DNA of 64,000 nucleotides, the filler included, from a bacterium (GTDB taxonomy: Bacteria > JAMORN01): the NCBI GenBank assembly GCA_027063545.1. It is 15 parts of 15 records of this genome, joined end to end, with 100 filler letters (N's around TTAATTAATTAA, not from the genome) between each part and the next. Parts side by side here need not be neighbours in the genome. Positions count along the whole stretch, not along the records: positions 13,617 to 31,759 come from JAMORN010000281.1; 14 more parts are not named here. One strand, given 5' to 3'. The position numbers and the translations under genes were made by a program. Of this stretch, positions 1-64,000 are shown piece after piece (positions within the stretch are counted from its first letter, which is position 1; the number at the start of each line of letters is the position of its first letter). A model generated the notes under the pieces. It searched no databases. It had not been told where the DNA came from and saw nothing but the letters and a program-made list of their open reading frames with translations.

Positions 1-77
1 TGTGTTTTCTTTAAAACTATATAATTTTGAGGAATTAAAGGCCTTATATCTTTTATATTTACTTTTACAATCTCCAT
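1..77 (-). CDS. 5' end of a gene cut by the window edge; possibly bifunctional nuclease (DUF151) family
   Basis: ATG at 77, 2 nt after the surE stop; reads MEIVKVNIKDIRPLIPQNYIVLKKT, resembling the DUF151 N-terminal beta pattern; only 25 codons visible. Confidence 0.35.
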   Translation of the reverse strand, partial: MEIVKVNIKDIRPLIPQNYIVLKKT

Positions 78-79
78 AA

Positions 80-817
80 CTATTTAAATAATGGATGATT
101 ATAATCTGTTATATCAAATTTTAACGGGGTAAATATAGCATAACCATCCTCTAATAACTTAACTTCTGAATCTTCTTCATGCAAATAGTTATCATCTTTA
201 ATATATAAATAGTCTCTACCTGTTTTTAAATGTATTTTTTCATAAACCTCTATAAATCTAGAAAAACTCTGTTTCATAATTTTAAATCCTTTATAACCAA
301 ACTCATCTATATCTGGAATATTAACAGAATATGTTCCAGGATATTCTATGTATATATCATTTATAAATTCTAATGCAATGTCTATAATCCTCTCTAAATT
401 AGAGAATTTGTTGTAATTTTTTGTATGATATGAAAAGGCTATTCCATTTACATTGTGTATATAACTTTCAAATATAGCTCCAACAGTACCAGAGTAAAAT
501 AAACTGGTTGCAGCATTATGACCTAAATTAATTCCAGAAATAACTAAATCAGGGAATTCTCCTTTAAATATATAATGAAAGGCTACTTTCACACAATCAA
601 CAGGCGTAGAATCTAAGCAATAGATATTACTATCTATTTGTTTAAACTCTATAGGCTCAAATAAAGAAATAGAATATGATACACCACTTTTTTGATTTTT
701 AGGAGCAACTATAAAAACTTCTGAATCTGAAAATTTTTTTTTAAATTTATCAAAAAATGCCCTCAAAGAGGGCGAATCTATACCATCGTCATTTGTAAAC
801 AATACCTTTTTAAACAT
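80..817 (-). CDS. surE: 5'/3'-nucleotidase SurE
   Basis: [13 protein letters not shown] and YSGTVGA motifs. Confidence 0.95.
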
Positions 818-2162
818 CAGGTAAATCCTTTATAAACTCTTTAATATGCTCTTCTGTTAATTCAAAGTCTTCTAATTTACCTTCCAAAAATGCTTCATAA
901 CTTGCCATATCAAAATGTCCATGACCACTAAATAAAAATACTATAACCTTTTCCTTTCCTTCTTCTTTTGCTTTTAAAGCTTCCTGTATAGCTCCATGAA
1001 CTGCATGAGCTGTTTCTGGAGCTGGTACAATTCCTTCAGTTTGGGCAAAAAGTTGAGCGCTTTTAAATACTTCATTTTGTTTATAACTAACAGCTTCTAT
1101 GATTTTATCTTCAACCAATCTAGAAATTAAAGGAGCCATACCATGATATCTTAATCCTCCAGCATGAATTGGAGGAGGCATAAATTTATGGCCTAAAGTA
1201 TGCATCATCATTAAAGGAGTTAATCCTGCTACATCTCCAAAATCATATTTATATAATCCCTTTGTTAATGTTGGACAAGCTGCTGGCTCAACAGCAATAA
1301 ATCTCATATCTTTTTTCTCACCATTTAATTTATAAGGGATAAAAGGAAAAGCTAAGCCAGCATAATTACTACCACCTCCAACACATCCTAATACCACATC
1401 TGGAAGTTTTTCTCCAACAAGTTTTAATTGCTCTATTGTTTCCAACCCAGTAACTGTTTGATGTAATAATACATGGTTTAAAACACTTCCAAGAGCATAT
1501 TTTGTATTCTCATTTTTCACAGCATCTTCTACAGCCTCTGAAATAGCTATACCCAATGAACCATTATTGTCTGGATCCTCTGCTAATATTTTTCTACCAG
1601 CTTCTGTTCTATCTGTTGGAGAAGGAAATACTTGAGCTCCCCAAAGATTCATTAATACTCTTCTATAAGGTTTTTGATAATAACTTACCTTTACCATATA
1701 AACAGTCAATTCTAAACCAAATTTATTAGCCGCAAAGCTTAAAGCACTTCCCCATTGTCCAGCACCTGTTTCAGTGGTTAATCTTTCAATACCTTCTTTT
1801 TTATTGTAATAAGCTTGAGGCACTGAAGTATTAACTTTATGGCTACCAGCAGGTGATACACTTTCATTTTTATAATATATTCTTGCGGGTGTTCCTAAAG
1901 CCTTTTCTAAATTAATAGCTCTTACTAGAGGAGATGGTCTCCATATCCTATATACATCTAATACCTCATCAGGTATCTCTATCCATCTTTCTTTTGACAT
2001 CTCTTGTTCTATTAAACTTTTAGGAAATATAGGTTCTAAATCTTGTGGCTCAACAGGCCTTTTTAAAGCAGGATGCATAGGAGGATGTACAGGATTTGGC
2101 ATATCTGCTTGAATATTATACCATCTTTTTGGAATCTTGTCTTCGTCTAAAAATATCTTCAT
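810..2162 (-). CDS. trpB2: TrpB2-type (stand-alone) tryptophan synthase beta / PLP enzyme
   Basis: IPKRWYNI N-terminus, GSHKVNT PLP lysine, [31 protein letters not shown]. Confidence 0.93.
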
Positions 2163-2164
2163 CT

Positions 2165-2806
2165 TTATTCTCCTTTTTGTTTATCTTCCAGTTTTTTTAC
2201 AAATTCTTCCCAATCTTTTAAACTATCTATTGAAATAGATTCATCTAAAAAGGTATAACTTAATTCCAAATTCTTACATAAGTCTATAGTATCATTTAAT
2301 CTAAAACTATCTAGTTTTGCTATTTCTTCTAAAAATAACGCCCTATTAGAATCATCTTTTATTCCAAATAAATATATATCACCATTTTCAGAAGGTCCAA
2401 TAACAGCCTGGTAATGATTTAATAGCTTTATTGTTTGATCCACAATATTAAACGATAAAGAAGGAGAATCTATATGTGCATATACTACCTTTTTAAAACC
2501 TATATTAAACATATATTCAAAGGCTCTAGATAACCTCTCCCCTATAGTGCCGCCTTTAGGCATAGGCTCAAAATTAAATTCCTGTTCTCCAAAAAGTGCT
2601 TTTATCTTTTCTATATCCTCATATGGATAATAAAATAAAATTATATTAGAATGTTCATGTAACTTTGATAAATGATGAAAAGTGTATCTTATAAGCTCAT
2701 GATATATAGCTGCAGCTATATTTTCACCTGCTTCCCTCGCAATTTCTTGCTTTACCAATCCAGGTCTGGGATAATATACAAAGAAAAATATCCCCGATTT
2801 TTTCAT
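2165..2806 (-). CDS. DUF2064 / TIGR04282-like (CofC-related GT-A fold) protein, divergent
   Basis: PxPGx[14 protein letters not shown] and [13 protein letters not shown] correspond to the family motifs PGxVKTRL, LGERM, DxP and GPAxDGGYYLIG. Confidence 0.75.
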
Positions 2807-2822
2807 TATATTCTCCCTTATC

Positions 2823-3325
2823 CTATTTTTTTGTATTTTTTATAAATTCATATAATATTCTAACACCCATACCTGTTGCATATCTTTTATCATATATGTG
2901 AAAGTCTACTTTTTGAATCCAAGCAGTTCCTGCTATATCTAAATGAGCCCATTTTACTCCATCTTTAACAAATTGTTTTAAAAATGCAGCTCCTGTAATT
3001 GTCCCTGCTCCTCTTACTGATGAAATATTTTGTAAATCAGAAATCTTTCCTTTCATAAATTCTTCATACTCCTTATCCAAAGGAAGTTGCCAAAGCTTTT
3101 CGTCAATTTTATCCCCTATATTTATTAAGGTATCTATTAATTTTTGATCATTACCTAAAATTGCAGTGTAAAAATGACCTAAAGCTATAATAGCAGCTCC
3201 TGTTAATGTTGCTGCATCAACTAAATACTTAACCTCAAATTTATCTTGAACATAATCCATAACATCAGCCAGTACTAATCTACCTTCTGCATCTGTATTG
3301 CCAATTTCTACAGATTTTCCACTTC
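2823..3325 (-). CDS. pepA: Leucyl aminopeptidase (M17), C-terminal part, 5'-truncated
   Basis: Frame is open to the contig end and contains NTDAEGRL upstream of the ORF-track start; also ATLTGA and WAHLDIAGT. Confidence 0.93.
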
Positions 3326-3425
3326 NNNNNNNNNNNNNNNNNNNNNNNNNNNNNNNNNNNNNNNNNNNNTTAATTAATTAANNNNNNNNNNNNNNNNNNN
3401 NNNNNNNNNNNNNNNNNNNNNNNNN
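3326..3425. other. Artificial contig-joining spacer (first of 14)
   Basis: N-run + TTAATTAATTAA (stops in all six frames) + N-run. Others at 6745-6844, 10137-10236, 13517-13616, 31760-31859, 35125-35224, 38469-38568, 41798-41897, 45113-45212, 48427-48526, 51709-51808, 54983-55082, 58239-58338, 61495-61594. Confidence 0.99.
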
Positions 3426-3909
3426 TAAAATCATTGCCTAAAACTATAATAGCGTCTGATAAGTGATAAGAATAATATGAATGTTCTGCAAATCGCTTTG
3501 GAGATATTAAAATTTTTTTTCTTTTGTATAATTGCTTTATTCTTCTTAACTCTGCATTATTTTGATAACAAAAGTGCGAGCCCGTCGCATAATATATATA
3601 TATTGTTTTAGAATTTTTATTTTTTACTGCATCCTCAAATAAAGGTCCCATCCCAAATATAACCGAATACTCAGAAAAATTAGGTTTTATAGGATAAAGA
3701 TAATGATATATGTCAACTACATAACCAAGTTCATCGAAAACTTCTGCTATTTTCAAAACTTCTTGCTCATTAGTGTGAAAAAAAGAAATTCCTTTACGAA
3801 AAGGATGAACAATATATGATATTAAAACTTTTTTCTTATATTTTCTCCTAAAAAGATTCTTTATTGGACGATGAAAAATTATAGTTTTTAAAGTCTTTAG
3901 TATCTTCAT
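3426..3909 (-). CDS. Glycosyltransferase (GT-B/GT4-like) N-terminal part, 3'-truncated
   Basis: Directly downstream of wzx; HTN..E..I..VF..LGY.VD and SDAIIVLGN pattern of polysaccharide GT N-domains. Confidence 0.65.
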
Positions 3910-5294
3910 TAAATTTTATACCTTAAAAACATTTTGGTTTTAAGTAACTTTACAACATATTCTATTATATCAAAAAAAAATATAACCCTTATTTTTAATT
4001 TAAATGTTTCATGCAAATCTTTGTCTATCAAATCATATATAATAGAGGACACAATCGTGGATACTAAAGTAGCTATAGCCGCTCCCCTAACACCGTAAGA
4101 TTTTATAAGGTAATAATTTAATATTAAATTTGTTAATAGAGCAAGTAAAGTACTATACATATTCTTTTTTTCCAAATGTTTTATGATTAACCATTTACTA
4201 TGTATCATACCAAAGGAAACAAATATAATATTAAATGACAAAATTTTTAAAATTTCACTTGCATTTATAAATTTATTTCCATAAATTATTTTAACAATTA
4301 TAGTTGCCCCAAAATTTAAAATTAAAACGCAGATTATGGAAAAAACATAAAAAAGATTATAAGTTATTTTGAAATATTTTTTGTATAAAAGATTTGATCG
4401 AGTTTTAAGCTTTATAAAAAAAGGAAACATAGAGTTTAATATAACAGTTGGTATAATATAAATCAATTCAACTATTTTAACAGCAGCTGAATATTCTCCT
4501 ATTATTTTCATATTATTTAATAAATTTTTTAACATAATCTGATCTAATCTGAAATATAAGCTTACCGCAAAAACTGATATCATTAAGGGGTATGAGTTTT
4601 TAAGAAAAAATTTTGCTAGGTTAAGATTTACTTCCCATTTATATATTTTATTTTCAGAATATTTGTTATATATAGTAATAGAAAAAAGTGCTAACAATAT
4701 ACCTTCCAAAGCGTACGAAAAAGCTATGAACTTCAAAGAAAATTTTTTTATAACAAAAATAAATCTAACTATATTGGAAAAAATCAAAGAAATGATATTA
4801 CCTATAAAGGATAATTTAGATATAACTTTGGCTTGAAAATAGAAATCTATTATATCGAAACTTCTAAAAAATAAACCTACTAATAATATAACTACAATAA
4901 TATATATATATCTATTAAGTGGATTTTTTTCAAAATAGTACAATAATGCAAATATTATTATTAATATAGTTGAAGTTACAAGTTTTAAGAGCAAAGCTGT
5001 TCCCAAAATTATTCTTTCTTTTTTTAAATTTTTATTTTTTACTAGTTCTCTAACTAAAATATTATCTATACCTAAATTTGCTATTGGAGTAACTAACATT
5101 ACTATGCTTTGAGCATAAGAAAGAATTCCAAAATTTTTAGGCCCTAAATATCGAGCTACCAAAACTCCAACAAAAAAACTTACTCCTAATCTTATAAATT
5201 TTTCACTAAATAACCAAAGAGTATTTTTAAAATATTTTTGAAATTCAGGATTATTCCACTTATTTTTTATGGAAATAAATAAAGAATTACTCAT
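3909..5294 (-). CDS. wzx: Polysaccharide flippase (Wzx, MOP superfamily)
   Basis: KYFKNTLWLFSEK, ARYLGP..FG, DQIML, YGVRGAAIATL; about 12 TM segments; likely ATG at 5294 overlapping the sat stop. Confidence 0.92.
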   Translation of the reverse strand: MSNSLFISIKNKWNNPEFQKYFKNTLWLFSEKFIRLGVSFFVGVLVARYLGPKNFGILSYAQSIVMLVTPIANLGIDNILVRELVKNKNLKKERIILGTALLLKLVTSTILIIIFALLYYFEKNPLNRYIYIIVVILLVGLFFRSFDIIDFYFQAKVISKLSFIGNIISLIFSNIVRFIFVIKKFSLKFIAFSYALEGILLALFSITIYNKYSENKIYKWEVNLNLAKFFLKNSYPLMISVFAVSLYFRLDQIMLKNLLNNMKIIGEYSAAVKIVELIYIIPTVILNSMFPFFIKLKTRSNLLYKKYFKITYNLFYVFSIICVLILNFGATIIVKIIYGNKFINASEILKILSFNIIFVSFGMIHSKWLIIKHLEKKNMYSTLLALLTNLILNYYLIKSYGVRGAAIATLVSTIVSSIIYDLIDKDLHETFKLKIRVIFFFDIIEYVVKLLKTKMFLRYKI

Positions 5295-6551
5295 TCTTTT
5301 TCTTAGCCCACTCAATTAAAATATTAGCTACTTCTTCTCTAGTAAATTCTTTGGGAGGTTTAATGCCTTGCTTAAGAATAGCTTTTACTTTAGTACCGCT
5401 TAAAATAACTCTATATCTTTCAAAGTGAGGACATGTTTTGGTAGTGGCCATACCTTCACATTTTTTACAATAAAAGGCATGTTCAAAGAATAGAGGTTCT
5501 ATCTTCAATTTATCAATATATTTTTTTACAAATTCTTGAGCTTCATAAGTACCATAAAAAGAACCTACTCCAGCATGATCTCTTCCAATTATCATATGAG
5601 TTACACCATAGTTTTTTCTCATAATTATATGATGAAAAGCTTCTCGAGATCTTGCATAATGCATAGTAACAGGAAGCACAGATAAAAATATTTTTTCTTT
5701 ATTATAGCACTTTTCTATTAAAACTTCATAACATTTCATGTGAATACTTGCAGGAATATCGTCTTTCTTAGTATATTCAACAAGTGGATGTATAAAAAGA
5801 CCATCTACAATTTCAAGAGCGCACTTTGTAATATATTCATAAGTTCTATGAATAGGATTTCTAGTTTGAAAAGCTATAACGCTTTTCCATCCTCTTTTTT
5901 CGAACTCACGTCTGGTGTCTTTCGGATCTAAGTAGTAAGAGCTATTTATTCCCTCTTCCCTTTTTGGGCGGTTTAAAAGGTATACCTTACCACTTAAATA
6001 ATATAAGCTTTCACTCATAAATTCTTTTACTCCAGGATAATCCAAAGAAGTTGTTTTGTAAACAGCCTCTGCTATCTTTTCTTTTTCTTCTTCACTTAAA
6101 GTAAATTTTTCTTCTACTTCTAAAAGAGCTAAGGGAATATTTTCATGTTTTAAAATTATTTTGTCTTTATCTTGTGTTTTTTTAAAATATCCTTACTTAT
6201 TGGCAACATAATAGGAATAGACCAAAGAGTACCATTTAAATTAAGCTTAAAAGCAACATTCATTACTTTATCTTTATTCATAAAGTGGTCTAGTGGCAAA
6301 AAAGCTCCATTACATATTAGCTCTATGTCACAAACTTTTCTTTTACTTACTTCTAAGCTAAGAAAGCTTTCTACATTATTATGGATATAGTATGAAAAAA
6401 TTTTCAAAAAAGTTTTTAAAATTCCTACTATAGCTGCTGAATCTAATTTGCCAAAAAAAAGATATACTAAAATAGTTGTCGTTAAACTTGTTATTATTCT
6501 CCAGCTTATTGCTTTTAGCAGTGTTCTTGTATGACTCTCTTTTTGGTACAT
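5287..6551 (-). pseudogene. sat: DUF2061 fragment fused to sulfate adenylyltransferase; frameshifted with degenerate active-site motifs
   Basis: 6551-6156 encodes DUF2061 (ESHTRTLLKAISWRI...YYIH) then the Sat N-terminus (CDIELICNGAFLPLDHFM...GTLWSIPI). The frame switches at an A7 run (6177-6183) into the Sat C-part (FQTRNP, RKNYGVTHMIIGRDHAG, LSGTKV). HxxH reads HRTY and YAGPRE reads YARSRE. Confidence 0.8.
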
Positions 6552-6844
6552 TATTTACCTTTTTTATAATTTACGATACAGTTTTTAGTTTGCGAAAATT
6601 TTAAAAAATACTTAATTAAAATACTTAAATAAAGTTTTTGAAAACTAAAACTATCATTTGCTTTTATATTATTTGTTTTGTACTAAAAATTATAACTAAA
6701 AACGAGTATGTATTTCTTCGGAAACCTATTAACATAAAATACCTNNNNNNNNNNNNNNNNNNNNNNNNNNNNNNNNNNNNNNNNNNNNTTAATTAATTAA
6801 NNNNNNNNNNNNNNNNNNNNNNNNNNNNNNNNNNNNNNNNNNNN

Positions 6845-8425
6845 AAAAAATTCTAAAATCCTATCATAAAACTTTGTCTTATCTTCCTCGTATACTTCTA
6901 GCATTCTATCATATATATCCTTCCATATAGGATGTAAAAGTAAATTTATTTTGTCATCTAATACTATTTTCTCTATAAATTCTGGATTATTTAATAAGAA
7001 TAAAATCATATGAATATTAAAGACTTGGGGGATGTTTACTTCTTCTTCATGGATAAAGGTTTCTTTTTTATTACTTTTATTAATAAATCTATCTTTATTT
7101 TTTTTATTATAAGTATAAAAACTTATCGGAGAGGTTTCTTTTACTGAAGATTTCTGAAAAAGTTCTATAGAGATTCCTGATAAATCTACTAATGTTTGCA
7201 AATAAACACCTCTTTTGTAATCATCTTCAATACTATTTAAAAAAGTGATCATCCTTTTTATAAACTCTGCTTTTTTAGATGGGGATTTATTTATATCTTC
7301 AGCATAAGCTTCATATTCGTACTCTACAAAATTTTTTTTATTCTTCTCTATATACTCTAAAAAATCATCTGAACCTACTTTTCTTATAAAACTATCAGGA
7401 TCTTCATCAGGGGGAAGTAAAACTGCAAAAACCTCTATATCGTTATTTATCAATGTAGCAATACTTTTTACTGAAGCTTTTATCCCTGCATTATCAGCAT
7501 CTAAAATTAATGTTGCTTTATCTGAAAGTCGTTTTAGTTTTAAAGCCTGAATATCTGAAAAGGCAGTTCCTGAAAGAGCAACCACATTTTCTATTCCTCT
7601 ATAATAAAGAGAAATAAAATCTAAATTCCCCTCAACAACAAAAACCTCAGATAACTTTCTTATAGCATCCCTTGATTTATTAAATCCAAATAATACCTTT
7701 GATTTTTGATATAAAGGTGTTTCAGGAGAATTTATATACTTAGGCTCATCTTTATTATCATCCAAAATCCTTCCTGTAAATCCTATAGGCATCCCACTAT
7801 CATTATAAAATGGCAAAAGTAATCTATCTCTGAATCTATCATAAAAACCAGGAGACGATTCCCTTTTAATAATAAGCCCTACCTTTAGTATATCCTCCTC
7901 TTTATATCCTTTTGTAGTCTTTAAAAACTTAAGAAGATTATCCCAGCCTGCAGGCGCATATCCACCACCATAATCTTCTATCCATTCTACTTTTAAATCT
8001 CTCGATTTTAAATAATCAATAACCTTTTTTGTTTTTAGTTTAGATTTATAATAAAGTTGAGCTGTTTTTACTATATCATAATATAGGTCCCTATCAATAC
8101 GATTCTTAGATAAAGAAAGACCTGATATATCAACACCTGCTTCTTGAGCAAGCCTTCTAAAAGCTTCCCAAAATGAAATACCCTCATAATCCATTAAAAA
8201 CTTAAAAATATCCCCAGCCTTTCCACAACCAAAACAATGATAAAGACCTTTATCCTCACTAACAGTAAACGAAGGAGTCTTTGAATCTGGATGAAATGGA
8301 CATAATCCTTGATAGTTCTTTCCAACTCTTTTTAGCTTTACATATCTTTCTATAAAATCAACAATATTAATTCTAGCCTTAATTTCTTCTTTTAAAAACT
8401 CTATATCTTTTCCTAAGAATTTCAT
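6845..8425 (-). CDS. dnaG: DNA primase, 3'-truncated
   Basis: CPFH..TPSF..CFGC zinc finger, DRFRDR, KYINSPET, VEG..D, TOPRIM DADNAG, DPD. Confidence 0.97.
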
Positions 8426-8446
8426 GTTTCTTTCAATATGAAAAGA

Positions 8447-8617
8447 TTAAAAATTAGTATTACTAAGAATAATATACGCTTTATATATAAGAAAAACGAA
8501 AAGTCCAAATAAAATACCCATTAAAATTTTTATAAATAAATTAATATATTTCCATTTTTTGTTTCTGTTCTTTAATTTCTTTTTTGTTTCCAGATTAAAA
8601 CTCTTCAAAGTTTCCAT
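8447..8617 (-). CDS. Small (56 aa) single-TM membrane protein, not in the ORF track
   Basis: METLKSFNLETKKKLKNRNKKWKYINLFIKILMGILFGLFVFLIYKAYIILSNTNF*; AGGAG RBS at 8628-8632; fills the gap between the cyclase and dnaG. Confidence 0.6.
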   Translation of the reverse strand: METLKSFNLETKKKLKNRNKKWKYINLFIKILMGILFGLFVFLIYKAYIILSNTNF

Positions 8618-8636
8618 TTTTATTTATCTCCTTTTA

Positions 8637-10136
8637 CTACCATCCTCTATACATTTTTTTAGGTTTAATTTTATAAAAATACTCCTCTTGAGAAGTTAGA
8701 AAATTCTCCATTGTATAAAAAGGTAAAACTGTAAAATAAGGACCTTCTATATGATAATAACTTTTAAAATAATTTAAATCTACATTCTTGATAAGAGTAG
8801 CCTGAGCAACAACCTCATTCTTTCCCGCCTCTTTATTTATTTTATGTACAATATTTACATCCTTACTTACTATGGTATAAGCTCTTCTCTTTTCTGAACC
8901 TACATTTCCCATAATAAATTCTCCATAACCTGCACTTACATGAAATCCAACACCTAACATTTTTGAATACTCATTAGCTATTTTTAAAGCAACTCTTAAT
9001 GTTTCTTCAGGATCATCATGAGTAATAAATATTTCATCCCCCATAAAATTTTGAATATCTCCTCCTTTAGCAATTACAAAATCTATAATAGGTTGAAAAA
9101 TATAGTTTAAAAACTTAATTACCTCATTAGGACTTTTATACATTGTTAAAGAAGTAAATCCCATAATATCAACAAAAATAAACCCTGATAATTTCTTTAC
9201 TTCTGGTATCTCTAAAAAGTCTGTTCTAAAATCATCTATTTCTGTATTTTTGGAAAGATCCATAATAATTTTTGGTAAATAAAGTTGTAATGTTTTGGTT
9301 AAAATCTTTGCTTTTTTATTTTCCTCTTTAAGCCGTTTTGTTATATTATTTAATAAATAGTTTAATCTATTTTTATATGAAATAGCCTTTGAAATAGAAT
9401 TATATGCCGTAAAATATAACTTCAAAACACTAACATCTATTGTTTTAAAATCTGCATACTTCATATATTCTATATTGTCTTCTTCCAATGTCTTAAATAT
9501 AAGAAAGATAGAATTTTTCATTCCTTTTAATTTTAGCAGTATAAAGTAGATAACTATTGAAAAATTTATAATATTAATTATTACAACTGTCCTAAAATAA
9601 TCCCAACAATTAAAAAAATCACATTTTAATCTTCCACTTAGATATAGAAAAACAAAAAGAAAAGTTGTTATAAAAATTAATCCTAAAAAACTACCCAAAA
9701 GAATTCTCTGATTTCTAAAGGTATATTCTCCTTTAATATTTGTTCTTACATATTTAGAGCTTAATATAAAAGGTAATATTTCATGGTATTTTATTGCCAA
9801 TAAATAATCAGTTATTAAATATGAAGAAGTTATATTAAAAAAAATGAGAGGCACGCCTATTATAACAATTAAAAAATAGACATAATTTATATTTAAACCT
9901 AAAATATAATACTCTAATATAACAAAAAATGTAAAAAACAGTATATTAAATGCTACCTTTATTAAAAAGAAGTATTTATAAATTTTATTAATAAGGAATA
10001 TATAGTAATTAAAATAATGTCCTGATATATATAGAGATCGTCTGGTATTTAAAATCTTGTCTATAAAATAAAATTTTCTTATAACCTTATTCTTATTTTT
10101 AGAAAATAAATATAGAAAAATAAAAACTATTTCACA
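8637..10136 (-). CDS. Multi-TM class III nucleotidyl cyclase-like protein, 5'-truncated
   Basis: FVDIMGFT, FMGDE, GNVGSEKR, DVN motifs; several TM helices; frame open from the contig end at 10136. Confidence 0.8.
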   Translation of the reverse strand, partial: CEIVFIFLYLFSKNKNKVIRKFYFIDKILNTRRSLYISGHYFNYYIFLINKIYKYFFLIKVAFNILFFTFFVILEYYILGLNINYVYFLIVIIGVPLIFFNITSSYLITDYLLAIKYHEILPFILSSKYVRTNIKGEYTFRNQRILLGSFLGLIFITTFLFVFLYLSGRLKCDFFNCWDYFRTVVIINIINFSIVIYFILLKLKGMKNSIFLIFKTLEEDNIEYMKYADFKTIDVSVLKLYFTAYNSISKAISYKNRLNYLLNNITKRLKEENKKAKILTKTLQLYLPKIIMDLSKNTEIDDFRTDFLEIPEVKKLSGFIFVDIMGFTSLTMYKSPNEVIKFLNYIFQPIIDFVIAKGGDIQNFMGDEIFITHDDPEETLRVALKIANEYSKMLGVGFHVSAGYGEFIMGNVGSEKRRAYTIVSKDVNIVHKINKEAGKNEVVAQATLIKNVDLNYFKSYYHIEGPYFTVLPFYTMENFLTSQEEYFYKIKPKKMYRGW

Positions 10137-10236
10137 NNNNNNNNNNNNNNNNNNNNNNNNNNNNNNNNNNNNNNNNNNNNTTAATTAATTAANNNNNNNN
10201 NNNNNNNNNNNNNNNNNNNNNNNNNNNNNNNNNNNN

Positions 10237-11136
10237 AACTATATAGATGAAATTCTTTCTTGATATAGGATCTAATATAACACTTGCCATATCTATAGCA
10301 TATACTTTCTCTTTTTTATACGGAATCTCTACATTTACACTCATACCTGGCAGTAAATTTTTTGGGAATATTTTTAGTAAAATTTCTACTTCTCCAGTTC
10401 TATCAATAGAACTTAAATATTTAGGTTTTGAATAAATGTATCCTTTTATCTTTTTTCCATTAAAAATTATATAAGCACTTAAGCCCTTCTTAATCTTTAG
10501 AATATCATTTTGAGATACTTTTATTTTTACCTTTAAATAACTCAAATCTAATATCCTAAACATGTAGTCTTTTGCATCTACACCATTATATGAAAATTTC
10601 ATACTTGATGGGAAAACAGATACAACTTCATTTGGTTTATAATTTACTTCAACTATTTGACCTGAGATAGGTGATCTTATTTCAGATAATTTTAACGCCA
10701 TCTCATATTGTGCTTTTGTTGCCTTATACTCTGCTTCTATTCTATCATAATCTTTTGCAGAAATACTTCCTTTTTGATATAAAACTTTCATTCTATTATA
10801 ATTTTTTTCTAAAGCATCTAACTTCGCCTTTGTTTGTATAACTAACTCACTCATAACTTTTGCTAACAATCTTCCTTTTGAAACATACTCACCCTCTTTA
10901 ACATAAACATCATCTACAACTCCCGCTATTGCTGGCTTAACTAAAGCTTCATCATAAGGATAAACTGTTCCTGTATAGGATAATACGGGCTTATATGTTA
11001 TTTGTTTAATATGGGTTATAGTAACATAAGGGATCTCTTTTTTTATGTTTTGAGAGCTTTCTTTTTTACAATTATTAAGTAAGAGAGAGATTGAAATTAT
11101 TAAAACAAAAAGTACATACTTATAATATCTTTGCAT
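10237..11136 (-). CDS. RND efflux periplasmic adaptor (MFP) lipoprotein, 3'-truncated
   Basis: Lipobox LNNC, lipoyl halves VKEGEYVSKG and IRSPISG, LLPGMSV. Confidence 0.9.
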
Positions 11137-11161
11137 TTTAACCTCCTAATTTATATATATT

Positions 11162-12715
11162 TTACTTAATTTTTCCTATTGATCTTTCATAATCCTTCTT
11201 ATTTGTCATAAATTGAGATAATTTATCAAAATATTCTGTATTTGCTTTTACATAATCTAAATAAGCTTGTAAATACTCTCTAATAGTAATAGTGCCTTCC
11301 TTAAATTCTAATTTAGCATACTCTAAAGCTAATTTTGTTTCTTCTACATTTTTTTGGGCTGTTTCTAAAACTTTTAATGACTCTATAAGCTTATCATGCT
11401 TCTTTTTTATATCAAGAACCATATAATCTATAATTTCTTTTTTTTCCTCTTCCAACGAATTAATCCTAGAATTTACACTACTAACATTAAAAAAACGATC
11501 TCCACTAGAAAAAATTTCCCATGTCAAATTAATACCAATACTTTTTATTATAGTATTTTCTTTTTTCATATCAAAAAACTCTTGGGAACTATTAGGATCA
11601 AGTGGAGATTCCGCCCATACATTTGTTAAAATATCTTGTTTTAAACTATCATTTTGAGAAATTGTTATATCCATATCATTATCAGGCGTATATATTAAAG
11701 ATGCAGTTAAATTTATATTTGGTAAAAATCTTGACAATGCAATATTTCTTTGTTTTTTAAGAAGCTCAATATTATTCTCTATTAATTTTACTTCTTCTCT
11801 TTGCTTTGCTATATCTACAATATTCTCAGGAAGTTCAATTATATTAGTATCTAAAATAATAGAAGTATCTACTTCATATACACTATCAATTGGTAATCCA
11901 ATTAATACATTCAAATAATTACGAGCTAATTTAACTCCACTTTCTGCTTTTATTTGAAATTCTTTTATTTTATTTTTTTCTATTTCTATTTTTAACACAT
12001 CAGTTTTCTTAACTAAATTTTGCTCATAAAGATTATTTAGATCATATAATATAGTGTCTAATACCCTTTCTGCTTCTAATGTAAAATTATAATATTTTAT
12101 TACCTTTGCTAAATTATAATACGCTTCTGTTACTTTATAAGCAATATCCTTTTTTTGTTTTTCTAACATTATTTGTGTTGTCTTTTCACTAATAGAAGCA
12201 ATTTTATATAAATTTATCAATTTAAATCCTGTAAAAATAGGTTGAGTCAACAATACAGTAACATTTTTACTTTTATCACCTATCATATTAAATTCTTGCT
12301 GAGGTAATATTAAAAATGCATTATTATAATAAGGAATAGGTTCTAAATGTGTACCTGCTGGAGCTGTTCTAGAAGCATTTGGATCTATAGGGGTAGGAAT
12401 AGTCATAATAGGCTGGCCTGTAGAATCTGAAACTAGTGTAGGAACAAACTTAATAGTAGGAATCAGAATATTATCTTCCATATTCACCCGTGGTAAATCA
12501 TAAAATTTATTATAACCAGCTTGCAGAAAAATTTTAGGAAAAAATTGAGAAATTGAACTGTATTTTAAATATTTAGCTGCTTTCTTTTGATACTCTAAAC
12601 TTTTTAGCATCCTATTATTTTTTTCAGCTAAGTCTAAGGCTTCTTCTAAAGTTAAACTATAAATTATATTCACAGTTGCTAAAAAAGTAAAAATTAAATA
12701 AAAAAATTTTCTCAT
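11162..12715 (-). CDS. TolC-family outer membrane efflux protein
   Basis: Signal peptide; LTLEEALDLAEKNN, two OEP repeats (FFPKI and FLPNI), LTQPIFTG; lies between tetR and the MFP gene. Confidence 0.9.
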   Translation of the reverse strand: MRKFFYLIFTFLATVNIIYSLTLEEALDLAEKNNRMLKSLEYQKKAAKYLKYSSISQFFPKIFLQAGYNKFYDLPRVNMEDNILIPTIKFVPTLVSDSTGQPIMTIPTPIDPNASRTAPAGTHLEPIPYYNNAFLILPQQEFNMIGDKSKNVTVLLTQPIFTGFKLINLYKIASISEKTTQIMLEKQKKDIAYKVTEAYYNLAKVIKYYNFTLEAERVLDTILYDLNNLYEQNLVKKTDVLKIEIEKNKIKEFQIKAESGVKLARNYLNVLIGLPIDSVYEVDTSIILDTNIIELPENIVDIAKQREEVKLIENNIELLKKQRNIALSRFLPNINLTASLIYTPDNDMDITISQNDSLKQDILTNVWAESPLDPNSSQEFFDMKKENTIIKSIGINLTWEIFSSGDRFFNVSSVNSRINSLEEEKKEIIDYMVLDIKKKHDKLIESLKVLETAQKNVEETKLALEYAKLEFKEGTITIREYLQAYLDYVKANTEYFDKLSQFMTNKKDYERSIGKIK

Positions 12716-13368
12716 TTTTTATCTCCTTTTTCCTTTATTCCATTTAATAAAATATCTATCATCATACTATAATAAACTTCCATAGGTTCATTTTCTTTAT
12801 CCTTTAAAAAATGATATATTAACTCATCGTTGTAAAAAAATATAACCCCATGTAAAGCTGTAAAAAACAATGTCCCTATTTTTGTATATTCTAACTCTTT
12901 TTTATATATACCTTTATTTATTCCTTCTTTTATCACTATAATAAACCTCTCTTTTCCCTTCCTTGTTAATTTATCTATCTCACTTTTTATCTCATCAGAT
13001 AGTTTTTCTTGAAATTCTTTTCTTGATAGCGATCCAATCATACTTATTATTTCAGGATATTTTTTATAAAGATCTAATACCATATAAGCCATCTTTTTTA
13101 TTTTATCATCTGGACAAATATTTTTATTTATTATATCATCTTCAGGTTCAATAAGCGCTTCTCTATATATTTTTAAAAGTATAGAAGCATAGAGATCTTC
13201 TTTTGTTTTAAAATGCAAATATAAAAGTCCCTTTGAAAAACCTGATAAATCAGCAATATCCTGCATTTTTGTTTTCTTAAAACCATTTTTTGAAAAAACT
13301 TCTATTGCTTTAGATATTATTATTTCTTTCTGTCTATTTTTTTCTTCCTGTTTCCATTCTCTAGCCAT
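12712..13368 (-). CDS. TetR/AcrR family transcriptional regulator
   Basis: HTH AIEVFSKNGFKKTKMQDIADLSGFSKGLLYLHFKTKEDL. Confidence 0.95.
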   Translation of the reverse strand: MAREWKQEEKNRQKEIIISKAIEVFSKNGFKKTKMQDIADLSGFSKGLLYLHFKTKEDLYASILLKIYREALIEPEDDIINKNICPDDKIKKMAYMVLDLYKKYPEIISMIGSLSRKEFQEKLSDEIKSEIDKLTRKGKERFIIVIKEGINKGIYKKELEYTKIGTLFFTALHGVIFFYNDELIYHFLKDKENEPMEVYYSMMIDILLNGIKEKGDKK

Positions 13369-13400
13369 TTTTTATTTTTCCCTTAACTATTTTCCAACTT

Positions 13401-13454
13401 TTGACTATTAGTCATTTTTTCCCTTATGGTCATTTTTTGACCTTTAGTCAATAT
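13401..13454. promoter_or_regulatory. Three tandem 18-bp units each with a TGAC-N5-GTCA-type palindrome (putative TetR operators)
   Basis: TTGACTATTAGTCATTTT / TTCCCTTATGGTCATTTT / TTGACCTTTAGTCAATAT; cores start at 13402, 13420 and 13438; lies between the promoter and the tetR ATG. Confidence 0.75.
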
Positions 13455-13457
13455 TCT

Positions 13458-13486
13458 AATATAGAAAAAAAATATTTTTTTGTCAA
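13458..13486 (-). promoter_or_regulatory. Sigma70-type promoter of the tetR-tolC-MFP operon
   Basis: TTGACA (13486-13481), 17 nt spacer, TATATT (13463-13458). Confidence 0.75.
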
Positions 13487-13616
13487 ATTTTTTTAAAATT
13501 TTTTTTTAAATCTTTGNNNNNNNNNNNNNNNNNNNNNNNNNNNNNNNNNNNNNNNNNNNNTTAATTAATTAANNNNNNNNNNNNNNNNNNNNNNNNNNNN
13601 NNNNNNNNNNNNNNNN

Positions 13617-14486
13617 TATAGACATCAAAAGTTTATTTTTTTCAAAAAAGTTTTTATCCTTTTGAAGTAGTTCTATAATCTTATATAGAATTGTTTTTAG
13701 ACTTTCTATTTTATCTTTATTTAGTAATGGTGTTATTATTTCCAAATCTTCAGATAATCCCTCAAAATTTTTTAAGATAGAATCCATTTCTGATAGATAT
13801 ATAAATTCCTCAATTCTATATAACTTATCAGGTAAAGAATTTTTTACTTCAACTCTTTTGTTTTCTTCAGCCTTTAATTTATCAAAATATCCTTCTTTTT
13901 TGAGTTTTTTCCATTCTTTTATGAGTTCATCTATTTCACTTTGTTTTAAAAGTATATATCCATAGGTGTCTATTACTTCTTTATATTTTATATCTTCCAA
14001 TGAGTCTTCAATTTTATCTAAAGTATCTGTGGATTTATCCTCTTCTGTTTCAATCCCATGCTCTTTTTTATAAAAATCTAAGTCAGCTTTAATTTCATAT
14101 AGAGAAAATAGAAGATCTTTATAATTTACTTCTCCTATATCAAGAATTACCTCTTCACCAGATATTTCCATGTTTTCTAATCCAGAAAGTAAATGCTGAC
14201 CCATTTCTTTAAGTATTTCTATAGCAGATAGTAAAAAAAATTTTATACTTTTAAAATCAGGGTATTCTATAATGGTTTCCACAGAATATTTTATTGCTTC
14301 TAAGAATTCATTAAACTCTTTTATTTCAAGCTGTGTTCCTTTATCATATATATCTGAAATAATTTGATAAACTATATCCCATTTTTCATCATCTATAATT
14401 CTTTGTAGTTTATCAAAATTATCCATTATTAAATCAATAGTTTGTGTTACTATTTCTATTTTTTCCTTTTTTATTTTTATTTTCAT
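13617..14486 (-). CDS. Hypothetical protein with two His-less Hpt/CheA-P1-like helical bundles, 3'-truncated
   Basis: Residues ~10-105 follow the P1 pattern (GTQLEIKEFNEFLEAIKYSVETII, FLLSAIEILKEM..L.SG); a second copy starts at FIYLSEMDSILKNFEGLSEDL; no HTLKG. ORF solid, domain call by eye. Confidence 0.45.
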
Positions 14487-14500
14487 ATTTTTGCCCTTTT

Positions 14501-15325
14501 TTATATTATTAATAAGGTTTTGTTTTTATAATTAATTTTTTCTTGTTTTATTATTATATTTTTGTAATAATTATAAAATAATAATAAATTTTTATTATTC
14601 AAATCTTTTTCCAGAAAAATATTAAAACCTTTTTCTTTAATCTTTGAAATAAAAATTAGGGTATCTTTTTCTAATTTATAATTTAAATTTAAATAAGCTT
14701 TTAAATTTAATTTTTCTTTTTTAAAAAATGTATTAATGTTAATTTCTGTTATAAGAAAACAGCTCTTATCATTACATATGTATATATCAAAAGATATATT
14801 ATCAATAGTTAATTTCTTTTTAGTTTTTATTACATTATTAGCTGGTATAGAATAAACTTTTTTTATCTTATTAATTTTAAAAACAACATTATTTTTAAAA
14901 GAGATTAAAAGCAACTCTTTTTTATTATTTAAAACAGCATCAATAAATCCTTTTTCTATAATTAAAGCAGTATTTTCCCTTTCTATTATCAAATATGTTT
15001 CTTTATATCTATTGATATTTGCCACTTTTATTTTCTTTTTTCTATATTTTGGAAATTTTTGAGATATATTTTGTGTATTAACTAGTTCTTTTTCATCTAT
15101 ACTTATACTTTTAGATATTTTGTTTGATATATTGTTAATTTGTCCAATATATCCAATTGTAGAATTATAATATATAAATATAACATTTCCTTTACTATCA
15201 GGATTAATAATTGGAATTATTTTATTATCATAAACAAATAAGGCATTATTTAAAGAGGTTAATATAGATTCATTTTTTATATCTTTAATTCTTAATATAT
15301 CTACAAGATTAAATTTTATTTTCAT
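14501..15325 (-). CDS. Hypothetical beta-rich protein with degenerate CheW-like repeats
   Basis: LFVYDNKIIPIINP...VIFIYYNSTIGYIGQINNI and YLIIERENTALIIEKGFIDAVL resemble CheW segments RGxIIPVIDL...GLLVDxV and YLxFxLxxExYAI. Confidence 0.35.
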   Translation of the reverse strand: MKIKFNLVDILRIKDIKNESILTSLNNALFVYDNKIIPIINPDSKGNVIFIYYNSTIGYIGQINNISNKISKSISIDEKELVNTQNISQKFPKYRKKKIKVANINRYKETYLIIERENTALIIEKGFIDAVLNNKKELLLISFKNNVVFKINKIKKVYSIPANNVIKTKKKLTIDNISFDIYICNDKSCFLITEININTFFKKEKLNLKAYLNLNYKLEKDTLIFISKIKEKGFNIFLEKDLNNKNLLLFYNYYKNIIIKQEKINYKNKTLLII

Positions 15326-15329
15326 AACT

Positions 15330-16349
15330 TTATACCTCTAATAATCTTTCTTCAATGTAGTTTATAATACCATTTTTTAGAGGCAGAAATAGATTTATAT
15401 TTGCATCTACAATATGAATTTGTGATATTATTTCTCTTAAATTCACATCAATTATAGACATTTCATTATTTAATGTATCTATATAGTTAGAGATTAATGT
15501 GGTTATATTTTTTACTTGATATAATATTCCTAAAATTCCTTTTTGCTGTTTTTTATTTTGAGATATAATATATGAAAGTACAATGGTTATATTACTTAAT
15601 TTTATAGTTTCATGTTGTAGGATATCAATCTCATATTTAATTGTAGATATATAATTTGATAATGTATTTATTTTTAATTTTAAATTAGAGAATTCAGAGG
15701 ATAAATCTTTAATTTTATTTAATTCTTTGGATAATTCTTTTAAATATTCTTTAACTTTTTCTTTTAATTCTTCAAATATTTTTGCCATATTTTTTTCTTT
15801 TAGTTCATCTTTTGATGTTTTAGTATTGTTGTAAAATATTTCTATTTCTTTGATAATTATATTTATATCAGAAATCATAAATTCTAATTTATCATTAGGT
15901 TCTATTTTAAATTTTAGATTTTCTTTTAGTTTTTGTTTAATATTATCAATCTTTTTGATAGAGTTGTTTAATTTTTCTATAGAATCTAATATTTCCTTTT
16001 CAAATATTAATATAGCCTCAATATTTTCGGCATCTTCTACAGATAGATTTAAATTAAGTTTTAGGACATCTATAGATTCTTCAAACTCGGTTTTTGATAA
16101 ATCGGAAAAGTAAAAATCATTTATTTCATCTAAGCTTTGAGATAGATTGTAAAGAATCATAGAACTATTTAAGTAAAATAGATTTAAAGATTCTAAAGAA
16201 TTTTTTAAAGAGTTTAATACAGAAATAGGAGAGTAGTTTTTATTATCTTTTTCTTGCGAAAATGGAACTATATTATCTGTTTCTACAATTTCAATTTTTA
16301 TATTTTCTACTTCTTTTATTTTTTCTTGATTATTTATTTTTTTTGCCAT
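15330..16349 (-). CDS. Soluble coiled-coil protein with degenerate MCP signalling-hairpin-like segment
   Basis: Heptad-rich with no TM; IDILQHETIKLSNITIV...QKGILGILYQVKNIT parallels IxxIAEQTNLLALNAAI...GKGFAVVADEVRKLA; AGGAG RBS at 16357-16361. Confidence 0.4.
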   Translation of the reverse strand: MAKKINNQEKIKEVENIKIEIVETDNIVPFSQEKDNKNYSPISVLNSLKNSLESLNLFYLNSSMILYNLSQSLDEINDFYFSDLSKTEFEESIDVLKLNLNLSVEDAENIEAILIFEKEILDSIEKLNNSIKKIDNIKQKLKENLKFKIEPNDKLEFMISDINIIIKEIEIFYNNTKTSKDELKEKNMAKIFEELKEKVKEYLKELSKELNKIKDLSSEFSNLKLKINTLSNYISTIKYEIDILQHETIKLSNITIVLSYIISQNKKQQKGILGILYQVKNITTLISNYIDTLNNEMSIIDVNLREIISQIHIVDANINLFLPLKNGIINYIEERLLEV

Positions 16350-16364
16350 TTTTTATCTCCTTTT

Positions 16365-17522
16365 TTATTCTATTATATAGTCAGATTTTTTAATTTTTAT
16401 ATTTTTTTTATCACTTCCTATAAAAATCTTGGCTTCTACGTCTAGGCTATTTTTAAAATATATGTCTAATATTATGTTTTCTTTATTTTCTTTATGAATT
16501 GTAGTTTTCAATAAAGAATATATTTCTTGGCTTATATCTATTATAGCAAATTCTATATCTATTTTTTCGTCATTTACTTTTTCTATTTTTAGAGTTATCC
16601 TATTTTTTGTTAACTTATTTCTAGGATATTCTAGAATTTTTCTATTATTTAAAAATAACACAAAATTGAAATAATACAAATTGTTTTTTATAAAATCTTC
16701 AAATAGAGAATATTTAGGTTTTCTTAATGTTTTTAGAATAATATTGTAATTCTCAATAGTTGAAGGGATAAAGCCTATAAGAGAAAAAATATTTTTCTTA
16801 TTAAAATCACGAATCTCATTGAAAGTTTCTAGAATAATTTCAGTTATATTTATAGAAATGAAATCAAGATTATCTGATGTCGGTATGGCTATTATTTTAG
16901 ATGTTTTTTTATCAAAAAGACTATTTTCATGTAAAGAGATAAAATTATGAAATAGATATTTAAATAAAATTTTTTTAATTCTATCTTTAGATGTTAGATT
17001 TTTTTCTATTTTTTTTACAATCAACTTTTCTATTTTATCAATTATATTGATATTTTTTAGTTCTTTATTAGTGTATAAATAGATTGTTTTTCCTATACCA
17101 TCGTAAATATCAATTTTATCTATCTTTAGTTTTGATTTAGCAATGAATTCGATAAAGTCATAAAGATTAAAAATATATATATTTTTAAGAAAATTTAACT
17201 CTTTTAATATTTTTAATAAATTAGAAATAGCATTTAAAGGTATAGGTTTTAATCCTATATAAATAATATCTTTTTCATTTTTAATATAATTTTCTTTTAT
17301 ATTAAGAAAAATAGATCTAACAATACTTAATCCATCAATGGTTATATTTCTTTTTGTTATTTTTTCTTTTAGAAGAAGATAATTTATGTCTATTTCATTT
17401 TTTTCTAAGAATTCTAAAAAGAATCTTTCTTTACTATTAAAGATACTATGTATGTCTATTATTTCAAATTTATCCTTTTTACAAAGATAAATATTATTGA
17501 AATAAAACCATATATATATCAT
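16365..17522 (-). CDS. Hypothetical protein with degenerate Hsp70/DnaK-like architecture (NBD + SBD-beta)
   Basis: Colinear echoes of DnaK: IDIYDGIGKTI (VYDLGGGTF), FSLIGFIPST (ILVGGSTRIP), YPRNKL (IPRNTT), IILDIYFKNSLDVEAKIFIG (IEVTFDIDANGILHVSAKD). Confidence 0.45.
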   Translation of the reverse strand: MIYIWFYFNNIYLCKKDKFEIIDIHSIFNSKERFFLEFLEKNEIDINYLLLKEKITKRNITIDGLSIVRSIFLNIKENYIKNEKDIIYIGLKPIPLNAISNLLKILKELNFLKNIYIFNLYDFIEFIAKSKLKIDKIDIYDGIGKTIYLYTNKELKNINIIDKIEKLIVKKIEKNLTSKDRIKKILFKYLFHNFISLHENSLFDKKTSKIIAIPTSDNLDFISINITEIILETFNEIRDFNKKNIFSLIGFIPSTIENYNIILKTLRKPKYSLFEDFIKNNLYYFNFVLFLNNRKILEYPRNKLTKNRITLKIEKVNDEKIDIEFAIIDISQEIYSLLKTTIHKENKENIILDIYFKNSLDVEAKIFIGSDKKNIKIKKSDYIIE

Positions 17523-17531
17523 CTCAACTTC

Positions 17532-18308
17532 CTATTTTTTATGTTTTATTAATATCGCTAACACAACTCTTGTATAATCAAAATTTCCCAAAGAGTTTTT
17601 TTTATATTCATCTATTAATTTCCCAAAATTTGGGGCTTCAGCTAATGCTACATTATTTCTTATTGGAGGAAGTATTTTATCTTCACCAAAACTCTTTTTT
17701 AATTTTTCAAGGAAAAATTTTCCTATATTTGTTCTATGATTAAAAAATGTCGGAAGAATACCTAAAATTTCTATATCAGGATTATACTCTGTTTTTATTT
17801 CATATATAAAATCAACAACTTCTTCTACACCATTTATTGATAGAAAATTTGTTAGTGTTGGAATAATAACCTCTTTTGAAGCAACTAAAGAAAGAGTTGT
17901 TAAGAATTCTAAAGATGGGGGAGTATCTATAAAAATAAAATCAAAATTATCTATAAAATAGGAATATATAAGTTGTTTTAAAGCATAGGGATTGAAAGAG
18001 TTTGGGGTTAAATTCTTTTCATATTCTTCTAAAAATTTACCCCCACCTGTTATATACAGATATTCATTTTTTTTGAAAATTATACTATCAGAATATTTAT
18101 TAATATCAGTTAATGATTTAACAAATAAAGGAGATACATTATTTTTTGTTATTCCCAAGTGAAGTAAGGCATGTCCCTGAGGATCCATATCTATTATTAG
18201 AGTTTTATATTTCTTTTTAGAAATGAGTCCAGCAATATTTACACATGATGTAGTTTTACCACAGCCACCCTTTTTATTTGTTAAAGCAATTATCCTAATT
18301 TTTTTCAT
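17532..18308 (-). CDS. parA: ParA/Soj family ATPase
   Basis: Deviant Walker A KKGGCGKTT, IDMDPQG, Walker B IFIDTPPSL, IRNNVALAEAP. Confidence 0.95.
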   Translation of the reverse strand: MKKIRIIALTNKKGGCGKTTSCVNIAGLISKKKYKTLIIDMDPQGHALLHLGITKNNVSPLFVKSLTDINKYSDSIIFKKNEYLYITGGGKFLEEYEKNLTPNSFNPYALKQLIYSYFIDNFDFIFIDTPPSLEFLTTLSLVASKEVIIPTLTNFLSINGVEEVVDFIYEIKTEYNPDIEILGILPTFFNHRTNIGKFFLEKLKKSFGEDKILPPIRNNVALAEAPNFGKLIDEYKKNSLGNFDYTRVVLAILIKHKK

Positions 18309-18427
18309 ACTTTATCCTTTGTTTTTAATTTTCTTTTCTGCAATTTATATGCCAGATTTATATAATAGATTTTACTGAACAAATTTTTTATTTTATTATA
18401 TATAATTTTATAAAATTTTTCTACTAA

Positions 18428-18501
18428 GGCCCCATAGCTCAGGTGGATAGAGCGACGCCCTCCTAAGGCGTAGGTCGCAGGTTCAAATCCTGCTGGGGCT
18501 A
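18428..18501 (+). tRNA. tRNA-Arg(CCT); CCA not encoded
   Basis: Acceptor GGCCCCA/TGGGGCT, D arm GCTC..GAGC, anticodon arm ACGCC-CTCCTAA-GGCGT, T arm GCAGG-TTCAAAT-CCTGC. Confidence 0.96.
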
Positions 18502-19433
18502 TTTTTTTTATATAAATGAGGATTTTCAAGAAAATATAGTATTTCTAAAGAAAATATAAGAGTCATTGAAACGTAATATATCCAGGATAATATGATTATA
18601 ATAGAAGAGAGCGATCCATATACTAAGTTTAGATTTGTTATTTTTGTTATATATATAGCGTAAAGAAATTTAGCTATAGACCATAAAGTAAAGAATATTG
18701 TAGCAGCAATAAGTTGGTTTATTATTTTTACTTTTATATTTAAAAAGAATTTTATAGTAAGAATATAAAATATGAGAAAAATAGAAAATGATATATAATT
18801 TATATTAGAAAGAGTAGATATAATAAAATTAGATAATGGTAAAGTTTTTTTTAAAAATATAAATAGTTTATTTATATAAACAGATGAGTATATAAGGTTA
18901 GTAAATGTAAGATGTAAAATTTCAAATATGAAATTAGAGATAAAAATAACAAGTATTATTGAAATAACAAAAAGTGAGCTTAATAGTTGAACTTTAATTA
19001 AATGTCTATTAGGGAGATTAAATACTTTTCTATAAATTGTTTGAAGCATATTAAATATTACTCCACTAATAAACGGAAGAAAAAGTAGATTAATTAAAGT
19101 AAAGGATGTTGAAAGAGTATGGTTTATTAAATTTTTTTCTATCCACTCTTTAGTTAAAAAAGGGACAACTTCAGATAAGTTATTTATGATTAAATTAATT
19201 GTATTAGATGAACTATGTAAAAAAAGTTTAAATAGTATATTTAATACTATTATACTAAAAGTAGTAAATGGAATTATAGAAAGTAGAAAGTAATAAGATA
19301 TTGATGCAGAATAAGAAAAACCGCTATCATTTATAAATTTTAAAATAGAGTTATAAATAAGTAGGAAAGTGTTTGATAAGAAATTATACAATTTTCTTTT
19401 TATAAGAATTAATATTTTTATTTTTTTATTCAT
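18483..19433 (-). CDS. YihY / virulence factor BrkB family membrane protein
   Basis: F..D.G...SASISYYFLLSIIP and VYGSLSSIIIILSWIY motifs; likely ATG at 19433. Confidence 0.88.
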   Translation of the reverse strand: MNKKIKILILIKRKLYNFLSNTFLLIYNSILKFINDSGFSYSASISYYFLLSIIPFTTFSIIVLNILFKLFLHSSSNTINLIINNLSEVVPFLTKEWIEKNLINHTLSTSFTLINLLFLPFISGVIFNMLQTIYRKVFNLPNRHLIKVQLLSSLFVISIILVIFISNFIFEILHLTFTNLIYSSVYINKLFIFLKKTLPLSNFIISTLSNINYISFSIFLIFYILTIKFFLNIKVKIINQLIAATIFFTLWSIAKFLYAIYITKITNLNLVYGSLSSIIIILSWIYYVSMTLIFSLEILYFLENPHLYKKNSPSRI

Positions 19434-19516
19434 AAACCTTAACTTTAATAATAAAATTATTGTTAATTTCCAAAATAAAATAATATTTTTCAATAAAAAA
19501 TAACAAGAAAGATAAT

Positions 19517-20398
19517 ATGAAAGGAATAGTTTTAGCAGGTGGAAGTGGTACTAGACTTTATCCTATAACATTAACAACAAGTAAACAGCTTTTACCTCTT
19601 TATGATAAACCTATGATATATTATCCTCTTTCAATTTTATTTGAGGCAGATATTAGGGAAATAGTTATTATTTCAACTCCTAAACATATAGATTTATATA
19701 AAGAGCTTTTAGGTACAGGGGAAGACTTTGGGGTTAAGTTTTATTATGTAATACAACAGGAACCAAGAGGTATAGCTGAAGCTTTTTTGATTAGTGAAGA
19801 TTATATAAAAGAAGAAAATGTAGCTCTTATTTTAGGAGATAATGTTTTTTATGGAGATATAATCTATGATATAATAGAAAAAGGGAAAAAAATAAAAGAA
19901 GGAGCGTTAATTTCTGCATATTATGTAAAGGATCCGCAAAGATATGGAATTGTAGAATTTGATAAAGAAGGAAAACCTTCAAAAATTGTAGAGAAACCAA
20001 AGAACCCAAAAAGTAATTATGCAGTAATGGGACTTTATTTTTATGATAAAAATGTTATTTACTATGCTAAAGAACTTAAACCTTCTCAAAGAGGAGAACT
20101 TGAGATAACAGATTTAAATAATATATATTTAGAAGAAGGAAAATTAAATGTAATAAAAATAGATAAAGGTTTAGCTTGGCTTGATACAGGAACACCTTCT
20201 TCTCTTCTTGAAGCAGCTAATTTTATAGAGACAATACAAAATAGACAAGGTTTAATGATTGCAGCTTTAGAAGAAATAGCATATTTAAAAGGTTTTATTA
20301 CGTTAGAGAAGTTAAAGGAAAGAGCAAAGTATTTTGAAAATAGTGAATATGGAAAATATCTATTAAGAAGAATAAAGGAGTTTGAAAATGAAATATAA
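19517..20398 (+). CDS. rfbA: Glucose-1-phosphate thymidylyltransferase
   Basis: GIVLAGGSGTRLYP, KQLLP.YDKPMIYYP, RGELEITD, WLDTGT. Confidence 0.97.
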   Translation: MKGIVLAGGSGTRLYPITLTTSKQLLPLYDKPMIYYPLSILFEADIREIVIISTPKHIDLYKELLGTGEDFGVKFYYVIQQEPRGIAEAFLISEDYIKEENVALILGDNVFYGDIIYDIIEKGKKIKEGALISAYYVKDPQRYGIVEFDKEGKPSKIVEKPKNPKSNYAVMGLYFYDKNVIYYAKELKPSQRGELEITDLNNIYLEEGKLNVIKIDKGLAWLDTGTPSSLLEAANFIETIQNRQGLMIAALEEIAYLKGFITLEKLKERAKYFENSEYGKYLLRRIKEFENEI

Positions 20399-22685
20399 AC
20401 TTTTTATTTATGGTTTATTATATATAATTTTTATAAATACACAAATTTTTTCACAAGTTTTTAATTCAAATATTGATTTTTCAGTTTCTCAAAATAAGAA
20501 TACTAATTTGGTAAAAAAATTAGATTCCTTAAAAACTATTAAAAATATAACTGGAAACGAACAAGTTTCTTCTTTTAAATATTCTTCTCCTTCTATAATT
20601 ACACAAATAGATACATCCTATTATGATAGTCTGATTATGCAGTCTTTATTGAGTAGGTTTTTATATAGAAATTCTTTAATGAAGAAAATAAAGATTTTTG
20701 GAGAGCAGTTCTTTCTTTTTAATAGGGATGGATTTATTCCAAGTATAATAGGTCCTGTTCCTGAGGATTATGTTTTTGGGCCGGGTGATGAATTTTCTAT
20801 ATATTTATGGGGAGAAGTTCAAAAGGTATATAATGTGAAAGTGCAAAAAGATGGATCTATTTTTTTACCATATATAGGAAAAATTGTTGTTTCAGGATTA
20901 ACTTATGATAAATTAAAAAAGAAATTAACATATAGACTAACAAAAGTATTTTCTACGTTAAATTATGGTAAAAGTTCTGCAACAACATTTTTAGATATTA
21001 TAATGACTAAATATAGATCTATAAAAATTTTTGTTGTAGGAGAGGCTTTAAATCCAGGAGCTTATACTTTATCTGGTTTTACAAATATTTATTCCGCAAT
21101 ATACTTTACAGGAGGTCCTTCTAAAACAGGAAGTTACAGAGAAATTTTAATAAAAAGGAATAAAAAAATAGTTGAAAAGATTGATCTTTATGATTTCCTG
21201 ATTTATGGGAACATAAAATCAGATTTTAGGTTAAAAGATGGTGATATTATAGTTTTTACCCCTCGAAAAAAGTTAGTAAAAATTAAAGGAGCTGTTTTAA
21301 GAGAGTTTACTTATGAATTGAAAGAAAATGAAACTTTAGGAGATTTAATAAAATTAGCCGGAGGTTTAAAATCTACAGCTAATATAGAAAATGTGAGAAT
21401 TACAAGAATAATAACAGATTCTAATTTTTATAAAGAGAATAAAAAGGAAATATTTTTAAGTTTTAAAAATAGAGAAGAGTTATATGATAGTGATTTTCTT
21501 TTATATGATAATGATGAAATATATATTCCCGAGATTTATATAAAACCAAAAAATAGAGTTATAGTAAAAGGGCAGGGTATTAAATATCCGGGTACTTATG
21601 CAATAGATGATAGTATTAAAACATTAAAAGATATCCTCAAAGTATCTGGTGCAAAGAAAGATATTATTGATAAAATTATAATTTTAAGAAGAATAAGAGA
21701 GGGAAAATATAAAGCTATTTTATTAAATATAGAAGAAGGTAATAATTTTCAACTAAAAAATGAAGATATAATATATACATTTCTTCAACGAGAGTTCTTT
21801 ATTTATCCAAAAATTAAAATAATGGGAGCCGTTAATCGTCCAGGAATGTATAATTATTATAAGGATTTAACAGTGTCAAAATTACTTGTTTTAGCTAGAG
21901 GTTTCAGATATGATGCTGATACCACCTATGTTGAGGTAAATAGAATAGATAGAAACTCAGATAGATTATATGTTAATATAGCAAGGTTAAAGTATGATAG
22001 AAATTTAAATTTATTGGAAGGTAAAGAGTTAAAATTATTACCAGGAGATGTTGTAATTGTTAGAGTAAATCCTAATCTAGTTACACCTAAATTAGTTAAG
22101 ATATATGGAGAAGTAAGATACCCAGGAGAATATTTACTAACAAATAATACAGAACGGATAAGCGATTTAATAGAAAGAGCAGGAGGTGTTAAATCTTCAG
22201 GTTATTTAAAGGCTGGAGTTTTATGGAGAGATTCTATAAAAGTTAATATAGATTTGGAAAATGCATACAAAAATCCTAAATCACCGGATAATATAATATT
22301 AAAAGAGGGAGATTCTATTTATATACCAAAACTTGAATATACAGTAAAAGTAGAAGGCGAAGTTCAATTCCCATCTTTAATTGTATGGAGAAGAGGAAAA
22401 GGAATTGACTATTATATATCCCAAGCAGGAGGATTTACAGAAAATGCTGATCCAGATAGGGTTGTTGGTTATCAGCCTAATGGAAAGAGGATAATTCAAA
22501 GAACATGCTGGTTTGATGATAGAGTAGAACCAGGAGCATATATATATGTTCCTAAAAGAAAAAATCAAAGATTTGATTGGTCCTATACACTTTCTATTAT
22601 AAAGGATATTGTTGGAATAGTTTCTTCTGCTGTTACTACAGCTTATTTAATATATACAATACAAAATAATGATGATAATAAGTAA
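20388..22685 (+). CDS. Polysaccharide export protein with multiple SLBB repeats (KpsD/Wza-like)
   Basis: Signal peptide; DYVFGPGDE..WG Poly_export motif; repeated G.V..PG.Y....L..LI..AGG SLBB units; C-terminal amphipathic helix. Confidence 0.9.
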   Translation: MKYKLFIYGLLYIIFINTQIFSQVFNSNIDFSVSQNKNTNLVKKLDSLKTIKNITGNEQVSSFKYSSPSIITQIDTSYYDSLIMQSLLSRFLYRNSLMKKIKIFGEQFFLFNRDGFIPSIIGPVPEDYVFGPGDEFSIYLWGEVQKVYNVKVQKDGSIFLPYIGKIVVSGLTYDKLKKKLTYRLTKVFSTLNYGKSSATTFLDIIMTKYRSIKIFVVGEALNPGAYTLSGFTNIYSAIYFTGGPSKTGSYREILIKRNKKIVEKIDLYDFLIYGNIKSDFRLKDGDIIVFTPRKKLVKIKGAVLREFTYELKENETLGDLIKLAGGLKSTANIENVRITRIITDSNFYKENKKEIFLSFKNREELYDSDFLLYDNDEIYIPEIYIKPKNRVIVKGQGIKYPGTYAIDDSIKTLKDILKVSGAKKDIIDKIIILRRIREGKYKAILLNIEEGNNFQLKNEDIIYTFLQREFFIYPKIKIMGAVNRPGMYNYYKDLTVSKLLVLARGFRYDADTTYVEVNRIDRNSDRLYVNIARLKYDRNLNLLEGKELKLLPGDVVIVRVNPNLVTPKLVKIYGEVRYPGEYLLTNNTERISDLIERAGGVKSSGYLKAGVLWRDSIKVNIDLENAYKNPKSPDNIILKEGDSIYIPKLEYTVKVEGEVQFPSLIVWRRGKGIDYYISQAGGFTENADPDRVVGYQPNGKRIIQRTCWFDDRVEPGAYIYVPKRKNQRFDWSYTLSIIKDIVGIVSSAVTTAYLIYTIQNNDDNK

Positions 22686-22851
22686 GTAATTATAAAAGTA
22701 TCAAAGTTTTTAGCATTTTCTTTTTTGATTTTTATCTCCCTTACTTTTGCAAAAGTAGGGCTTTTTTTTATTTTCTCTTTTCTATATAAAAAATTAAATT
22801 TTGAAATATTATAAAAAAAAATTATTTTATGGGTATATTGGGAGAGTGTTG

Positions 22852-24183
22852 ATGGAAGTAATAATCAAAAAGAATAATTTTAAAGGTGGTGTTCATCCGC
22901 CGGAATATAAGTATTTTACAGAACATAAATCTATAGAAAATTTTCCATTACCAGAAAAAGTATATCTTTTACTTCAACAACATATAGGAGCTCCTGCAAA
23001 GCCAATTGTTAAAGTTGGAGATAAAGTAAGAACAGGAGAGTTAATAGCAGAAGCCTCTGGTTTTATTTCAGCAAATATTCATGCTTCTATATCTGGAGAA
23101 GTAACAGGATTTAAAGAATTTATCGTACCATTTGGGGCAAAGGTTCAGGCTATAGAAATAACATCAGATGGGGAAGACAATTGGGTTGAATTAGATAAAA
23201 GAGAATGGCAAAGATTATCTCCTAAAGAAATTATAGAATTAGTGAAAGAGAAAGGTATTGTAGGAATGGGAGGAGCAACGTTCCCAACACATGTTAAACT
23301 CTCTCCTCCTCCAGAAAAAAAGATAGATACTTTAATTATAAATGGTGTAGAATGTGAGCCTTATTTAACAGCAGACCATAGATTAATGCTTGAAGAAGCT
23401 GATAAAATAATAGATGGTATAAAAATTTTAATGTATGTATTGGGAGTGGATAAGGCTTATATAGGTGTAGAAGCAAATAAGATGGATGCAATTGAACATT
23501 TAATAGAAAAAACAGCAAACGATCCTATAGAAGTTGTTGCTCTTGAGGTCAAATACCCTCAAGGAGCTGAAAAACAACTTATATATGCAATAACCAAGAG
23601 AGAAGTTCCTTCAGGAGGTCTCCCAGCAGATGTTGGCGTTGTAGTTCAAAATGTTGCTACAGCCAAAGCGATTTATGATGCGGTTGTTGAGGATATACCT
23701 TTGATTGAAAGAATAACAACAGTAACAGGATCTATTGTAAAAAATCCAACAAATTATAGAATAAGAGTAGGGACGTTAATATCTTCAATTTTGGATACTG
23801 TAGGGGTTGAATATGAAAATATTGCTAAATTAATTATGGGTGGCCCTATGATGGGGTTAACCCTTTATACTGATAACTTTCCTCTTCTTAAGGCAAATAA
23901 TGGAATATTAGTTTTATCTAAGGATGAGGTAAAAAGAGAAGAAGAGTATCCTTGTATTTCATGTGGAAGATGTGTTGATGTATGTCCTATGAATTTACTT
24001 CCAACTATGATAGCGTCAAGTTATAGGAAAAAGGAAATAAAATTAGCAGAAAAATTAGGAGCATTGGATTGTATTGAATGTGGTTCATGTTCATATATTT
24101 GCCCAGCTAAAATTCCATTGGCTCAACAGATAAAATTAGCTAAAAAGAGAATAATAACTCTTAAGAAAAAGGCTAAATCTTAG
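22852..24183 (+). CDS. rnfC: Rnf complex subunit C
   Basis: FKGGVHP, QHIGAPA, GMGGATFPTHVK, ECEPYLTAD, two CxxCxxCxxxCP; ATG at 22852 with GGAG upstream. Confidence 0.96.
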   Translation: MEVIIKKNNFKGGVHPPEYKYFTEHKSIENFPLPEKVYLLLQQHIGAPAKPIVKVGDKVRTGELIAEASGFISANIHASISGEVTGFKEFIVPFGAKVQAIEITSDGEDNWVELDKREWQRLSPKEIIELVKEKGIVGMGGATFPTHVKLSPPPEKKIDTLIINGVECEPYLTADHRLMLEEADKIIDGIKILMYVLGVDKAYIGVEANKMDAIEHLIEKTANDPIEVVALEVKYPQGAEKQLIYAITKREVPSGGLPADVGVVVQNVATAKAIYDAVVEDIPLIERITTVTGSIVKNPTNYRIRVGTLISSILDTVGVEYENIAKLIMGGPMMGLTLYTDNFPLLKANNGILVLSKDEVKREEEYPCISCGRCVDVCPMNLLPTMIASSYRKKEIKLAEKLGALDCIECGSCSYICPAKIPLAQQIKLAKKRIITLKKKAKS

Positions 24184-24194
24184 GAGAAAATAAA

Positions 24195-25199
24195 ATGGGT
24201 GTAGGTAAATTGGTAGTAGGTCCAGGGCCTCATATTAGAGATAGAGATGATGTTAAGACTATAATGTGGTGGGTTGTAATTTCTCTTATGCCAGCTTTAA
24301 TAGCAAGTGTTTTATTTTGGGGGATAAGACCCCTTATTATGACATTAATAAGTGTTGTAGTTGCTGTAGGTAGTGAATATTTGTTTTCAAAGCTTTTTAA
24401 TTTGCCTATTAGAATAGATGATGGATCAGCAGTTATAACAGGAATATTATTAGCTTTTAATGTAACTCCAAATGCTCCATGGTGGATTTTTGCTGTAGGT
24501 TCTTTTTTTGCTATTGTTTTTGGTAAGATGGTTTTTGGCGGATTAGGATACAATCCTGTGAATCCTGCTTTAGCAGGTAGAGCATTTTTAATGGCTTCTT
24601 GGCCAGTTATAATGACAGCTGACTGGATCCCAGCAAATTTTTTATTTAAAGGTCCTATGGGAGGTATAGATGGCTTTACTTCAGCAACTCCTTTGAATGT
24701 GTATAAATATAATCAATTAACAATAGATCAATTAAAAGAGGCTTTAATGCCTTTATTTATAGGGAATGTTGGAGGAGTTTTAGGAGAAACATCTGCTATA
24801 GCTCTTTTAATTGGGGCAGCTATACTATTTTATAAAAAGATAATCTCTTGGAGAATTCCTTTTACTTATATAGGAACAGTTTTTATTTTAGCATGGATAT
24901 TTCAAAAAAGTGGGGCTCAATTTACAAAAGACTTTTGGGTTGAGCCTATGTTTCATGTATTAGCTGGAGGATTAATTTTAGGGGCATTTTTTATGGCAAC
25001 CGATATGGTTACATCTCCAATAACACCAAAAGGACAAATTATTTTTGGTGTAGGGTTAGGGGTTTTAACTTATTTAATAAGAAGATTAGGAGGTTATCCA
25101 GAAGGAGTGTCTTATTCTATTCTTTTAATGAATTTGACTGTACCATTTTTAAATAAACTAACAATACCTAGAATATTTGGCCATAAGGATAAAAAATAG
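24195..25199 (+). CDS. rnfD: Rnf complex subunit D
   Basis: FGGLGYNPVNPAL, TSATPL FMN site, GETSA, FMATD. Confidence 0.96.
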   Translation: MGVGKLVVGPGPHIRDRDDVKTIMWWVVISLMPALIASVLFWGIRPLIMTLISVVVAVGSEYLFSKLFNLPIRIDDGSAVITGILLAFNVTPNAPWWIFAVGSFFAIVFGKMVFGGLGYNPVNPALAGRAFLMASWPVIMTADWIPANFLFKGPMGGIDGFTSATPLNVYKYNQLTIDQLKEALMPLFIGNVGGVLGETSAIALLIGAAILFYKKIISWRIPFTYIGTVFILAWIFQKSGAQFTKDFWVEPMFHVLAGGLILGAFFMATDMVTSPITPKGQIIFGVGLGVLTYLIRRLGGYPEGVSYSILLMNLTVPFLNKLTIPRIFGHKDKK

Positions 25200-25215
25200 A
25201 GAGGCGGGGAATTTT

Positions 25216-25872
25216 ATGAATAAAGAAATGTTGAATAATATATTAAAATTCTCTTTAGTTTTAGTGATAGTTGGTATGGTTGCCGGAGGTAGTTTATCTT
25301 TTGTTTATTTAAAAACAAAATCAAAGATAGAAGAACAACAAAAGAAGGAAGAATTGGCGGCTAAGAATGTAATTTTTAAAGATAAAGGGTATGTTTTTAA
25401 AAAAATAAAAAAAGAAGGAATTGAATATGAAGAAGTATATAAAAATGGGAAATTAGAAGGATATTTATTTAAAGCGTATGGCCCAGGATATTCATCAGTA
25501 ATTGTTACTTTAGTAGGTGTTGATACAAATTTTAATATAAAGGGAATTGTTATTTTATCACAGGCAGAAACCCCGGGTCTTGGAGCAAGAATAAAAGAGG
25601 TTAAAAGTGATAAATATATTTTTAACTTTTGGAAAAAGAAAAGTGAAAACACAAAACCTTGGTTTGAAGAGCAATTTGAAGGGCTTAATGCTTTAAGTTT
25701 AAAGTTAATTAAGGGTGGAAAAGAATATAAAGATTTGGATGATAAAGCAAAAGAAAAGTTAAAAAAGAAAAATGAGATAACTGCTTTATCAGGAGCTACA
25801 ATATCTTCAAATGCAGTATTAAGTAGTATTAAAGCTAAGGCTGATAGTTTGTATAAAATTTTGAAAAAGTAG
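25216..25872 (+). CDS. rnfG: Rnf complex subunit G
   Basis: N-terminal TM, ETPGLG, SGATISS FMN-Thr motif; likely ATG at 25216. Confidence 0.93.
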   Translation: MNKEMLNNILKFSLVLVIVGMVAGGSLSFVYLKTKSKIEEQQKKEELAAKNVIFKDKGYVFKKIKKEGIEYEEVYKNGKLEGYLFKAYGPGYSSVIVTLVGVDTNFNIKGIVILSQAETPGLGARIKEVKSDKYIFNFWKKKSENTKPWFEEQFEGLNALSLKLIKGGKEYKDLDDKAKEKLKKKNEITALSGATISSNAVLSSIKAKADSLYKILKK

Positions 25873-25883
25873 AGGAATATACC

Positions 25884-26477
25884 ATGGCAAAGATAAAAGA
25901 GTTAATAAAAGATGGTATTTGGAATAAAAATCCTGTTTTAGTTCAAGCAATAGGTCTTTGTCCAACATTAGCGGTAACAACATCCTTAAAAAATGGTTTT
26001 TATATGGGTGTAGCCTCTACTTTTGTTTTAGTAGGATCAAATGTTATAATCTCAATAATAAAATCTTTTATTCCTGCAAAGGTTAGAATACCAGTATATA
26101 TAACAGTAATAGCCTCATTTGTAACATTAGTGCAACTTTTTGTATCTGCATATTTACCAGAACTTAATAAGACACTGGGGATTTTTATACCATTAATTGT
26201 TGTAAATTGTATAATTTTAGGGAGAGCTGAGGCTTTTGCTTCAAAAAATGGAGTTTTTGATTCTTTGATAGATGGAGTTTCTATGGGTATAGGTTTTACA
26301 TTAGCACTTATGATAATGGCAGGTATAAGAGAATTTTTAGGTGCAAATAAACTATTTGACTTACTTGTAATACCGGGTTTTGAGCCTGCTGCAGCAATGA
26401 TATTACCTGTTGGTGGATTTTTAACAATGGGTGTTCTTATTGCTATAATGAATTATATAAATATGAAAAAGAGGTAG
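25884..26477 (+). CDS. rnfE: Rnf complex subunit E
   Basis: NPVLV..IGLCPTLAVT, IPLIVVNCIILGRAEAFA. Confidence 0.96.
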   Translation: MAKIKELIKDGIWNKNPVLVQAIGLCPTLAVTTSLKNGFYMGVASTFVLVGSNVIISIIKSFIPAKVRIPVYITVIASFVTLVQLFVSAYLPELNKTLGIFIPLIVVNCIILGRAEAFASKNGVFDSLIDGVSMGIGFTLALMIMAGIREFLGANKLFDLLVIPGFEPAAAMILPVGGFLTMGVLIAIMNYINMKKR

Positions 26478-26482
26478 ATTAA

Positions 26483-27067
26483 ATGGATTTGGGAACACTT
26501 CTTCAAATAACAATAGCGGCAATTTTTATAAATAATTTTGTTTTATCAAGATTTTTGGGATTATGTCCTTATTTTGGAGTTTCTAAACAGGTTGATAGTG
26601 CAATAGGGATGGGGCTTTCTGTAATATTTGTAATGACAATAGCAGCAACAGTTACATGGCCTATCTATTATTTTGTTTTAAAGCCTTTGGGAATAGATTT
26701 TCTTCAGACAATAGTTTTTATTTTAGTTATAGCTTCTTTAGTTCAATTGGTGGAGATGGTAATCCAAAAGGTTTCTCCTTCTTTATATGAATCATTAGGA
26801 ATTTATCTTCCTCTTATAACAACAAATTGTGCTATATTGGGAGTGACTGTTTTAAATATAAGTGAGAGTTATAATTTTATAGAATCTGTAGTTAATGCCT
26901 TTGCTTCAGGTGTTGGTTTTACACTTGTTTTAATATTAATGTCAGGTATAAGAGTTAAATTAGAAGATACCCCATTACCAGAGTATATGAAGGGGCTACC
27001 GCTTGCTTTTTTTGTAGGAGCAGTAATGGCTTTAGCATTTATGGGATTTTCAGGTTTTAAGATTTAA
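26483..27067 (+). CDS. rnfA: Rnf complex subunit A
   Basis: NNFVLSRFLGLCP, LPLITTNCAILG. Confidence 0.96.
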   Translation: MDLGTLLQITIAAIFINNFVLSRFLGLCPYFGVSKQVDSAIGMGLSVIFVMTIAATVTWPIYYFVLKPLGIDFLQTIVFILVIASLVQLVEMVIQKVSPSLYESLGIYLPLITTNCAILGVTVLNISESYNFIESVVNAFASGVGFTLVLILMSGIRVKLEDTPLPEYMKGLPLAFFVGAVMALAFMGFSGFKI

Positions 27068-27089
27068 AAAAAACAAGGTAGGGTAAATT

Positions 27090-27374
27090 ATGAATATAAT
27101 AGTATTATATTCAATTTTAACTTTAGCCATAATGGGACTAATAATAGGAATATTATTAGGTATAGCTAGTGAAATTTTTAAAGTTGAAGTTGATCCTAGA
27201 GTAGAAAATATAGAAGAAATTCTTCCAGGTTTAAATTGTGGAGCTTGTGGTTATCCTGGATGTTCAGGGTATGCAAAGGCTATAGTAAAAGGAGAAGCAC
27301 CTATAAGTTTATGTACGCCTGGTGGTCCAGATGTTCAAGAAAAAATACAAAAAATAATGGAGGAAAATTCTTAA
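27090..27374 (+). CDS. rnfB: Rnf subunit B, N-terminal membrane anchor and FeS domain only
   Basis: TM helix, VDPR, LPGLNCGACGYPGC..YA, CTPGG; stop after 94 aa. Confidence 0.88.
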   Translation: MNIIVLYSILTLAIMGLIIGILLGIASEIFKVEVDPRVENIEEILPGLNCGACGYPGCSGYAKAIVKGEAPISLCTPGGPDVQEKIQKIMEENS

Positions 27375-27375
27375 T

Positions 27376-28125
27376 ATGGCAAGTAAAAAAGTTGCTATAG
27401 TAAAGTGTGTCGGTGATAGAAGAGTAGCAAAAGAAAAATATGAATATTTAGGATATGAAAGTTGTGAAGCAGCTGTAATGCATTTTAATGGTCCAAAGGA
27501 ATGTTATTTTGGATGTATAGGTTTGGGAGATTGTGTAGAAGCTTGTCCTTTTGATGCTATGTATATGAGTGAATTTGCTTTACCTGTTGTTATTGAGGAT
27601 AAATGTATAGGTTGTGGAGAATGTGTAAAGGCATGTCCCAAGGGAATAATGGAGTTAATAGATAGGGATCAAAAAGTGTATGTCAAATGTTCTTCTCATG
27701 AACCAGCGAAGGTAACAAATCAGGTATGTAATAATGGGAAAAAAGGGGATGAAAAACTAGGTGGGTGTATTGCTTGTGGATTGTGTGAGAAAAATTGTCC
27801 TCACGATGCTATACATGTTATAGACAATCTTGCAGTTATTGATTATGAAAAATGTACTTCCTGTGGAATATGTGTGCAGAAATGTCCTACAAATGTAATA
27901 ATAGATATGCTTCCTTCAAGACCAAAGGCTTATATTGGGCCTAATTGTGTTGGATGTGGTTTGTGTAAGAAGGTTTGTCCAACAAATGCTATAAGTGGAG
28001 AACTAAAGGAAAAACATGTTGTCGATCCAGATAAATGTATTGGTTGTGGGGAATGTATTGAAGCATGTCCTCCTAAGATAAAGGCTATATCTTTCATTGG
28101 AAGCTACGATGAAATAGATAAATAA
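27376..28125 (+). CDS. Polyferredoxin corresponding to the RnfB C-terminal portion
   Basis: KKVAIVKC, CYFGCIGLGDCVEACPF and further CxxCxxCxxxCP motifs; starts 1 nt after the short rnfB stop. Confidence 0.88.
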   Translation: MASKKVAIVKCVGDRRVAKEKYEYLGYESCEAAVMHFNGPKECYFGCIGLGDCVEACPFDAMYMSEFALPVVIEDKCIGCGECVKACPKGIMELIDRDQKVYVKCSSHEPAKVTNQVCNNGKKGDEKLGGCIACGLCEKNCPHDAIHVIDNLAVIDYEKCTSCGICVQKCPTNVIIDMLPSRPKAYIGPNCVGCGLCKKVCPTNAISGELKEKHVVDPDKCIGCGECIEACPPKIKAISFIGSYDEIDK

Positions 28126-28253
28126 TTTATTATCTTTTTCTCCTTTATTTTTCTCTTTTTTTTTTTTATTTTCTATAACAAATCGTATTTAAGCGATTAA
28201 TTAATTTGGTATTTTATGGAAAAAATTAATAAAATTTTAAAAAAGGAGATGCT

Positions 28254-31200
28254 ATGAACATAAATAAAAGTATGTTTAGTTTTTATACTAATATTTCTTC
28301 TTTTATACTAATATTTCTTTTAAATTTAAATGTCTTCTTAAATGCGCAAACAGTACCTTTTCATGATAGACTTCATTATGATTCTTTGAATTTAGTTCCT
28401 AATAATATTAGGGTAAATCAAGTAGGGTATTTGCCTGATGATAGGGGTAAACGTGCTTTTGTAACTGCTTATGGAGATTATCAACCAAAAGAAGGGGATC
28501 CTTTTTATATTATTGATGCTTATACAAAAGAGGTGGTTTATGAGGGAAAACTTAAAGATTCGGGATATGATTTTTTTAGAGGTTCGTGGTATATTCAGGC
28601 TTATTATAATTCAATAACAGCTTGGGATCCACCTTATCCTTTAGTTGCTAATTATGGAGATGAACATATTTATTATGCAGAGTTTGGAGATTTTACTCAA
28701 GAAGGAACATTCCAGATTGTATGTAATGGAGATACCTCTTGGACTTTTAGAATAAGTAAATACTTATTTAATGATTTATTAAATACAGAACTTAAATTTT
28801 TAGCATTTCAAAGATGTGGTCCTGATCCTTCATGGGCGCATGGCCCTTGTCATACCCATGATGGGGATTATTTGGGAGAAGAGTTTGATGGTGCTTTAGT
28901 TGGCGGTTGGCATGACTGTGGAGATCATCCTAAATTTGCCTTAACTTTAAGTTATACAGCTTTTATGCTTTCGGTTTTATCTGCAGTTTTTGAGGATAAA
29001 TTAAATGATCAATATAATGCAGCAATGAATGATACAATATTTACAGATGGTATTCCAGATTTAATGTATGAGGCTTATAGAGGGACACAGTATATATTAA
29101 GACTTCTTGAGGTTTCAAAAAAGAAAGGAATTTGGCCTGATGATATGTACCATACAGTAGGAGATGGAGATTATGATCATTCATGGTGGGGAAGGCCAGA
29201 ATGGCAGGATCAAGTACCTCAAAGTCAAGGTGGAAGGCCAAGACCAGTAGTAGCAGGTGCAGGGGCTGAGGTTGCAGCAAAGTTCGGTGCAGCTCTTGCT
29301 TTCTTTGGAGGTGTTTGGAAAAAATATGATCCAGAATATGCCCAGAAATGTATTGATGCAGCAGAGGAACTTTATGAATATGCTAAAAATCATTTAAGTT
29401 CTCAAACAACTCATGGAGCTTACTATAGAAGTAATGGTAGATTTGATGATGAAATGGCAGCAATCACAGTAGGACTTTTATATGCAACAGGAGATGAGAA
29501 GTATAAATATGATCTATTAGAAAATACAGATTATGGTCGTGCTACTAGTTATGAGTGGAATGCTTATCTTTTTCCTGGGGGTTGGCTTGCTATGAATGGA
29601 GATGGAGGCTTTTATCCGGGAGGTTGGGTTCAAGATTGGGAAAATATCTATGCAATGGTTTTATATGCTTTTAAAAAGTTAATTCTTCCAGATATTGAAA
29701 CAGCAAGAAAATATAATTTTACAGATGATGAATACAATAATTATTCTGTAAGAATAGCTTATGCATACTTAAAAAATCTTCAAGATGGGGGATTAATTGC
29801 TGATTATAGTGATCCTACAGCAGGTGCCACTACAATGGCTGAACCTTATAATTTACCTACATTTTCTATGGATTGGGGATTTAATAGATATAATTTAGGT
29901 ATATCTATTGCTGGTTTTTTCTTTATTGATGCTTTTGAAGGACAGACATTTGCGGTTGTAGAAGACTTACAAAATACAAATGAATGTAGAGGTAAAACAG
30001 AAATAGATTTTAATGATTGGGCATGGTTAAGGAATTTTGCAGTAAGACATCTTGATTATATTTTAGGATTAAATCCATGGGATGTCTCTTTTGTTATGGG
30101 TGTTGGGACAAAAAATTTAAATCATCCTCATAATAGGACAGCCTCTGCTGAACTTTTAAATAATGCAGCTGAACCTTATGATTATACTCCACCTGTAGGA
30201 GCATTGATGGGTGGTGTAAATCCTTCAAGTACTAATGTATTGAAAGAGGATGCTCAGGATTATACAGTTGATGAAACATGTGTTGATTATTCTATGGTAC
30301 TTCTTGGAATGACATTAACTCATGCAGTAAAACTTCCACCAGATACAATACCTCCAGGTATTAAAAATTTAAGATATACTCAAGTATCAGAAAATACAGA
30401 ACTTATTTCATGGGAAACAACAGAATTATCAAAAGATACTCTATTCTTAGCAGCATCAAAAGAAATTTTAGAAGCCTATTTAAATGGAAATACAGCAGCA
30501 GGAGAATTTGTTTATAAGTTAGTTTCAAAAAAGGATGAAAATGCTATTAGTGACTTTCAATTTAACCATTTAGTTGAGGCAACACCCCTTGATATAGGTG
30601 TGACTTATTATTTTTATATAAAAGCGTATGATGTTAAAGGAAATGTTTTGGTAGATGATAATAACGGTCAATTTTATTCTTTTACTTTGACAGAATTTAC
30701 AGGAGTAGAAATATCTGATGTTACAGTTTGTAATATAACAGCCCATTCAGCAACAGTTTTATGGATGACAAATGTACCAGCGGATTCTAAAGTAAGATAT
30801 GGGACATCACCAGGTGTTTATACAGATTCTATTCTTTTTGATGATATAACAATACCAACAACATTTCATAGGGTAACACTTGAGAATTTACAGGCAAATA
30901 CAACCTATTATTTTGAGGTAATAAGTGGAGATGCTAAAGCAACAGGTACTTTTACTACAGAGTTTGAGTATGCAAATATTCAGGTTTTGGGTGCTTTTAC
31001 ATCTTCTAATGTTTTGTGGCTTAAGATTGTAAATAAAGAAAATTTAACTAAATACGCAGGTCTAGAAGTTAGAGTTTATTTAGATAAAGTAACCTCAACA
31101 AGTACAACAGCAAATATATGGTTAAGTGAATTGTGGACAGGGGATAATTTAACGTCTCCTAGTGGTTCTTTAACTTTTGATTATTTAGGATTAAAAACAG

Positions 31201-31759
31201 ATGAAAATGGATATAAGTATTTAAGTATTCAGATTTCAGATAAAGATACCCTCTATCCAACTGGTAAATTTGTTATGAAGATAGAATTTCAAAATACCAC
31301 AGAAGAGGAATTAAGAGAAAGTTGGTCTTTAAGACCACATATTGACGAGGATCCATATCCTTATTATGAAGGAATAGGACCATCTGTTGATCCAACAACA
31401 GAACCTATTAGACAAGAGGGAGAGTGGGCTGGACTTCCAGCTTATTTAGAGGATCCTTATGTTGTTGTTTATAATCACGATGCACATATATATGGTTATT
31501 ATCCAGAGTATGATTTTGAAAATGGAACTTTACATCAAGAATATGATATTACAATAAATGTAACTTCTCCATTAAATATAAATGAAAACAATTATGTTGT
31601 AATAACAGGTGATGATGAGACTTATACTTTAACTATAGAAGGTACAGTAACTGTAAAGGGTGAGGTTTCTGGATATGGAAGTGTTGATAGAATAATCATA
31701 AATGGGACAGAAACAGCAGATTTTCCAGCAGATAATAATGGTGAGAATGTACCATTTAC
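28254..31759 (+). CDS. Secreted multidomain GH9 endoglucanase (CelD_N Ig-like + GH9 + FN3-like repeats + CBM3-like), 3'-truncated
   Basis: Signal peptide; IRVNQVGY, GGWHDCGD, LGLNPWDVSFVMG, HPHNR, DYTVDETCVDY; FN3-like W.T...S.V.YG...H.V.L.NL..NT.YYF; KIVNKE...LEVRVY CBM3-like segment. Confidence 0.92.
28281..28320 (+). repeat. 20-bp tandem duplication inside the GH9 signal-peptide coding region
   Basis: TTTTATACTAATATTTCTTC followed by TTTTATACTAATATTTCTTT (19/20 identical). Confidence 0.8.
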
Positions 31760-31860
31760 NNNNNNNNNNNNNNNNNNNNNNNNNNNNNNNNNNNNNNNNN
31801 NNNTTAATTAATTAANNNNNNNNNNNNNNNNNNNNNNNNNNNNNNNNNNNNNNNNNNNNA

Positions 31861-34302
31861 TTAGAAGTTGAAAAAGACAAAATACCACCGGATGCAAGAG
31901 CAACAGCTGTAGACAGGGCTATAAGGGTTATAAGAAATCGTATAGATCAGTTCGGAGTTTCTGAACCTATTATTCAAAAACAAGGAGATTCAAGGATAAT
32001 TGTAGAACTTCCAGGAATAAATAAGTTAGAAAGAGCTAAGGATATTATAGGTCAAACAGCTCTTTTAGAATTTAAACTCGTAGCTCCAACAGAAGATATA
32101 GAGGCTACTTTAAAGCGTATAGATTCTTATTTAAGAAATAAGATATATAAAATATTAGGAGAAAAGGATTCTATTGTAAAACAAGAAAGGGATTCTACTA
32201 AGGATACTATAAGCACAAATAATATATTAACAGAAAAGATTTTTGGATTAGAAAAGCAACAAGGTGAATCTTTAAGTGTAAAGACAAAGGTCTCAAAAAG
32301 TGTAATTGATTCTTTAAAAGCTATATTCCCTGATTTTGATAAACCATTTACTTCTTTATTGAATACATATGGAGGTAATTTATCAAATTTAGTTGTAGTA
32401 GAAGAGAATATACCAAAAGTTGATAAAATTATAAAATCAAAAGATATTAAAAATATTATACCTGGTAATTATGAATTTTTATGGGGAGAAGATAAAAAAG
32501 ACCCAAATACAGGTAAAAAATACAGGTTCTTATACTTAGTAAAAAGAAGAGCTGAATTGACAGGTTCTGTTATAAAAAGTGCAAAAGCAGGTTTTTCTTC
32601 TTCTAACTTTTCAGGAAGTGAACCTATTGTATCTCTTACTATGAATTCTGAAGGTGCTAGAAAGTTTGCTAAGATAACAGGTCGGAATATAAAGAGACGT
32701 TTAGCTATTGTATTGGATAATAAAGTAATTATGGCTCCTGTTATACAGACTAAAATAACAGATGGAAGAGCACAAATCACAGGATTGAAAGATATAGAAG
32801 AAGCAAAAGATATAGCAATAGTGTTGGAAGCTGGAGCTTTACCAGCCCCTGTTAAGATAATAGAAGAAAGAGGGGTAGGAGCAACTTTGGGAGAAGATAG
32901 TATCCAAAAAGCAAAAATAACAGTTATTATTTCAATGTTATTGGTGGCTATATTTTTGATTTTCTATTATTCTACAGGAGGTGTTATTACAGTATTCTCT
33001 TTATTCCTAAATCTTATTTTGGTTCTTGGAACTTTAGCTATGTTTGATTTTACTTTAACTTTGCCAGGTATAGCTGGTATAGTGTTAACTATTGGTATGG
33101 CAGTAGATGCTAATGTGTTGATTTTTGAAAGAATAAGAGAAGAATTAAAAATAGGAAAAACATTAAAAAGTGCTATAGAAACTGGTTTTTCTAAGGCTCA
33201 AATAACAATTTTAGATGCAAATATTACAACTATATTTACAGCTATTATTCTTTATTATCTAGGTACAGGCCCTATTAGAGGGTTTGCATTAACTTTAATT
33301 ATAGGTATTTTAGCTACTTTATTTGTATCTCTTGTTATTACTAAGTTAATATTTGATTGGTTAACAGATAAAGTTCCAAAATTAGTATCTGTTGGAAGAT
33401 TAGCTATATTTAAGAATCCTAATTATAGTTTTATGAGAATAAAAAGAATACCTATTTCTATTTCATTAACTTTAATAGCAATAGGTATTCTATCTATGAT
33501 AATAAGAGGATTTAACTTAGGTATAGATTTTAAAGGAGGACTTTTAGTGCAAGTAAGGTTTGCTAAAAATGTTTCAGAGGAAGAATTAAGAGGTATAATA
33601 AAATCATTAAATGTAGATAAGGTTGAAATAAAGAATTTAAAATCTAAACAGCCTAATACATCAGAATATTTAATTATTTTAGGTGTTAATGAAAAGAATG
33701 AGGCTTTATTAAAGAAATTTTATGAAACTTTTGCTAAGAAATATGGAAAGAATGGATTTGATGTTTTACGCCAAGAAATGGTGGGACCTAAAATAGGGAA
33801 TGAATTAAAAAAGAGTGCTATTTTAAGTGTTTTATTTGCATTATTGGTAATTATATTATATCTATCATATAGATTTAGATTCTGGTATGGAGTTAGTGCT
33901 ATTGTAGCTTTAGCTCATGATGTATTAATAACTGTTGGTATATTTTCTTTACTTCAAGCAGAGATGTCTTTAAGTGTTATAGCAGCTATTTTAACAATAG
34001 TAGGGTATTCTTTAAATGATACTATTGTTATATTTGATAGAATAAGAGAGAATATAAAATTAAAAAGAGGAAAACCTTTTGAAGAGATTTTAGATATAAG
34101 TATAAATGAAACATTATCTAGAACAATTATTACCTCATTAACAACATTGTTCACTATTGTGGCATTATTTTTCTTTGGACCTGAGACTATAAAGGGATTT
34201 TCTGGGGCTTTATTAATAGGTGTTATTGTTGGAACATATTCTTCAATTTACATAGCATCTCCAGCATTAGCATATTTTGTAAATAAATATAAAAGTAAAT
34301 AA
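31861..34302 (+). CDS. secDF: Fused protein translocase SecD-SecF, 5'-truncated
   Basis: Open frame from 31861 with RIDQFGVSEP..IIVELPG; GMAVDANVLIFERIREE; GIDFKGG; GYSLNDTIVIFDRIRE. Confidence 0.96.
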   Translation, partial: LEVEKDKIPPDARATAVDRAIRVIRNRIDQFGVSEPIIQKQGDSRIIVELPGINKLERAKDIIGQTALLEFKLVAPTEDIEATLKRIDSYLRNKIYKILGEKDSIVKQERDSTKDTISTNNILTEKIFGLEKQQGESLSVKTKVSKSVIDSLKAIFPDFDKPFTSLLNTYGGNLSNLVVVEENIPKVDKIIKSKDIKNIIPGNYEFLWGEDKKDPNTGKKYRFLYLVKRRAELTGSVIKSAKAGFSSSNFSGSEPIVSLTMNSEGARKFAKITGRNIKRRLAIVLDNKVIMAPVIQTKITDGRAQITGLKDIEEAKDIAIVLEAGALPAPVKIIEERGVGATLGEDSIQKAKITVIISMLLVAIFLIFYYSTGGVITVFSLFLNLILVLGTLAMFDFTLTLPGIAGIVLTIGMAVDANVLIFERIREELKIGKTLKSAIETGFSKAQITILDANITTIFTAIILYYLGTGPIRGFALTLIIGILATLFVSLVITKLIFDWLTDKVPKLVSVGRLAIFKNPNYSFMRIKRIPISISLTLIAIGILSMIIRGFNLGIDFKGGLLVQVRFAKNVSEEELRGIIKSLNVDKVEIKNLKSKQPNTSEYLIILGVNEKNEALLKKFYETFAKKYGKNGFDVLRQEMVGPKIGNELKKSAILSVLFALLVIILYLSYRFRFWYGVSAIVALAHDVLITVGIFSLLQAEMSLSVIAAILTIVGYSLNDTIVIFDRIRENIKLKRGKPFEEILDISINETLSRTIITSLTTLFTIVALFFFGPETIKGFSGALLIGVIVGTYSSIYIASPALAYFVNKYKSK

Positions 34303-34316
34303 TAAATACTTCAAAA

Positions 34317-34344
34317 CCTCTCCCTTATTTTTTTAAGGGGGAGG
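34317..34344 (+). terminator. GC-rich hairpin after secDF that overlaps the RBS of the next gene
   Basis: CCTCTCCCTTA-TTTTTT-TAAGGGGGAGG; the 3' arm contains GGAGG 7 nt before ATG 34352; no U-tract on the + strand. Confidence 0.5.
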
Positions 34345-34351
34345 AAGTTAT

Positions 34352-35056
34352 ATGATTAAAAAAGTTATTTTTTTCAATATTATTTTTTCTCTTTATTTAT
34401 ATTCAATAATTTACTCTCAAAATCAATATTACGATTTTTCAGTAGCTGTTATAAGATATTCTGGAGGAGGAGATTGGTACTCTTATCAGACATCTATGAA
34501 AAATTTGTTAAGGTATGTGAAAGAAGATTTAAAATTAAATACACCTGAGAGGGAGAAAGTTTTAAGATTAACAGATCCAGAATTGTATAGATATCCTTTT
34601 ATTTTTATTACAGGTCATGGTAATATAAGATTTTCTGAAAGAGAAATTCAAATTTTAAGGAGATATCTTTTAGCAGGTGGTTTTTTATGGGCAGATGATG
34701 ATTATGGAATGGATAAATCTTTTAGGCGAGAGATGAAGCGAGTTTTTCCAGAGTTAGATTTTATTAAGCTACCATCTAATCATAAAATTTTTAATTGTTT
34801 TTATAGACTAAAAGGATTACCTAAAATCCATAAGCATAATGGGAAACCACCTGAGGCTCTTGCGTTAAAATATAATGGCAGAATTTTAGTATTATATACC
34901 TATGAGTCAAATATAAGTGATGGATTAGATGATCCTGAAATTCACAATGATCCAGAGTATAAAAGAATTTTAGCGAAAAAAATGGCAATAAATATTGTCT
35001 ATTACTTCTTTTATTATAATTATCCTAATAAGTATATAGATTTTTCAATTAAATAA
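34352..35056 (+). CDS. DUF4159 family protein
   Basis: YSGGGDWY, YPFIFITGHG, GGFLWADDDYG, PKIHKH, signal peptide. Confidence 0.9.
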   Translation: MIKKVIFFNIIFSLYLYSIIYSQNQYYDFSVAVIRYSGGGDWYSYQTSMKNLLRYVKEDLKLNTPEREKVLRLTDPELYRYPFIFITGHGNIRFSEREIQILRRYLLAGGFLWADDDYGMDKSFRREMKRVFPELDFIKLPSNHKIFNCFYRLKGLPKIHKHNGKPPEALALKYNGRILVLYTYESNISDGLDDPEIHNDPEYKRILAKKMAINIVYYFFYYNYPNKYIDFSIK

Positions 35057-35224
35057 TTTCTGATAGATTTCATTATAGAGGAAAATTCTATATTAGTATG
35101 ATTATTGTTATTACAGAATTTTAANNNNNNNNNNNNNNNNNNNNNNNNNNNNNNNNNNNNNNNNNNNNTTAATTAATTAANNNNNNNNNNNNNNNNNNNN
35201 NNNNNNNNNNNNNNNNNNNNNNNN

Positions 35225-35862
35225 AGTAAGACTAATATTCCTAATGGATAATAAAATAAATAGCGCTTCAATAATTTTGGTTCATCACATATTCTATAAA
35301 GCCATCTTAAATGATATCTATTAACCCAATCAGGATAGTATATTGTCTTTTTGGCAATCTGGTGTAAAAATCCCCCACAGGTATAACCTATACCATTCCA
35401 TCCTATATTTTTTAAATCATAAAGAAATTTCTCTTGAAGTGGAGCTCCCATTCCACAAATAACTATATCTGGATTTAACTTTTTTATATTTATTAAAACT
35501 TTATTATACTCTTCTTTATTAATATATCCATCTCTATATCCTATTATATTTAAATTAGGGAATAACTTTTTAATATTACCTATTGCTTTAGATATTAATT
35601 CTGGTTTTGTCCCTATTATATATATTTTTTTATTTTCTTTAATCGCGTTCTCAAAAATCAAAGGTGCCATAGAAGATATATCAAAACTTTTTCTTTCAAT
35701 TTTATAACCAAAAAGATTGAATATTTTCGTTATTAAAATTCCATCTGACCATATATTAAACTCTTTATAAATTCCTTCATTTTTTTTTGCTATTAAATAA
35801 GTATACGGATTAACATAAGTATATAACTTTTTGTTTGACTTTATAATATTTTCAATTATCAC
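35225..35862 (-). CDS. WecG/TagA/CpsF family glycosyltransferase (GT26), 3'-truncated
   Basis: SDG, GYRDGY, PDIVICGMGAPLQE, LRWLYR..EP..L.KRY. Confidence 0.9.
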
Positions 35863-37048
35863 CTAATATAACCTCCTCAAATCTTTTTAAAATCTTTTCT
35901 CTAGAAAAATCTAACGCCCTATTAAAAGCATTTTCTTTATAATATTTGTATAATTTTTTATCTTCTAATAAACTAATAATTGCTTCTGCTAATTTTTTCT
36001 CAGCTTCTTCTTTATATAAAACTATATCTGGTGTTAATACACCCCATTTCCCATATATAATATTTTTCTCATCCTCTTTTATATCTTTCTCACATAAAAT
36101 TTCTGCAGGGCCATATTTACAATTTGTTGATATAACAGGTGTTTTGCATATTAATGCTTCTACTATAGAATTTCCAAATCCCTCCCATAAAGAAGAAAAA
36201 ACAAATAATTTACTTCTTGCTAAATATTTATATGGATTCTTTTTAAAACCCAATAAAATTATATAATTTTGTAAATTTAATTTTTCTATTTCTTCTTCTA
36301 ATATTCTTCTTAATTCTCCTTCTCCTAAAATTACCAATCTAGCATTTGGTAATTTTTCTATTACATATTTAAAACTTCTTATTAAATAAATCTGGCCTTT
36401 TTGTTCTGTTAAACGTCCTATATTAATTATAATATCATGATTATTAAATAATTTATTTTCTCTTGGTTCTATATCTTCTTTTGCTTTTTCTTCAATAACC
36501 TTTATATCGTAGGGATTATAGATAGTTTCTAAAATATTTTCTTTTATATTAAAATTCTTTATTAAATCCTTTTTAATAGCATTGGATAATGTTATTATTT
36601 TTGAGGTTCTATTATAAAAGAAAGTAATTGCATTCTTTACAATAAAACGCTCTAAAAAATTTCTATTTCCATACTGATGAGTCAAATTATTTCTAACACT
36701 TATTATAACCTTAGAATCTCTAAAAAAACCAACTATTATATTAGCAATATTACTTCTTTCTAAAAAAGAAAAAATTATATCATATTTATCCTTCTTTGTA
36801 TGCTCTAATATTTTTATTAAATAAGAAAACCAGGTATATATTTTTCCAATTAAGTTATACTTTTTTTCTATATCTAAATTTTTATAATTTAATCCATCAA
36901 GTTTATATAAATATTCAGATTTTATTTTATAATTAGGTATAATTGTTATGTAATTCCCTTTTTCTTTTAAATATCTAGCAATATTTAAAAGTATATTTTC
37001 AGCACCACCAGATTCTATAACATCAATTAGCATTAATATTTTTTTCAT
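35852..37048 (-). CDS. GT4 glycosyltransferase (PglJ/WabH-like)
   Basis: GGAE, GRLTEQKG, NPYKY, SLWEGFGNSIVEA, GPAEIL. Confidence 0.92.
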   Translation of the reverse strand: MKKILMLIDVIESGGAENILLNIARYLKEKGNYITIIPNYKIKSEYLYKLDGLNYKNLDIEKKYNLIGKIYTWFSYLIKILEHTKKDKYDIIFSFLERSNIANIIVGFFRDSKVIISVRNNLTHQYGNRNFLERFIVKNAITFFYNRTSKIITLSNAIKKDLIKNFNIKENILETIYNPYDIKVIEEKAKEDIEPRENKLFNNHDIIINIGRLTEQKGQIYLIRSFKYVIEKLPNARLVILGEGELRRILEEEIEKLNLQNYIILLGFKKNPYKYLARSKLFVFSSLWEGFGNSIVEALICKTPVISTNCKYGPAEILCEKDIKEDEKNIIYGKWGVLTPDIVLYKEEAEKKLAEAIISLLEDKKLYKYYKENAFNRALDFSREKILKRFEEVILGDN

Positions 37049-38321
37049 TACTCTCCTTCTCTTTTAAATTAATTTTCCTCAAAATATAAAAATAAAGTAA
37101 ATAACCAACAAGTAAATAGAAAATAAAGGGACCTCTATAACTATCAACAAAAGAAATGGATAATCCAAAAATATAAAGGGCAAAAATCCAATATTTCATT
37201 GCTTTAGCTAAAGAAGATATATAAATATTATCTATATATAACGATTCAACCTTTTTACTCAAAAGCCAAACAAGAAATATTTGAGTATTATATATCATAA
37301 AGCCTAAAAATCCCCATTTAGCTAAGTAATATGCATATAAACTTTCCAAATGAAGGCCTTTAACAACATTAAAAATAAATTTATTTGATCCTGCTCCTAG
37401 CCAAAAATTTTTTTCTAAAATTTCTTTTGTTAATAAAAGTTCAGCAAATCTATGACCTGCCGAAGGATCATTAACTCCTTTTTCTAAAAGACTTTTAATA
37501 TTATCTACTATTTTTTGAACAATTGTTATATCTATCCCTATATAAACAAAAAAAACTACAATAAGTGCAAATATAAAAATTAATTTTATAAAAAGTAATT
37601 TAACAACTTTTTGCCTTTCAAAAAGAAATAAAATCAACAGCACAATAATTATACCTCCTAATCCTGCTCGAGATCCAGATAATACTATAGAAAGAAATAT
37701 TAAATCAACTAAAAGCATAAGTTTTGTTTTATTTTCTCCCGAATATTGAGTATAAAAAAATATTGCATATAATAATACAAATGTCATAAAAGCAGAAAAA
37801 GTATAAGCATATCCAAATGTTCCAGAAAATCTAAAATAATTTATTCCAAAATGTTGAGGTCTATAAGCTTTTACAAATAAATCTAATCCAGGAATAAAAA
37901 CTAATATATTCATAAAAATTTGAATAAAAATTAAAATAAGAGAAAACTTTATAATTTCTTTAAAGTCTTCTTGTTTTACTGGGAATATAAAAGGAAAACT
38001 AGCAATAAAAGCGTAAATAAAAGGTCTAAAAAAATCTGCTATATCTCTTTTTATTATATAAGGTGTGTTTATTACAGTATCTAAAGAATAATACAAAAAT
38101 AAAAATGAAGCGAAAAATAATACAATACTAAAAATCCTATATACTTTAATATTAAAATCTTGAAAAAATTTTAATCCGTATATAAAAAAAAGAAACGAAA
38201 ATAATTGAAGATACATATAACTTTGACCTTTATATACAGAAAGATGTCCTGTAAAAAAAGGACATGCATAAAAGATTAAAAAGATAAAAAATTTATGTAT
38301 TGTAAGATTTCTAATCTTCAT
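37023..38321 (-). CDS. wzy: O-antigen polymerase/ligase-like membrane protein (Wzy_C)
   Basis: About 11 TMs; RFSGTF, SGSRAG, S...R, LGAG, HLES.Y motifs. Confidence 0.8.
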   Translation of the reverse strand: MKIRNLTIHKFFIFLIFYACPFFTGHLSVYKGQSYMYLQLFSFLFFIYGLKFFQDFNIKVYRIFSIVLFFASFLFLYYSLDTVINTPYIIKRDIADFFRPFIYAFIASFPFIFPVKQEDFKEIIKFSLILIFIQIFMNILVFIPGLDLFVKAYRPQHFGINYFRFSGTFGYAYTFSAFMTFVLLYAIFFYTQYSGENKTKLMLLVDLIFLSIVLSGSRAGLGGIIIVLLILFLFERQKVVKLLFIKLIFIFALIVVFFVYIGIDITIVQKIVDNIKSLLEKGVNDPSAGHRFAELLLTKEILEKNFWLGAGSNKFIFNVVKGLHLESLYAYYLAKWGFLGFMIYNTQIFLVWLLSKKVESLYIDNIYISSLAKAMKYWIFALYIFGLSISFVDSYRGPFIFYLLVGYLLYFYILRKINLKEKESNEKNINAN

Positions 38322-38468
38322 GAAGACTTTTTATAAAATCATTTTTATATCTTATAAAAAATTCCTTAAAGTAAACTATAAAAAGAGATACTATTAATGA
38401 TGCAAAAAAACCTAATATAACTATCAATTTTCTTTTGGGCCTTGATTTGGAAATAGGTAAATCAGGTG
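38311..38468 (-). CDS. wzz: Polysaccharide chain-length determinant (Wzz/GNVR) C-terminal fragment
   Basis: Translated by hand: PDLPISKSRPKRKLIVILGFFASLIVSLFIVYFKEF...HED*, a Pro-rich motif before the last TM. Confidence 0.8.
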
Positions 38469-38569
38469 NNNNNNNNNNNNNNNNNNNNNNNNNNNNNNNN
38501 NNNNNNNNNNNNTTAATTAATTAANNNNNNNNNNNNNNNNNNNNNNNNNNNNNNNNNNNNNNNNNNNNT

Positions 38570-39889
38570 ACAAGTATATCTTCTTCTATTGATTATTTAG
38601 GATCTGTTATGAATCAAGTTATATTTTTCTCTTCTTTATTCTTAATATTTTTGCTAATAAGTGTAATACTTTTCTTTAGAGGATACATCCTTAAACCTCT
38701 TACACTTATAAAAGAAAAATTAGAAGATATTGCTTCTGGAGAGGGTGATTTAACTAAAAAACTTGATGTTATAAAAAATGATGAAATTGGAGAAATTGCT
38801 TATGCATTTAATAAATTTTTAGAAACTCTAAGATCTATTATCTCAAAAATTGTTGAACAAACTGGTATTATCAATAAAACTGTTACTAATACCAATATTC
38901 TTGCTGAAGATTTAAAAGAAACATCTACACAACTATCTAAAAATATAACTTCAGCATCACAAAAAATTGATAATATTGCTAATGATTTTACTGAGATACA
39001 AAAGTCCTCACACTATTCTATTCAAAAACTTAATGATCTAACATCTCTTATGGATGATTTTAAAACTAAGTTTACTCTTTTAGCTGAAAAACTTAATTCT
39101 AATGCTTTAAATTTAAACAAATTTATTACAAGATTTTCTAATTCTATGGAAGATTTAAAAAATATAGGTGAACAGGCTTATAGTACCAATAAAGAGGTTC
39201 AAAGTGCTAAAGATAAGGTTAACTATGTTAATAAAACAATTAATGAACTTAAAACCTCATCTGAGAAAATTGGAGAAATTGTAAGAATGATACAAAACAT
39301 TGCTGAACAAACAAATATACTAGCTTTAAATGCAACTATTGAAGCAGCATCTGCTGGAGAAGCTGGTAAAGGATTCAGAGTTGTGGCTGATGAGATTAAA
39401 AATCTATCTAATCAAACAGCTGAGGCTGTAAGTGGTATTGATGACCTTGTTTCAGATATTCAAAAGAAAATATATGAAAATACAGAAAATATTAATGAAG
39501 TTAATAAAACTATAGAGGCAATAGCAGATATAATAAATCAATTAAGTACATATATTACCAATTTTAATGAAAGTATTATAAAAGAAATAGATTCTTTAAA
39601 GAATTCATCTAATGAATTATCTAAAACAACTGATGAGGTGGCTACTGCTAAAAAAGATGTAGAAGTTGCATATAGTAATGTTAAAACAGTTGGAAATGAG
39701 ATAAGAGAAGTTATAAAAACAATTAACAAAGATGGTGAATTAATAAAAGATATAAATGAAAATGTTCAGGAAATTACAGAAGTAGCTAAAAATCTTGAGC
39801 AAAAAGCTAATAATCTGAAAGAACAAGCCTCTGAACTGGAAAATGCAACCACAGAACTTAAACAAAATACAGATAGATTTAAAGTATAA
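38570..39889 (+). CDS. Methyl-accepting chemotaxis protein (TM-HAMP-signalling), 5'-truncated
   Basis: HAMP PL..I...IASGEGDLT...DEIGE; hairpin [37 protein letters not shown]. Confidence 0.95.
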
Positions 39890-41699
39890 TACAAATTGGA
39901 GGGAAGTTTTAAAAAGTCTTCCCTCCTCTCCTGGTATATATATTTTTTATCATAATAAAAATGTTCTATATGTTGGTAAAAGTAAAAATTTAAAAAATAG
40001 AGTTTCTTCATATTTTAGGCAAAATATAATAGATACGAATCCCAAAATTAAGGCAATTATAACCAAGGTTACTGATATTGAATATATCATAACAAATAAT
40101 GAAATAGAAGCTCTTTTGCTTGAAGAAAATCTTATAAAAACTCTAAAACCTAAATATAATGTAGAATTAAAGGATGATAAAAGATATCCATTTATTGCTA
40201 TAACTATTGGAGAAAAATATCCTAGAATCATCATAACAAGAAAAAAGATTCCTATAAAATCTTTATATTTTGGTCCCTATCCAAATGTTGGAAAATTAAA
40301 ATCTATTCTTAAAGATATTCAATCTATATTTCCTTATAGACTATGTAACTACAACTTTGAAAAAAATAGACCTAATAGGGTATGTACAAATTATCATATA
40401 AAAAAATGTTTAGGAGTATGTCAGGAATATGTAACAGAAAAGGAATATAGAAAAAATATTATAGAACCTATAATAAAGATATTTGAAGGGAATTATGATA
40501 TTTTAATTAAAAAATTAAAAGAACAAATGAATGAGTATGCAAAAAAACTAGAATTTGAGAAAGCAAAAGAAATTAGAGATAAAATATTTAAACTCCAAGA
40601 GTTATTCCTTGATCAAAAAATACATAATATCCAAGAAGAAGAATCCTTTGATATTATTACCTTTTATAATATCAATGATGTAATAACATTTATAAGTCTA
40701 AGAATAAAAAATGGAAAGCTAGTAGGAAGACTCTATAGCTCTTACCAAAAAATAATAGAAGATGACATATCTGAGTATTTAATAAAATTTCTATTTAAGT
40801 ATTATTATCATCAAACAGATATAACTCCAGTTATATATATAGATAATGAATTAAAACATTTTATATACTCTATTAAAAATTTTTTCGCTACAATTGGAAA
40901 CAAACTAGGAATATCTATAAAAATTGATTATACTCCCGAAAAATATAGGTCACTTTTAAAAATAGGAAAAGAAAATGCCAAAATTATAACCTATGATATA
41001 AATAAAAAACTAAAGGAAAATATAAATATCATGGAAAAAATTAAAAACTTTTTTGGTCTTCCTAAAATACCTAATATTATAGAAGGTTTTGATATTGCTC
41101 ATATCCAAAATACATTTATTGTAGGAGCAAACATAAGATTTAAAAATGGTGAATTTGATAAATCTGGATATAGAAGATATAAAATTAATAAGGTATATGG
41201 TAATTCAGATTATCACTTTATGATGGAGATAATTGAAAGAAGACTAAAACATATAAATGAATGGGGATATCCTGATATTATACTAATAGACGGTGGTAAA
41301 GCTCAATTAAACGCTGTTTTAAAAATACTAGAAAATTATAATTATCCTATTTTCCCTATTGCTATTGCTAAAAAAGAAGAACTTTTATTCATACCAAATA
41401 AACAAAACCCAATTAAATTATCCAAAGATGATCCTATTTTATCCACATTTATAAAAATAAGAGATGAAGTCCACAGATTTGTAAATACATATCATACAAA
41501 TCTTAGAGATAAAAAAATGATAGAATCATCTCTTCTTGAAATTAAAAACCTAGGAAAAAAAAGGCTAGAAAAACTTTTTAACTATTTTAAAACTTTAGAT
41601 GAAATGAAAAAAGCCTCTATTAATGAATTTAAAAAAATTGGAATTCCTGAAAACGTAGCAAAAAAGATCAAAGAGAAAATTACTCAAGACGAAATTTAA
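39843..41699 (+). CDS. uvrC: Excinuclease ABC subunit C (start uncertain)
   Basis: [53 protein letters not shown], HhH. Confidence 0.96.
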
Positions 41700-41797
41700 A
41701 TATTAAATTTGAAATAATAATATATTTTTTTCTATTCTCTATATAAGGCCTAAAACGCCATTTGAAGATCACCTTTTTTATTTCCTGAGAAAATCCC
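41680..41797 (-). CDS. TonB C-terminal domain fragment
   Basis: Translated by hand: [38 protein letters not shown], the W-R-F-x-P...F-x-L TonB_C ending. Confidence 0.65.
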
Positions 41798-41897
41798 NNN
41801 NNNNNNNNNNNNNNNNNNNNNNNNNNNNNNNNNNNNNNNNNTTAATTAATTAANNNNNNNNNNNNNNNNNNNNNNNNNNNNNNNNNNNNNNNNNNNN

Positions 41898-42188
41898 TCT
41901 CTCAGAAACATAAGGAAGTCCAGATCTTTCAGCCTCTTCTTTGATAATATATTTAGCTTGTTTTTTTGTTCCAACAAACATTATAATGCCACCAGATTTA
42001 GCCATATTATAAACCACATCGACAGCTTTTTGTAAATAAATCAATGTTTTTTTAACATCAATAATGTGAATACCATTTTTCTCAGTGTAAATAAAAGGCT
42101 TCATTTTAGGGTTCCATCTTTTGGTCTGATGACCGAAATGACATCCTGCTTCTAATAAATCATCAACACTGATTTCTAAGTTATACAT
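41898..42188 (-). CDS. rpsB: 30S ribosomal protein S2, 3'-truncated
   Basis: LLEAGCHFGHQTKRWNPKM, FVGTKKQA. Confidence 0.97.
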
Positions 42189-42218
42189 TTTGAATAACCT
42201 CCCTCAAATTATAGTTTA

Positions 42219-42292
42219 ACTTTTGGTTTAACTTCCTACCCACCATACCTACCACTTCATATAGAAGTGGCACCAAAAGTATAAGTGGGTAG
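42219..42292 (-). ncRNA. rpsB leader (S2/t44-like autoregulatory RNA) with pseudoknot
   Basis: Outer stem CUACCCAC/GUGGGUAG (42292-42285 with 42243-42236); inner hairpin CCACUUC/GAAGUGG; internal segment ACUUUUGGU (42280-42272) pairs with downstream ACCAAAAGU (42227-42219). Confidence 0.7.
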
Positions 42293-42304
42293 TGCTTTTT
42301 CAGT

Positions 42305-42694
42305 CTATCTTTTAGATGATTGAAAACCTCTTCTAGCTTTAGCTCTTCCGTAGTGTTTTCTTTCAACTGTTCTAGGATCTCTTGTTAAGAATCCTTCTTC
42401 TCTTAATTTATCTCTAAAATCTTCAGATATTTGAGCTAACGCTCTAGCAATTCCATGTTTTGCTGCTTCAGCCTGTCCAGTTTCTCCGCCACCTTTAACA
42501 AATATTTTTATATCATATTTATTTCTAACGCCTAAGAATTCTAAAGGAGATACTAACATTTTTTGACGATATAAAGTAGGAATATATTCTTCAAGAGGTT
42601 GATCATTTACTGTTATTTTTCCATTTCCTTCTTGAAGATATACTCTTGCAACAGCTTCTTTTCTTCTTCCGGTTGCATAGTAGATTTGCCCCAT
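42305..42694 (-). CDS. rpsI: 30S ribosomal protein S9
   Basis: ATGRRKEAVARV, GGG.TGQ, LTRDPR.VERK, QSSKR. Confidence 0.98.
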   Translation of the reverse strand: MGQIYYATGRRKEAVARVYLQEGNGKITVNDQPLEEYIPTLYRQKMLVSPLEFLGVRNKYDIKIFVKGGGETGQAEAAKHGIARALAQISEDFRDKLREEGFLTRDPRTVERKHYGRAKARRGFQSSKR

Positions 42695-42726
42695 ATTTTT
42701 TCCTCCACTTATATTTTATTTAATTT

Positions 42727-43167
42727 TTATTTAAAATTTGCTAAATCTAAAATTTCTGGTTTTTGTGCAGCGTGTGGGTGTTTCTCGCCAGCATAAACAA
42801 ATAATTTCTTTAACATTTTTCTTCCTAATTTATTTTTAGGTAACATTCCTCTTACAGCATTAATTACAGGAAATTCTGGTTGTTTTTCCATCATTTTTCT
42901 AAAAGAGATAATTTTCTCTCCCCCTAAATAACCTGAATGTCTAAAATATGTTTTTTGTTCCCACTTTCTTCCTGTTAATTTTATTTTATCTGCATTAATT
43001 ACTATAACATAGTCTCCAGTATCTAAATATGGAGCATAATATGGTTTGTGTTTACCTTGTAATATTTTAGCTATCTTACTTGCAAGTCTTCCTAATGTTT
43101 GTCCTTTAGCATCAACTACATACCATTTACGAACAATATCCTTAGGTGTTGTTGTTTTTGTTTTCAT
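42727..43167 (-). CDS. rplM: 50S ribosomal protein L13
   Basis: WYVVDA...[32 protein letters not shown]. Confidence 0.98.
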
Positions 43168-43374
43168 ATTTCCTCTCTCCTTAAGTTTTCTTATTTTTTC
43201 AGGTTAAATGATTATGAAAATCGACACTATATATTAATAAAACTTTTAGGTAAAAAATATTAAAAAAAAAGAAATTAGTCAAGAAAATTTTATTTAGTTT
43301 GAAAGAGATTAAATATTTTTATATTTTAACAAAAAAAATTAAATTAAAATTTTAATTATAAAAAGGAGATAAAA

Positions 43375-44586
43375 ATGGCAAAAAAGGTTGTTTTAGCATA
43401 TTCAGGTGGACTTGATACATCTGTTATAATGAAATGGTTACAAGATGTTTATGGTTATGAAGTTATAGCAATGATAGCAGATGTAGGACAGGATGAGGAT
43501 TTAAAGAAAATAGAAGAAAAAGCGTATAAGACAGGAGCTACAAAGGTTTATGTTGAAGATTTAAGGGAGGAGTTTGTTAATAGTTATATTATACCAGCAT
43601 TAAAAATAGGGGCTATTTATGAGGATAAATATTTACTGGGTACTTCTTTGGCTAGACCTTTGATTGCCAAAAGACAGATAGAGATAGCAAAAAAAGAGGG
43701 AGCAGAAGCAGTTGCTCATGGAGCTACAGGTAAAGGAAATGATCAAGTAAGATTTGAGCTTACTTACATGGCTATAGAGCCTTCTATTAAAGTAATAGCA
43801 CCATGGAAGGATGAGAAATGGGATTTGACTTCTAGAGAGAAAATGATTGATTATGCTTTAAAAAACGGAATAGAAGTTCCTGTTACTAAAGAAAAAATAT
43901 ATTCAGAAGATGCTAATTTACTTCATATATCCCATGAAGGTGGAGAGTTAGAAGACCCTAAAAATGAACCTATGGATAGGGTCTTTACTTATTCTTTACC
44001 ATTAGAGAAAGCTTCGGATACCCCAGAGTATGTAAAAATAGATTTTAAAGAAGGAATACCTATAAAATTAAATGATAAAACTCTATCGCCTCTTGAAATT
44101 TTGATGGAATTAAATAAAATTGGAGCAAAACATGGGATTGGACAAGTTGATATGGTAGAAAATAGACTTGTAGGTATGAAATCAAGGGGAGTTTATGAAA
44201 CACCGGGTGGGACAATTCTTTATAAAGCTTATAGAGAAATAGAGGAATTAGTTTTTGATAGAGAAACTTCTCATTTTAAAAGAATTCTTTCTGATAAATA
44301 TGCTGAACTAGTTTATTATGGATTATGGTTTACCCCTCTCAGAAAAGCTATAGAAGAATTTTTTGATTATCTTCATAAAAGAACCTCAGGATGGGTAAAG
44401 TTAAAACTCTATAAGGGTAATATTATTAGTGCAGGAAAAGATTCTAAAAATAGTCTATATATAGAAGATCTTGCTTCATTTGGAGAAACAGATCTTTATG
44501 ACCATAAAGATGCTAAAGGCTTTATAAAATTATTTGGATTACCTTTAAAAGTTAGAGCTTTAAAAGGTATTGATTATGACGAATAG
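43375..44586 (+). CDS. argG: Argininosuccinate synthase
   Basis: [40 protein letters not shown]. Confidence 0.98.
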
Positions 44587-45112
44587 ATTTGCCATTATAA
44601 CAGCTTCAGGTATAGGAAAAAGATTTGGTGGAGAGATTCCTAAACAATTTGTAAAGGTAAAAAATAGAGAAATTATATTTCATACTTTAGATAAATTTAT
44701 TCCTCTTTTAGATAATAAGTTTATAATAGAAATTGTAATTGTTGTGAATGAGAAGTTTTTAGATTTTGTTACAAAAAGAATATTTGATTTATATAATGAA
44801 GATATGTTATCAAAGATTAAAGTTATAAAGGGAGGAAAAGAAAGGTATCACTCTGTTTTTAATGGTCTTAAGTATCTTTATTATAAATATCAGAAAGGAT
44901 TAGTTGCCGTTCATGATGGAGTTAGACCTTTAATCCCTACAGAATATATAAAAGAAGGATTTAATGAAGCAGAAAAGAATGGAAGTTGTGTTTTTTATTT
45001 TAATATAGAAGAAACATTAAGAAAAAAAGAAAATTCTCATTATATTACTGTCCCCCGAGATCTATATATAAAGATTCAAACCCCTCAAATATTTGAGTTA
45101 TCTCGTCTCTAT
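44576..45112 (+). CDS. ispD: 2-C-methyl-D-erythritol 4-phosphate cytidylyltransferase (IspD/TarI family), 3'-truncated
   Basis: ASGIGKRF...[24 protein letters not shown]. Confidence 0.88.
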
Positions 45113-45214
45113 NNNNNNNNNNNNNNNNNNNNNNNNNNNNNNNNNNNNNNNNNNNNTTAATTAATTAANNNNNNNNNNNNNNNNNNNNNNNNNNNNNNNN
45201 NNNNNNNNNNNNTA

Positions 45215-46240
45215 AAAGAGTTATATTTTAATAAGATTTTAAATAAGAAGTTAAGAGTAGAAATATTAGAAGAAAAAGAGGATGAAAAATCACCACTTTC
45301 TCCGTATACAACAGATAGTCTTCTTCAAGATTCATTTTCAAAGTTAGGTTTATCAGTCCCTGAAACTATGAGACTTGCTCAAAATCTTTTTGAAGAAGGT
45401 CTTATAACTTATCATAGAACAGATTCAACAAGGGTTTCTGATACTGGAAAATATGTGGCTCAAAAATATTTAGAAGAAAACTATACTAAGGATTTATTCT
45501 ATCCAAGAACCTGGGGGGAGACAGGAGCCCATGAATGTATAAGGCCAACCCGTCCTATAGATAAGGATGATTTATTTGTAATGATAAATTCTGGAGAATA
45601 TAATATTACGGAAAAACATTTAAGATTATATGATCTTATTTTTAAAAGATTTATAGCCTCACAGACAAAAGCAGCAAAGGTTAAGATAATAAGATATTTA
45701 TTTGATTTTATTGATGCTGGTATAAAAAAAGAAGAAGAGTTAATTTCTAATATTATAGAAAAAAACTTTACTTTATTTTGGGAGATTCCTTTTTATGATA
45801 TAAAAAAGGGAGAATATATAGTTTATAGCAGTAAGAGTAAAAGTAAAAATGGAGATCTTCCTTCAGAGTATAGGGAAATCCCTTCAAAGATGCTTTATAC
45901 AGAAGGAGAACTAATAAAAGAAATGAAAGAGAAGGGATTAGGAAGGCCATCAACATACGCTACTATAATTGAAAAGTTATATGATAGAGGTTATATAACA
46001 AGAAGAGGAAATTATATTTATGTAACAGAGTTAGGAGAAAGAATATATAATCATATTTTTACTAATTATAAGGATATATCTGAATTTGTTGAAGAGGATT
46101 ATACAGCAGATTTAGAAGAATTAATGGATAAAGTTGAAGAAGGTAAAAGTAATTATCAAGAGATTATAAAAATGATTTTTGAAAATCTAACCAGTAAAAT
46201 TGATAAAAAGGAGTTAGATGCTTATGTTGAAGAAGATTAG
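45215..46240 (+). CDS. rgy: Reverse gyrase, C-terminal topoisomerase IA part, 5'-truncated
   Basis: PYTTDSLL, AQNLFEEGLITYHRTDSTRVS..G, F.PRTWGETGAHECIRPT, MKEKGLGRPSTYA. TYHRTDSTRVS, WG.xGAHECIRPT and the absence of C-terminal Zn ribbons fit Rgy rather than TopA. Confidence 0.88.
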   Translation, partial: KELYFNKILNKKLRVEILEEKEDEKSPLSPYTTDSLLQDSFSKLGLSVPETMRLAQNLFEEGLITYHRTDSTRVSDTGKYVAQKYLEENYTKDLFYPRTWGETGAHECIRPTRPIDKDDLFVMINSGEYNITEKHLRLYDLIFKRFIASQTKAAKVKIIRYLFDFIDAGIKKEEELISNIIEKNFTLFWEIPFYDIKKGEYIVYSSKSKSKNGDLPSEYREIPSKMLYTEGELIKEMKEKGLGRPSTYATIIEKLYDRGYITRRGNYIYVTELGERIYNHIFTNYKDISEFVEEDYTADLEELMDKVEEGKSNYQEIIKMIFENLTSKIDKKELDAYVEED

Positions 46241-46733
46241 TGTTCATGATATAAAAGAGAATATTTTTGAATTGATAGGGGAAAGATGGGGTGTGGTTGC
46301 TGTTAAATCAAATGATGAGAAGAATGCAATGACTATAAGTTGGGGTCTTTTTGGGTATATATGGAATAAACCAGGTGTAGAGATTTTTATACATCCTTAT
46401 AGATATACCCATAAGTTATTAGAAAATTCAGAGTATTTTACTATAAACTTTTTTTCAGCAGAGTATAAGGATAAAGTAATGTATTTTGGAACAGTTTCTG
46501 GAGAAGATGAGAATAAAATAGAAAAAAGTGGCTTATCAACTATTGAATTAGAAAATTATAATACATTTTGTTTTGAAGAAGCAAAATTAGTACTTATTTG
46601 TAAAAAACTATATATGGATACTTTTAAAAAAGATTTATTTTTATATAAAGAGGATTATATGGAAGATGAAGAACTTGGCATTTTACATAAATTCTATATT
46701 GGAGAAATTGTGGAGGTTTTATCTAGAGAATAA
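46218..46733 (+). CDS. Flavin reductase-like FMN-binding (flavoredoxin-type) protein
   Basis: NAMTISWG..G.IWNKP, RYT, GTVSG...K, HKFYIGEI. Confidence 0.88.
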   Translation: MLMLKKISVHDIKENIFELIGERWGVVAVKSNDEKNAMTISWGLFGYIWNKPGVEIFIHPYRYTHKLLENSEYFTINFFSAEYKDKVMYFGTVSGEDENKIEKSGLSTIELENYNTFCFEEAKLVLICKKLYMDTFKKDLFLYKEDYMEDEELGILHKFYIGEIVEVLSRE

Positions 46734-48306
46734 GAAAAGTATAAATTATGGAGTTCTTTTATTTTTTATTAGTTTTTTCTCTTTAATTATTACTAATAAA
46801 GATATAGGCTTAACGTGGGATGAAGAATATTATGTTCATCATTCAATTTTAATAGAAAATAGTATAAAGAGTTTAGATTTAGACTCTATAAAAAAGGCAT
46901 TTTATTATGATAGACTAAGAAATTGTCATCCACCTTTTTATAAGATAAGTGGAATTATAATAGGCGAAACTTTAGGAAAGTTATTTTTTGATAATCCGTT
47001 ATTCAAATTTAGAGTTTCTACTATTTTCTGGTCTAGTGTATTTATAATTTTTTTCTATTTTTATCTTTTATTAGCATATAAAGATCTAAAAGGTAAAGAA
47101 CTATTTGCATTTATATCTTCTTTAATAATGCTATTTATTCCACGGTTCTTTGGTCATTATCATCTTTTAACCACTGATGCTTTAGTAATGATATTTGGTT
47201 TTATTTCAATGGTGTTATTTTATTTTTATGGACATAGAAATATTTTTTTAATTTTTTCATCTTTATTTTTAGGATTTTTACTAGCAACAAAGATTACAGG
47301 TATTTTAGTATTTCCAGTTTTGATAGTTTTAGGGTTATTAGAAGAGGATAAAAAATCTTATTATAAAAGATTTACTATTTATTTGTTTTTAGGAACTATA
47401 TTTTTCATTTTATCAGATTTTTATTATCTACTAGATTTTAAAAGAGAATTAAAGTGGTATTTTTATACGGGATTTAAAAGAAATGAATTTACTTTAATTT
47501 CTACTTATTGGATGGGAAAGTTCTATTCTTATATCTATCCTCCTCGAATTTATTGGGAAAAATTATTCTATATGCTACCAGAAATAGTTATTATCTTTTT
47601 TATCTTAGGAGTATTATATATTTTATCTTTATATTATGTTAATATAAAAAAAACTTATTATAAATTTAATTATAAAGACATAAAAAAGCTAAACTTCGAA
47701 TTTATAAGTTTTTTTTTACTTTCAGTTATTTTTTCTTTACCTAATATTCAAAAACATGATGGGATTCGTCTTTTTAGTCTTGGATGGCCTTATTTAGTTT
47801 TAATATCTATTAGAGGTGTTTATTTTTTAGGAAAAATTTTAGAGGATTTAAAGATAAAGGAAAGAACCTATTGGTTATATATAATATGTTTTTATTTTGT
47901 TCTTATAATTATGGATAATTTTACAATCTCACCTTATTATCTTTCATATTATAATGAATTTATTGGAGGATTAAGAGGAGCCCAAGAAAAAGGATGTCCT
48001 ATTAGTTATTGGTATGATGCTTTAAATATTCAATTTTTAAGAGAAATTAAAAAGTTTATAGAAAAAAACGAACCAAAGGGAAGAGTTATAAGAGTTTTTT
48101 CATATCCTAATAGAGAAATTTTAATATATAATCAGTATCTTAAACTATTAACAGCGAAAAATATTATTACAACTTTTAAATTAGATAAAGCAGATTATAT
48201 ATTATATTTAAATAGGTATCCTAAAAAAGTAGAATTTTCATTTACACAAGGGACGGGTGTTATAAAAGATAATGTTCTAATAATAGGTTTTTTTAAAAAT
48301 GAATAA
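46666..48306 (+). CDS. GT-C fold (GT39/ArnT/PMT-like) membrane glycosyltransferase
   Basis: DIGLTWDE..Y, HPP, PRFFGH, LATKITG, HDGIR, PYYLSYYNE..GG; many TMs; start uncertain. Confidence 0.82.
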   Translation: MKNLAFYINSILEKLWRFYLENKKSINYGVLLFFISFFSLIITNKDIGLTWDEEYYVHHSILIENSIKSLDLDSIKKAFYYDRLRNCHPPFYKISGIIIGETLGKLFFDNPLFKFRVSTIFWSSVFIIFFYFYLLLAYKDLKGKELFAFISSLIMLFIPRFFGHYHLLTTDALVMIFGFISMVLFYFYGHRNIFLIFSSLFLGFLLATKITGILVFPVLIVLGLLEEDKKSYYKRFTIYLFLGTIFFILSDFYYLLDFKRELKWYFYTGFKRNEFTLISTYWMGKFYSYIYPPRIYWEKLFYMLPEIVIIFFILGVLYILSLYYVNIKKTYYKFNYKDIKKLNFEFISFFLLSVIFSLPNIQKHDGIRLFSLGWPYLVLISIRGVYFLGKILEDLKIKERTYWLYIICFYFVLIIMDNFTISPYYLSYYNEFIGGLRGAQEKGCPISYWYDALNIQFLREIKKFIEKNEPKGRVIRVFSYPNREILIYNQYLKLLTAKNIITTFKLDKADYILYLNRYPKKVEFSFTQGTGVIKDNVLIIGFFKNE

Positions 48307-48333
48307 TTATATACTAAAGATTTTAATACCATT

Positions 48334-48426
48334 ATGAAAATAAATAACATATATACTTATTCAATTTTTTTATTTTTAATATCTTTTATTTCATTATTTT
48401 CAACAATAAAAGATTATGGTTTTGTA
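48334..48426 (+). CDS. Start of a second GT-C paralogue, 3'-truncated
   Basis: MKINNIYTYSIFLFLISFISLFSTIKDYGFV parallels FFISFFSLIITNKDIGLT of the upstream gene. Confidence 0.55.
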
Positions 48427-48528
48427 NNNNNNNNNNNNNNNNNNNNNNNNNNNNNNNNNNNNNNNNNNNNTTAATTAATTAANNNNNNNNNNNNNNNNNN
48501 NNNNNNNNNNNNNNNNNNNNNNNNNNTA

Positions 48529-49158
48529 GGTGATTTAGTAGGTTATGGTCCAGATCCAGATAAGGTAATAGATATTATTTTAAAAGAAGATATTCCTTCA
48601 ATTATGGGTAATCATGATGAAGCTGTTATTGATATTCAAAAGTCAAATAGATTTAATGAATATGCAAAAAAAGCTGTTATTTATACATTATCAAAATTAA
48701 CAGAGGAACATAAAAGTTTTCTAGAAAGTCTTCCTTTAAAATTAATAGAGGATAAGTTTTCAATGGTTCATGCAAGTTTTTACTATCCAGATTTTTGGAA
48801 TTATGTAGATATGAGAAATGTTTATATTCAGTTTGAATATTTAGAGAATGATATTGGATTTATTGGTCATACTCATATACCAGCTGTTTATATAAAAAGT
48901 AAAAAAGAGGAAAAAATTTTTTTAGAATCCCCAAAGGAGAAGATTTATTTAGAAGATGATAAAAAGTATATTATTAATGTAGGCTCTGTTGGGCAACCCC
49001 GCGATGGAGACAAAAGAGCAAGTTTTGTTGTTTATGATGCTAAAGAAAATTGCATAGAATTTTATAGAGTTGAATATAATATTGAAAGAGTTTATGAAAA
49101 GATTAAAAAGAATAATTTACCAGATTTTTTAGGAAAAAGATTATTTGATGGGATTTAA
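48529..49158 (+). CDS. Calcineurin-like metallophosphoesterase, 5'-truncated
   Basis: GDLVGYGP, GNHD, GHTH, NVGSVGQPRDGD. Confidence 0.92.
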   Translation, partial: GDLVGYGPDPDKVIDIILKEDIPSIMGNHDEAVIDIQKSNRFNEYAKKAVIYTLSKLTEEHKSFLESLPLKLIEDKFSMVHASFYYPDFWNYVDMRNVYIQFEYLENDIGFIGHTHIPAVYIKSKKEEKIFLESPKEKIYLEDDKKYIINVGSVGQPRDGDKRASFVVYDAKENCIEFYRVEYNIERVYEKIKKNNLPDFLGKRLFDGI

Positions 49159-51708
49159 AAGTTGGGGTTTATTTTTTATTTCTATAATATTTTTGGTTTT
49201 TTCTTTTAGTAATTCTGTTTATTCCCAAAACGACAGTACTATAGTTATAGATTTTAAAGAAAAATTATATTATTTATATTATCCACCTTTATTTTGGCAA
49301 AGTCCTATTGTTTTAAATGATAATTTTATAGATTATAGTTCCTTAAAGATATTTTATAATGGATATCCTTTAAAAAAGAATAAACACTTTTTTTATAATA
49401 AGGGCGAAAATTTTCTTTTTTTTAATATAAAGGTTAAACCTCAAGATAGTGTTCTTATATACTATAAGACATTAGGTGTAAATCTAAAAAGAATCTATAC
49501 ACTTCAAGACTCTATAATTTCTGATATTATGGCAGATTTAACTTTAAAAAGAATATTTGAGGATACAAGCAAAGAGAAAGATATAAAAAAAGATACAATA
49601 AACATTTCTGGATATAAAGGATTTTATGTAGATATAAATAATAATAACTTTTACATAAACCAAGACCTTGAACTTAAAATTAAAGGTAAAGCTTCAGATT
49701 CTATATATATAAATGGTTATATGTATCAAAGAAATCTATCAGACAATACTTATATTACTGAAGAACTTGAGGATATAGATAAACTATATTTTAACATATA
49801 CACTTCTCAATGGAATATAATGTTTGGAGATATTTCAGTAAATAACTTAAATAATGACTATACGGATAAAAAACTTGATTACAGAGGAATAGAGCTTTCT
49901 TTAAACAAATTGTTTTTAAAAAATACGAAATTTTTAACACAAACAGGTTATGGATTTATCAATAAAAAATTAAATAGAAAAAAAATAGAGATATTTTATC
50001 CGATAAAAGGACCGTACTATCTAGATGAAGATAACTATATATACAAAATCAATGTATATTATAATGGAATAAAACTTAAGGAATATTCTGATTTTTATTT
50101 GAATAGAGAGGATAATTCTATATATCTAACAGATCAATTTAGATATTATCCTTATATTAATTTTATTGAGGTAGAATATTATACAATAAAAGATTATCAA
50201 GATAAATATAGAACATTTAAACTTAAAGTTTCTAAAAAATCTCGTTCAAATAAAGATATATATTTTATATGGGATAATTTTTATAATACTCCATTAGATT
50301 TTGAAAATCCTATTGTAGAGGTTTATTCTATTGATTCTTTAGATTATGGAGCATATATAAGGGAAGATAGCCATTTTAGATTTATTCCAAAGGATTCTTT
50401 GAATTTTTATCCGCCACCTTATTATAAACTAAGGTTTAAAAGAGTAGATTGGGGCGAGGGAGATTACATAATATCTGATTTTTTGTCTAATGGAGAGCCT
50501 ATTTTTTCCTATTATATAGGTGGAAATTATATAATTGATTCTTCTTATATTTCAAAAAAAGATGATCATTATATAAATATAAAGGGATATTATACAGACA
50601 AAGATAGTATTGTATATTTAGTTTTAAATCCATCGTTAAAGTATAATAATGTAGATGAAAATAAGGCTTATGCTTTTATAGGAAATTTTTATACAGACAT
50701 AAAAAAAAGAAAACTAAGAAAAAGATTAATGTTTGATAGAATACTTTTTAATATTTATCTAAATCTTCATGATAGTTTATATACTCCTATGTATGAGTTT
50801 GAAGATAAGAGTTTTTTATATAAAAATTGGAGGGTTGAGGAAGATGACTCCTTGTTTTTTTATAAAGATAGGTATTCTTTAAATGAAAAAAGTATGAGTT
50901 TTTTTCCAAGATTTAAGAATTTTGGTTATAGACTTTCTGCTGGAGACTACACAAAACATTTCTATCCAAATTTATTATACTCAATTTCTAAACTTGAGAA
51001 TTCATTTTTTCTTTATTCATCTCTAAATAATGTTATATCTTTAAATATGTATAATTACGATTATAGTTTTTTTATATATAATAAAAAGCTTCAAGAATAT
51101 TCTTTATCAGATACTTTAAAACTAAACAAGAATATGAAATTTAGTACAATACTAAAAAACACAAGAAAAACAAATTTTTTAGATGATAGTTTATTGTCAA
51201 CAGATGTATTTTCTTTAGAGCTTACAAAAAAATCTAAAAAAGATGCTTTTAGAACATATTTAACCTATAAAAAAGAAACTCTTCAAGATCAAAAAGGAGA
51301 TCTTCTATTTAAACTTGATTCATTAACCTCAATATTATCAGGATTATATTATAAAAAGAGTATAAATAAGATTGACTTTACAGTTTTTTTTGAAAGAAAT
51401 TTATTGAAGATTTATACAAATTATTATAAAATTTATAATCTAAAAAGCACTCTATCAAATAATCAGTTTAATATGGAATATAAATATAATACTAACTTCT
51501 ATTTGGTAAAAAGAGAAGTATATGTTTATGTTGGGAATCTTAGAGGAGATTGGGTATATGATTCACTTTCTTCGAACTATGTTTATGTAGGTGAATCTAA
51601 GGGGAATTATATAAAAGATTATATATATGATAGGACACTTGATAAATTTAGTTATAATAAGTCATTTTTGTTTAACTACCTTAATTATGAATTTTCTATA
51701 AGTCCATT
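49145..51708 (+). CDS. Large secreted / outer-membrane protein of unknown function, 3'-truncated
   Basis: Signal peptide; Tyr/aromatic-rich beta strands; ISGYKGF..NQDLELKIKG...TEELEDIDKLY..FGD, GPYYL and GDY motifs recall a conserved uncharacterised FCB-group envelope protein. Confidence 0.6.
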
Positions 51709-51808
51709 NNNNNNNNNNNNNNNNNNNNNNNNNNNNNNNNNNNNNNNNNNNNTTAATTAATTAANNNNNNNNNNNNNNNNNNNNNNNNNNNNNNNNNNNN
51801 NNNNNNNN

Positions 51809-52427
51809 TAATATTTTTAACTTCTTCCATCATCTCTTCATCAATATGAAGACGTCCAGCAGTGTCAACTATTACAAGATTATACCCCTTTTCTTTAGCT
51901 ATAGATATGGCTTCTTTTGCTATATTAACAGGATTTTTCTTATCACCTGTATAAACTTCTACGCCTATAGAATTACCTATAGTTTGAAGCTGCTCTATAG
52001 CAGCTGGTCTATAGACATCACAGGCTACTAATAAAGGTCTTTTCCCTCTTTTTCTGTAGAATAGGGCTAATTTACCTGCAAGGGTAGTCTTTCCAGAACC
52101 TTGAAGACCAGCAAGAAGTATTATATTAGGGGTTTTACTGGAAAAAGGTACCTCTTTTGTTGTTTCTCCTAATATTTTTACAAGTTCATCATGTATAATC
52201 TTCACAAACATCTGGCCAGGAGTTATTGATTTAATAACTTCCTGACCAATAGCTTTTTCCTTAACCTCTTTTATAAATTCTTTTACAACTTTATAGTTAA
52301 CATCTGCTTCCAAAAGAATAAATCTAATCTCTTTAACAATTTTATCAATATTATCTTCTGTAATTTTGCCTGTTCCTCTTAACTTTCTAAAAAGATTTTC
52401 AAATTTTTCTGTTAGATTATCAAACAT
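51809..52427 (-). CDS. ffh: Signal recognition particle protein Ffh, 3'-truncated
   Basis: LLEADV, GLQGSGKTT, DVYRPAA, DTAGR. Confidence 0.97.
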
Positions 52428-52563
52428 ATAAAATCCTCTTATTGCTTTTTATTATATTCCCAATCTAATTACTATACCATCGAAAAATAAAAAATTATTA
52501 TAGTTTTTCCAAATTTAAATAAATAAAGATTTTATGGGTATAAAAATTTATTTTTAAGGAGGT

Positions 52564-54339
52564 ATGGGAAAGATTGTAAAATTACCATCAGATGTTATAA
52601 ATAAAATTGCTGCGGGAGAAGTAGTTGAATCTCCAGCTTCTGTTATTAAGGAATTAGTGGAGAATTCTTTAGATGCAGGGAGTACATATATTGAAGTAGC
52701 AATAAAAGAGGCGGGACTTAAAGAAATCCGTGTATTGGATAATGGTGAAGGTATATTAAAAGAAGATGTACCTTCAACTATAGAGAGACATGCCACAAGT
52801 AAAATAAAAAGTGAAGAGGATTTATATAGAATATATTCTTATGGATTTAGAGGCGAGGCATTAGCTTCTATATCTGCTGTTAGTAATTTTATAATAGAAA
52901 CTCAACATATTTCTGAGGATCAGGGATTAAAAATTATAGCAAGTGGTGGAATTATTAGGTCTAAAGAAACAATTGTGAGAAATCATGGTACAGAGATTAT
53001 AGTAAGGGATTTATTTTTTAATCAACCTGTTAGAAAAAAATTTCTTCCAACAATAAATACGTTAAACAATAGAATATTAGAAACATTTATTAAGTTAGCC
53101 TTACCTAATTTTAATGTACATTTTAGATTTATAAGAGATGGTAAAGAAATATATAATTTATCTCCCACTTATTCATATAAGGAAAGATTTTTTCAAATAT
53201 ATCCAGAATTTGATGAAAATGATTTTCTATTTTTAGAGATAGAGGAGGAATATTATAAGTTATATGCTATTTTATCCCATCCTAGATTAACAAAACCTAA
53301 TAGAAAATATCAGTATATATTTGTAAATAAACGCTGGGTAGAGTATAAAAATTTAGGATTTATATTGAAAGAAAGTTATTTAAATATTATACCAGATAAT
53401 CGTTATCCCATAGGTTATTTATTTTTACAATTACCCCCGGATTTCATAGAAGTTAATATCCATCCTACAAAAAAAGAAATAAAATTTTACAATGAGCCAT
53501 CATTAATTAGATTTTTAATAAAAACAATAAAAAATTTTTTAAAAAATTCTGAAATTAAATTGGCAAAAGAGTATTTTGAGATTGCTGAAAACACAAATTA
53601 TTTATTTGGAAGATTGAATACTCAACCTAAGGAATTTTTAATAGATGAAGGAGAGGATTCTCAAGCAGTTCAGCAATCTTTTATTAATTTATTATTTTCA
53701 GAGGATTCTTCGGGAAAAAGTAATGAAGATTCTTTGTTTGAAGAAAAGAATATAGAAAAAAACTCTCAAATAGAATATTCACCTAAATATTTTCAAATTT
53801 TTAACAAGTTTATAGTAACTACATTAAAGGATTCTGTTATATTTATTGATCAGCATGCTGCTCATGAAAGGGTATTATATGATGAAGCAATAAAGCAGGG
53901 AAAAAATCTTAAAATTCCTTCCAAATCTCTTCTTTTCCCAGAAACAATAGAATTATCAGCTATTCAATATGAGACAGCTATTGCAAATAAAGAATATTTA
54001 GAGAAAGTAGGTTTTTATTTTAGGGAATTTTCTGGGAATACAATAATTTTAGAGTCATGTCCTGAAGTAGTAAAGGTTAATAATGCAAAAAATGTTTTTT
54101 TAGATATGTTAGATGAGCTTGTATTACCTGAGTATGTTCATCTTGATCCTATGGAAAGAATAGTTAAAACCTACTCTTGTAAAGCAGCAATTAAATTTGG
54201 AGATGTATTAAGTATTAGAGAAATGGAAGAACTTGTTATTAGGCTTTTTTCAACTACCAATCCTAGTACATGTCCTCATGGAAGACCTATTATATATACT
54301 TTATCTCTAAGTGAGTTAGAAAAAAAATTTCATAGGTGA
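52564..54339 (+). CDS. mutL: DNA mismatch repair endonuclease MutL
   Basis: IAAGEVV, KELVENSLDAG, GFRGEALASI, DQHAAHERVLYD, SCK, CPHGRP. Confidence 0.97.
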   Translation: MGKIVKLPSDVINKIAAGEVVESPASVIKELVENSLDAGSTYIEVAIKEAGLKEIRVLDNGEGILKEDVPSTIERHATSKIKSEEDLYRIYSYGFRGEALASISAVSNFIIETQHISEDQGLKIIASGGIIRSKETIVRNHGTEIIVRDLFFNQPVRKKFLPTINTLNNRILETFIKLALPNFNVHFRFIRDGKEIYNLSPTYSYKERFFQIYPEFDENDFLFLEIEEEYYKLYAILSHPRLTKPNRKYQYIFVNKRWVEYKNLGFILKESYLNIIPDNRYPIGYLFLQLPPDFIEVNIHPTKKEIKFYNEPSLIRFLIKTIKNFLKNSEIKLAKEYFEIAENTNYLFGRLNTQPKEFLIDEGEDSQAVQQSFINLLFSEDSSGKSNEDSLFEEKNIEKNSQIEYSPKYFQIFNKFIVTTLKDSVIFIDQHAAHERVLYDEAIKQGKNLKIPSKSLLFPETIELSAIQYETAIANKEYLEKVGFYFREFSGNTIILESCPEVVKVNNAKNVFLDMLDELVLPEYVHLDPMERIVKTYSCKAAIKFGDVLSIREMEELVIRLFSTTNPSTCPHGRPIIYTLSLSELEKKFHR

Positions 54340-54982
54340 TTAATACAATGATTATTCCTATATTAACAGGTCCTACAGCTTCAGGAAAGACTTATATTTC
54401 TATAGAAATAGCAAAAAATTTTAATTTAGAAATTATATCAGCAGATTCTAGACAAGTCTATAAATATTTAGATATTGGTACTGCTAAACCAACAAAAGTT
54501 CAACAAACTCAAGTAAAACATCATTTGATAGATTTTTTAGAGTTGGAAGAGAATTATTCTGCTGGTAGATGGCTTGAAGATGTAGATATAAAAATTAAAG
54601 AGATTTTTGATAGAGGAAAATATCCTTTTATTGTAGGAGGTACAGCCTTTTACATATATGTTTTAATTAATGGAATTTTTAAAGAACAGGGTAGTATTCC
54701 TCAGGAGTTAGTATATAATTTAAAGCTAGAATATGATAGAGACCCTAATGGTTTATATAATAAATTATTAGAAGTAGATAAGGAATGGGCTGAGATGATA
54801 TTACCAACAGATAAACAGCGTATAGTAAGAGGACTAAGTTTTTTTCTTTATTACCAAAAGCCTTTATCAAAAGCTTTTAAAGAGGATATTTTTAAATTAA
54901 ACTATGATTTTTTGTTATTTGTTTTAAAACCAGATAAAGATCTATTAAATACTAATATTGAAAGAAGAGTTTACGATATGAT
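54336..54982 (+). CDS. miaA: tRNA dimethylallyltransferase, 3'-truncated
   Basis: GPTASGKT, SADSRQVY..LDIGTAKP, VGGT; follows mutL. Confidence 0.96.
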
Positions 54983-55084
54983 NNNNNNNNNNNNNNNNNN
55001 NNNNNNNNNNNNNNNNNNNNNNNNNNTTAATTAATTAANNNNNNNNNNNNNNNNNNNNNNNNNNNNNNNNNNNNNNNNNNNNAA

Positions 55085-55186
55085 ATCCCATGGCAACATT
55101 GGGGACTTAATAAAGGTTTTAATTTAGTTGATCCTGAAACAGGAGAACCTTTACCAGGAATACTTGAAGCTTTAGGACTTCAATAA
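55085..55186 (+). CDS. C-terminal fragment of a probable GH5 glycoside hydrolase
   Basis: IPWQHWGLNKGFNLVDPETGEPLPGILEALGLQ* matches the W-x-x-W....GF...D......L.AL ending of GH5 barrels. Confidence 0.55.
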   Translation: MPWQHWGLNKGFNLVDPETGEPLPGILEALGLQ

Positions 55187-55196
55187 ATAAAATTAT

Positions 55197-55237
55197 CTCC
55201 CTCCCATTTGAAAATCATCTGAAAAGATGGGAGGGGG
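55197..55237. terminator. Hairpin between convergent genes (probable bidirectional terminator)
   Basis: CTCCCTCCCAT ... ATGGGAGGGGG arms between stops at 55186 and 55245. Confidence 0.55.
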
Positions 55238-55244
55238 GTTATAA

Positions 55245-56966
55245 TTATAACTTAAAAATCTCAAAAAACTTATCATCTATAAAATTTTTGTCTATAGCAT
55301 CTGCTTTAACTAAATTATCAAAATAATTTTTTAAAAAATCAACAAGTTTATCTCCCTCTTCATATCTAAATCCTACTCTATCTAGAAATAACTCTATATT
55401 TGGTATAGGTTGTCTCATTATATCAAAGGAAAGTTTTGCTGCTTCCTTTTTGTTTTTCTTTACCCATTCCACTGCCTCCTTTAATTCTTCTAAAAATAAT
55501 TTCACTAACTCTGGCTTTTCTCTTACCAACTCTCCTTTAAATAAAACTCCAGCATTAGGAAAACTTTCCATTTTAGTATCTATCTTTCTCCAAATATCAG
55601 CAAAAGATATAACTGAATATTTTTCTCCTCTATTTTCAAATACCTTTATAACAAAACTAGCCTCTGGCTCTCTTAGAATTGCTGTATCTATTTTTCTAAA
55701 AATTAAATCCTTCATTATCTCCTGAGGTCTTCCAAAAGGATTTCCATAAACAAATTTAAAATCATCAATACTTAATCCTAATGATTTTATCAAATACTTT
55801 GTTATCTTTGTTGGAGGTGCCTCTTCAAAAAGTGGAGTGTATATCTCTCTTCCTATTATATCTTCAAAACCTTTAGCTTCATATCCTCTTGTTATTAAAT
55901 AAAAGTTATCCCAAACAAATACTGCAGGCATCTTTATATCTAAATCTTTAAGCCTTGGAGTTACCAATACTGCTGAAAAACTTATATCTGCCTTTTTATT
56001 TATTATCCATCCAAGGTGAGCTTCTGTTTCTTCCCAAACTTTAAGTCCTTTAAACTTAATCATTTTTCTTATACGCTCTGATTGTAAAAGTCTCATTATA
56101 ATAGGATAAGCAATAGGGGTGGCTGATTGGATAACAAGTTCTTCTCTATCCTTTGAATCTTCTACATCCTCTACCTTTTTATAAAAATAAACCCAATATT
56201 CTCCTTTACTTTTTTCTTCAACCTCATGTTCAAATCCCATGCCAGATAACATATTTATAAGCGGCTGGGGATAAAAACGTTGAATTAGTATAAAACCACT
56301 TCCTTCCTCTATTTCATAAGCCTTTTTCATTATAACATCAAAAGGATCTGTTTTCATTTCTCTTCCATCAAGTTTTTCAAAAGTATCCTTTATATCCTTC
56401 CAATCAACAACTTTTTCATTCTCAAGTTGTTTTGCTTTTTCTTCTGCTTCTTCAAATAATTCATCTATAAATCTATTATGCTCTTCACTATCCTGAAGAT
56501 CCTTTAAACATTCAGGGAATTTATCTTTTAATTTATCTTCTAAACCTAAAGCTTTATTTAACGTATGAAGAATTACGCATATACTTACCCCAGTAACTCT
56601 GGCAGCATCTCTAAAAGTTGCATATTTAGCTACAGTATTCCACATAACAGGATTATAGAGTCTTTTAAATTTGGGAGAAATCTTTACTAATGCCTCTTTT
56701 AACTCAGGATATTTTTCTAGAGTCTCTCTTACTTTTGAAGAAGCTAAAATTAAGTCCTTTTCTTCTTTTTCCTCTGCTTCTATTGCACCAACAGGACATA
56801 TATCTTTAGCTTTTAGAGATTCTTTCAATTCTTCTTCATTTTCAGGTTGTTTAAAAACAAATGCTTTTTGAGTTTTTTCATCTATTTTAAAATTATTTTC
56901 TGCTGCAAATACACATGCTCTACATCCTATACATTTATCATTTACAAAAAATTCTGGTTTTTTCAT
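55245..56966 (-). CDS. Multidomain protein: ferredoxin + DUF1858-like + DUF2249-like + SsuA/NMT1-type binding-protein fold
   Basis: CIGCRAC...CPVGAI; KVRETLEKYPELKEALVKISPKFKRLYNP..AT..DAA; LDGRE..DPF..IM...F.PQPLINML..MGF; AILREP...FPNAGVLF...LKEAVEW; no signal peptide. Confidence 0.75.
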   Translation of the reverse strand: MKKPEFFVNDKCIGCRACVFAAENNFKIDEKTQKAFVFKQPENEEELKESLKAKDICPVGAIEAEEKEEKDLILASSKVRETLEKYPELKEALVKISPKFKRLYNPVMWNTVAKYATFRDAARVTGVSICVILHTLNKALGLEDKLKDKFPECLKDLQDSEEHNRFIDELFEEAEEKAKQLENEKVVDWKDIKDTFEKLDGREMKTDPFDVIMKKAYEIEEGSGFILIQRFYPQPLINMLSGMGFEHEVEEKSKGEYWVYFYKKVEDVEDSKDREELVIQSATPIAYPIIMRLLQSERIRKMIKFKGLKVWEETEAHLGWIINKKADISFSAVLVTPRLKDLDIKMPAVFVWDNFYLITRGYEAKGFEDIIGREIYTPLFEEAPPTKITKYLIKSLGLSIDDFKFVYGNPFGRPQEIMKDLIFRKIDTAILREPEASFVIKVFENRGEKYSVISFADIWRKIDTKMESFPNAGVLFKGELVREKPELVKLFLEELKEAVEWVKKNKKEAAKLSFDIMRQPIPNIELFLDRVGFRYEEGDKLVDFLKNYFDNLVKADAIDKNFIDDKFFEIFKL

Positions 56967-57071
56967 GGTTATCTTCCTTTTTTATCATTTTTATCATCGT
57001 TTTTATGATATTAAAATAAAAAATTTTTATAAAAAAATCAAATAGAAAATTTAGAATAGTTTAACTTTTAT

Positions 57072-58085
57072 TTAATTAGAACCATTATATTCAAGAAGTT
57101 TTGACACTACAAAACTTCCTGATTCTGAGAGTTTACCACCCCAAACTTCACCTGGTAAAAGAAGTGCTGATGTTTCATTTACATTTGAATATGACCAATT
57201 ACACCAACTTATTTGTTTTTCTTCTAAAAACCTCAGCCATTTTTCACTTTCATCTAAATCAATGGTTCCATCCCCTGTTGCTTCAGTAGTTCCCCATTCT
57301 GTTACAAATACGGGGATTCTTAAAGAAGCATACCATAAATTTCTTTGAATTTGTGAATCAAATTTATGGGTTGCAGCATAAAAATGAAAGGCGTACATAA
57401 TATTTGAATATCCATCTATAGGATCATCTGCTGCCTCATTAATATTTTGGTTCCATGAAGGAGTCCCCACTATTATTATATTATTCGGATCTATACTTCT
57501 TATTGTTTTTATCATCTCCTCTGCATAAGCCTTTATTGTAACCCAATCTTCATCATCTGGCTCATTATAAATCTCGTATAAAATGTTTGGATATTCCTTA
57601 TACTTCTCAGCTATATAAGTAAAAAACTCTTTTGCCTCATCTATATGATCCGGTGCATTATGATCATGCCAATCAACAATTACATAAATACCTAAATCTA
57701 TACATGCTTGTATTACACTATCTGCTAAACTCTTATTAAACTCTGGATCATTTAAATAACCTCCTAACTCAACTCCTATAGCTGCTCTTATAACATTAGC
57801 TCCATAATACTCTTTTGCATACTTTATAGCTTCTTTATTGTAAAAAGCATATCCCCATTGACTCCAATATAAACTAAGACCTCGCAAAACTACAACATTT
57901 CCATCTTTATCTAACAATTTATTTCCTTCAACTTTCAGTGGCCCATAAGAAGCAGCCCAATCTTTCTGGATAACAATAATCTCTTCGTTCCTATCCCAAG
58001 TACACCCATAAAAGATTATTATTGAGAAAAACAGAATAATTATTATAAAAAAAATCCTTTTATTTAAAAAGTTCATAAATCTCAC
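57072..58085 (-). CDS. GH5 (subfamily 2-like) endoglucanase lipoprotein
   Basis: Lipobox FYGC; YGPLKVEG, LRGLSLYWS, VDWH, NEP acid/base, HFYAATH, FVTEWG nucleophile, SWCNWS. Confidence 0.93.
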   Translation of the reverse strand: MRFMNFLNKRIFFIIIILFFSIIIFYGCTWDRNEEIIVIQKDWAASYGPLKVEGNKLLDKDGNVVVLRGLSLYWSQWGYAFYNKEAIKYAKEYYGANVIRAAIGVELGGYLNDPEFNKSLADSVIQACIDLGIYVIVDWHDHNAPDHIDEAKEFFTYIAEKYKEYPNILYEIYNEPDDEDWVTIKAYAEEMIKTIRSIDPNNIIIVGTPSWNQNINEAADDPIDGYSNIMYAFHFYAATHKFDSQIQRNLWYASLRIPVFVTEWGTTEATGDGTIDLDESEKWLRFLEEKQISWCNWSYSNVNETSALLLPGEVWGGKLSESGSFVVSKLLEYNGSN

Positions 58086-58238
58086 TTACATCCTCTCTAA
58101 TTAATTGTTTAACCTGACCAAATGGATAATACTCTTCTAATGTATCTAAGATCTCATTCTTTGCCTTATCAACATCTATCTCTTTATACTCTGATAACCT
58201 AATAGGAGCTCCAAGACCTTTAAAAAATGCCTCAAGTA
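58060..58238 (-). CDS. Iron-containing alcohol dehydrogenase (Bdh/YqhD-like) C-terminal fragment
   Basis: Translated by hand: LEAFFKGLGAPIRLSEY...FGQVKQLIREDVSEIYELFK*. Confidence 0.65.
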
Positions 58239-58364
58239 NNNNNNNNNNNNNNNNNNNNNNNNNNNNNNNNNNNNNNNNNNNNTTAATTAATTAANNNNNN
58301 NNNNNNNNNNNNNNNNNNNNNNNNNNNNNNNNNNNNNNGCAAATATTTCTTATATAAAATTTAG

Positions 58365-58398
58365 AAATAAATCCCTCCAAATAAGGAGGGATTTATTT
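58365..58398 (-). terminator. Intrinsic terminator downstream of the DJ-1 gene
   Basis: Perfect 14-bp stem AAATAAATCCCTCC / GGAGGGATTTATTT with a 6-nt loop, immediately after the stop at 58399. Confidence 0.75.
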
Positions 58399-58956
58399 TT
58401 ATTTATTCTTTCTTTCATATAATAATTTAGCTGCTAAATCATCTGCCTTTTCTTTAGATAATAACTTTTCTACAATTTTCAAAGCAAATTCCATAGCAGT
58501 AGCCGGACCTCTAGATGTAAGTATATTTTCTGATTCTGCTACAATATCTTTTACATAAACACTATCTTTAAAAACTTCTTCAAATCCCGGATATGCTGTA
58601 ACTACTTTATTTTTAACTACTCCAGCCTTTGCTAAAACTGTTGGAGCTGCACAAATTGCTCCTATAGGTTTCTTTTTTTGTTCAAAGTACTTCAGTAATT
58701 CTATTACTTTATCATTCTTTTTTAAATTTTCTGTCCCTACAGCTCCTCCTGGTAATACAACCATATCATAATCCTCTGGATTTATCTCAGAAATCTTCTT
58801 ATCACTTTTTACAAAAATACCATGACCACCTTCAACAAGCTCCTTATCTTCTACAGAGATACCATCTACTTCAATTTCAGCCCTTCTTAATATATCCCAA
58901 ATTGTTATACACTCTATTTCTTCAAATCCTGTTGCTAAAAGTAATGCTACCTTCAT
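58399..58956 (-). CDS. DJ-1/YajL (ThiJ) family glyoxalase/deglycase
   Basis: GFEEIE, DILRRA, LPGG..G, AICAAP, TSRGPATA; GGAGG RBS fits ATG 58956. Confidence 0.93.
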   Translation of the reverse strand: MKVALLLATGFEEIECITIWDILRRAEIEVDGISVEDKELVEGGHGIFVKSDKKISEINPEDYDMVVLPGGAVGTENLKKNDKVIELLKYFEQKKKPIGAICAAPTVLAKAGVVKNKVVTAYPGFEEVFKDSVYVKDIVAESENILTSRGPATAMEFALKIVEKLLSKEKADDLAAKLLYERKNK

Positions 58957-58989
58957 AGACAACCCTCCTTTTTTTATTATGTTAATTTT

Positions 58990-61494
58990 CTATACAGGTA
59001 AATCTTTTTTATCATACTTTATATTAACATCACTATATACCTTTTTTATAGCCTTCAATTTTCTAAAATCTGGTTGTATTTTAAAACCTAATCCAAAAGT
59101 ATATTCTTTATCTCCGGTATTTAATTTTATAAGAACATCCTTTCCAAATTTAGCATCATCTACTTTAAGGTCTTTTAATAAATTTATTATACTATTTATT
59201 TGGATAGATAATTCATTTTTTAAATCTATTTCTATATTAACTTTATCTAAAAACCTATCTTTTATATCCTTAATATTCTTACTATCACGTAAATCAAAAA
59301 TCTCTCTTACATAAATAACAGGAGTATCAGAATCTAACCTTAAATAGCCATAAAATCCTAAAAGATCAGCTAACTCAATAATTACTTTAGGTCTTTTAGA
59401 AGTCTTAATATCTAATAATCTATCTGGATAATATTTTTTTACAAAATTATAGTATACTCTATCCTTAAATCTAACCTCTCCTTCTCCTTCAAAACTTTCA
59501 ATTCTTAAAACAAAATTAATATTATCATTTCTCTTTTCTGCTTTTATAGCCAATACTGTTCCTATACATAATACATCAATAAAATTACTTTCACTGTTTT
59601 TATACTTATCCTTTAAAAATTCAAACTCCTCTTCAGAAAACTTAAAATTAACGATCATACCCGCTTCTTCTCTTACTTTATCTAACGGATTACCACTTAC
59701 AAAAAATCCTATAAGATCAATTTCTGATGATAATCTATCTTTTAAAGATAGTTCATTTTCGGGTTCATCTAATTCTAAAAATATTTCTTCATTCTCTATT
59801 TGATTATTATCTCCTGAAGCAAATAAACTTACAAGTCCCATCTCTTTATTTTTCTTTAAGGTAGAAGCATAATTTAATACCTTATCTATATTTGCTAACA
59901 TCTTTTCTCTTTTTTCACCTAAACTATCTAAAGCACCAGATTTTATTAGATTTTCTAAAACATTTTTATTTAAAGGAACTCTTTTAACAAAATCTATGAA
60001 ATCTTTAAATGGCCCTCCTGAATTTCTCTCTTCAATAATTCCCCTCACATTTGCTTCCCCAATATTTTTAATAGCTGCTAATCCTAAATAAATTTTATCA
60101 TCTACAATCTTAAAATCAATATCACTAATATTAATATTAGGAGGCATAATCTTTATTCTTTTCTTTTTAGCTTCTTTTATAAAGAATCTAATTTTATCAG
60201 CATCTTTTTCTGTTGATAAGATTGCTGTAAAATACTCAATTGGATAATTGGCTTTTAAATAAGCTGTTTGATAAGCTAACCATGCATAAGCAGCAGCATG
60301 AGATTTATTAAATCCATAGGAAGCAAATTTTTCCATTAATTTAAATATTGCCTCTGCAACATCCTTATCTATTCCATTTGCTATTGCTCCCTCTATAAAC
60401 TCCTTACCTAACTTTTCCATTTCTTTAACTTTCTTTTTAGCCATAGCCCTTCTTAATAAATCAGCTTTACCCAACGAAAATCCAGCTAAATCCTGAGCTA
60501 TTTTCATAACCTGCTCTTGATATACTATAATACCATAAGTTTCTTCTAAAATAGGTTTCAGCTTTGGGTGTAGATACTCTATAGGTTCTCTGCCATGTTT
60601 TCTATTAATAAAAGAAGGTATATTATCCATAGGACCTGGTCTATATAAAGCATTCATAGCTATTAAATCTTCTAATCTATTTGGTTTCAACTCTTTTAAA
60701 TATTTTCTCATTCCTAAAGATTCAAATTGAAATACAGCCACAGTATCGCCGTTTTGGAATAATTTCCAAGTTTTTTTATCATCTAAAGGAATATTTTCTA
60801 TGTCTATCTTTTTTCCTTTATTCTCTTCTATAAGTTCTAATGTTTTATAGATCTGAGTTAAAGTTCTGAGACCTAAAAAGTCCATTTTTAATAATCCAGC
60901 TGCCTCAATATAATTCTTATCATATTGTGTAGCCACAACATCTTTTACAGTACATATAGGTACATAATCACTTACCTTCCCCGGAGCTATTATAACACCT
61001 GCTGCATGCAGTGAAAGCTGTCTGATTGGACCTTTATATTTTCTTGAATATTCCATTACTTTCATTATTTTTTCAGGATCTGCAAAATCTTCTATAGCCT
61101 CTTTAAATTCTTCTGTACTTATAACAAAACCAATTACATCATCATTAGCTTTGTATTCTTCATACTTTTCAGGATATTTTTTTGCTAAATCCTTTAATAA
61201 AGAATCATAAATCTTTGTTAATCTATCTGTTTCTGAAGGTGTTACTTCAAAAAATCTAGCAACATCTCTTATAGCTGCTTTTTCTTTAATAATAGAAAAT
61301 GTAACTATTTGAGCAATTGATTCGCTACCATACCTTTGTTTAACATATTCAATAACCTTATCTCTCTTTGTATCACCAAAATCAATATCTATATCAGGCA
61401 TTGAAACTCTTTCTGGATTCAAAAATCTTTCAAATAATAAATTATACTTTAATGGATCTATATTTGTTATACCTAAGGCATAAGCAACTAAGGA
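58990..61494 (-). CDS. dnaE: DNA polymerase III alpha subunit, 5'-truncated
   Basis: SLVAYALGIT..DP...LLFERFLNPERVSMPDIDID, HAAG, LLKMDFLGL, ALYRPGP, YGFNKSH. Confidence 0.97.
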   Translation of the reverse strand, partial: SLVAYALGITNIDPLKYNLLFERFLNPERVSMPDIDIDFGDTKRDKVIEYVKQRYGSESIAQIVTFSIIKEKAAIRDVARFFEVTPSETDRLTKIYDSLLKDLAKKYPEKYEEYKANDDVIGFVISTEEFKEAIEDFADPEKIMKVMEYSRKYKGPIRQLSLHAAGVIIAPGKVSDYVPICTVKDVVATQYDKNYIEAAGLLKMDFLGLRTLTQIYKTLELIEENKGKKIDIENIPLDDKKTWKLFQNGDTVAVFQFESLGMRKYLKELKPNRLEDLIAMNALYRPGPMDNIPSFINRKHGREPIEYLHPKLKPILEETYGIIVYQEQVMKIAQDLAGFSLGKADLLRRAMAKKKVKEMEKLGKEFIEGAIANGIDKDVAEAIFKLMEKFASYGFNKSHAAAYAWLAYQTAYLKANYPIEYFTAILSTEKDADKIRFFIKEAKKKRIKIMPPNINISDIDFKIVDDKIYLGLAAIKNIGEANVRGIIEERNSGGPFKDFIDFVKRVPLNKNVLENLIKSGALDSLGEKREKMLANIDKVLNYASTLKKNKEMGLVSLFASGDNNQIENEEIFLELDEPENELSLKDRLSSEIDLIGFFVSGNPLDKVREEAGMIVNFKFSEEEFEFLKDKYKNSESNFIDVLCIGTVLAIKAEKRNDNINFVLRIESFEGEGEVRFKDRVYYNFVKKYYPDRLLDIKTSKRPKVIIELADLLGFYGYLRLDSDTPVIYVREIFDLRDSKNIKDIKDRFLDKVNIEIDLKNELSIQINSIINLLKDLKVDDAKFGKDVLIKLNTGDKEYTFGLGFKIQPDFRKLKAIKKVYSDVNIKYDKKDLPV

Positions 61495-61595
61495 NNNNNN
61501 NNNNNNNNNNNNNNNNNNNNNNNNNNNNNNNNNNNNNNTTAATTAATTAANNNNNNNNNNNNNNNNNNNNNNNNNNNNNNNNNNNNNNNNNNNNT

Positions 61596-61661
61596 AGAAA
61601 AGCAATTTATGAAGCTGTAATATCTGCAACCGAGAGGGTTAGAAGTTTAAGAAATAAATAA
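61596..61661 (+). CDS. proC: Pyrroline-5-carboxylate reductase C-terminal fragment
   Basis: RKAIYEAVISATERVRSLRNK* matches the ProC final helix R.A..EAV.AA.ER..EL. Confidence 0.55.
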   Translation, partial: RKAIYEAVISATERVRSLRNK

Positions 61662-61678
61662 TAAAAAGGGAGATATAT

Positions 61679-62284
61679 TTGATTGTAATAATAGACTACG
61701 GAATGGGTAATTTAAAATCAGTATATAATGCGTTTAAAAAATATACTGAAAATGTTTTGATTTCTTCAGAAAAAAAAGAAATAGAGAATGCGGAAAAGTT
61801 AGTTTTACCTGGTGTAGGAGCTTTTGGTGATGCTATAAATAATTTGAAAAATTATAGGCTTTTTGAGATAATAAGAGAAAAAGTTATCCAAGATAAAGCT
61901 AAATTTTTAGGTATTTGTTTAGGATTACAATTGATTTTTGAGGAGAGTGAAGAATCTCCAGGAGTAAAAGGATTTAGTTTTATAGAAGGTAAGGTAAAAA
62001 AGTTTTCTTTAGATTTTCTAAAAGTTCCACAAATTGGGTGGAATAGTATTAGAAAAGTGAAAGAACATAAAGTATTAGACGGAATTAAAAGTGGTGAATA
62101 TTTTTATTTTGTTCATTCTTATTATGTTGATCCTTTAGATAATAATATAATTTTGACAAAAACAAATTATGGAATAGATTACGTATCATCAATTGCTATG
62201 GATAATATAGTAGCTTTTCAGTTTCATCCAGAAAAAAGTCATAACTCTGGATTAAAGATTATTGAAAATTTTATCAAGTGGTAA
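61679..62284 (+). CDS. hisH: Imidazole glycerol phosphate synthase glutaminase subunit
   Basis: IDYGMGNL.SV, LPGVGAF, GICLG, FYFVHSYY, QFHPEKS. Confidence 0.97.
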   Translation: MIVIIDYGMGNLKSVYNAFKKYTENVLISSEKKEIENAEKLVLPGVGAFGDAINNLKNYRLFEIIREKVIQDKAKFLGICLGLQLIFEESEESPGVKGFSFIEGKVKKFSLDFLKVPQIGWNSIRKVKEHKVLDGIKSGEYFYFVHSYYVDPLDNNIILTKTNYGIDYVSSIAMDNIVAFQFHPEKSHNSGLKIIENFIKW

Positions 62285-62295
62285 AAGAGGAGATT

Positions 62296-63315
62296 ATGAA
62301 AACACATAAGATTTTCTCTATTATTTTAGGAGTATTAATATCAATAACTGCAATATACGCTTTTTTTTGGGGAGTTGATATTAAAATTTTTTCATTTAAT
62401 ATAAAATTTGAGAAGGTAGATTTTTCTTCTATATACACCACATTGAAATCTATAAATATTTACTATTTTATTTTAGCATTTATTTTTTCTCAGATTACTT
62501 TTATTTTTAGAGCAATTAGATTATGGTTAATATTAAAGAGTATAAAGGAAAATGTTTCACTTTGGGATTCTATTATTTTTACGATTTTAGGATTTGGAGG
62601 TAATAATATTTTACCATTACGGGGTGGTGAAGCTCTTAAAGCCTTTTCTATATATAAAAAAACAGGTATTTCATTTGTATCAGCTACAAATTCTGTAATA
62701 ATAGAGAGAATTTATGATACCATAAATTTAGGAATTTTTATTTTATTTATACTATTTTTTATGAATATTTCTGAGAATAAATTTTTAGCTAAATATTTCA
62801 TAGATCTAAAAGAATTTGCGATATATGCTTCTTTGTTTTTTATATTCTTATTTATTTTTTTATTATCTATTGATAAAATAGAATTCTTCAAAAGAAAGAA
62901 ATCCAATAAAATAATTATAGAAGTTTTAAGGTTTAAACACATGATATTACCTAATTTTAATCTATTTGTTTTTATGATATTGATAACAATTTTATTATGG
63001 TTTAGTCTTGATTTGGGGATATATTTTTTATTTAAAGCTTTCCATATGAATTTATCTATAATAGCAGGGGTATTATTAGAAACACTTTTATCTGTTAGTG
63101 TAGCTTTGCCATCAACACCAGGATTTTTAGGTGTTTTTCAGGTAGCTGTAGAATTAATTTTAAAGACATTTTCTATTTCCATATCTACATCCACTATCAA
63201 AAGTTTTGCTATTTTATTATGGATTGTTCAAATAATTCCAATTACTTTTTTATTTATAATTACAATTTCATTATTACCCGAATATCTATCAAAAGATTTT
63301 AATAATGAGATATGA
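62296..63315 (+). CDS. Lysylphosphatidylglycerol synthase TM-domain (UPF0104, flippase-like) protein
   Basis: RAIR, NNILPLRGGE, ERIYD, PSTPGFLGVFQ; GAGGAG RBS before ATG 62296. Confidence 0.88.
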   Translation: MKTHKIFSIILGVLISITAIYAFFWGVDIKIFSFNIKFEKVDFSSIYTTLKSINIYYFILAFIFSQITFIFRAIRLWLILKSIKENVSLWDSIIFTILGFGGNNILPLRGGEALKAFSIYKKTGISFVSATNSVIIERIYDTINLGIFILFILFFMNISENKFLAKYFIDLKEFAIYASLFFIFLFIFLLSIDKIEFFKRKKSNKIIIEVLRFKHMILPNFNLFVFMILITILLWFSLDLGIYFLFKAFHMNLSIIAGVLLETLLSVSVALPSTPGFLGVFQVAVELILKTFSISISTSTIKSFAILLWIVQIIPITFLFIITISLLPEYLSKDFNNEI

Positions 63316-63459
63316 GTAACTAATTAGGAATATAAAAGGTTCGGTTAACAAATGGTTTTTAAATGAGTTTTATTGGCACTGAAGTGAAGAAGATGATGGT
63401 ATAATGGTTTGATAATATTGAGATATGGGAAGGATTGCCAGAAGAATAAAAAAATACTC

Positions 63460-63488
63460 TTGATATATAAAATCTTTTTTTATATTTT
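63460..63488 (+). promoter_or_regulatory. Putative sigma70 promoter of dnaX
   Basis: TTGATA (63460-63465), 17 nt spacer, TATTTT (63483-63488), 9 nt before the ATG. Confidence 0.45.
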
Positions 63489-63497
63489 AAATTCACT

Positions 63498-64000
63498 ATG
63501 GCACATATAGCACTGGCAAGAAAATATAGACCAAAAAAATTTGATGATATTGTGGGTCAGCCTCATATATCTAATTTCTTAAGAAAAGCTATTGTTAATG
63601 GAAAGATTTCTCAGGCTTATCTCTTTACAGGAACAAGAGGGGTTGGAAAAACTACCACAGCTAGACTTTTAGCAATGAGTGTTAATTGCGAAAATCCCCA
63701 AAATGGGAATCCATGTTTAAAGTGTGCTTCATGTCAGGATATTCTCCATGGAACAAGTATGGATGTTATAGAAATTGATGGAGCTTCTAATACAAGTGTT
63801 GATGATGTAAGAAAATTGAGAGAAGAAATAGGATATGCTCCAGTATATGGCAAATATAAAGTTTACATAATAGACGAAGTTCATATGTTATCACGGGGAG
63901 CTTTTAATGCTTTATTAAAAATATTAGAAGAACCCCCAGAACATGTTATATTTGTTTTTGCAACAACAGAACCTCATAAGATTCCAGAGACTATACTCTC
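63498..64000 (+). CDS. dnaX: DNA polymerase III gamma/tau subunit, runs off the window
   Basis: Translated by hand: MAHIALARKYRPKKFDDIVGQ, GTRGVGKTT, CxxC zinc motif, EIDGASN, IDEVHMLS..AFNALLK.LEEPP. Confidence 0.97.
   Translation, partial: MAHIALARKYRPKKFDDIVGQPHISNFLRKAIVNGKISQAYLFTGTRGVGKTTTARLLAMSVNCENPQNGNPCLKCASCQDILHGTSMDVIEIDGASNTSVDDVRKLREEIGYAPVYGKYKVYIIDEVHMLSRGAFNALLKILEEPPEHVIFVFATTEPHKIPETIL

Follow-up and report, generated by a model that had tools for sequence, protein, structure and literature searches.

An operon of at least five genes, led by an orphan ParA-type ATPase and continued by four genes whose products have no detectable relatives, occurs in a very AT-rich, uncultured hydrothermal-vent bacterium, where the locus is known from one fragmentary metagenome bin. 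The five genes are real and tightly arranged, and on our tentative reading the operon is chromosomal and lineage-specific. We tentatively favor an explanation in which it encodes a lineage-specific module that uses ParA to position a cargo, with an actin/Hsp70-fold protein as scaffold and perhaps a tie to chemoreceptor arrays. The chief alternatives are a conflict or mobile-element module and a divergent chemosensory pathway with its kinase off the contig. A preliminary description had proposed a ParA-led operon of chemosensory-like proteins; the operon itself and its ParA stand, modeling backs the predicted fold of the second protein (ORF2), the assignments of ORF3 as an MCP and of ORF5 as an Hpt protein gained no support, and ORF4 retains a weak lead to CheW.

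The window, by which we mean the whole 64,000-nt stretch of DNA analyzed, consists of separate contigs with linkers between them, each made up of an N run, TTAATTAATTAA and a second N run; 14 such linkers were counted against 0.38 expected. One such artificial join, unstranded and lying outside the genome, occupies 13517..13616; position 13617 is accordingly an assembly break and no biological boundary, and the real contig runs from there to about 31760 (18,143 nt). The break truncates ORF5, and further genes of the operon may lie beyond it; a contig from another run reaches 129 nt past this position. The TetR, TolC and HlyD genes to its left belong to a different contig and are not neighbors of the operon. 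Contigs from three runs carry the operon in identical sequence.

All five ORFs lie on the minus strand in one orientation, with 258, 385, 339, 274 and at least 290 codons and, as first described, intervening gaps of 9, 15, 4 and 14 nt. Inspection bore out two further features of that description: a G-containing, purine-rich, Shine-Dalgarno (SD)-like site 5-10 nt ahead of every ATG (AGGA, AGGAAG, AGGAG, GAGG and AGGG), and extreme base composition, with exactly 4 G+C within 14521-14580 (20.4% G+C across 13617-18308). When the region was shuffled 300 times, the mean length of the longest open frame was 81 codons and the maximum 144. Across the five frames, 5.8% of all possible single substitutions create a stop, and under a uniform substitution model the probability that all five stay open is 0.065 at 1% neutral divergence and 0.004 at 2%; frames with so little chance of surviving neutral divergence are either held by selection or very young. 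Third-position G+C (GC3) is 0.09-0.14 in the operon and 0.11-0.17 in its housekeeping neighbors, a likeness that indicates native codon usage. The five proteins are soluble and have no membrane segment, their peak 19-residue hydropathy being at most 1.27, compared with 2.25-3.0 for the RnfD, BrkB and MCP proteins encoded in the window. Isoleucine, lysine and asparagine (I+K+N) make up 40-48% of ORF2 to ORF4. The best promoter-like match upstream of ParA (TAGAAA, 17 nt, TATAAT; 18395..18423, minus strand; 10 of 12 positions matching) sits within an AT-rich palindrome at 18381-18420 and is a plausible candidate promoter, read from a scan that returned 50 sites where shuffled sequence gave 54.6. 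Searches through ORF2, ORF5, ParA-linked loci and RmlA-linked loci found no relative of the operon.

The first gene (17532..18308, minus strand) encodes a ParA-type ATPase of 258 residues with a deviant Walker A motif, and the claim that it keeps the canonical motifs was confirmed. It matches Pfam AAA_31 (1.2e-39; 136.5 bits, cut-off 27) and CbiA (75.5 bits, cut-off 25.4) above their curated thresholds, as well as the ParA-like partition protein family phrog_164 of PHROGs (5.4e-45), and scores 79.6 bits with NCBIfam ParA_partition, under the cut-off of 180. Its Walker A sequence, KGGCGKT at residues 13-19, follows the KGGxxK[ST] pattern with signature lysine given in the available text of PMC9178275; the switch and Walker B aspartates are present, and K13, G14, G15, G17, K18, D40, D42 and D128 are invariant between this ParA and seven relatives of 29-38% identity. 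The protein has no N-terminal extension and no adjacent ParB. The gene that follows gave no Pfam or NCBIfam match to ParB or a DNA-binding domain, and no repeat array was found near ParA, which together mark it as an orphan. A ParABS partition system was accordingly rejected, the product of the next gene looking ASKHA-like and the ParA_partition score being sub-threshold.

ORF2 (16365..17522, minus strand) encodes a soluble, basic protein of 385 residues (pI 9.3) that probably adopts an actin/Hsp70 (ASKHA) fold of nucleotide-binding-domain size. This prediction, which upholds the earlier guess of an Hsp70 fold, comes chiefly from its ESM Atlas model (pTM 0.74), which aligns over 365-366 residues with HSP70 clusters at a TM of 0.61-0.65, by query; the nearest clusters are Hsp70-family proteins of 448-600 residues other than classical DnaK, one of them half viral. 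A single-sequence AF2 model of low confidence (pLDDT 49) begins beta-beta-beta-alpha and lends weak support, with actin, Arp, Hsp70 or MreB in 34 of the 46 Foldseek rows listed, none at E<=0.001. By sequence profile an Hsp70 assignment was rejected: ORF2 had no match in Pfam (E<=1), NCBIfam, PADLOC or PHROGs, none to HSP70 (PF00012) by a custom HMM even unfiltered, and an hhalign probability of 0.0%. Among 1.84 billion (1.84e9) representative proteins it retrieved itself alone. The ASKHA fold has two lobes that arise by duplication of an RNase-H-like half; similarity between the N- and C-terminal halves of ORF2 is marginal (13 of 200 shuffles). ATP binding by this fold needs glycine-rich phosphate-binding loops. 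ORF2 has 6 glycines in its 385 residues and no substrate-binding domain; by eye, where no alignment is reliable, G142 and G144 fall between two predicted strands and the first hairpin has neither Gly nor Asp. An assembly of the PilM-PilN-PilO type was also considered and rejected, given the lack of single-pass membrane partners among the five proteins.

The chemosensory assignments of the remaining ORFs could be judged against a canonical MCP (HAMP plus MCPsignal, Pfam 5e-37) on another contig of the window, probably from the same genome. This control scored 125 bits with the custom HMM and 99.9% in hhalign; AT-richness alone thus does not mask an MCP, and the organism probably has arrays. ORF3 (15330..16349, minus strand; 339 residues, pI 5.0) is acidic and partly helical or coiled-coil, and had been taken for a soluble MCP hairpin. 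The MCP signaling domain is an extended, uninterrupted antiparallel coiled coil with a conserved hairpin tip. ORF3 had no Pfam match to MCPsignal (PF00015) at E<=1 and an hhalign probability of 0.2%, and its 2.9 bits with the custom MCP HMM were equaled by 12 of 500 shuffles. BLASTP against the window's MCP gave 27 bits, with a tip-region alignment at E 0.15, and in a crude scan 35% of its scanning segments were helix-periodic, compared with 82% in the real MCP. Its other matches are weak and of coiled-coil type (SMC, 18.9 bits with a cut-off of 729; PADLOC LmuB, E 0.002). Four lysines occupy residues 2-13, and 4 of the 42 other ORFs in the window reach four K+R there; ORF3 is a candidate adaptor or ParA activator.

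ORF5 was called as 13569-14486, running into N; its real part (13617..14486, minus strand) is stop-free and encodes at least 290 residues of an acidic (pI 4.7), largely helical protein whose 3' end is cut by the contig end. In Hpt domains and CheA P1 the phospho-accepting histidine lies on the second helix. The proposal of tandem, His-less Hpt/P1 bundles found no support: Pfam gave no match to Hpt (PF01627) at E<=1, the custom HMM gave -0.9 bits (380 of 500 shuffles as high), hhalign at most 5.9% and on a different helix, the internal repeat was insignificant (21 of 200 shuffles), and His98 and His143 are present. No PADLOC match was obtained, and searches of proteins of 159-508 residues and, as weak evidence, of 6447 candidates of 509-2000 residues yielded no relative. 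Its residues 2-13 include five lysines, a K+R count exceeding that of all 42 other ORFs in the window. Such lysine-rich N-termini come cheaply in a proteome with 31-48% I+K+N.

ORF4 (14501..15325, minus strand) encodes a basic (pI 9.7), beta-rich protein of 274 residues with no histidine and 48% I+K+N. The CheW fold consists of two small beta-barrels. ESM Atlas features place ORF4 at 0.87 and 0.85 to CheW clusters, with 145 shared features against about 170 expected, and its pTM 0.34 model gives a TM of 0.38 over residues 95-274, a lead below the tool's own bar; on this evidence, a CheW-like domain at residues ~95-274 is possible. The AF2 model is uninformative (pLDDT 33.6), with CheW or CheA in none of 45 Foldseek rows. 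Pfam, NCBIfam, PADLOC and PHROGs gave no family match, the custom HMM for CheW (PF01584) gave -1.2 bits (412 of 500 shuffles as high) and hhalign 0.6% or less. Of the tandem CheW domains once suggested, there survives a weak lead to one; the tandem signal is insignificant (4 of 200 shuffles).

These observations lead us to a tentative model of cargo positioning. ATP-bound ParA dimers would cover a surface, probably the nucleoid; ORF5 or ORF3, through its lysine-rich N-terminus, would stimulate ATP hydrolysis by ParA; and the other operon proteins would build a cytoplasmic assembly that ParA positions and shares between daughter cells. The assembly may connect to chemoreceptor arrays through the CheW-like ORF4, by analogy with ParC-ParP and PpfA-TlpT, and AT-driven drift would have erased the detectable sequence relatives of ORF2 to ORF5. 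We infer every interaction in this scheme, together with the nucleoid surface, the activating tail and the chemotaxis link, the last of which is largely unproven. According to the available text of PMC9178275, orphan ParAs position chemoreceptor clusters.

A ParA heading rapidly evolving orphan genes is also compatible with a conflict system. An anti-phage or anti-plasmid conflict module, or one for mobile-element maintenance, would employ ParA and the Hsp70-like NTPase as switches or multimerizing effectors and the orphan partners as fast-evolving sensors, a reading we consider unlikely. Fast-evolving conflict genes commonly have no detected relatives, as is true of four of the five proteins, and the neighbors of ORF2 in ESM are non-chaperone Hsp70-like clusters, including the half-viral one. 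ParA has a tRNA-Arg gene 119 nt upstream, but the operon occupies the 5' side of this tRNA, not the usual 3' side; the 18-kb contig has neither an integrase nor a tRNA-derived direct repeat, and GC3 equals that of housekeeping neighbors. PADLOC matches are at noise level (ParA, E 0.04; the LmuB match of ORF3, a coiled coil; none for ORF2, ORF4 or ORF5), and Pfam and NCBIfam reveal no recognizable effector domain. In the available text of Li, Burroughs and Aravind (2026, bioRxiv 10.64898/2026.10.19.760177), 28 ParA-centered conflict systems are described and HSP70-like NTPase domains can be the switch in comparable systems, a precedent for such a role, although the gene set studied here is unlike those of PCTM, APE and HINPO, the three systems compared.

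The preliminary description had instead envisaged a chemosensory-derived lattice working without phosphorelay, in which a degenerate soluble MCP, tandem CheW domains, His-less P1 bundles and an Hsp70-like subunit form a structural landmark placed by ParA. This is decidedly unlikely. The position of ParA as first gene, the Hsp70-like fold of ORF2, the CheW lead of ORF4 and the marginal MCP scores of ORF3 are in keeping with it, and the available text of PMC6829392 offers a precedent in a CheA whose His domain and kinase are separate proteins. Against it, the MCPsignal, CheW and Hpt profiles are silent where the window's MCP is found at once, helix periodicity in ORF3 falls far below that of the real MCP, the tandem repeats are insignificant, and with two histidines and a cut end in ORF5 the loss of catalysis is unproven. 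It is very unlikely, in our estimate, that a ParA-positioned lattice arose from the chemoreceptor-array core (degenerate receptor, CheW and CheA-P1) by losing phosphorelay and gaining a degenerate Hsp70-type nucleotide-binding-domain subunit; if true, such a lattice would represent an undescribed type of structural organelle or landmark.

In CheA, dimerization, HATPase_c and CheW-like domains follow P1, and ORF5, stop-free at a contig end beyond which another run continues, could in principle begin a complete CheA-like kinase with its other domains past the break, the operon then being a divergent but working chemosensory pathway in an organism that probably has canonical MCPs. We regard this as highly improbable: Pfam, the custom HMM and hhalign found no Hpt signal in ORF5, none of the 6447 longer candidates was related to it (weak evidence), and, the real MCP being easily recognized in the window, one would expect to recognize a functioning CheW and MCP as well. 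That the ORFs are remnants without function, or frames wrongly called in AT-rich DNA of low complexity, as the I+K+N content of ORF2 to ORF4 and the missing relatives might suggest, is scarcely credible in view of 258-385 open codons where shuffles reached 144, the low probability of five open frames at 2% divergence, an SD-like site at every start, the ESM fold of ORF2 and identical sequence from three runs.

Positioning is the general task of orphan ParA ATPases, most of whose cargoes are unknown, and the conjunction of ParA, an actin/Hsp70-fold protein and a possible CheW-like adaptor in one operon would add a new type of cargo; should the chemosensory link be true, array proteins would have been reused purely as structure. 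The case also illustrates how AT-driven drift may wipe out sequence signal while language-model folds still yield leads, its weight being that of a single locus in a fragmentary bin.

Several known systems come close to the favored cargo-positioning module. Among non-chaperone Hsp70-like proteins, StkA of Myxococcus reportedly works with Dif chemosensory proteins. ORF2 resembles this class in its nearest ESM clusters, Hsp70-family proteins of 448-600 residues, and differs in failing the HSP70 profile, in its length of 385 residues, in having no substrate-binding domain and in its 6 glycines. ParP consists of an N-terminal region followed by a C-terminal CheW-like domain. In Vibrio and Pseudomonas, the available texts of PMC9178275 and PMC5706961 describe ParC-ParP as a ParA-like ATPase and a CheW-like adaptor that localize chemotaxis arrays; here, likewise, a ParA-type ATPase accompanies ORF4, with its possible C-terminal CheW-like domain after ~95 residues, but that assignment is a lead only, no che gene, be it cheA, cheY or cheW, is visible on the 18 kb, and ParC-ParP has nothing corresponding to the additional actin/Hsp70-fold and coiled-coil proteins. 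In Rhodobacter sphaeroides the orphan ParA PpfA partitions a cytoplasmic cluster of chemoreceptors with TlpT, its suggested activator with a lysine-rich N-terminus as far as the available source describes it. In the present operon, similarly, the proteins encoded after an orphan ParA are soluble and in part helical, with N-termini rich in lysine; ORF3, however, has no MCPsignal match whereas TlpT is a true MCP, and the PpfA-TlpT operon encodes functional Che proteins. PomXYZ of Myxococcus and McdAB of cyanobacteria, which the available accounts present as ParA/MinD ATPases with non-homologous scaffold or activator proteins, are unrelated in sequence, and those accounts describe no ASKHA-fold subunit; in logic they are nonetheless alike, combining a ParA with a scaffold that is coiled-coil or self-assembling and with an activating peptide that is N-terminal and positively charged.

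We confirmed the locus as a tight, co-oriented operon of five real genes on the minus strand, as the preliminary description had proposed: ParA (17532-18308, 258 aa) is followed by ORF2 (16365-17522, 385 aa), ORF3 (15330-16349, 339 aa), ORF4 (14501-15325, 274 aa) and ORF5 (13617-14486, at least 290 aa), with intergenic gaps of 9, 15, 4 and 14 nt and a G-containing purine-rich site 5' of every start. The region has a G+C content of 20.4%, falling to 4 G+C in 14521-14580; in 300 shuffles of it, open frames reached at most 144 codons, with a mean maximum of 81. Stop-creating changes make up 5.8% of the possible substitutions in the five frames, so that under a uniform substitution model the probability that all remain open at 2% neutral divergence is P=0.004. 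Values of GC3 in the operon genes (0.09-0.14) resemble those of their neighbours (0.11-0.17), and the low G+C arises at codon positions 1 and 2; to judge from composition, this indicates native genes, weakly constrained in their makeup, rather than a recent import. Isoleucine, lysine and asparagine together account for 40-48% of residues in ORF2-4. Scanning for signals turned up nothing resembling a terminator. A promoter-like sequence at 18423-18395, immediately 5' of ParA, was the best match in a scan that overall was not enriched relative to shuffles. An AT-rich palindrome at 18381-18420 (26-nt arms, 81% complementary) overlaps this match and could be an operator or merely AT-rich sequence. 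Membrane segments are absent from all five proteins, which rules out PilM/N/O-like partners.

The physical context of the operon is set by the construction of the window, a chain of about 15 contigs, mostly of 3.2-3.4 kb, with N runs around TTAATTAATTAA at each join. Fourteen such linkers occur, against 0.38 expected (at 3370, 6789, 10181, 13561, 31804 and onward to 61539), and gene adjacency across them is artificial. Because position 13617 is the first base of an 18,143-nt contig, ORF5 is without its 3' end, the operon may extend further, and the TetR, TolC and HlyD genes to its left are not neighbours. The upstream neighbour of ParA is tRNA-Arg(CCT) at 18428-18501; further true neighbours on that side encode a BrkB-family membrane protein, RmlA, a Wza-like exporter, six Rnf-type proteins and a GH9 cellulase. 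A tRNA-linked island was ruled out by the absence of a tRNA-derived repeat and integrase and by native GC3. A 74-aa ORF lying over the tRNA gene (18305-18529, minus strand) is spurious, and the 3'-terminal 19 nt of the BrkB-family frame (18483-19493, minus strand) overlap that gene, which is on the other strand. The Rnf-type genes (22801-28125, plus strand), on the same contig, encode an RnfC-like protein, RnfD, an FMN_bind protein, two Rnf-Nqr membrane subunits and a poly-ferredoxin; in their first and second codon positions these genes are clearly richer in G+C than the ParA operon, with equal GC3. The GH9 cellulase (28254-31811, plus strand) is a large frame of 1185 aa that includes CelD_N and fn3-like parts. 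A GH5 cellulase is also encoded in the window (57072-58085, minus strand); two cellulases are notable for a 25% G+C organism from runs labelled hydrothermal vent metagenome.

ParA retains its canonical motifs, as had been noted. It matches Pfam AAA_31 at 1.2e-39 (136.5 bits; cut-off 27) and phrog_164 at 5.4e-45, and in an alignment with seven relatives (29-38% identity) residues K13, G14, G15, G17, K18, D40, D42 and D128 are invariant, in agreement with the deviant Walker A pattern as printed in PMC9178275. A BY-kinase was ruled out (TIGR01007, 35.6 bits; cut-off 108). A Pfam search revealed no ParB-like gene after ParA, and no repeat array occurs near it, ruling out a canonical ParABS system; on the strength of its sequence context, this is an orphan ParA.

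The operon it leads is real, and its partner proteins are invisible to sequence methods. Searches of Pfam, NCBIfam, PADLOC and PHROGs at E<=1 retrieved no matches for ORF2 or ORF4 and just three PHROG rows for ORF5 (E 0.04-0.11); ORF3 gave coiled-coil-type noise in these databases (e.g., SMC, 18.9 bits; cut-off 729). Sequence searches of the PDB yielded nothing below E 0.03. ORF2 matched itself alone, both among 8000 scored candidates and among 1,835,955,588 representative proteins read exhaustively, and no relatives of ORF5 were found among 3251 candidates of near length or 6447 longer ones. Custom HMMs representing 30 MCPsignal, 11 CheW, 19 Hpt and 8 HSP70 stretches from five genomes were run, with all filters off, on each ORF and 500 shuffles of the same ORF. 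ORF4 scored -1.2 bits with the CheW HMM (412 of 500 shuffles as high), and ORF2 did not match the HSP70 HMM. A canonical MCP encoded on a different contig of the window (38609-39889, plus strand; HAMP plus MCPsignal at 5e-37 in Pfam) scored 125 bits as a control, and hhalign gave less than 6% for each ORF-family pair versus 99.9% for this protein. That contig is probably from the same genome, given its similar GC3, and ready detection of its MCP means that AT-richness alone cannot explain the silence of ORF3-5. Three further long ORFs have no Pfam match at 1e-5 (49145-51760 and 46666-48306, plus strand; 8637-9854, minus strand; 871, 546 and 405 aa); orphan proteins may thus be common in this genome, making the silence of the ParA operon less special.

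Taken together, the tests lent support to one of the four folds assigned by eye, left one as a lead and gave none to the other two. ORF2 is probably an actin/Hsp70-fold protein of nucleotide-binding-domain size, in keeping with the Hsp70 likeness first proposed: its ESM Atlas model (pTM 0.74) has HSP70 clusters as nearest structures (TM 0.61-0.65 by query, 365-366 residues), and its feature matches (0.92-0.94) are mostly to Hsp70-family clusters. An independent single-sequence AF2 model is poor (pLDDT 49.1), opening strand-strand-strand-helix, and had no Foldseek match at E<=0.001; among the matches listed below that significance, 34 of 46 were actin, Arp2/3, Hsp70/Hsp110/DnaK, MreB or crenactin, 11 were unrelated and one uncertain. 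With six glycines in all, ORF2 may be incapable of binding ATP. For ORF4, the two best ESM Atlas feature matches are CheW clusters (0.87 and 0.85), with a structural TM of 0.38 over residues 95-274 (model pTM 0.34); by the tool's own calibration this likeness is a lead only, and neither the HMM nor hhalign recovers it. The AF2 model of ORF4 made without an alignment (pLDDT 33.6) is uninformative on function, Foldseek returning generic beta-rich noise with probabilities <=0.16 and no CheW or CheA among 45 rows. The MCP hairpin proposed for ORF3 found no support in its HMM score (2.9 bits, equalled by 12 of 500 shuffles) or in hhalign; nor did the Hpt bundles proposed for ORF5 (-0.9 bits, 380 of 500 shuffles, and hhalign). 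By a crude scan of hydrophobic periodicity, 35% of ORF3 and 57% of ORF5 are helix-periodic, versus 82% of the real MCP. ORF5 contains two histidines, His98 and His143; ORF4 lacks the residue altogether. The suggested tandem domains are marginal at best (ORF4, 4 of 200 shuffles; ORF5, 21 of 200). Complex predictions pairing ParA, supplied with an alignment, with ORF4 and ORF3 gave ipSAE values of 0.00 and 0.00, uninterpretable either way.

Fractions of 0.99, 0.73 and 0.45 of the sampled words occur in three runs labelled hydrothermal vent metagenome, the first of which may be the source; no RNA run is listed among those containing the sequence. The contigs of the three runs match it letter for letter with zero variants, one extending 129 nt past 13617; the numerous junctions and free ends that they show at a likeness of 85% look like AT-rich cross-matches. 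A scan of genome contigs with ParA yielded 11 related loci, none of them close, and no related operon was found around them. The custom HMMs matched three frames within them: two MCP frames at one locus, opposite in strand to ParA and about 5.5 kb away from it, and, at a locus of a Clostridia MAG, an Hsp70/MreB-like frame (3507-4553 of that locus, plus strand; 56 bits to the HSP70 HMM) that is probably an unrelated MreB and lies 3.4 kb away from a partial match to ParA. No tblastn match to the five proteins was obtained at E<=0.1 in the best 80 of 586 confirmed RmlA-linked metagenome loci (876,243 nt; identities up to 61%), and no relative of ORF2 in 7 genomes of one phylum. Across 301 genomes belonging to another phylum, ORF4 had three matches, with E values from 6e-5 to 7e-3; two of these contain internal stops, the number is roughly what chance would give, and no related operon was found there. 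UvrC is 29-37% identical to each of 10 genomes compared. Literature searches of main texts, as distinct from supplements, found no description of an operon joining ParA-like, CheW-like and Hsp70-like proteins.

The best-supported mechanism, which we advance tentatively, is a ParA module for positioning cargo. ORF5 carries five lysines and arginines in residues 2-13, above all 42 other ORFs of the window, and ORF3 four, a level reached by just 4 of those 42; according to bioRxiv 10.1101/2020.12.14.422651, TlpT and McdB also have the positively charged N-terminus of ParA/MinD activators. Either ORF5 or ORF3 would be a candidate ParA activator, ORF4 a candidate ParP-like adaptor, and ORF2 with ORF3 a candidate scaffold. 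The main rival, a conflict or mobile-element module, we consider unlikely: Li, Burroughs and Aravind 2026 (bioRxiv 10.64898/2026.10.19.760177) describe many ParA-centred immune systems and mention HSP70-like switch NTPases, but the gene set is unlike any of the three systems compared from that preprint, PADLOC is silent on the operon, and the contig shows neither effector nor integrase nor att-like repeat. The chemosensory-derived lattice of the preliminary description, placed by ParA and working without phosphorelay, would draw on the CheW lead of ORF4 and is distinctly improbable beside the results for ORF3 and ORF5. A working chemosensory pathway with its kinase beyond the contig end is slightly less probable still. 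The canonical MCP at 38609-39889 marks the organism as probably chemotactic.

A single truncated locus from an uncultured organism limits the weight of the finding. For the cargo-positioning module, a specific tie to chemoreceptor arrays is considerably less likely than the general mechanism. The orphan ParAs PpfA and ParC, the latter with ParP, position chemoreceptor clusters, according to PMC9178275; ParA plus cargo is a known theme, which this operon would present in a variant form.
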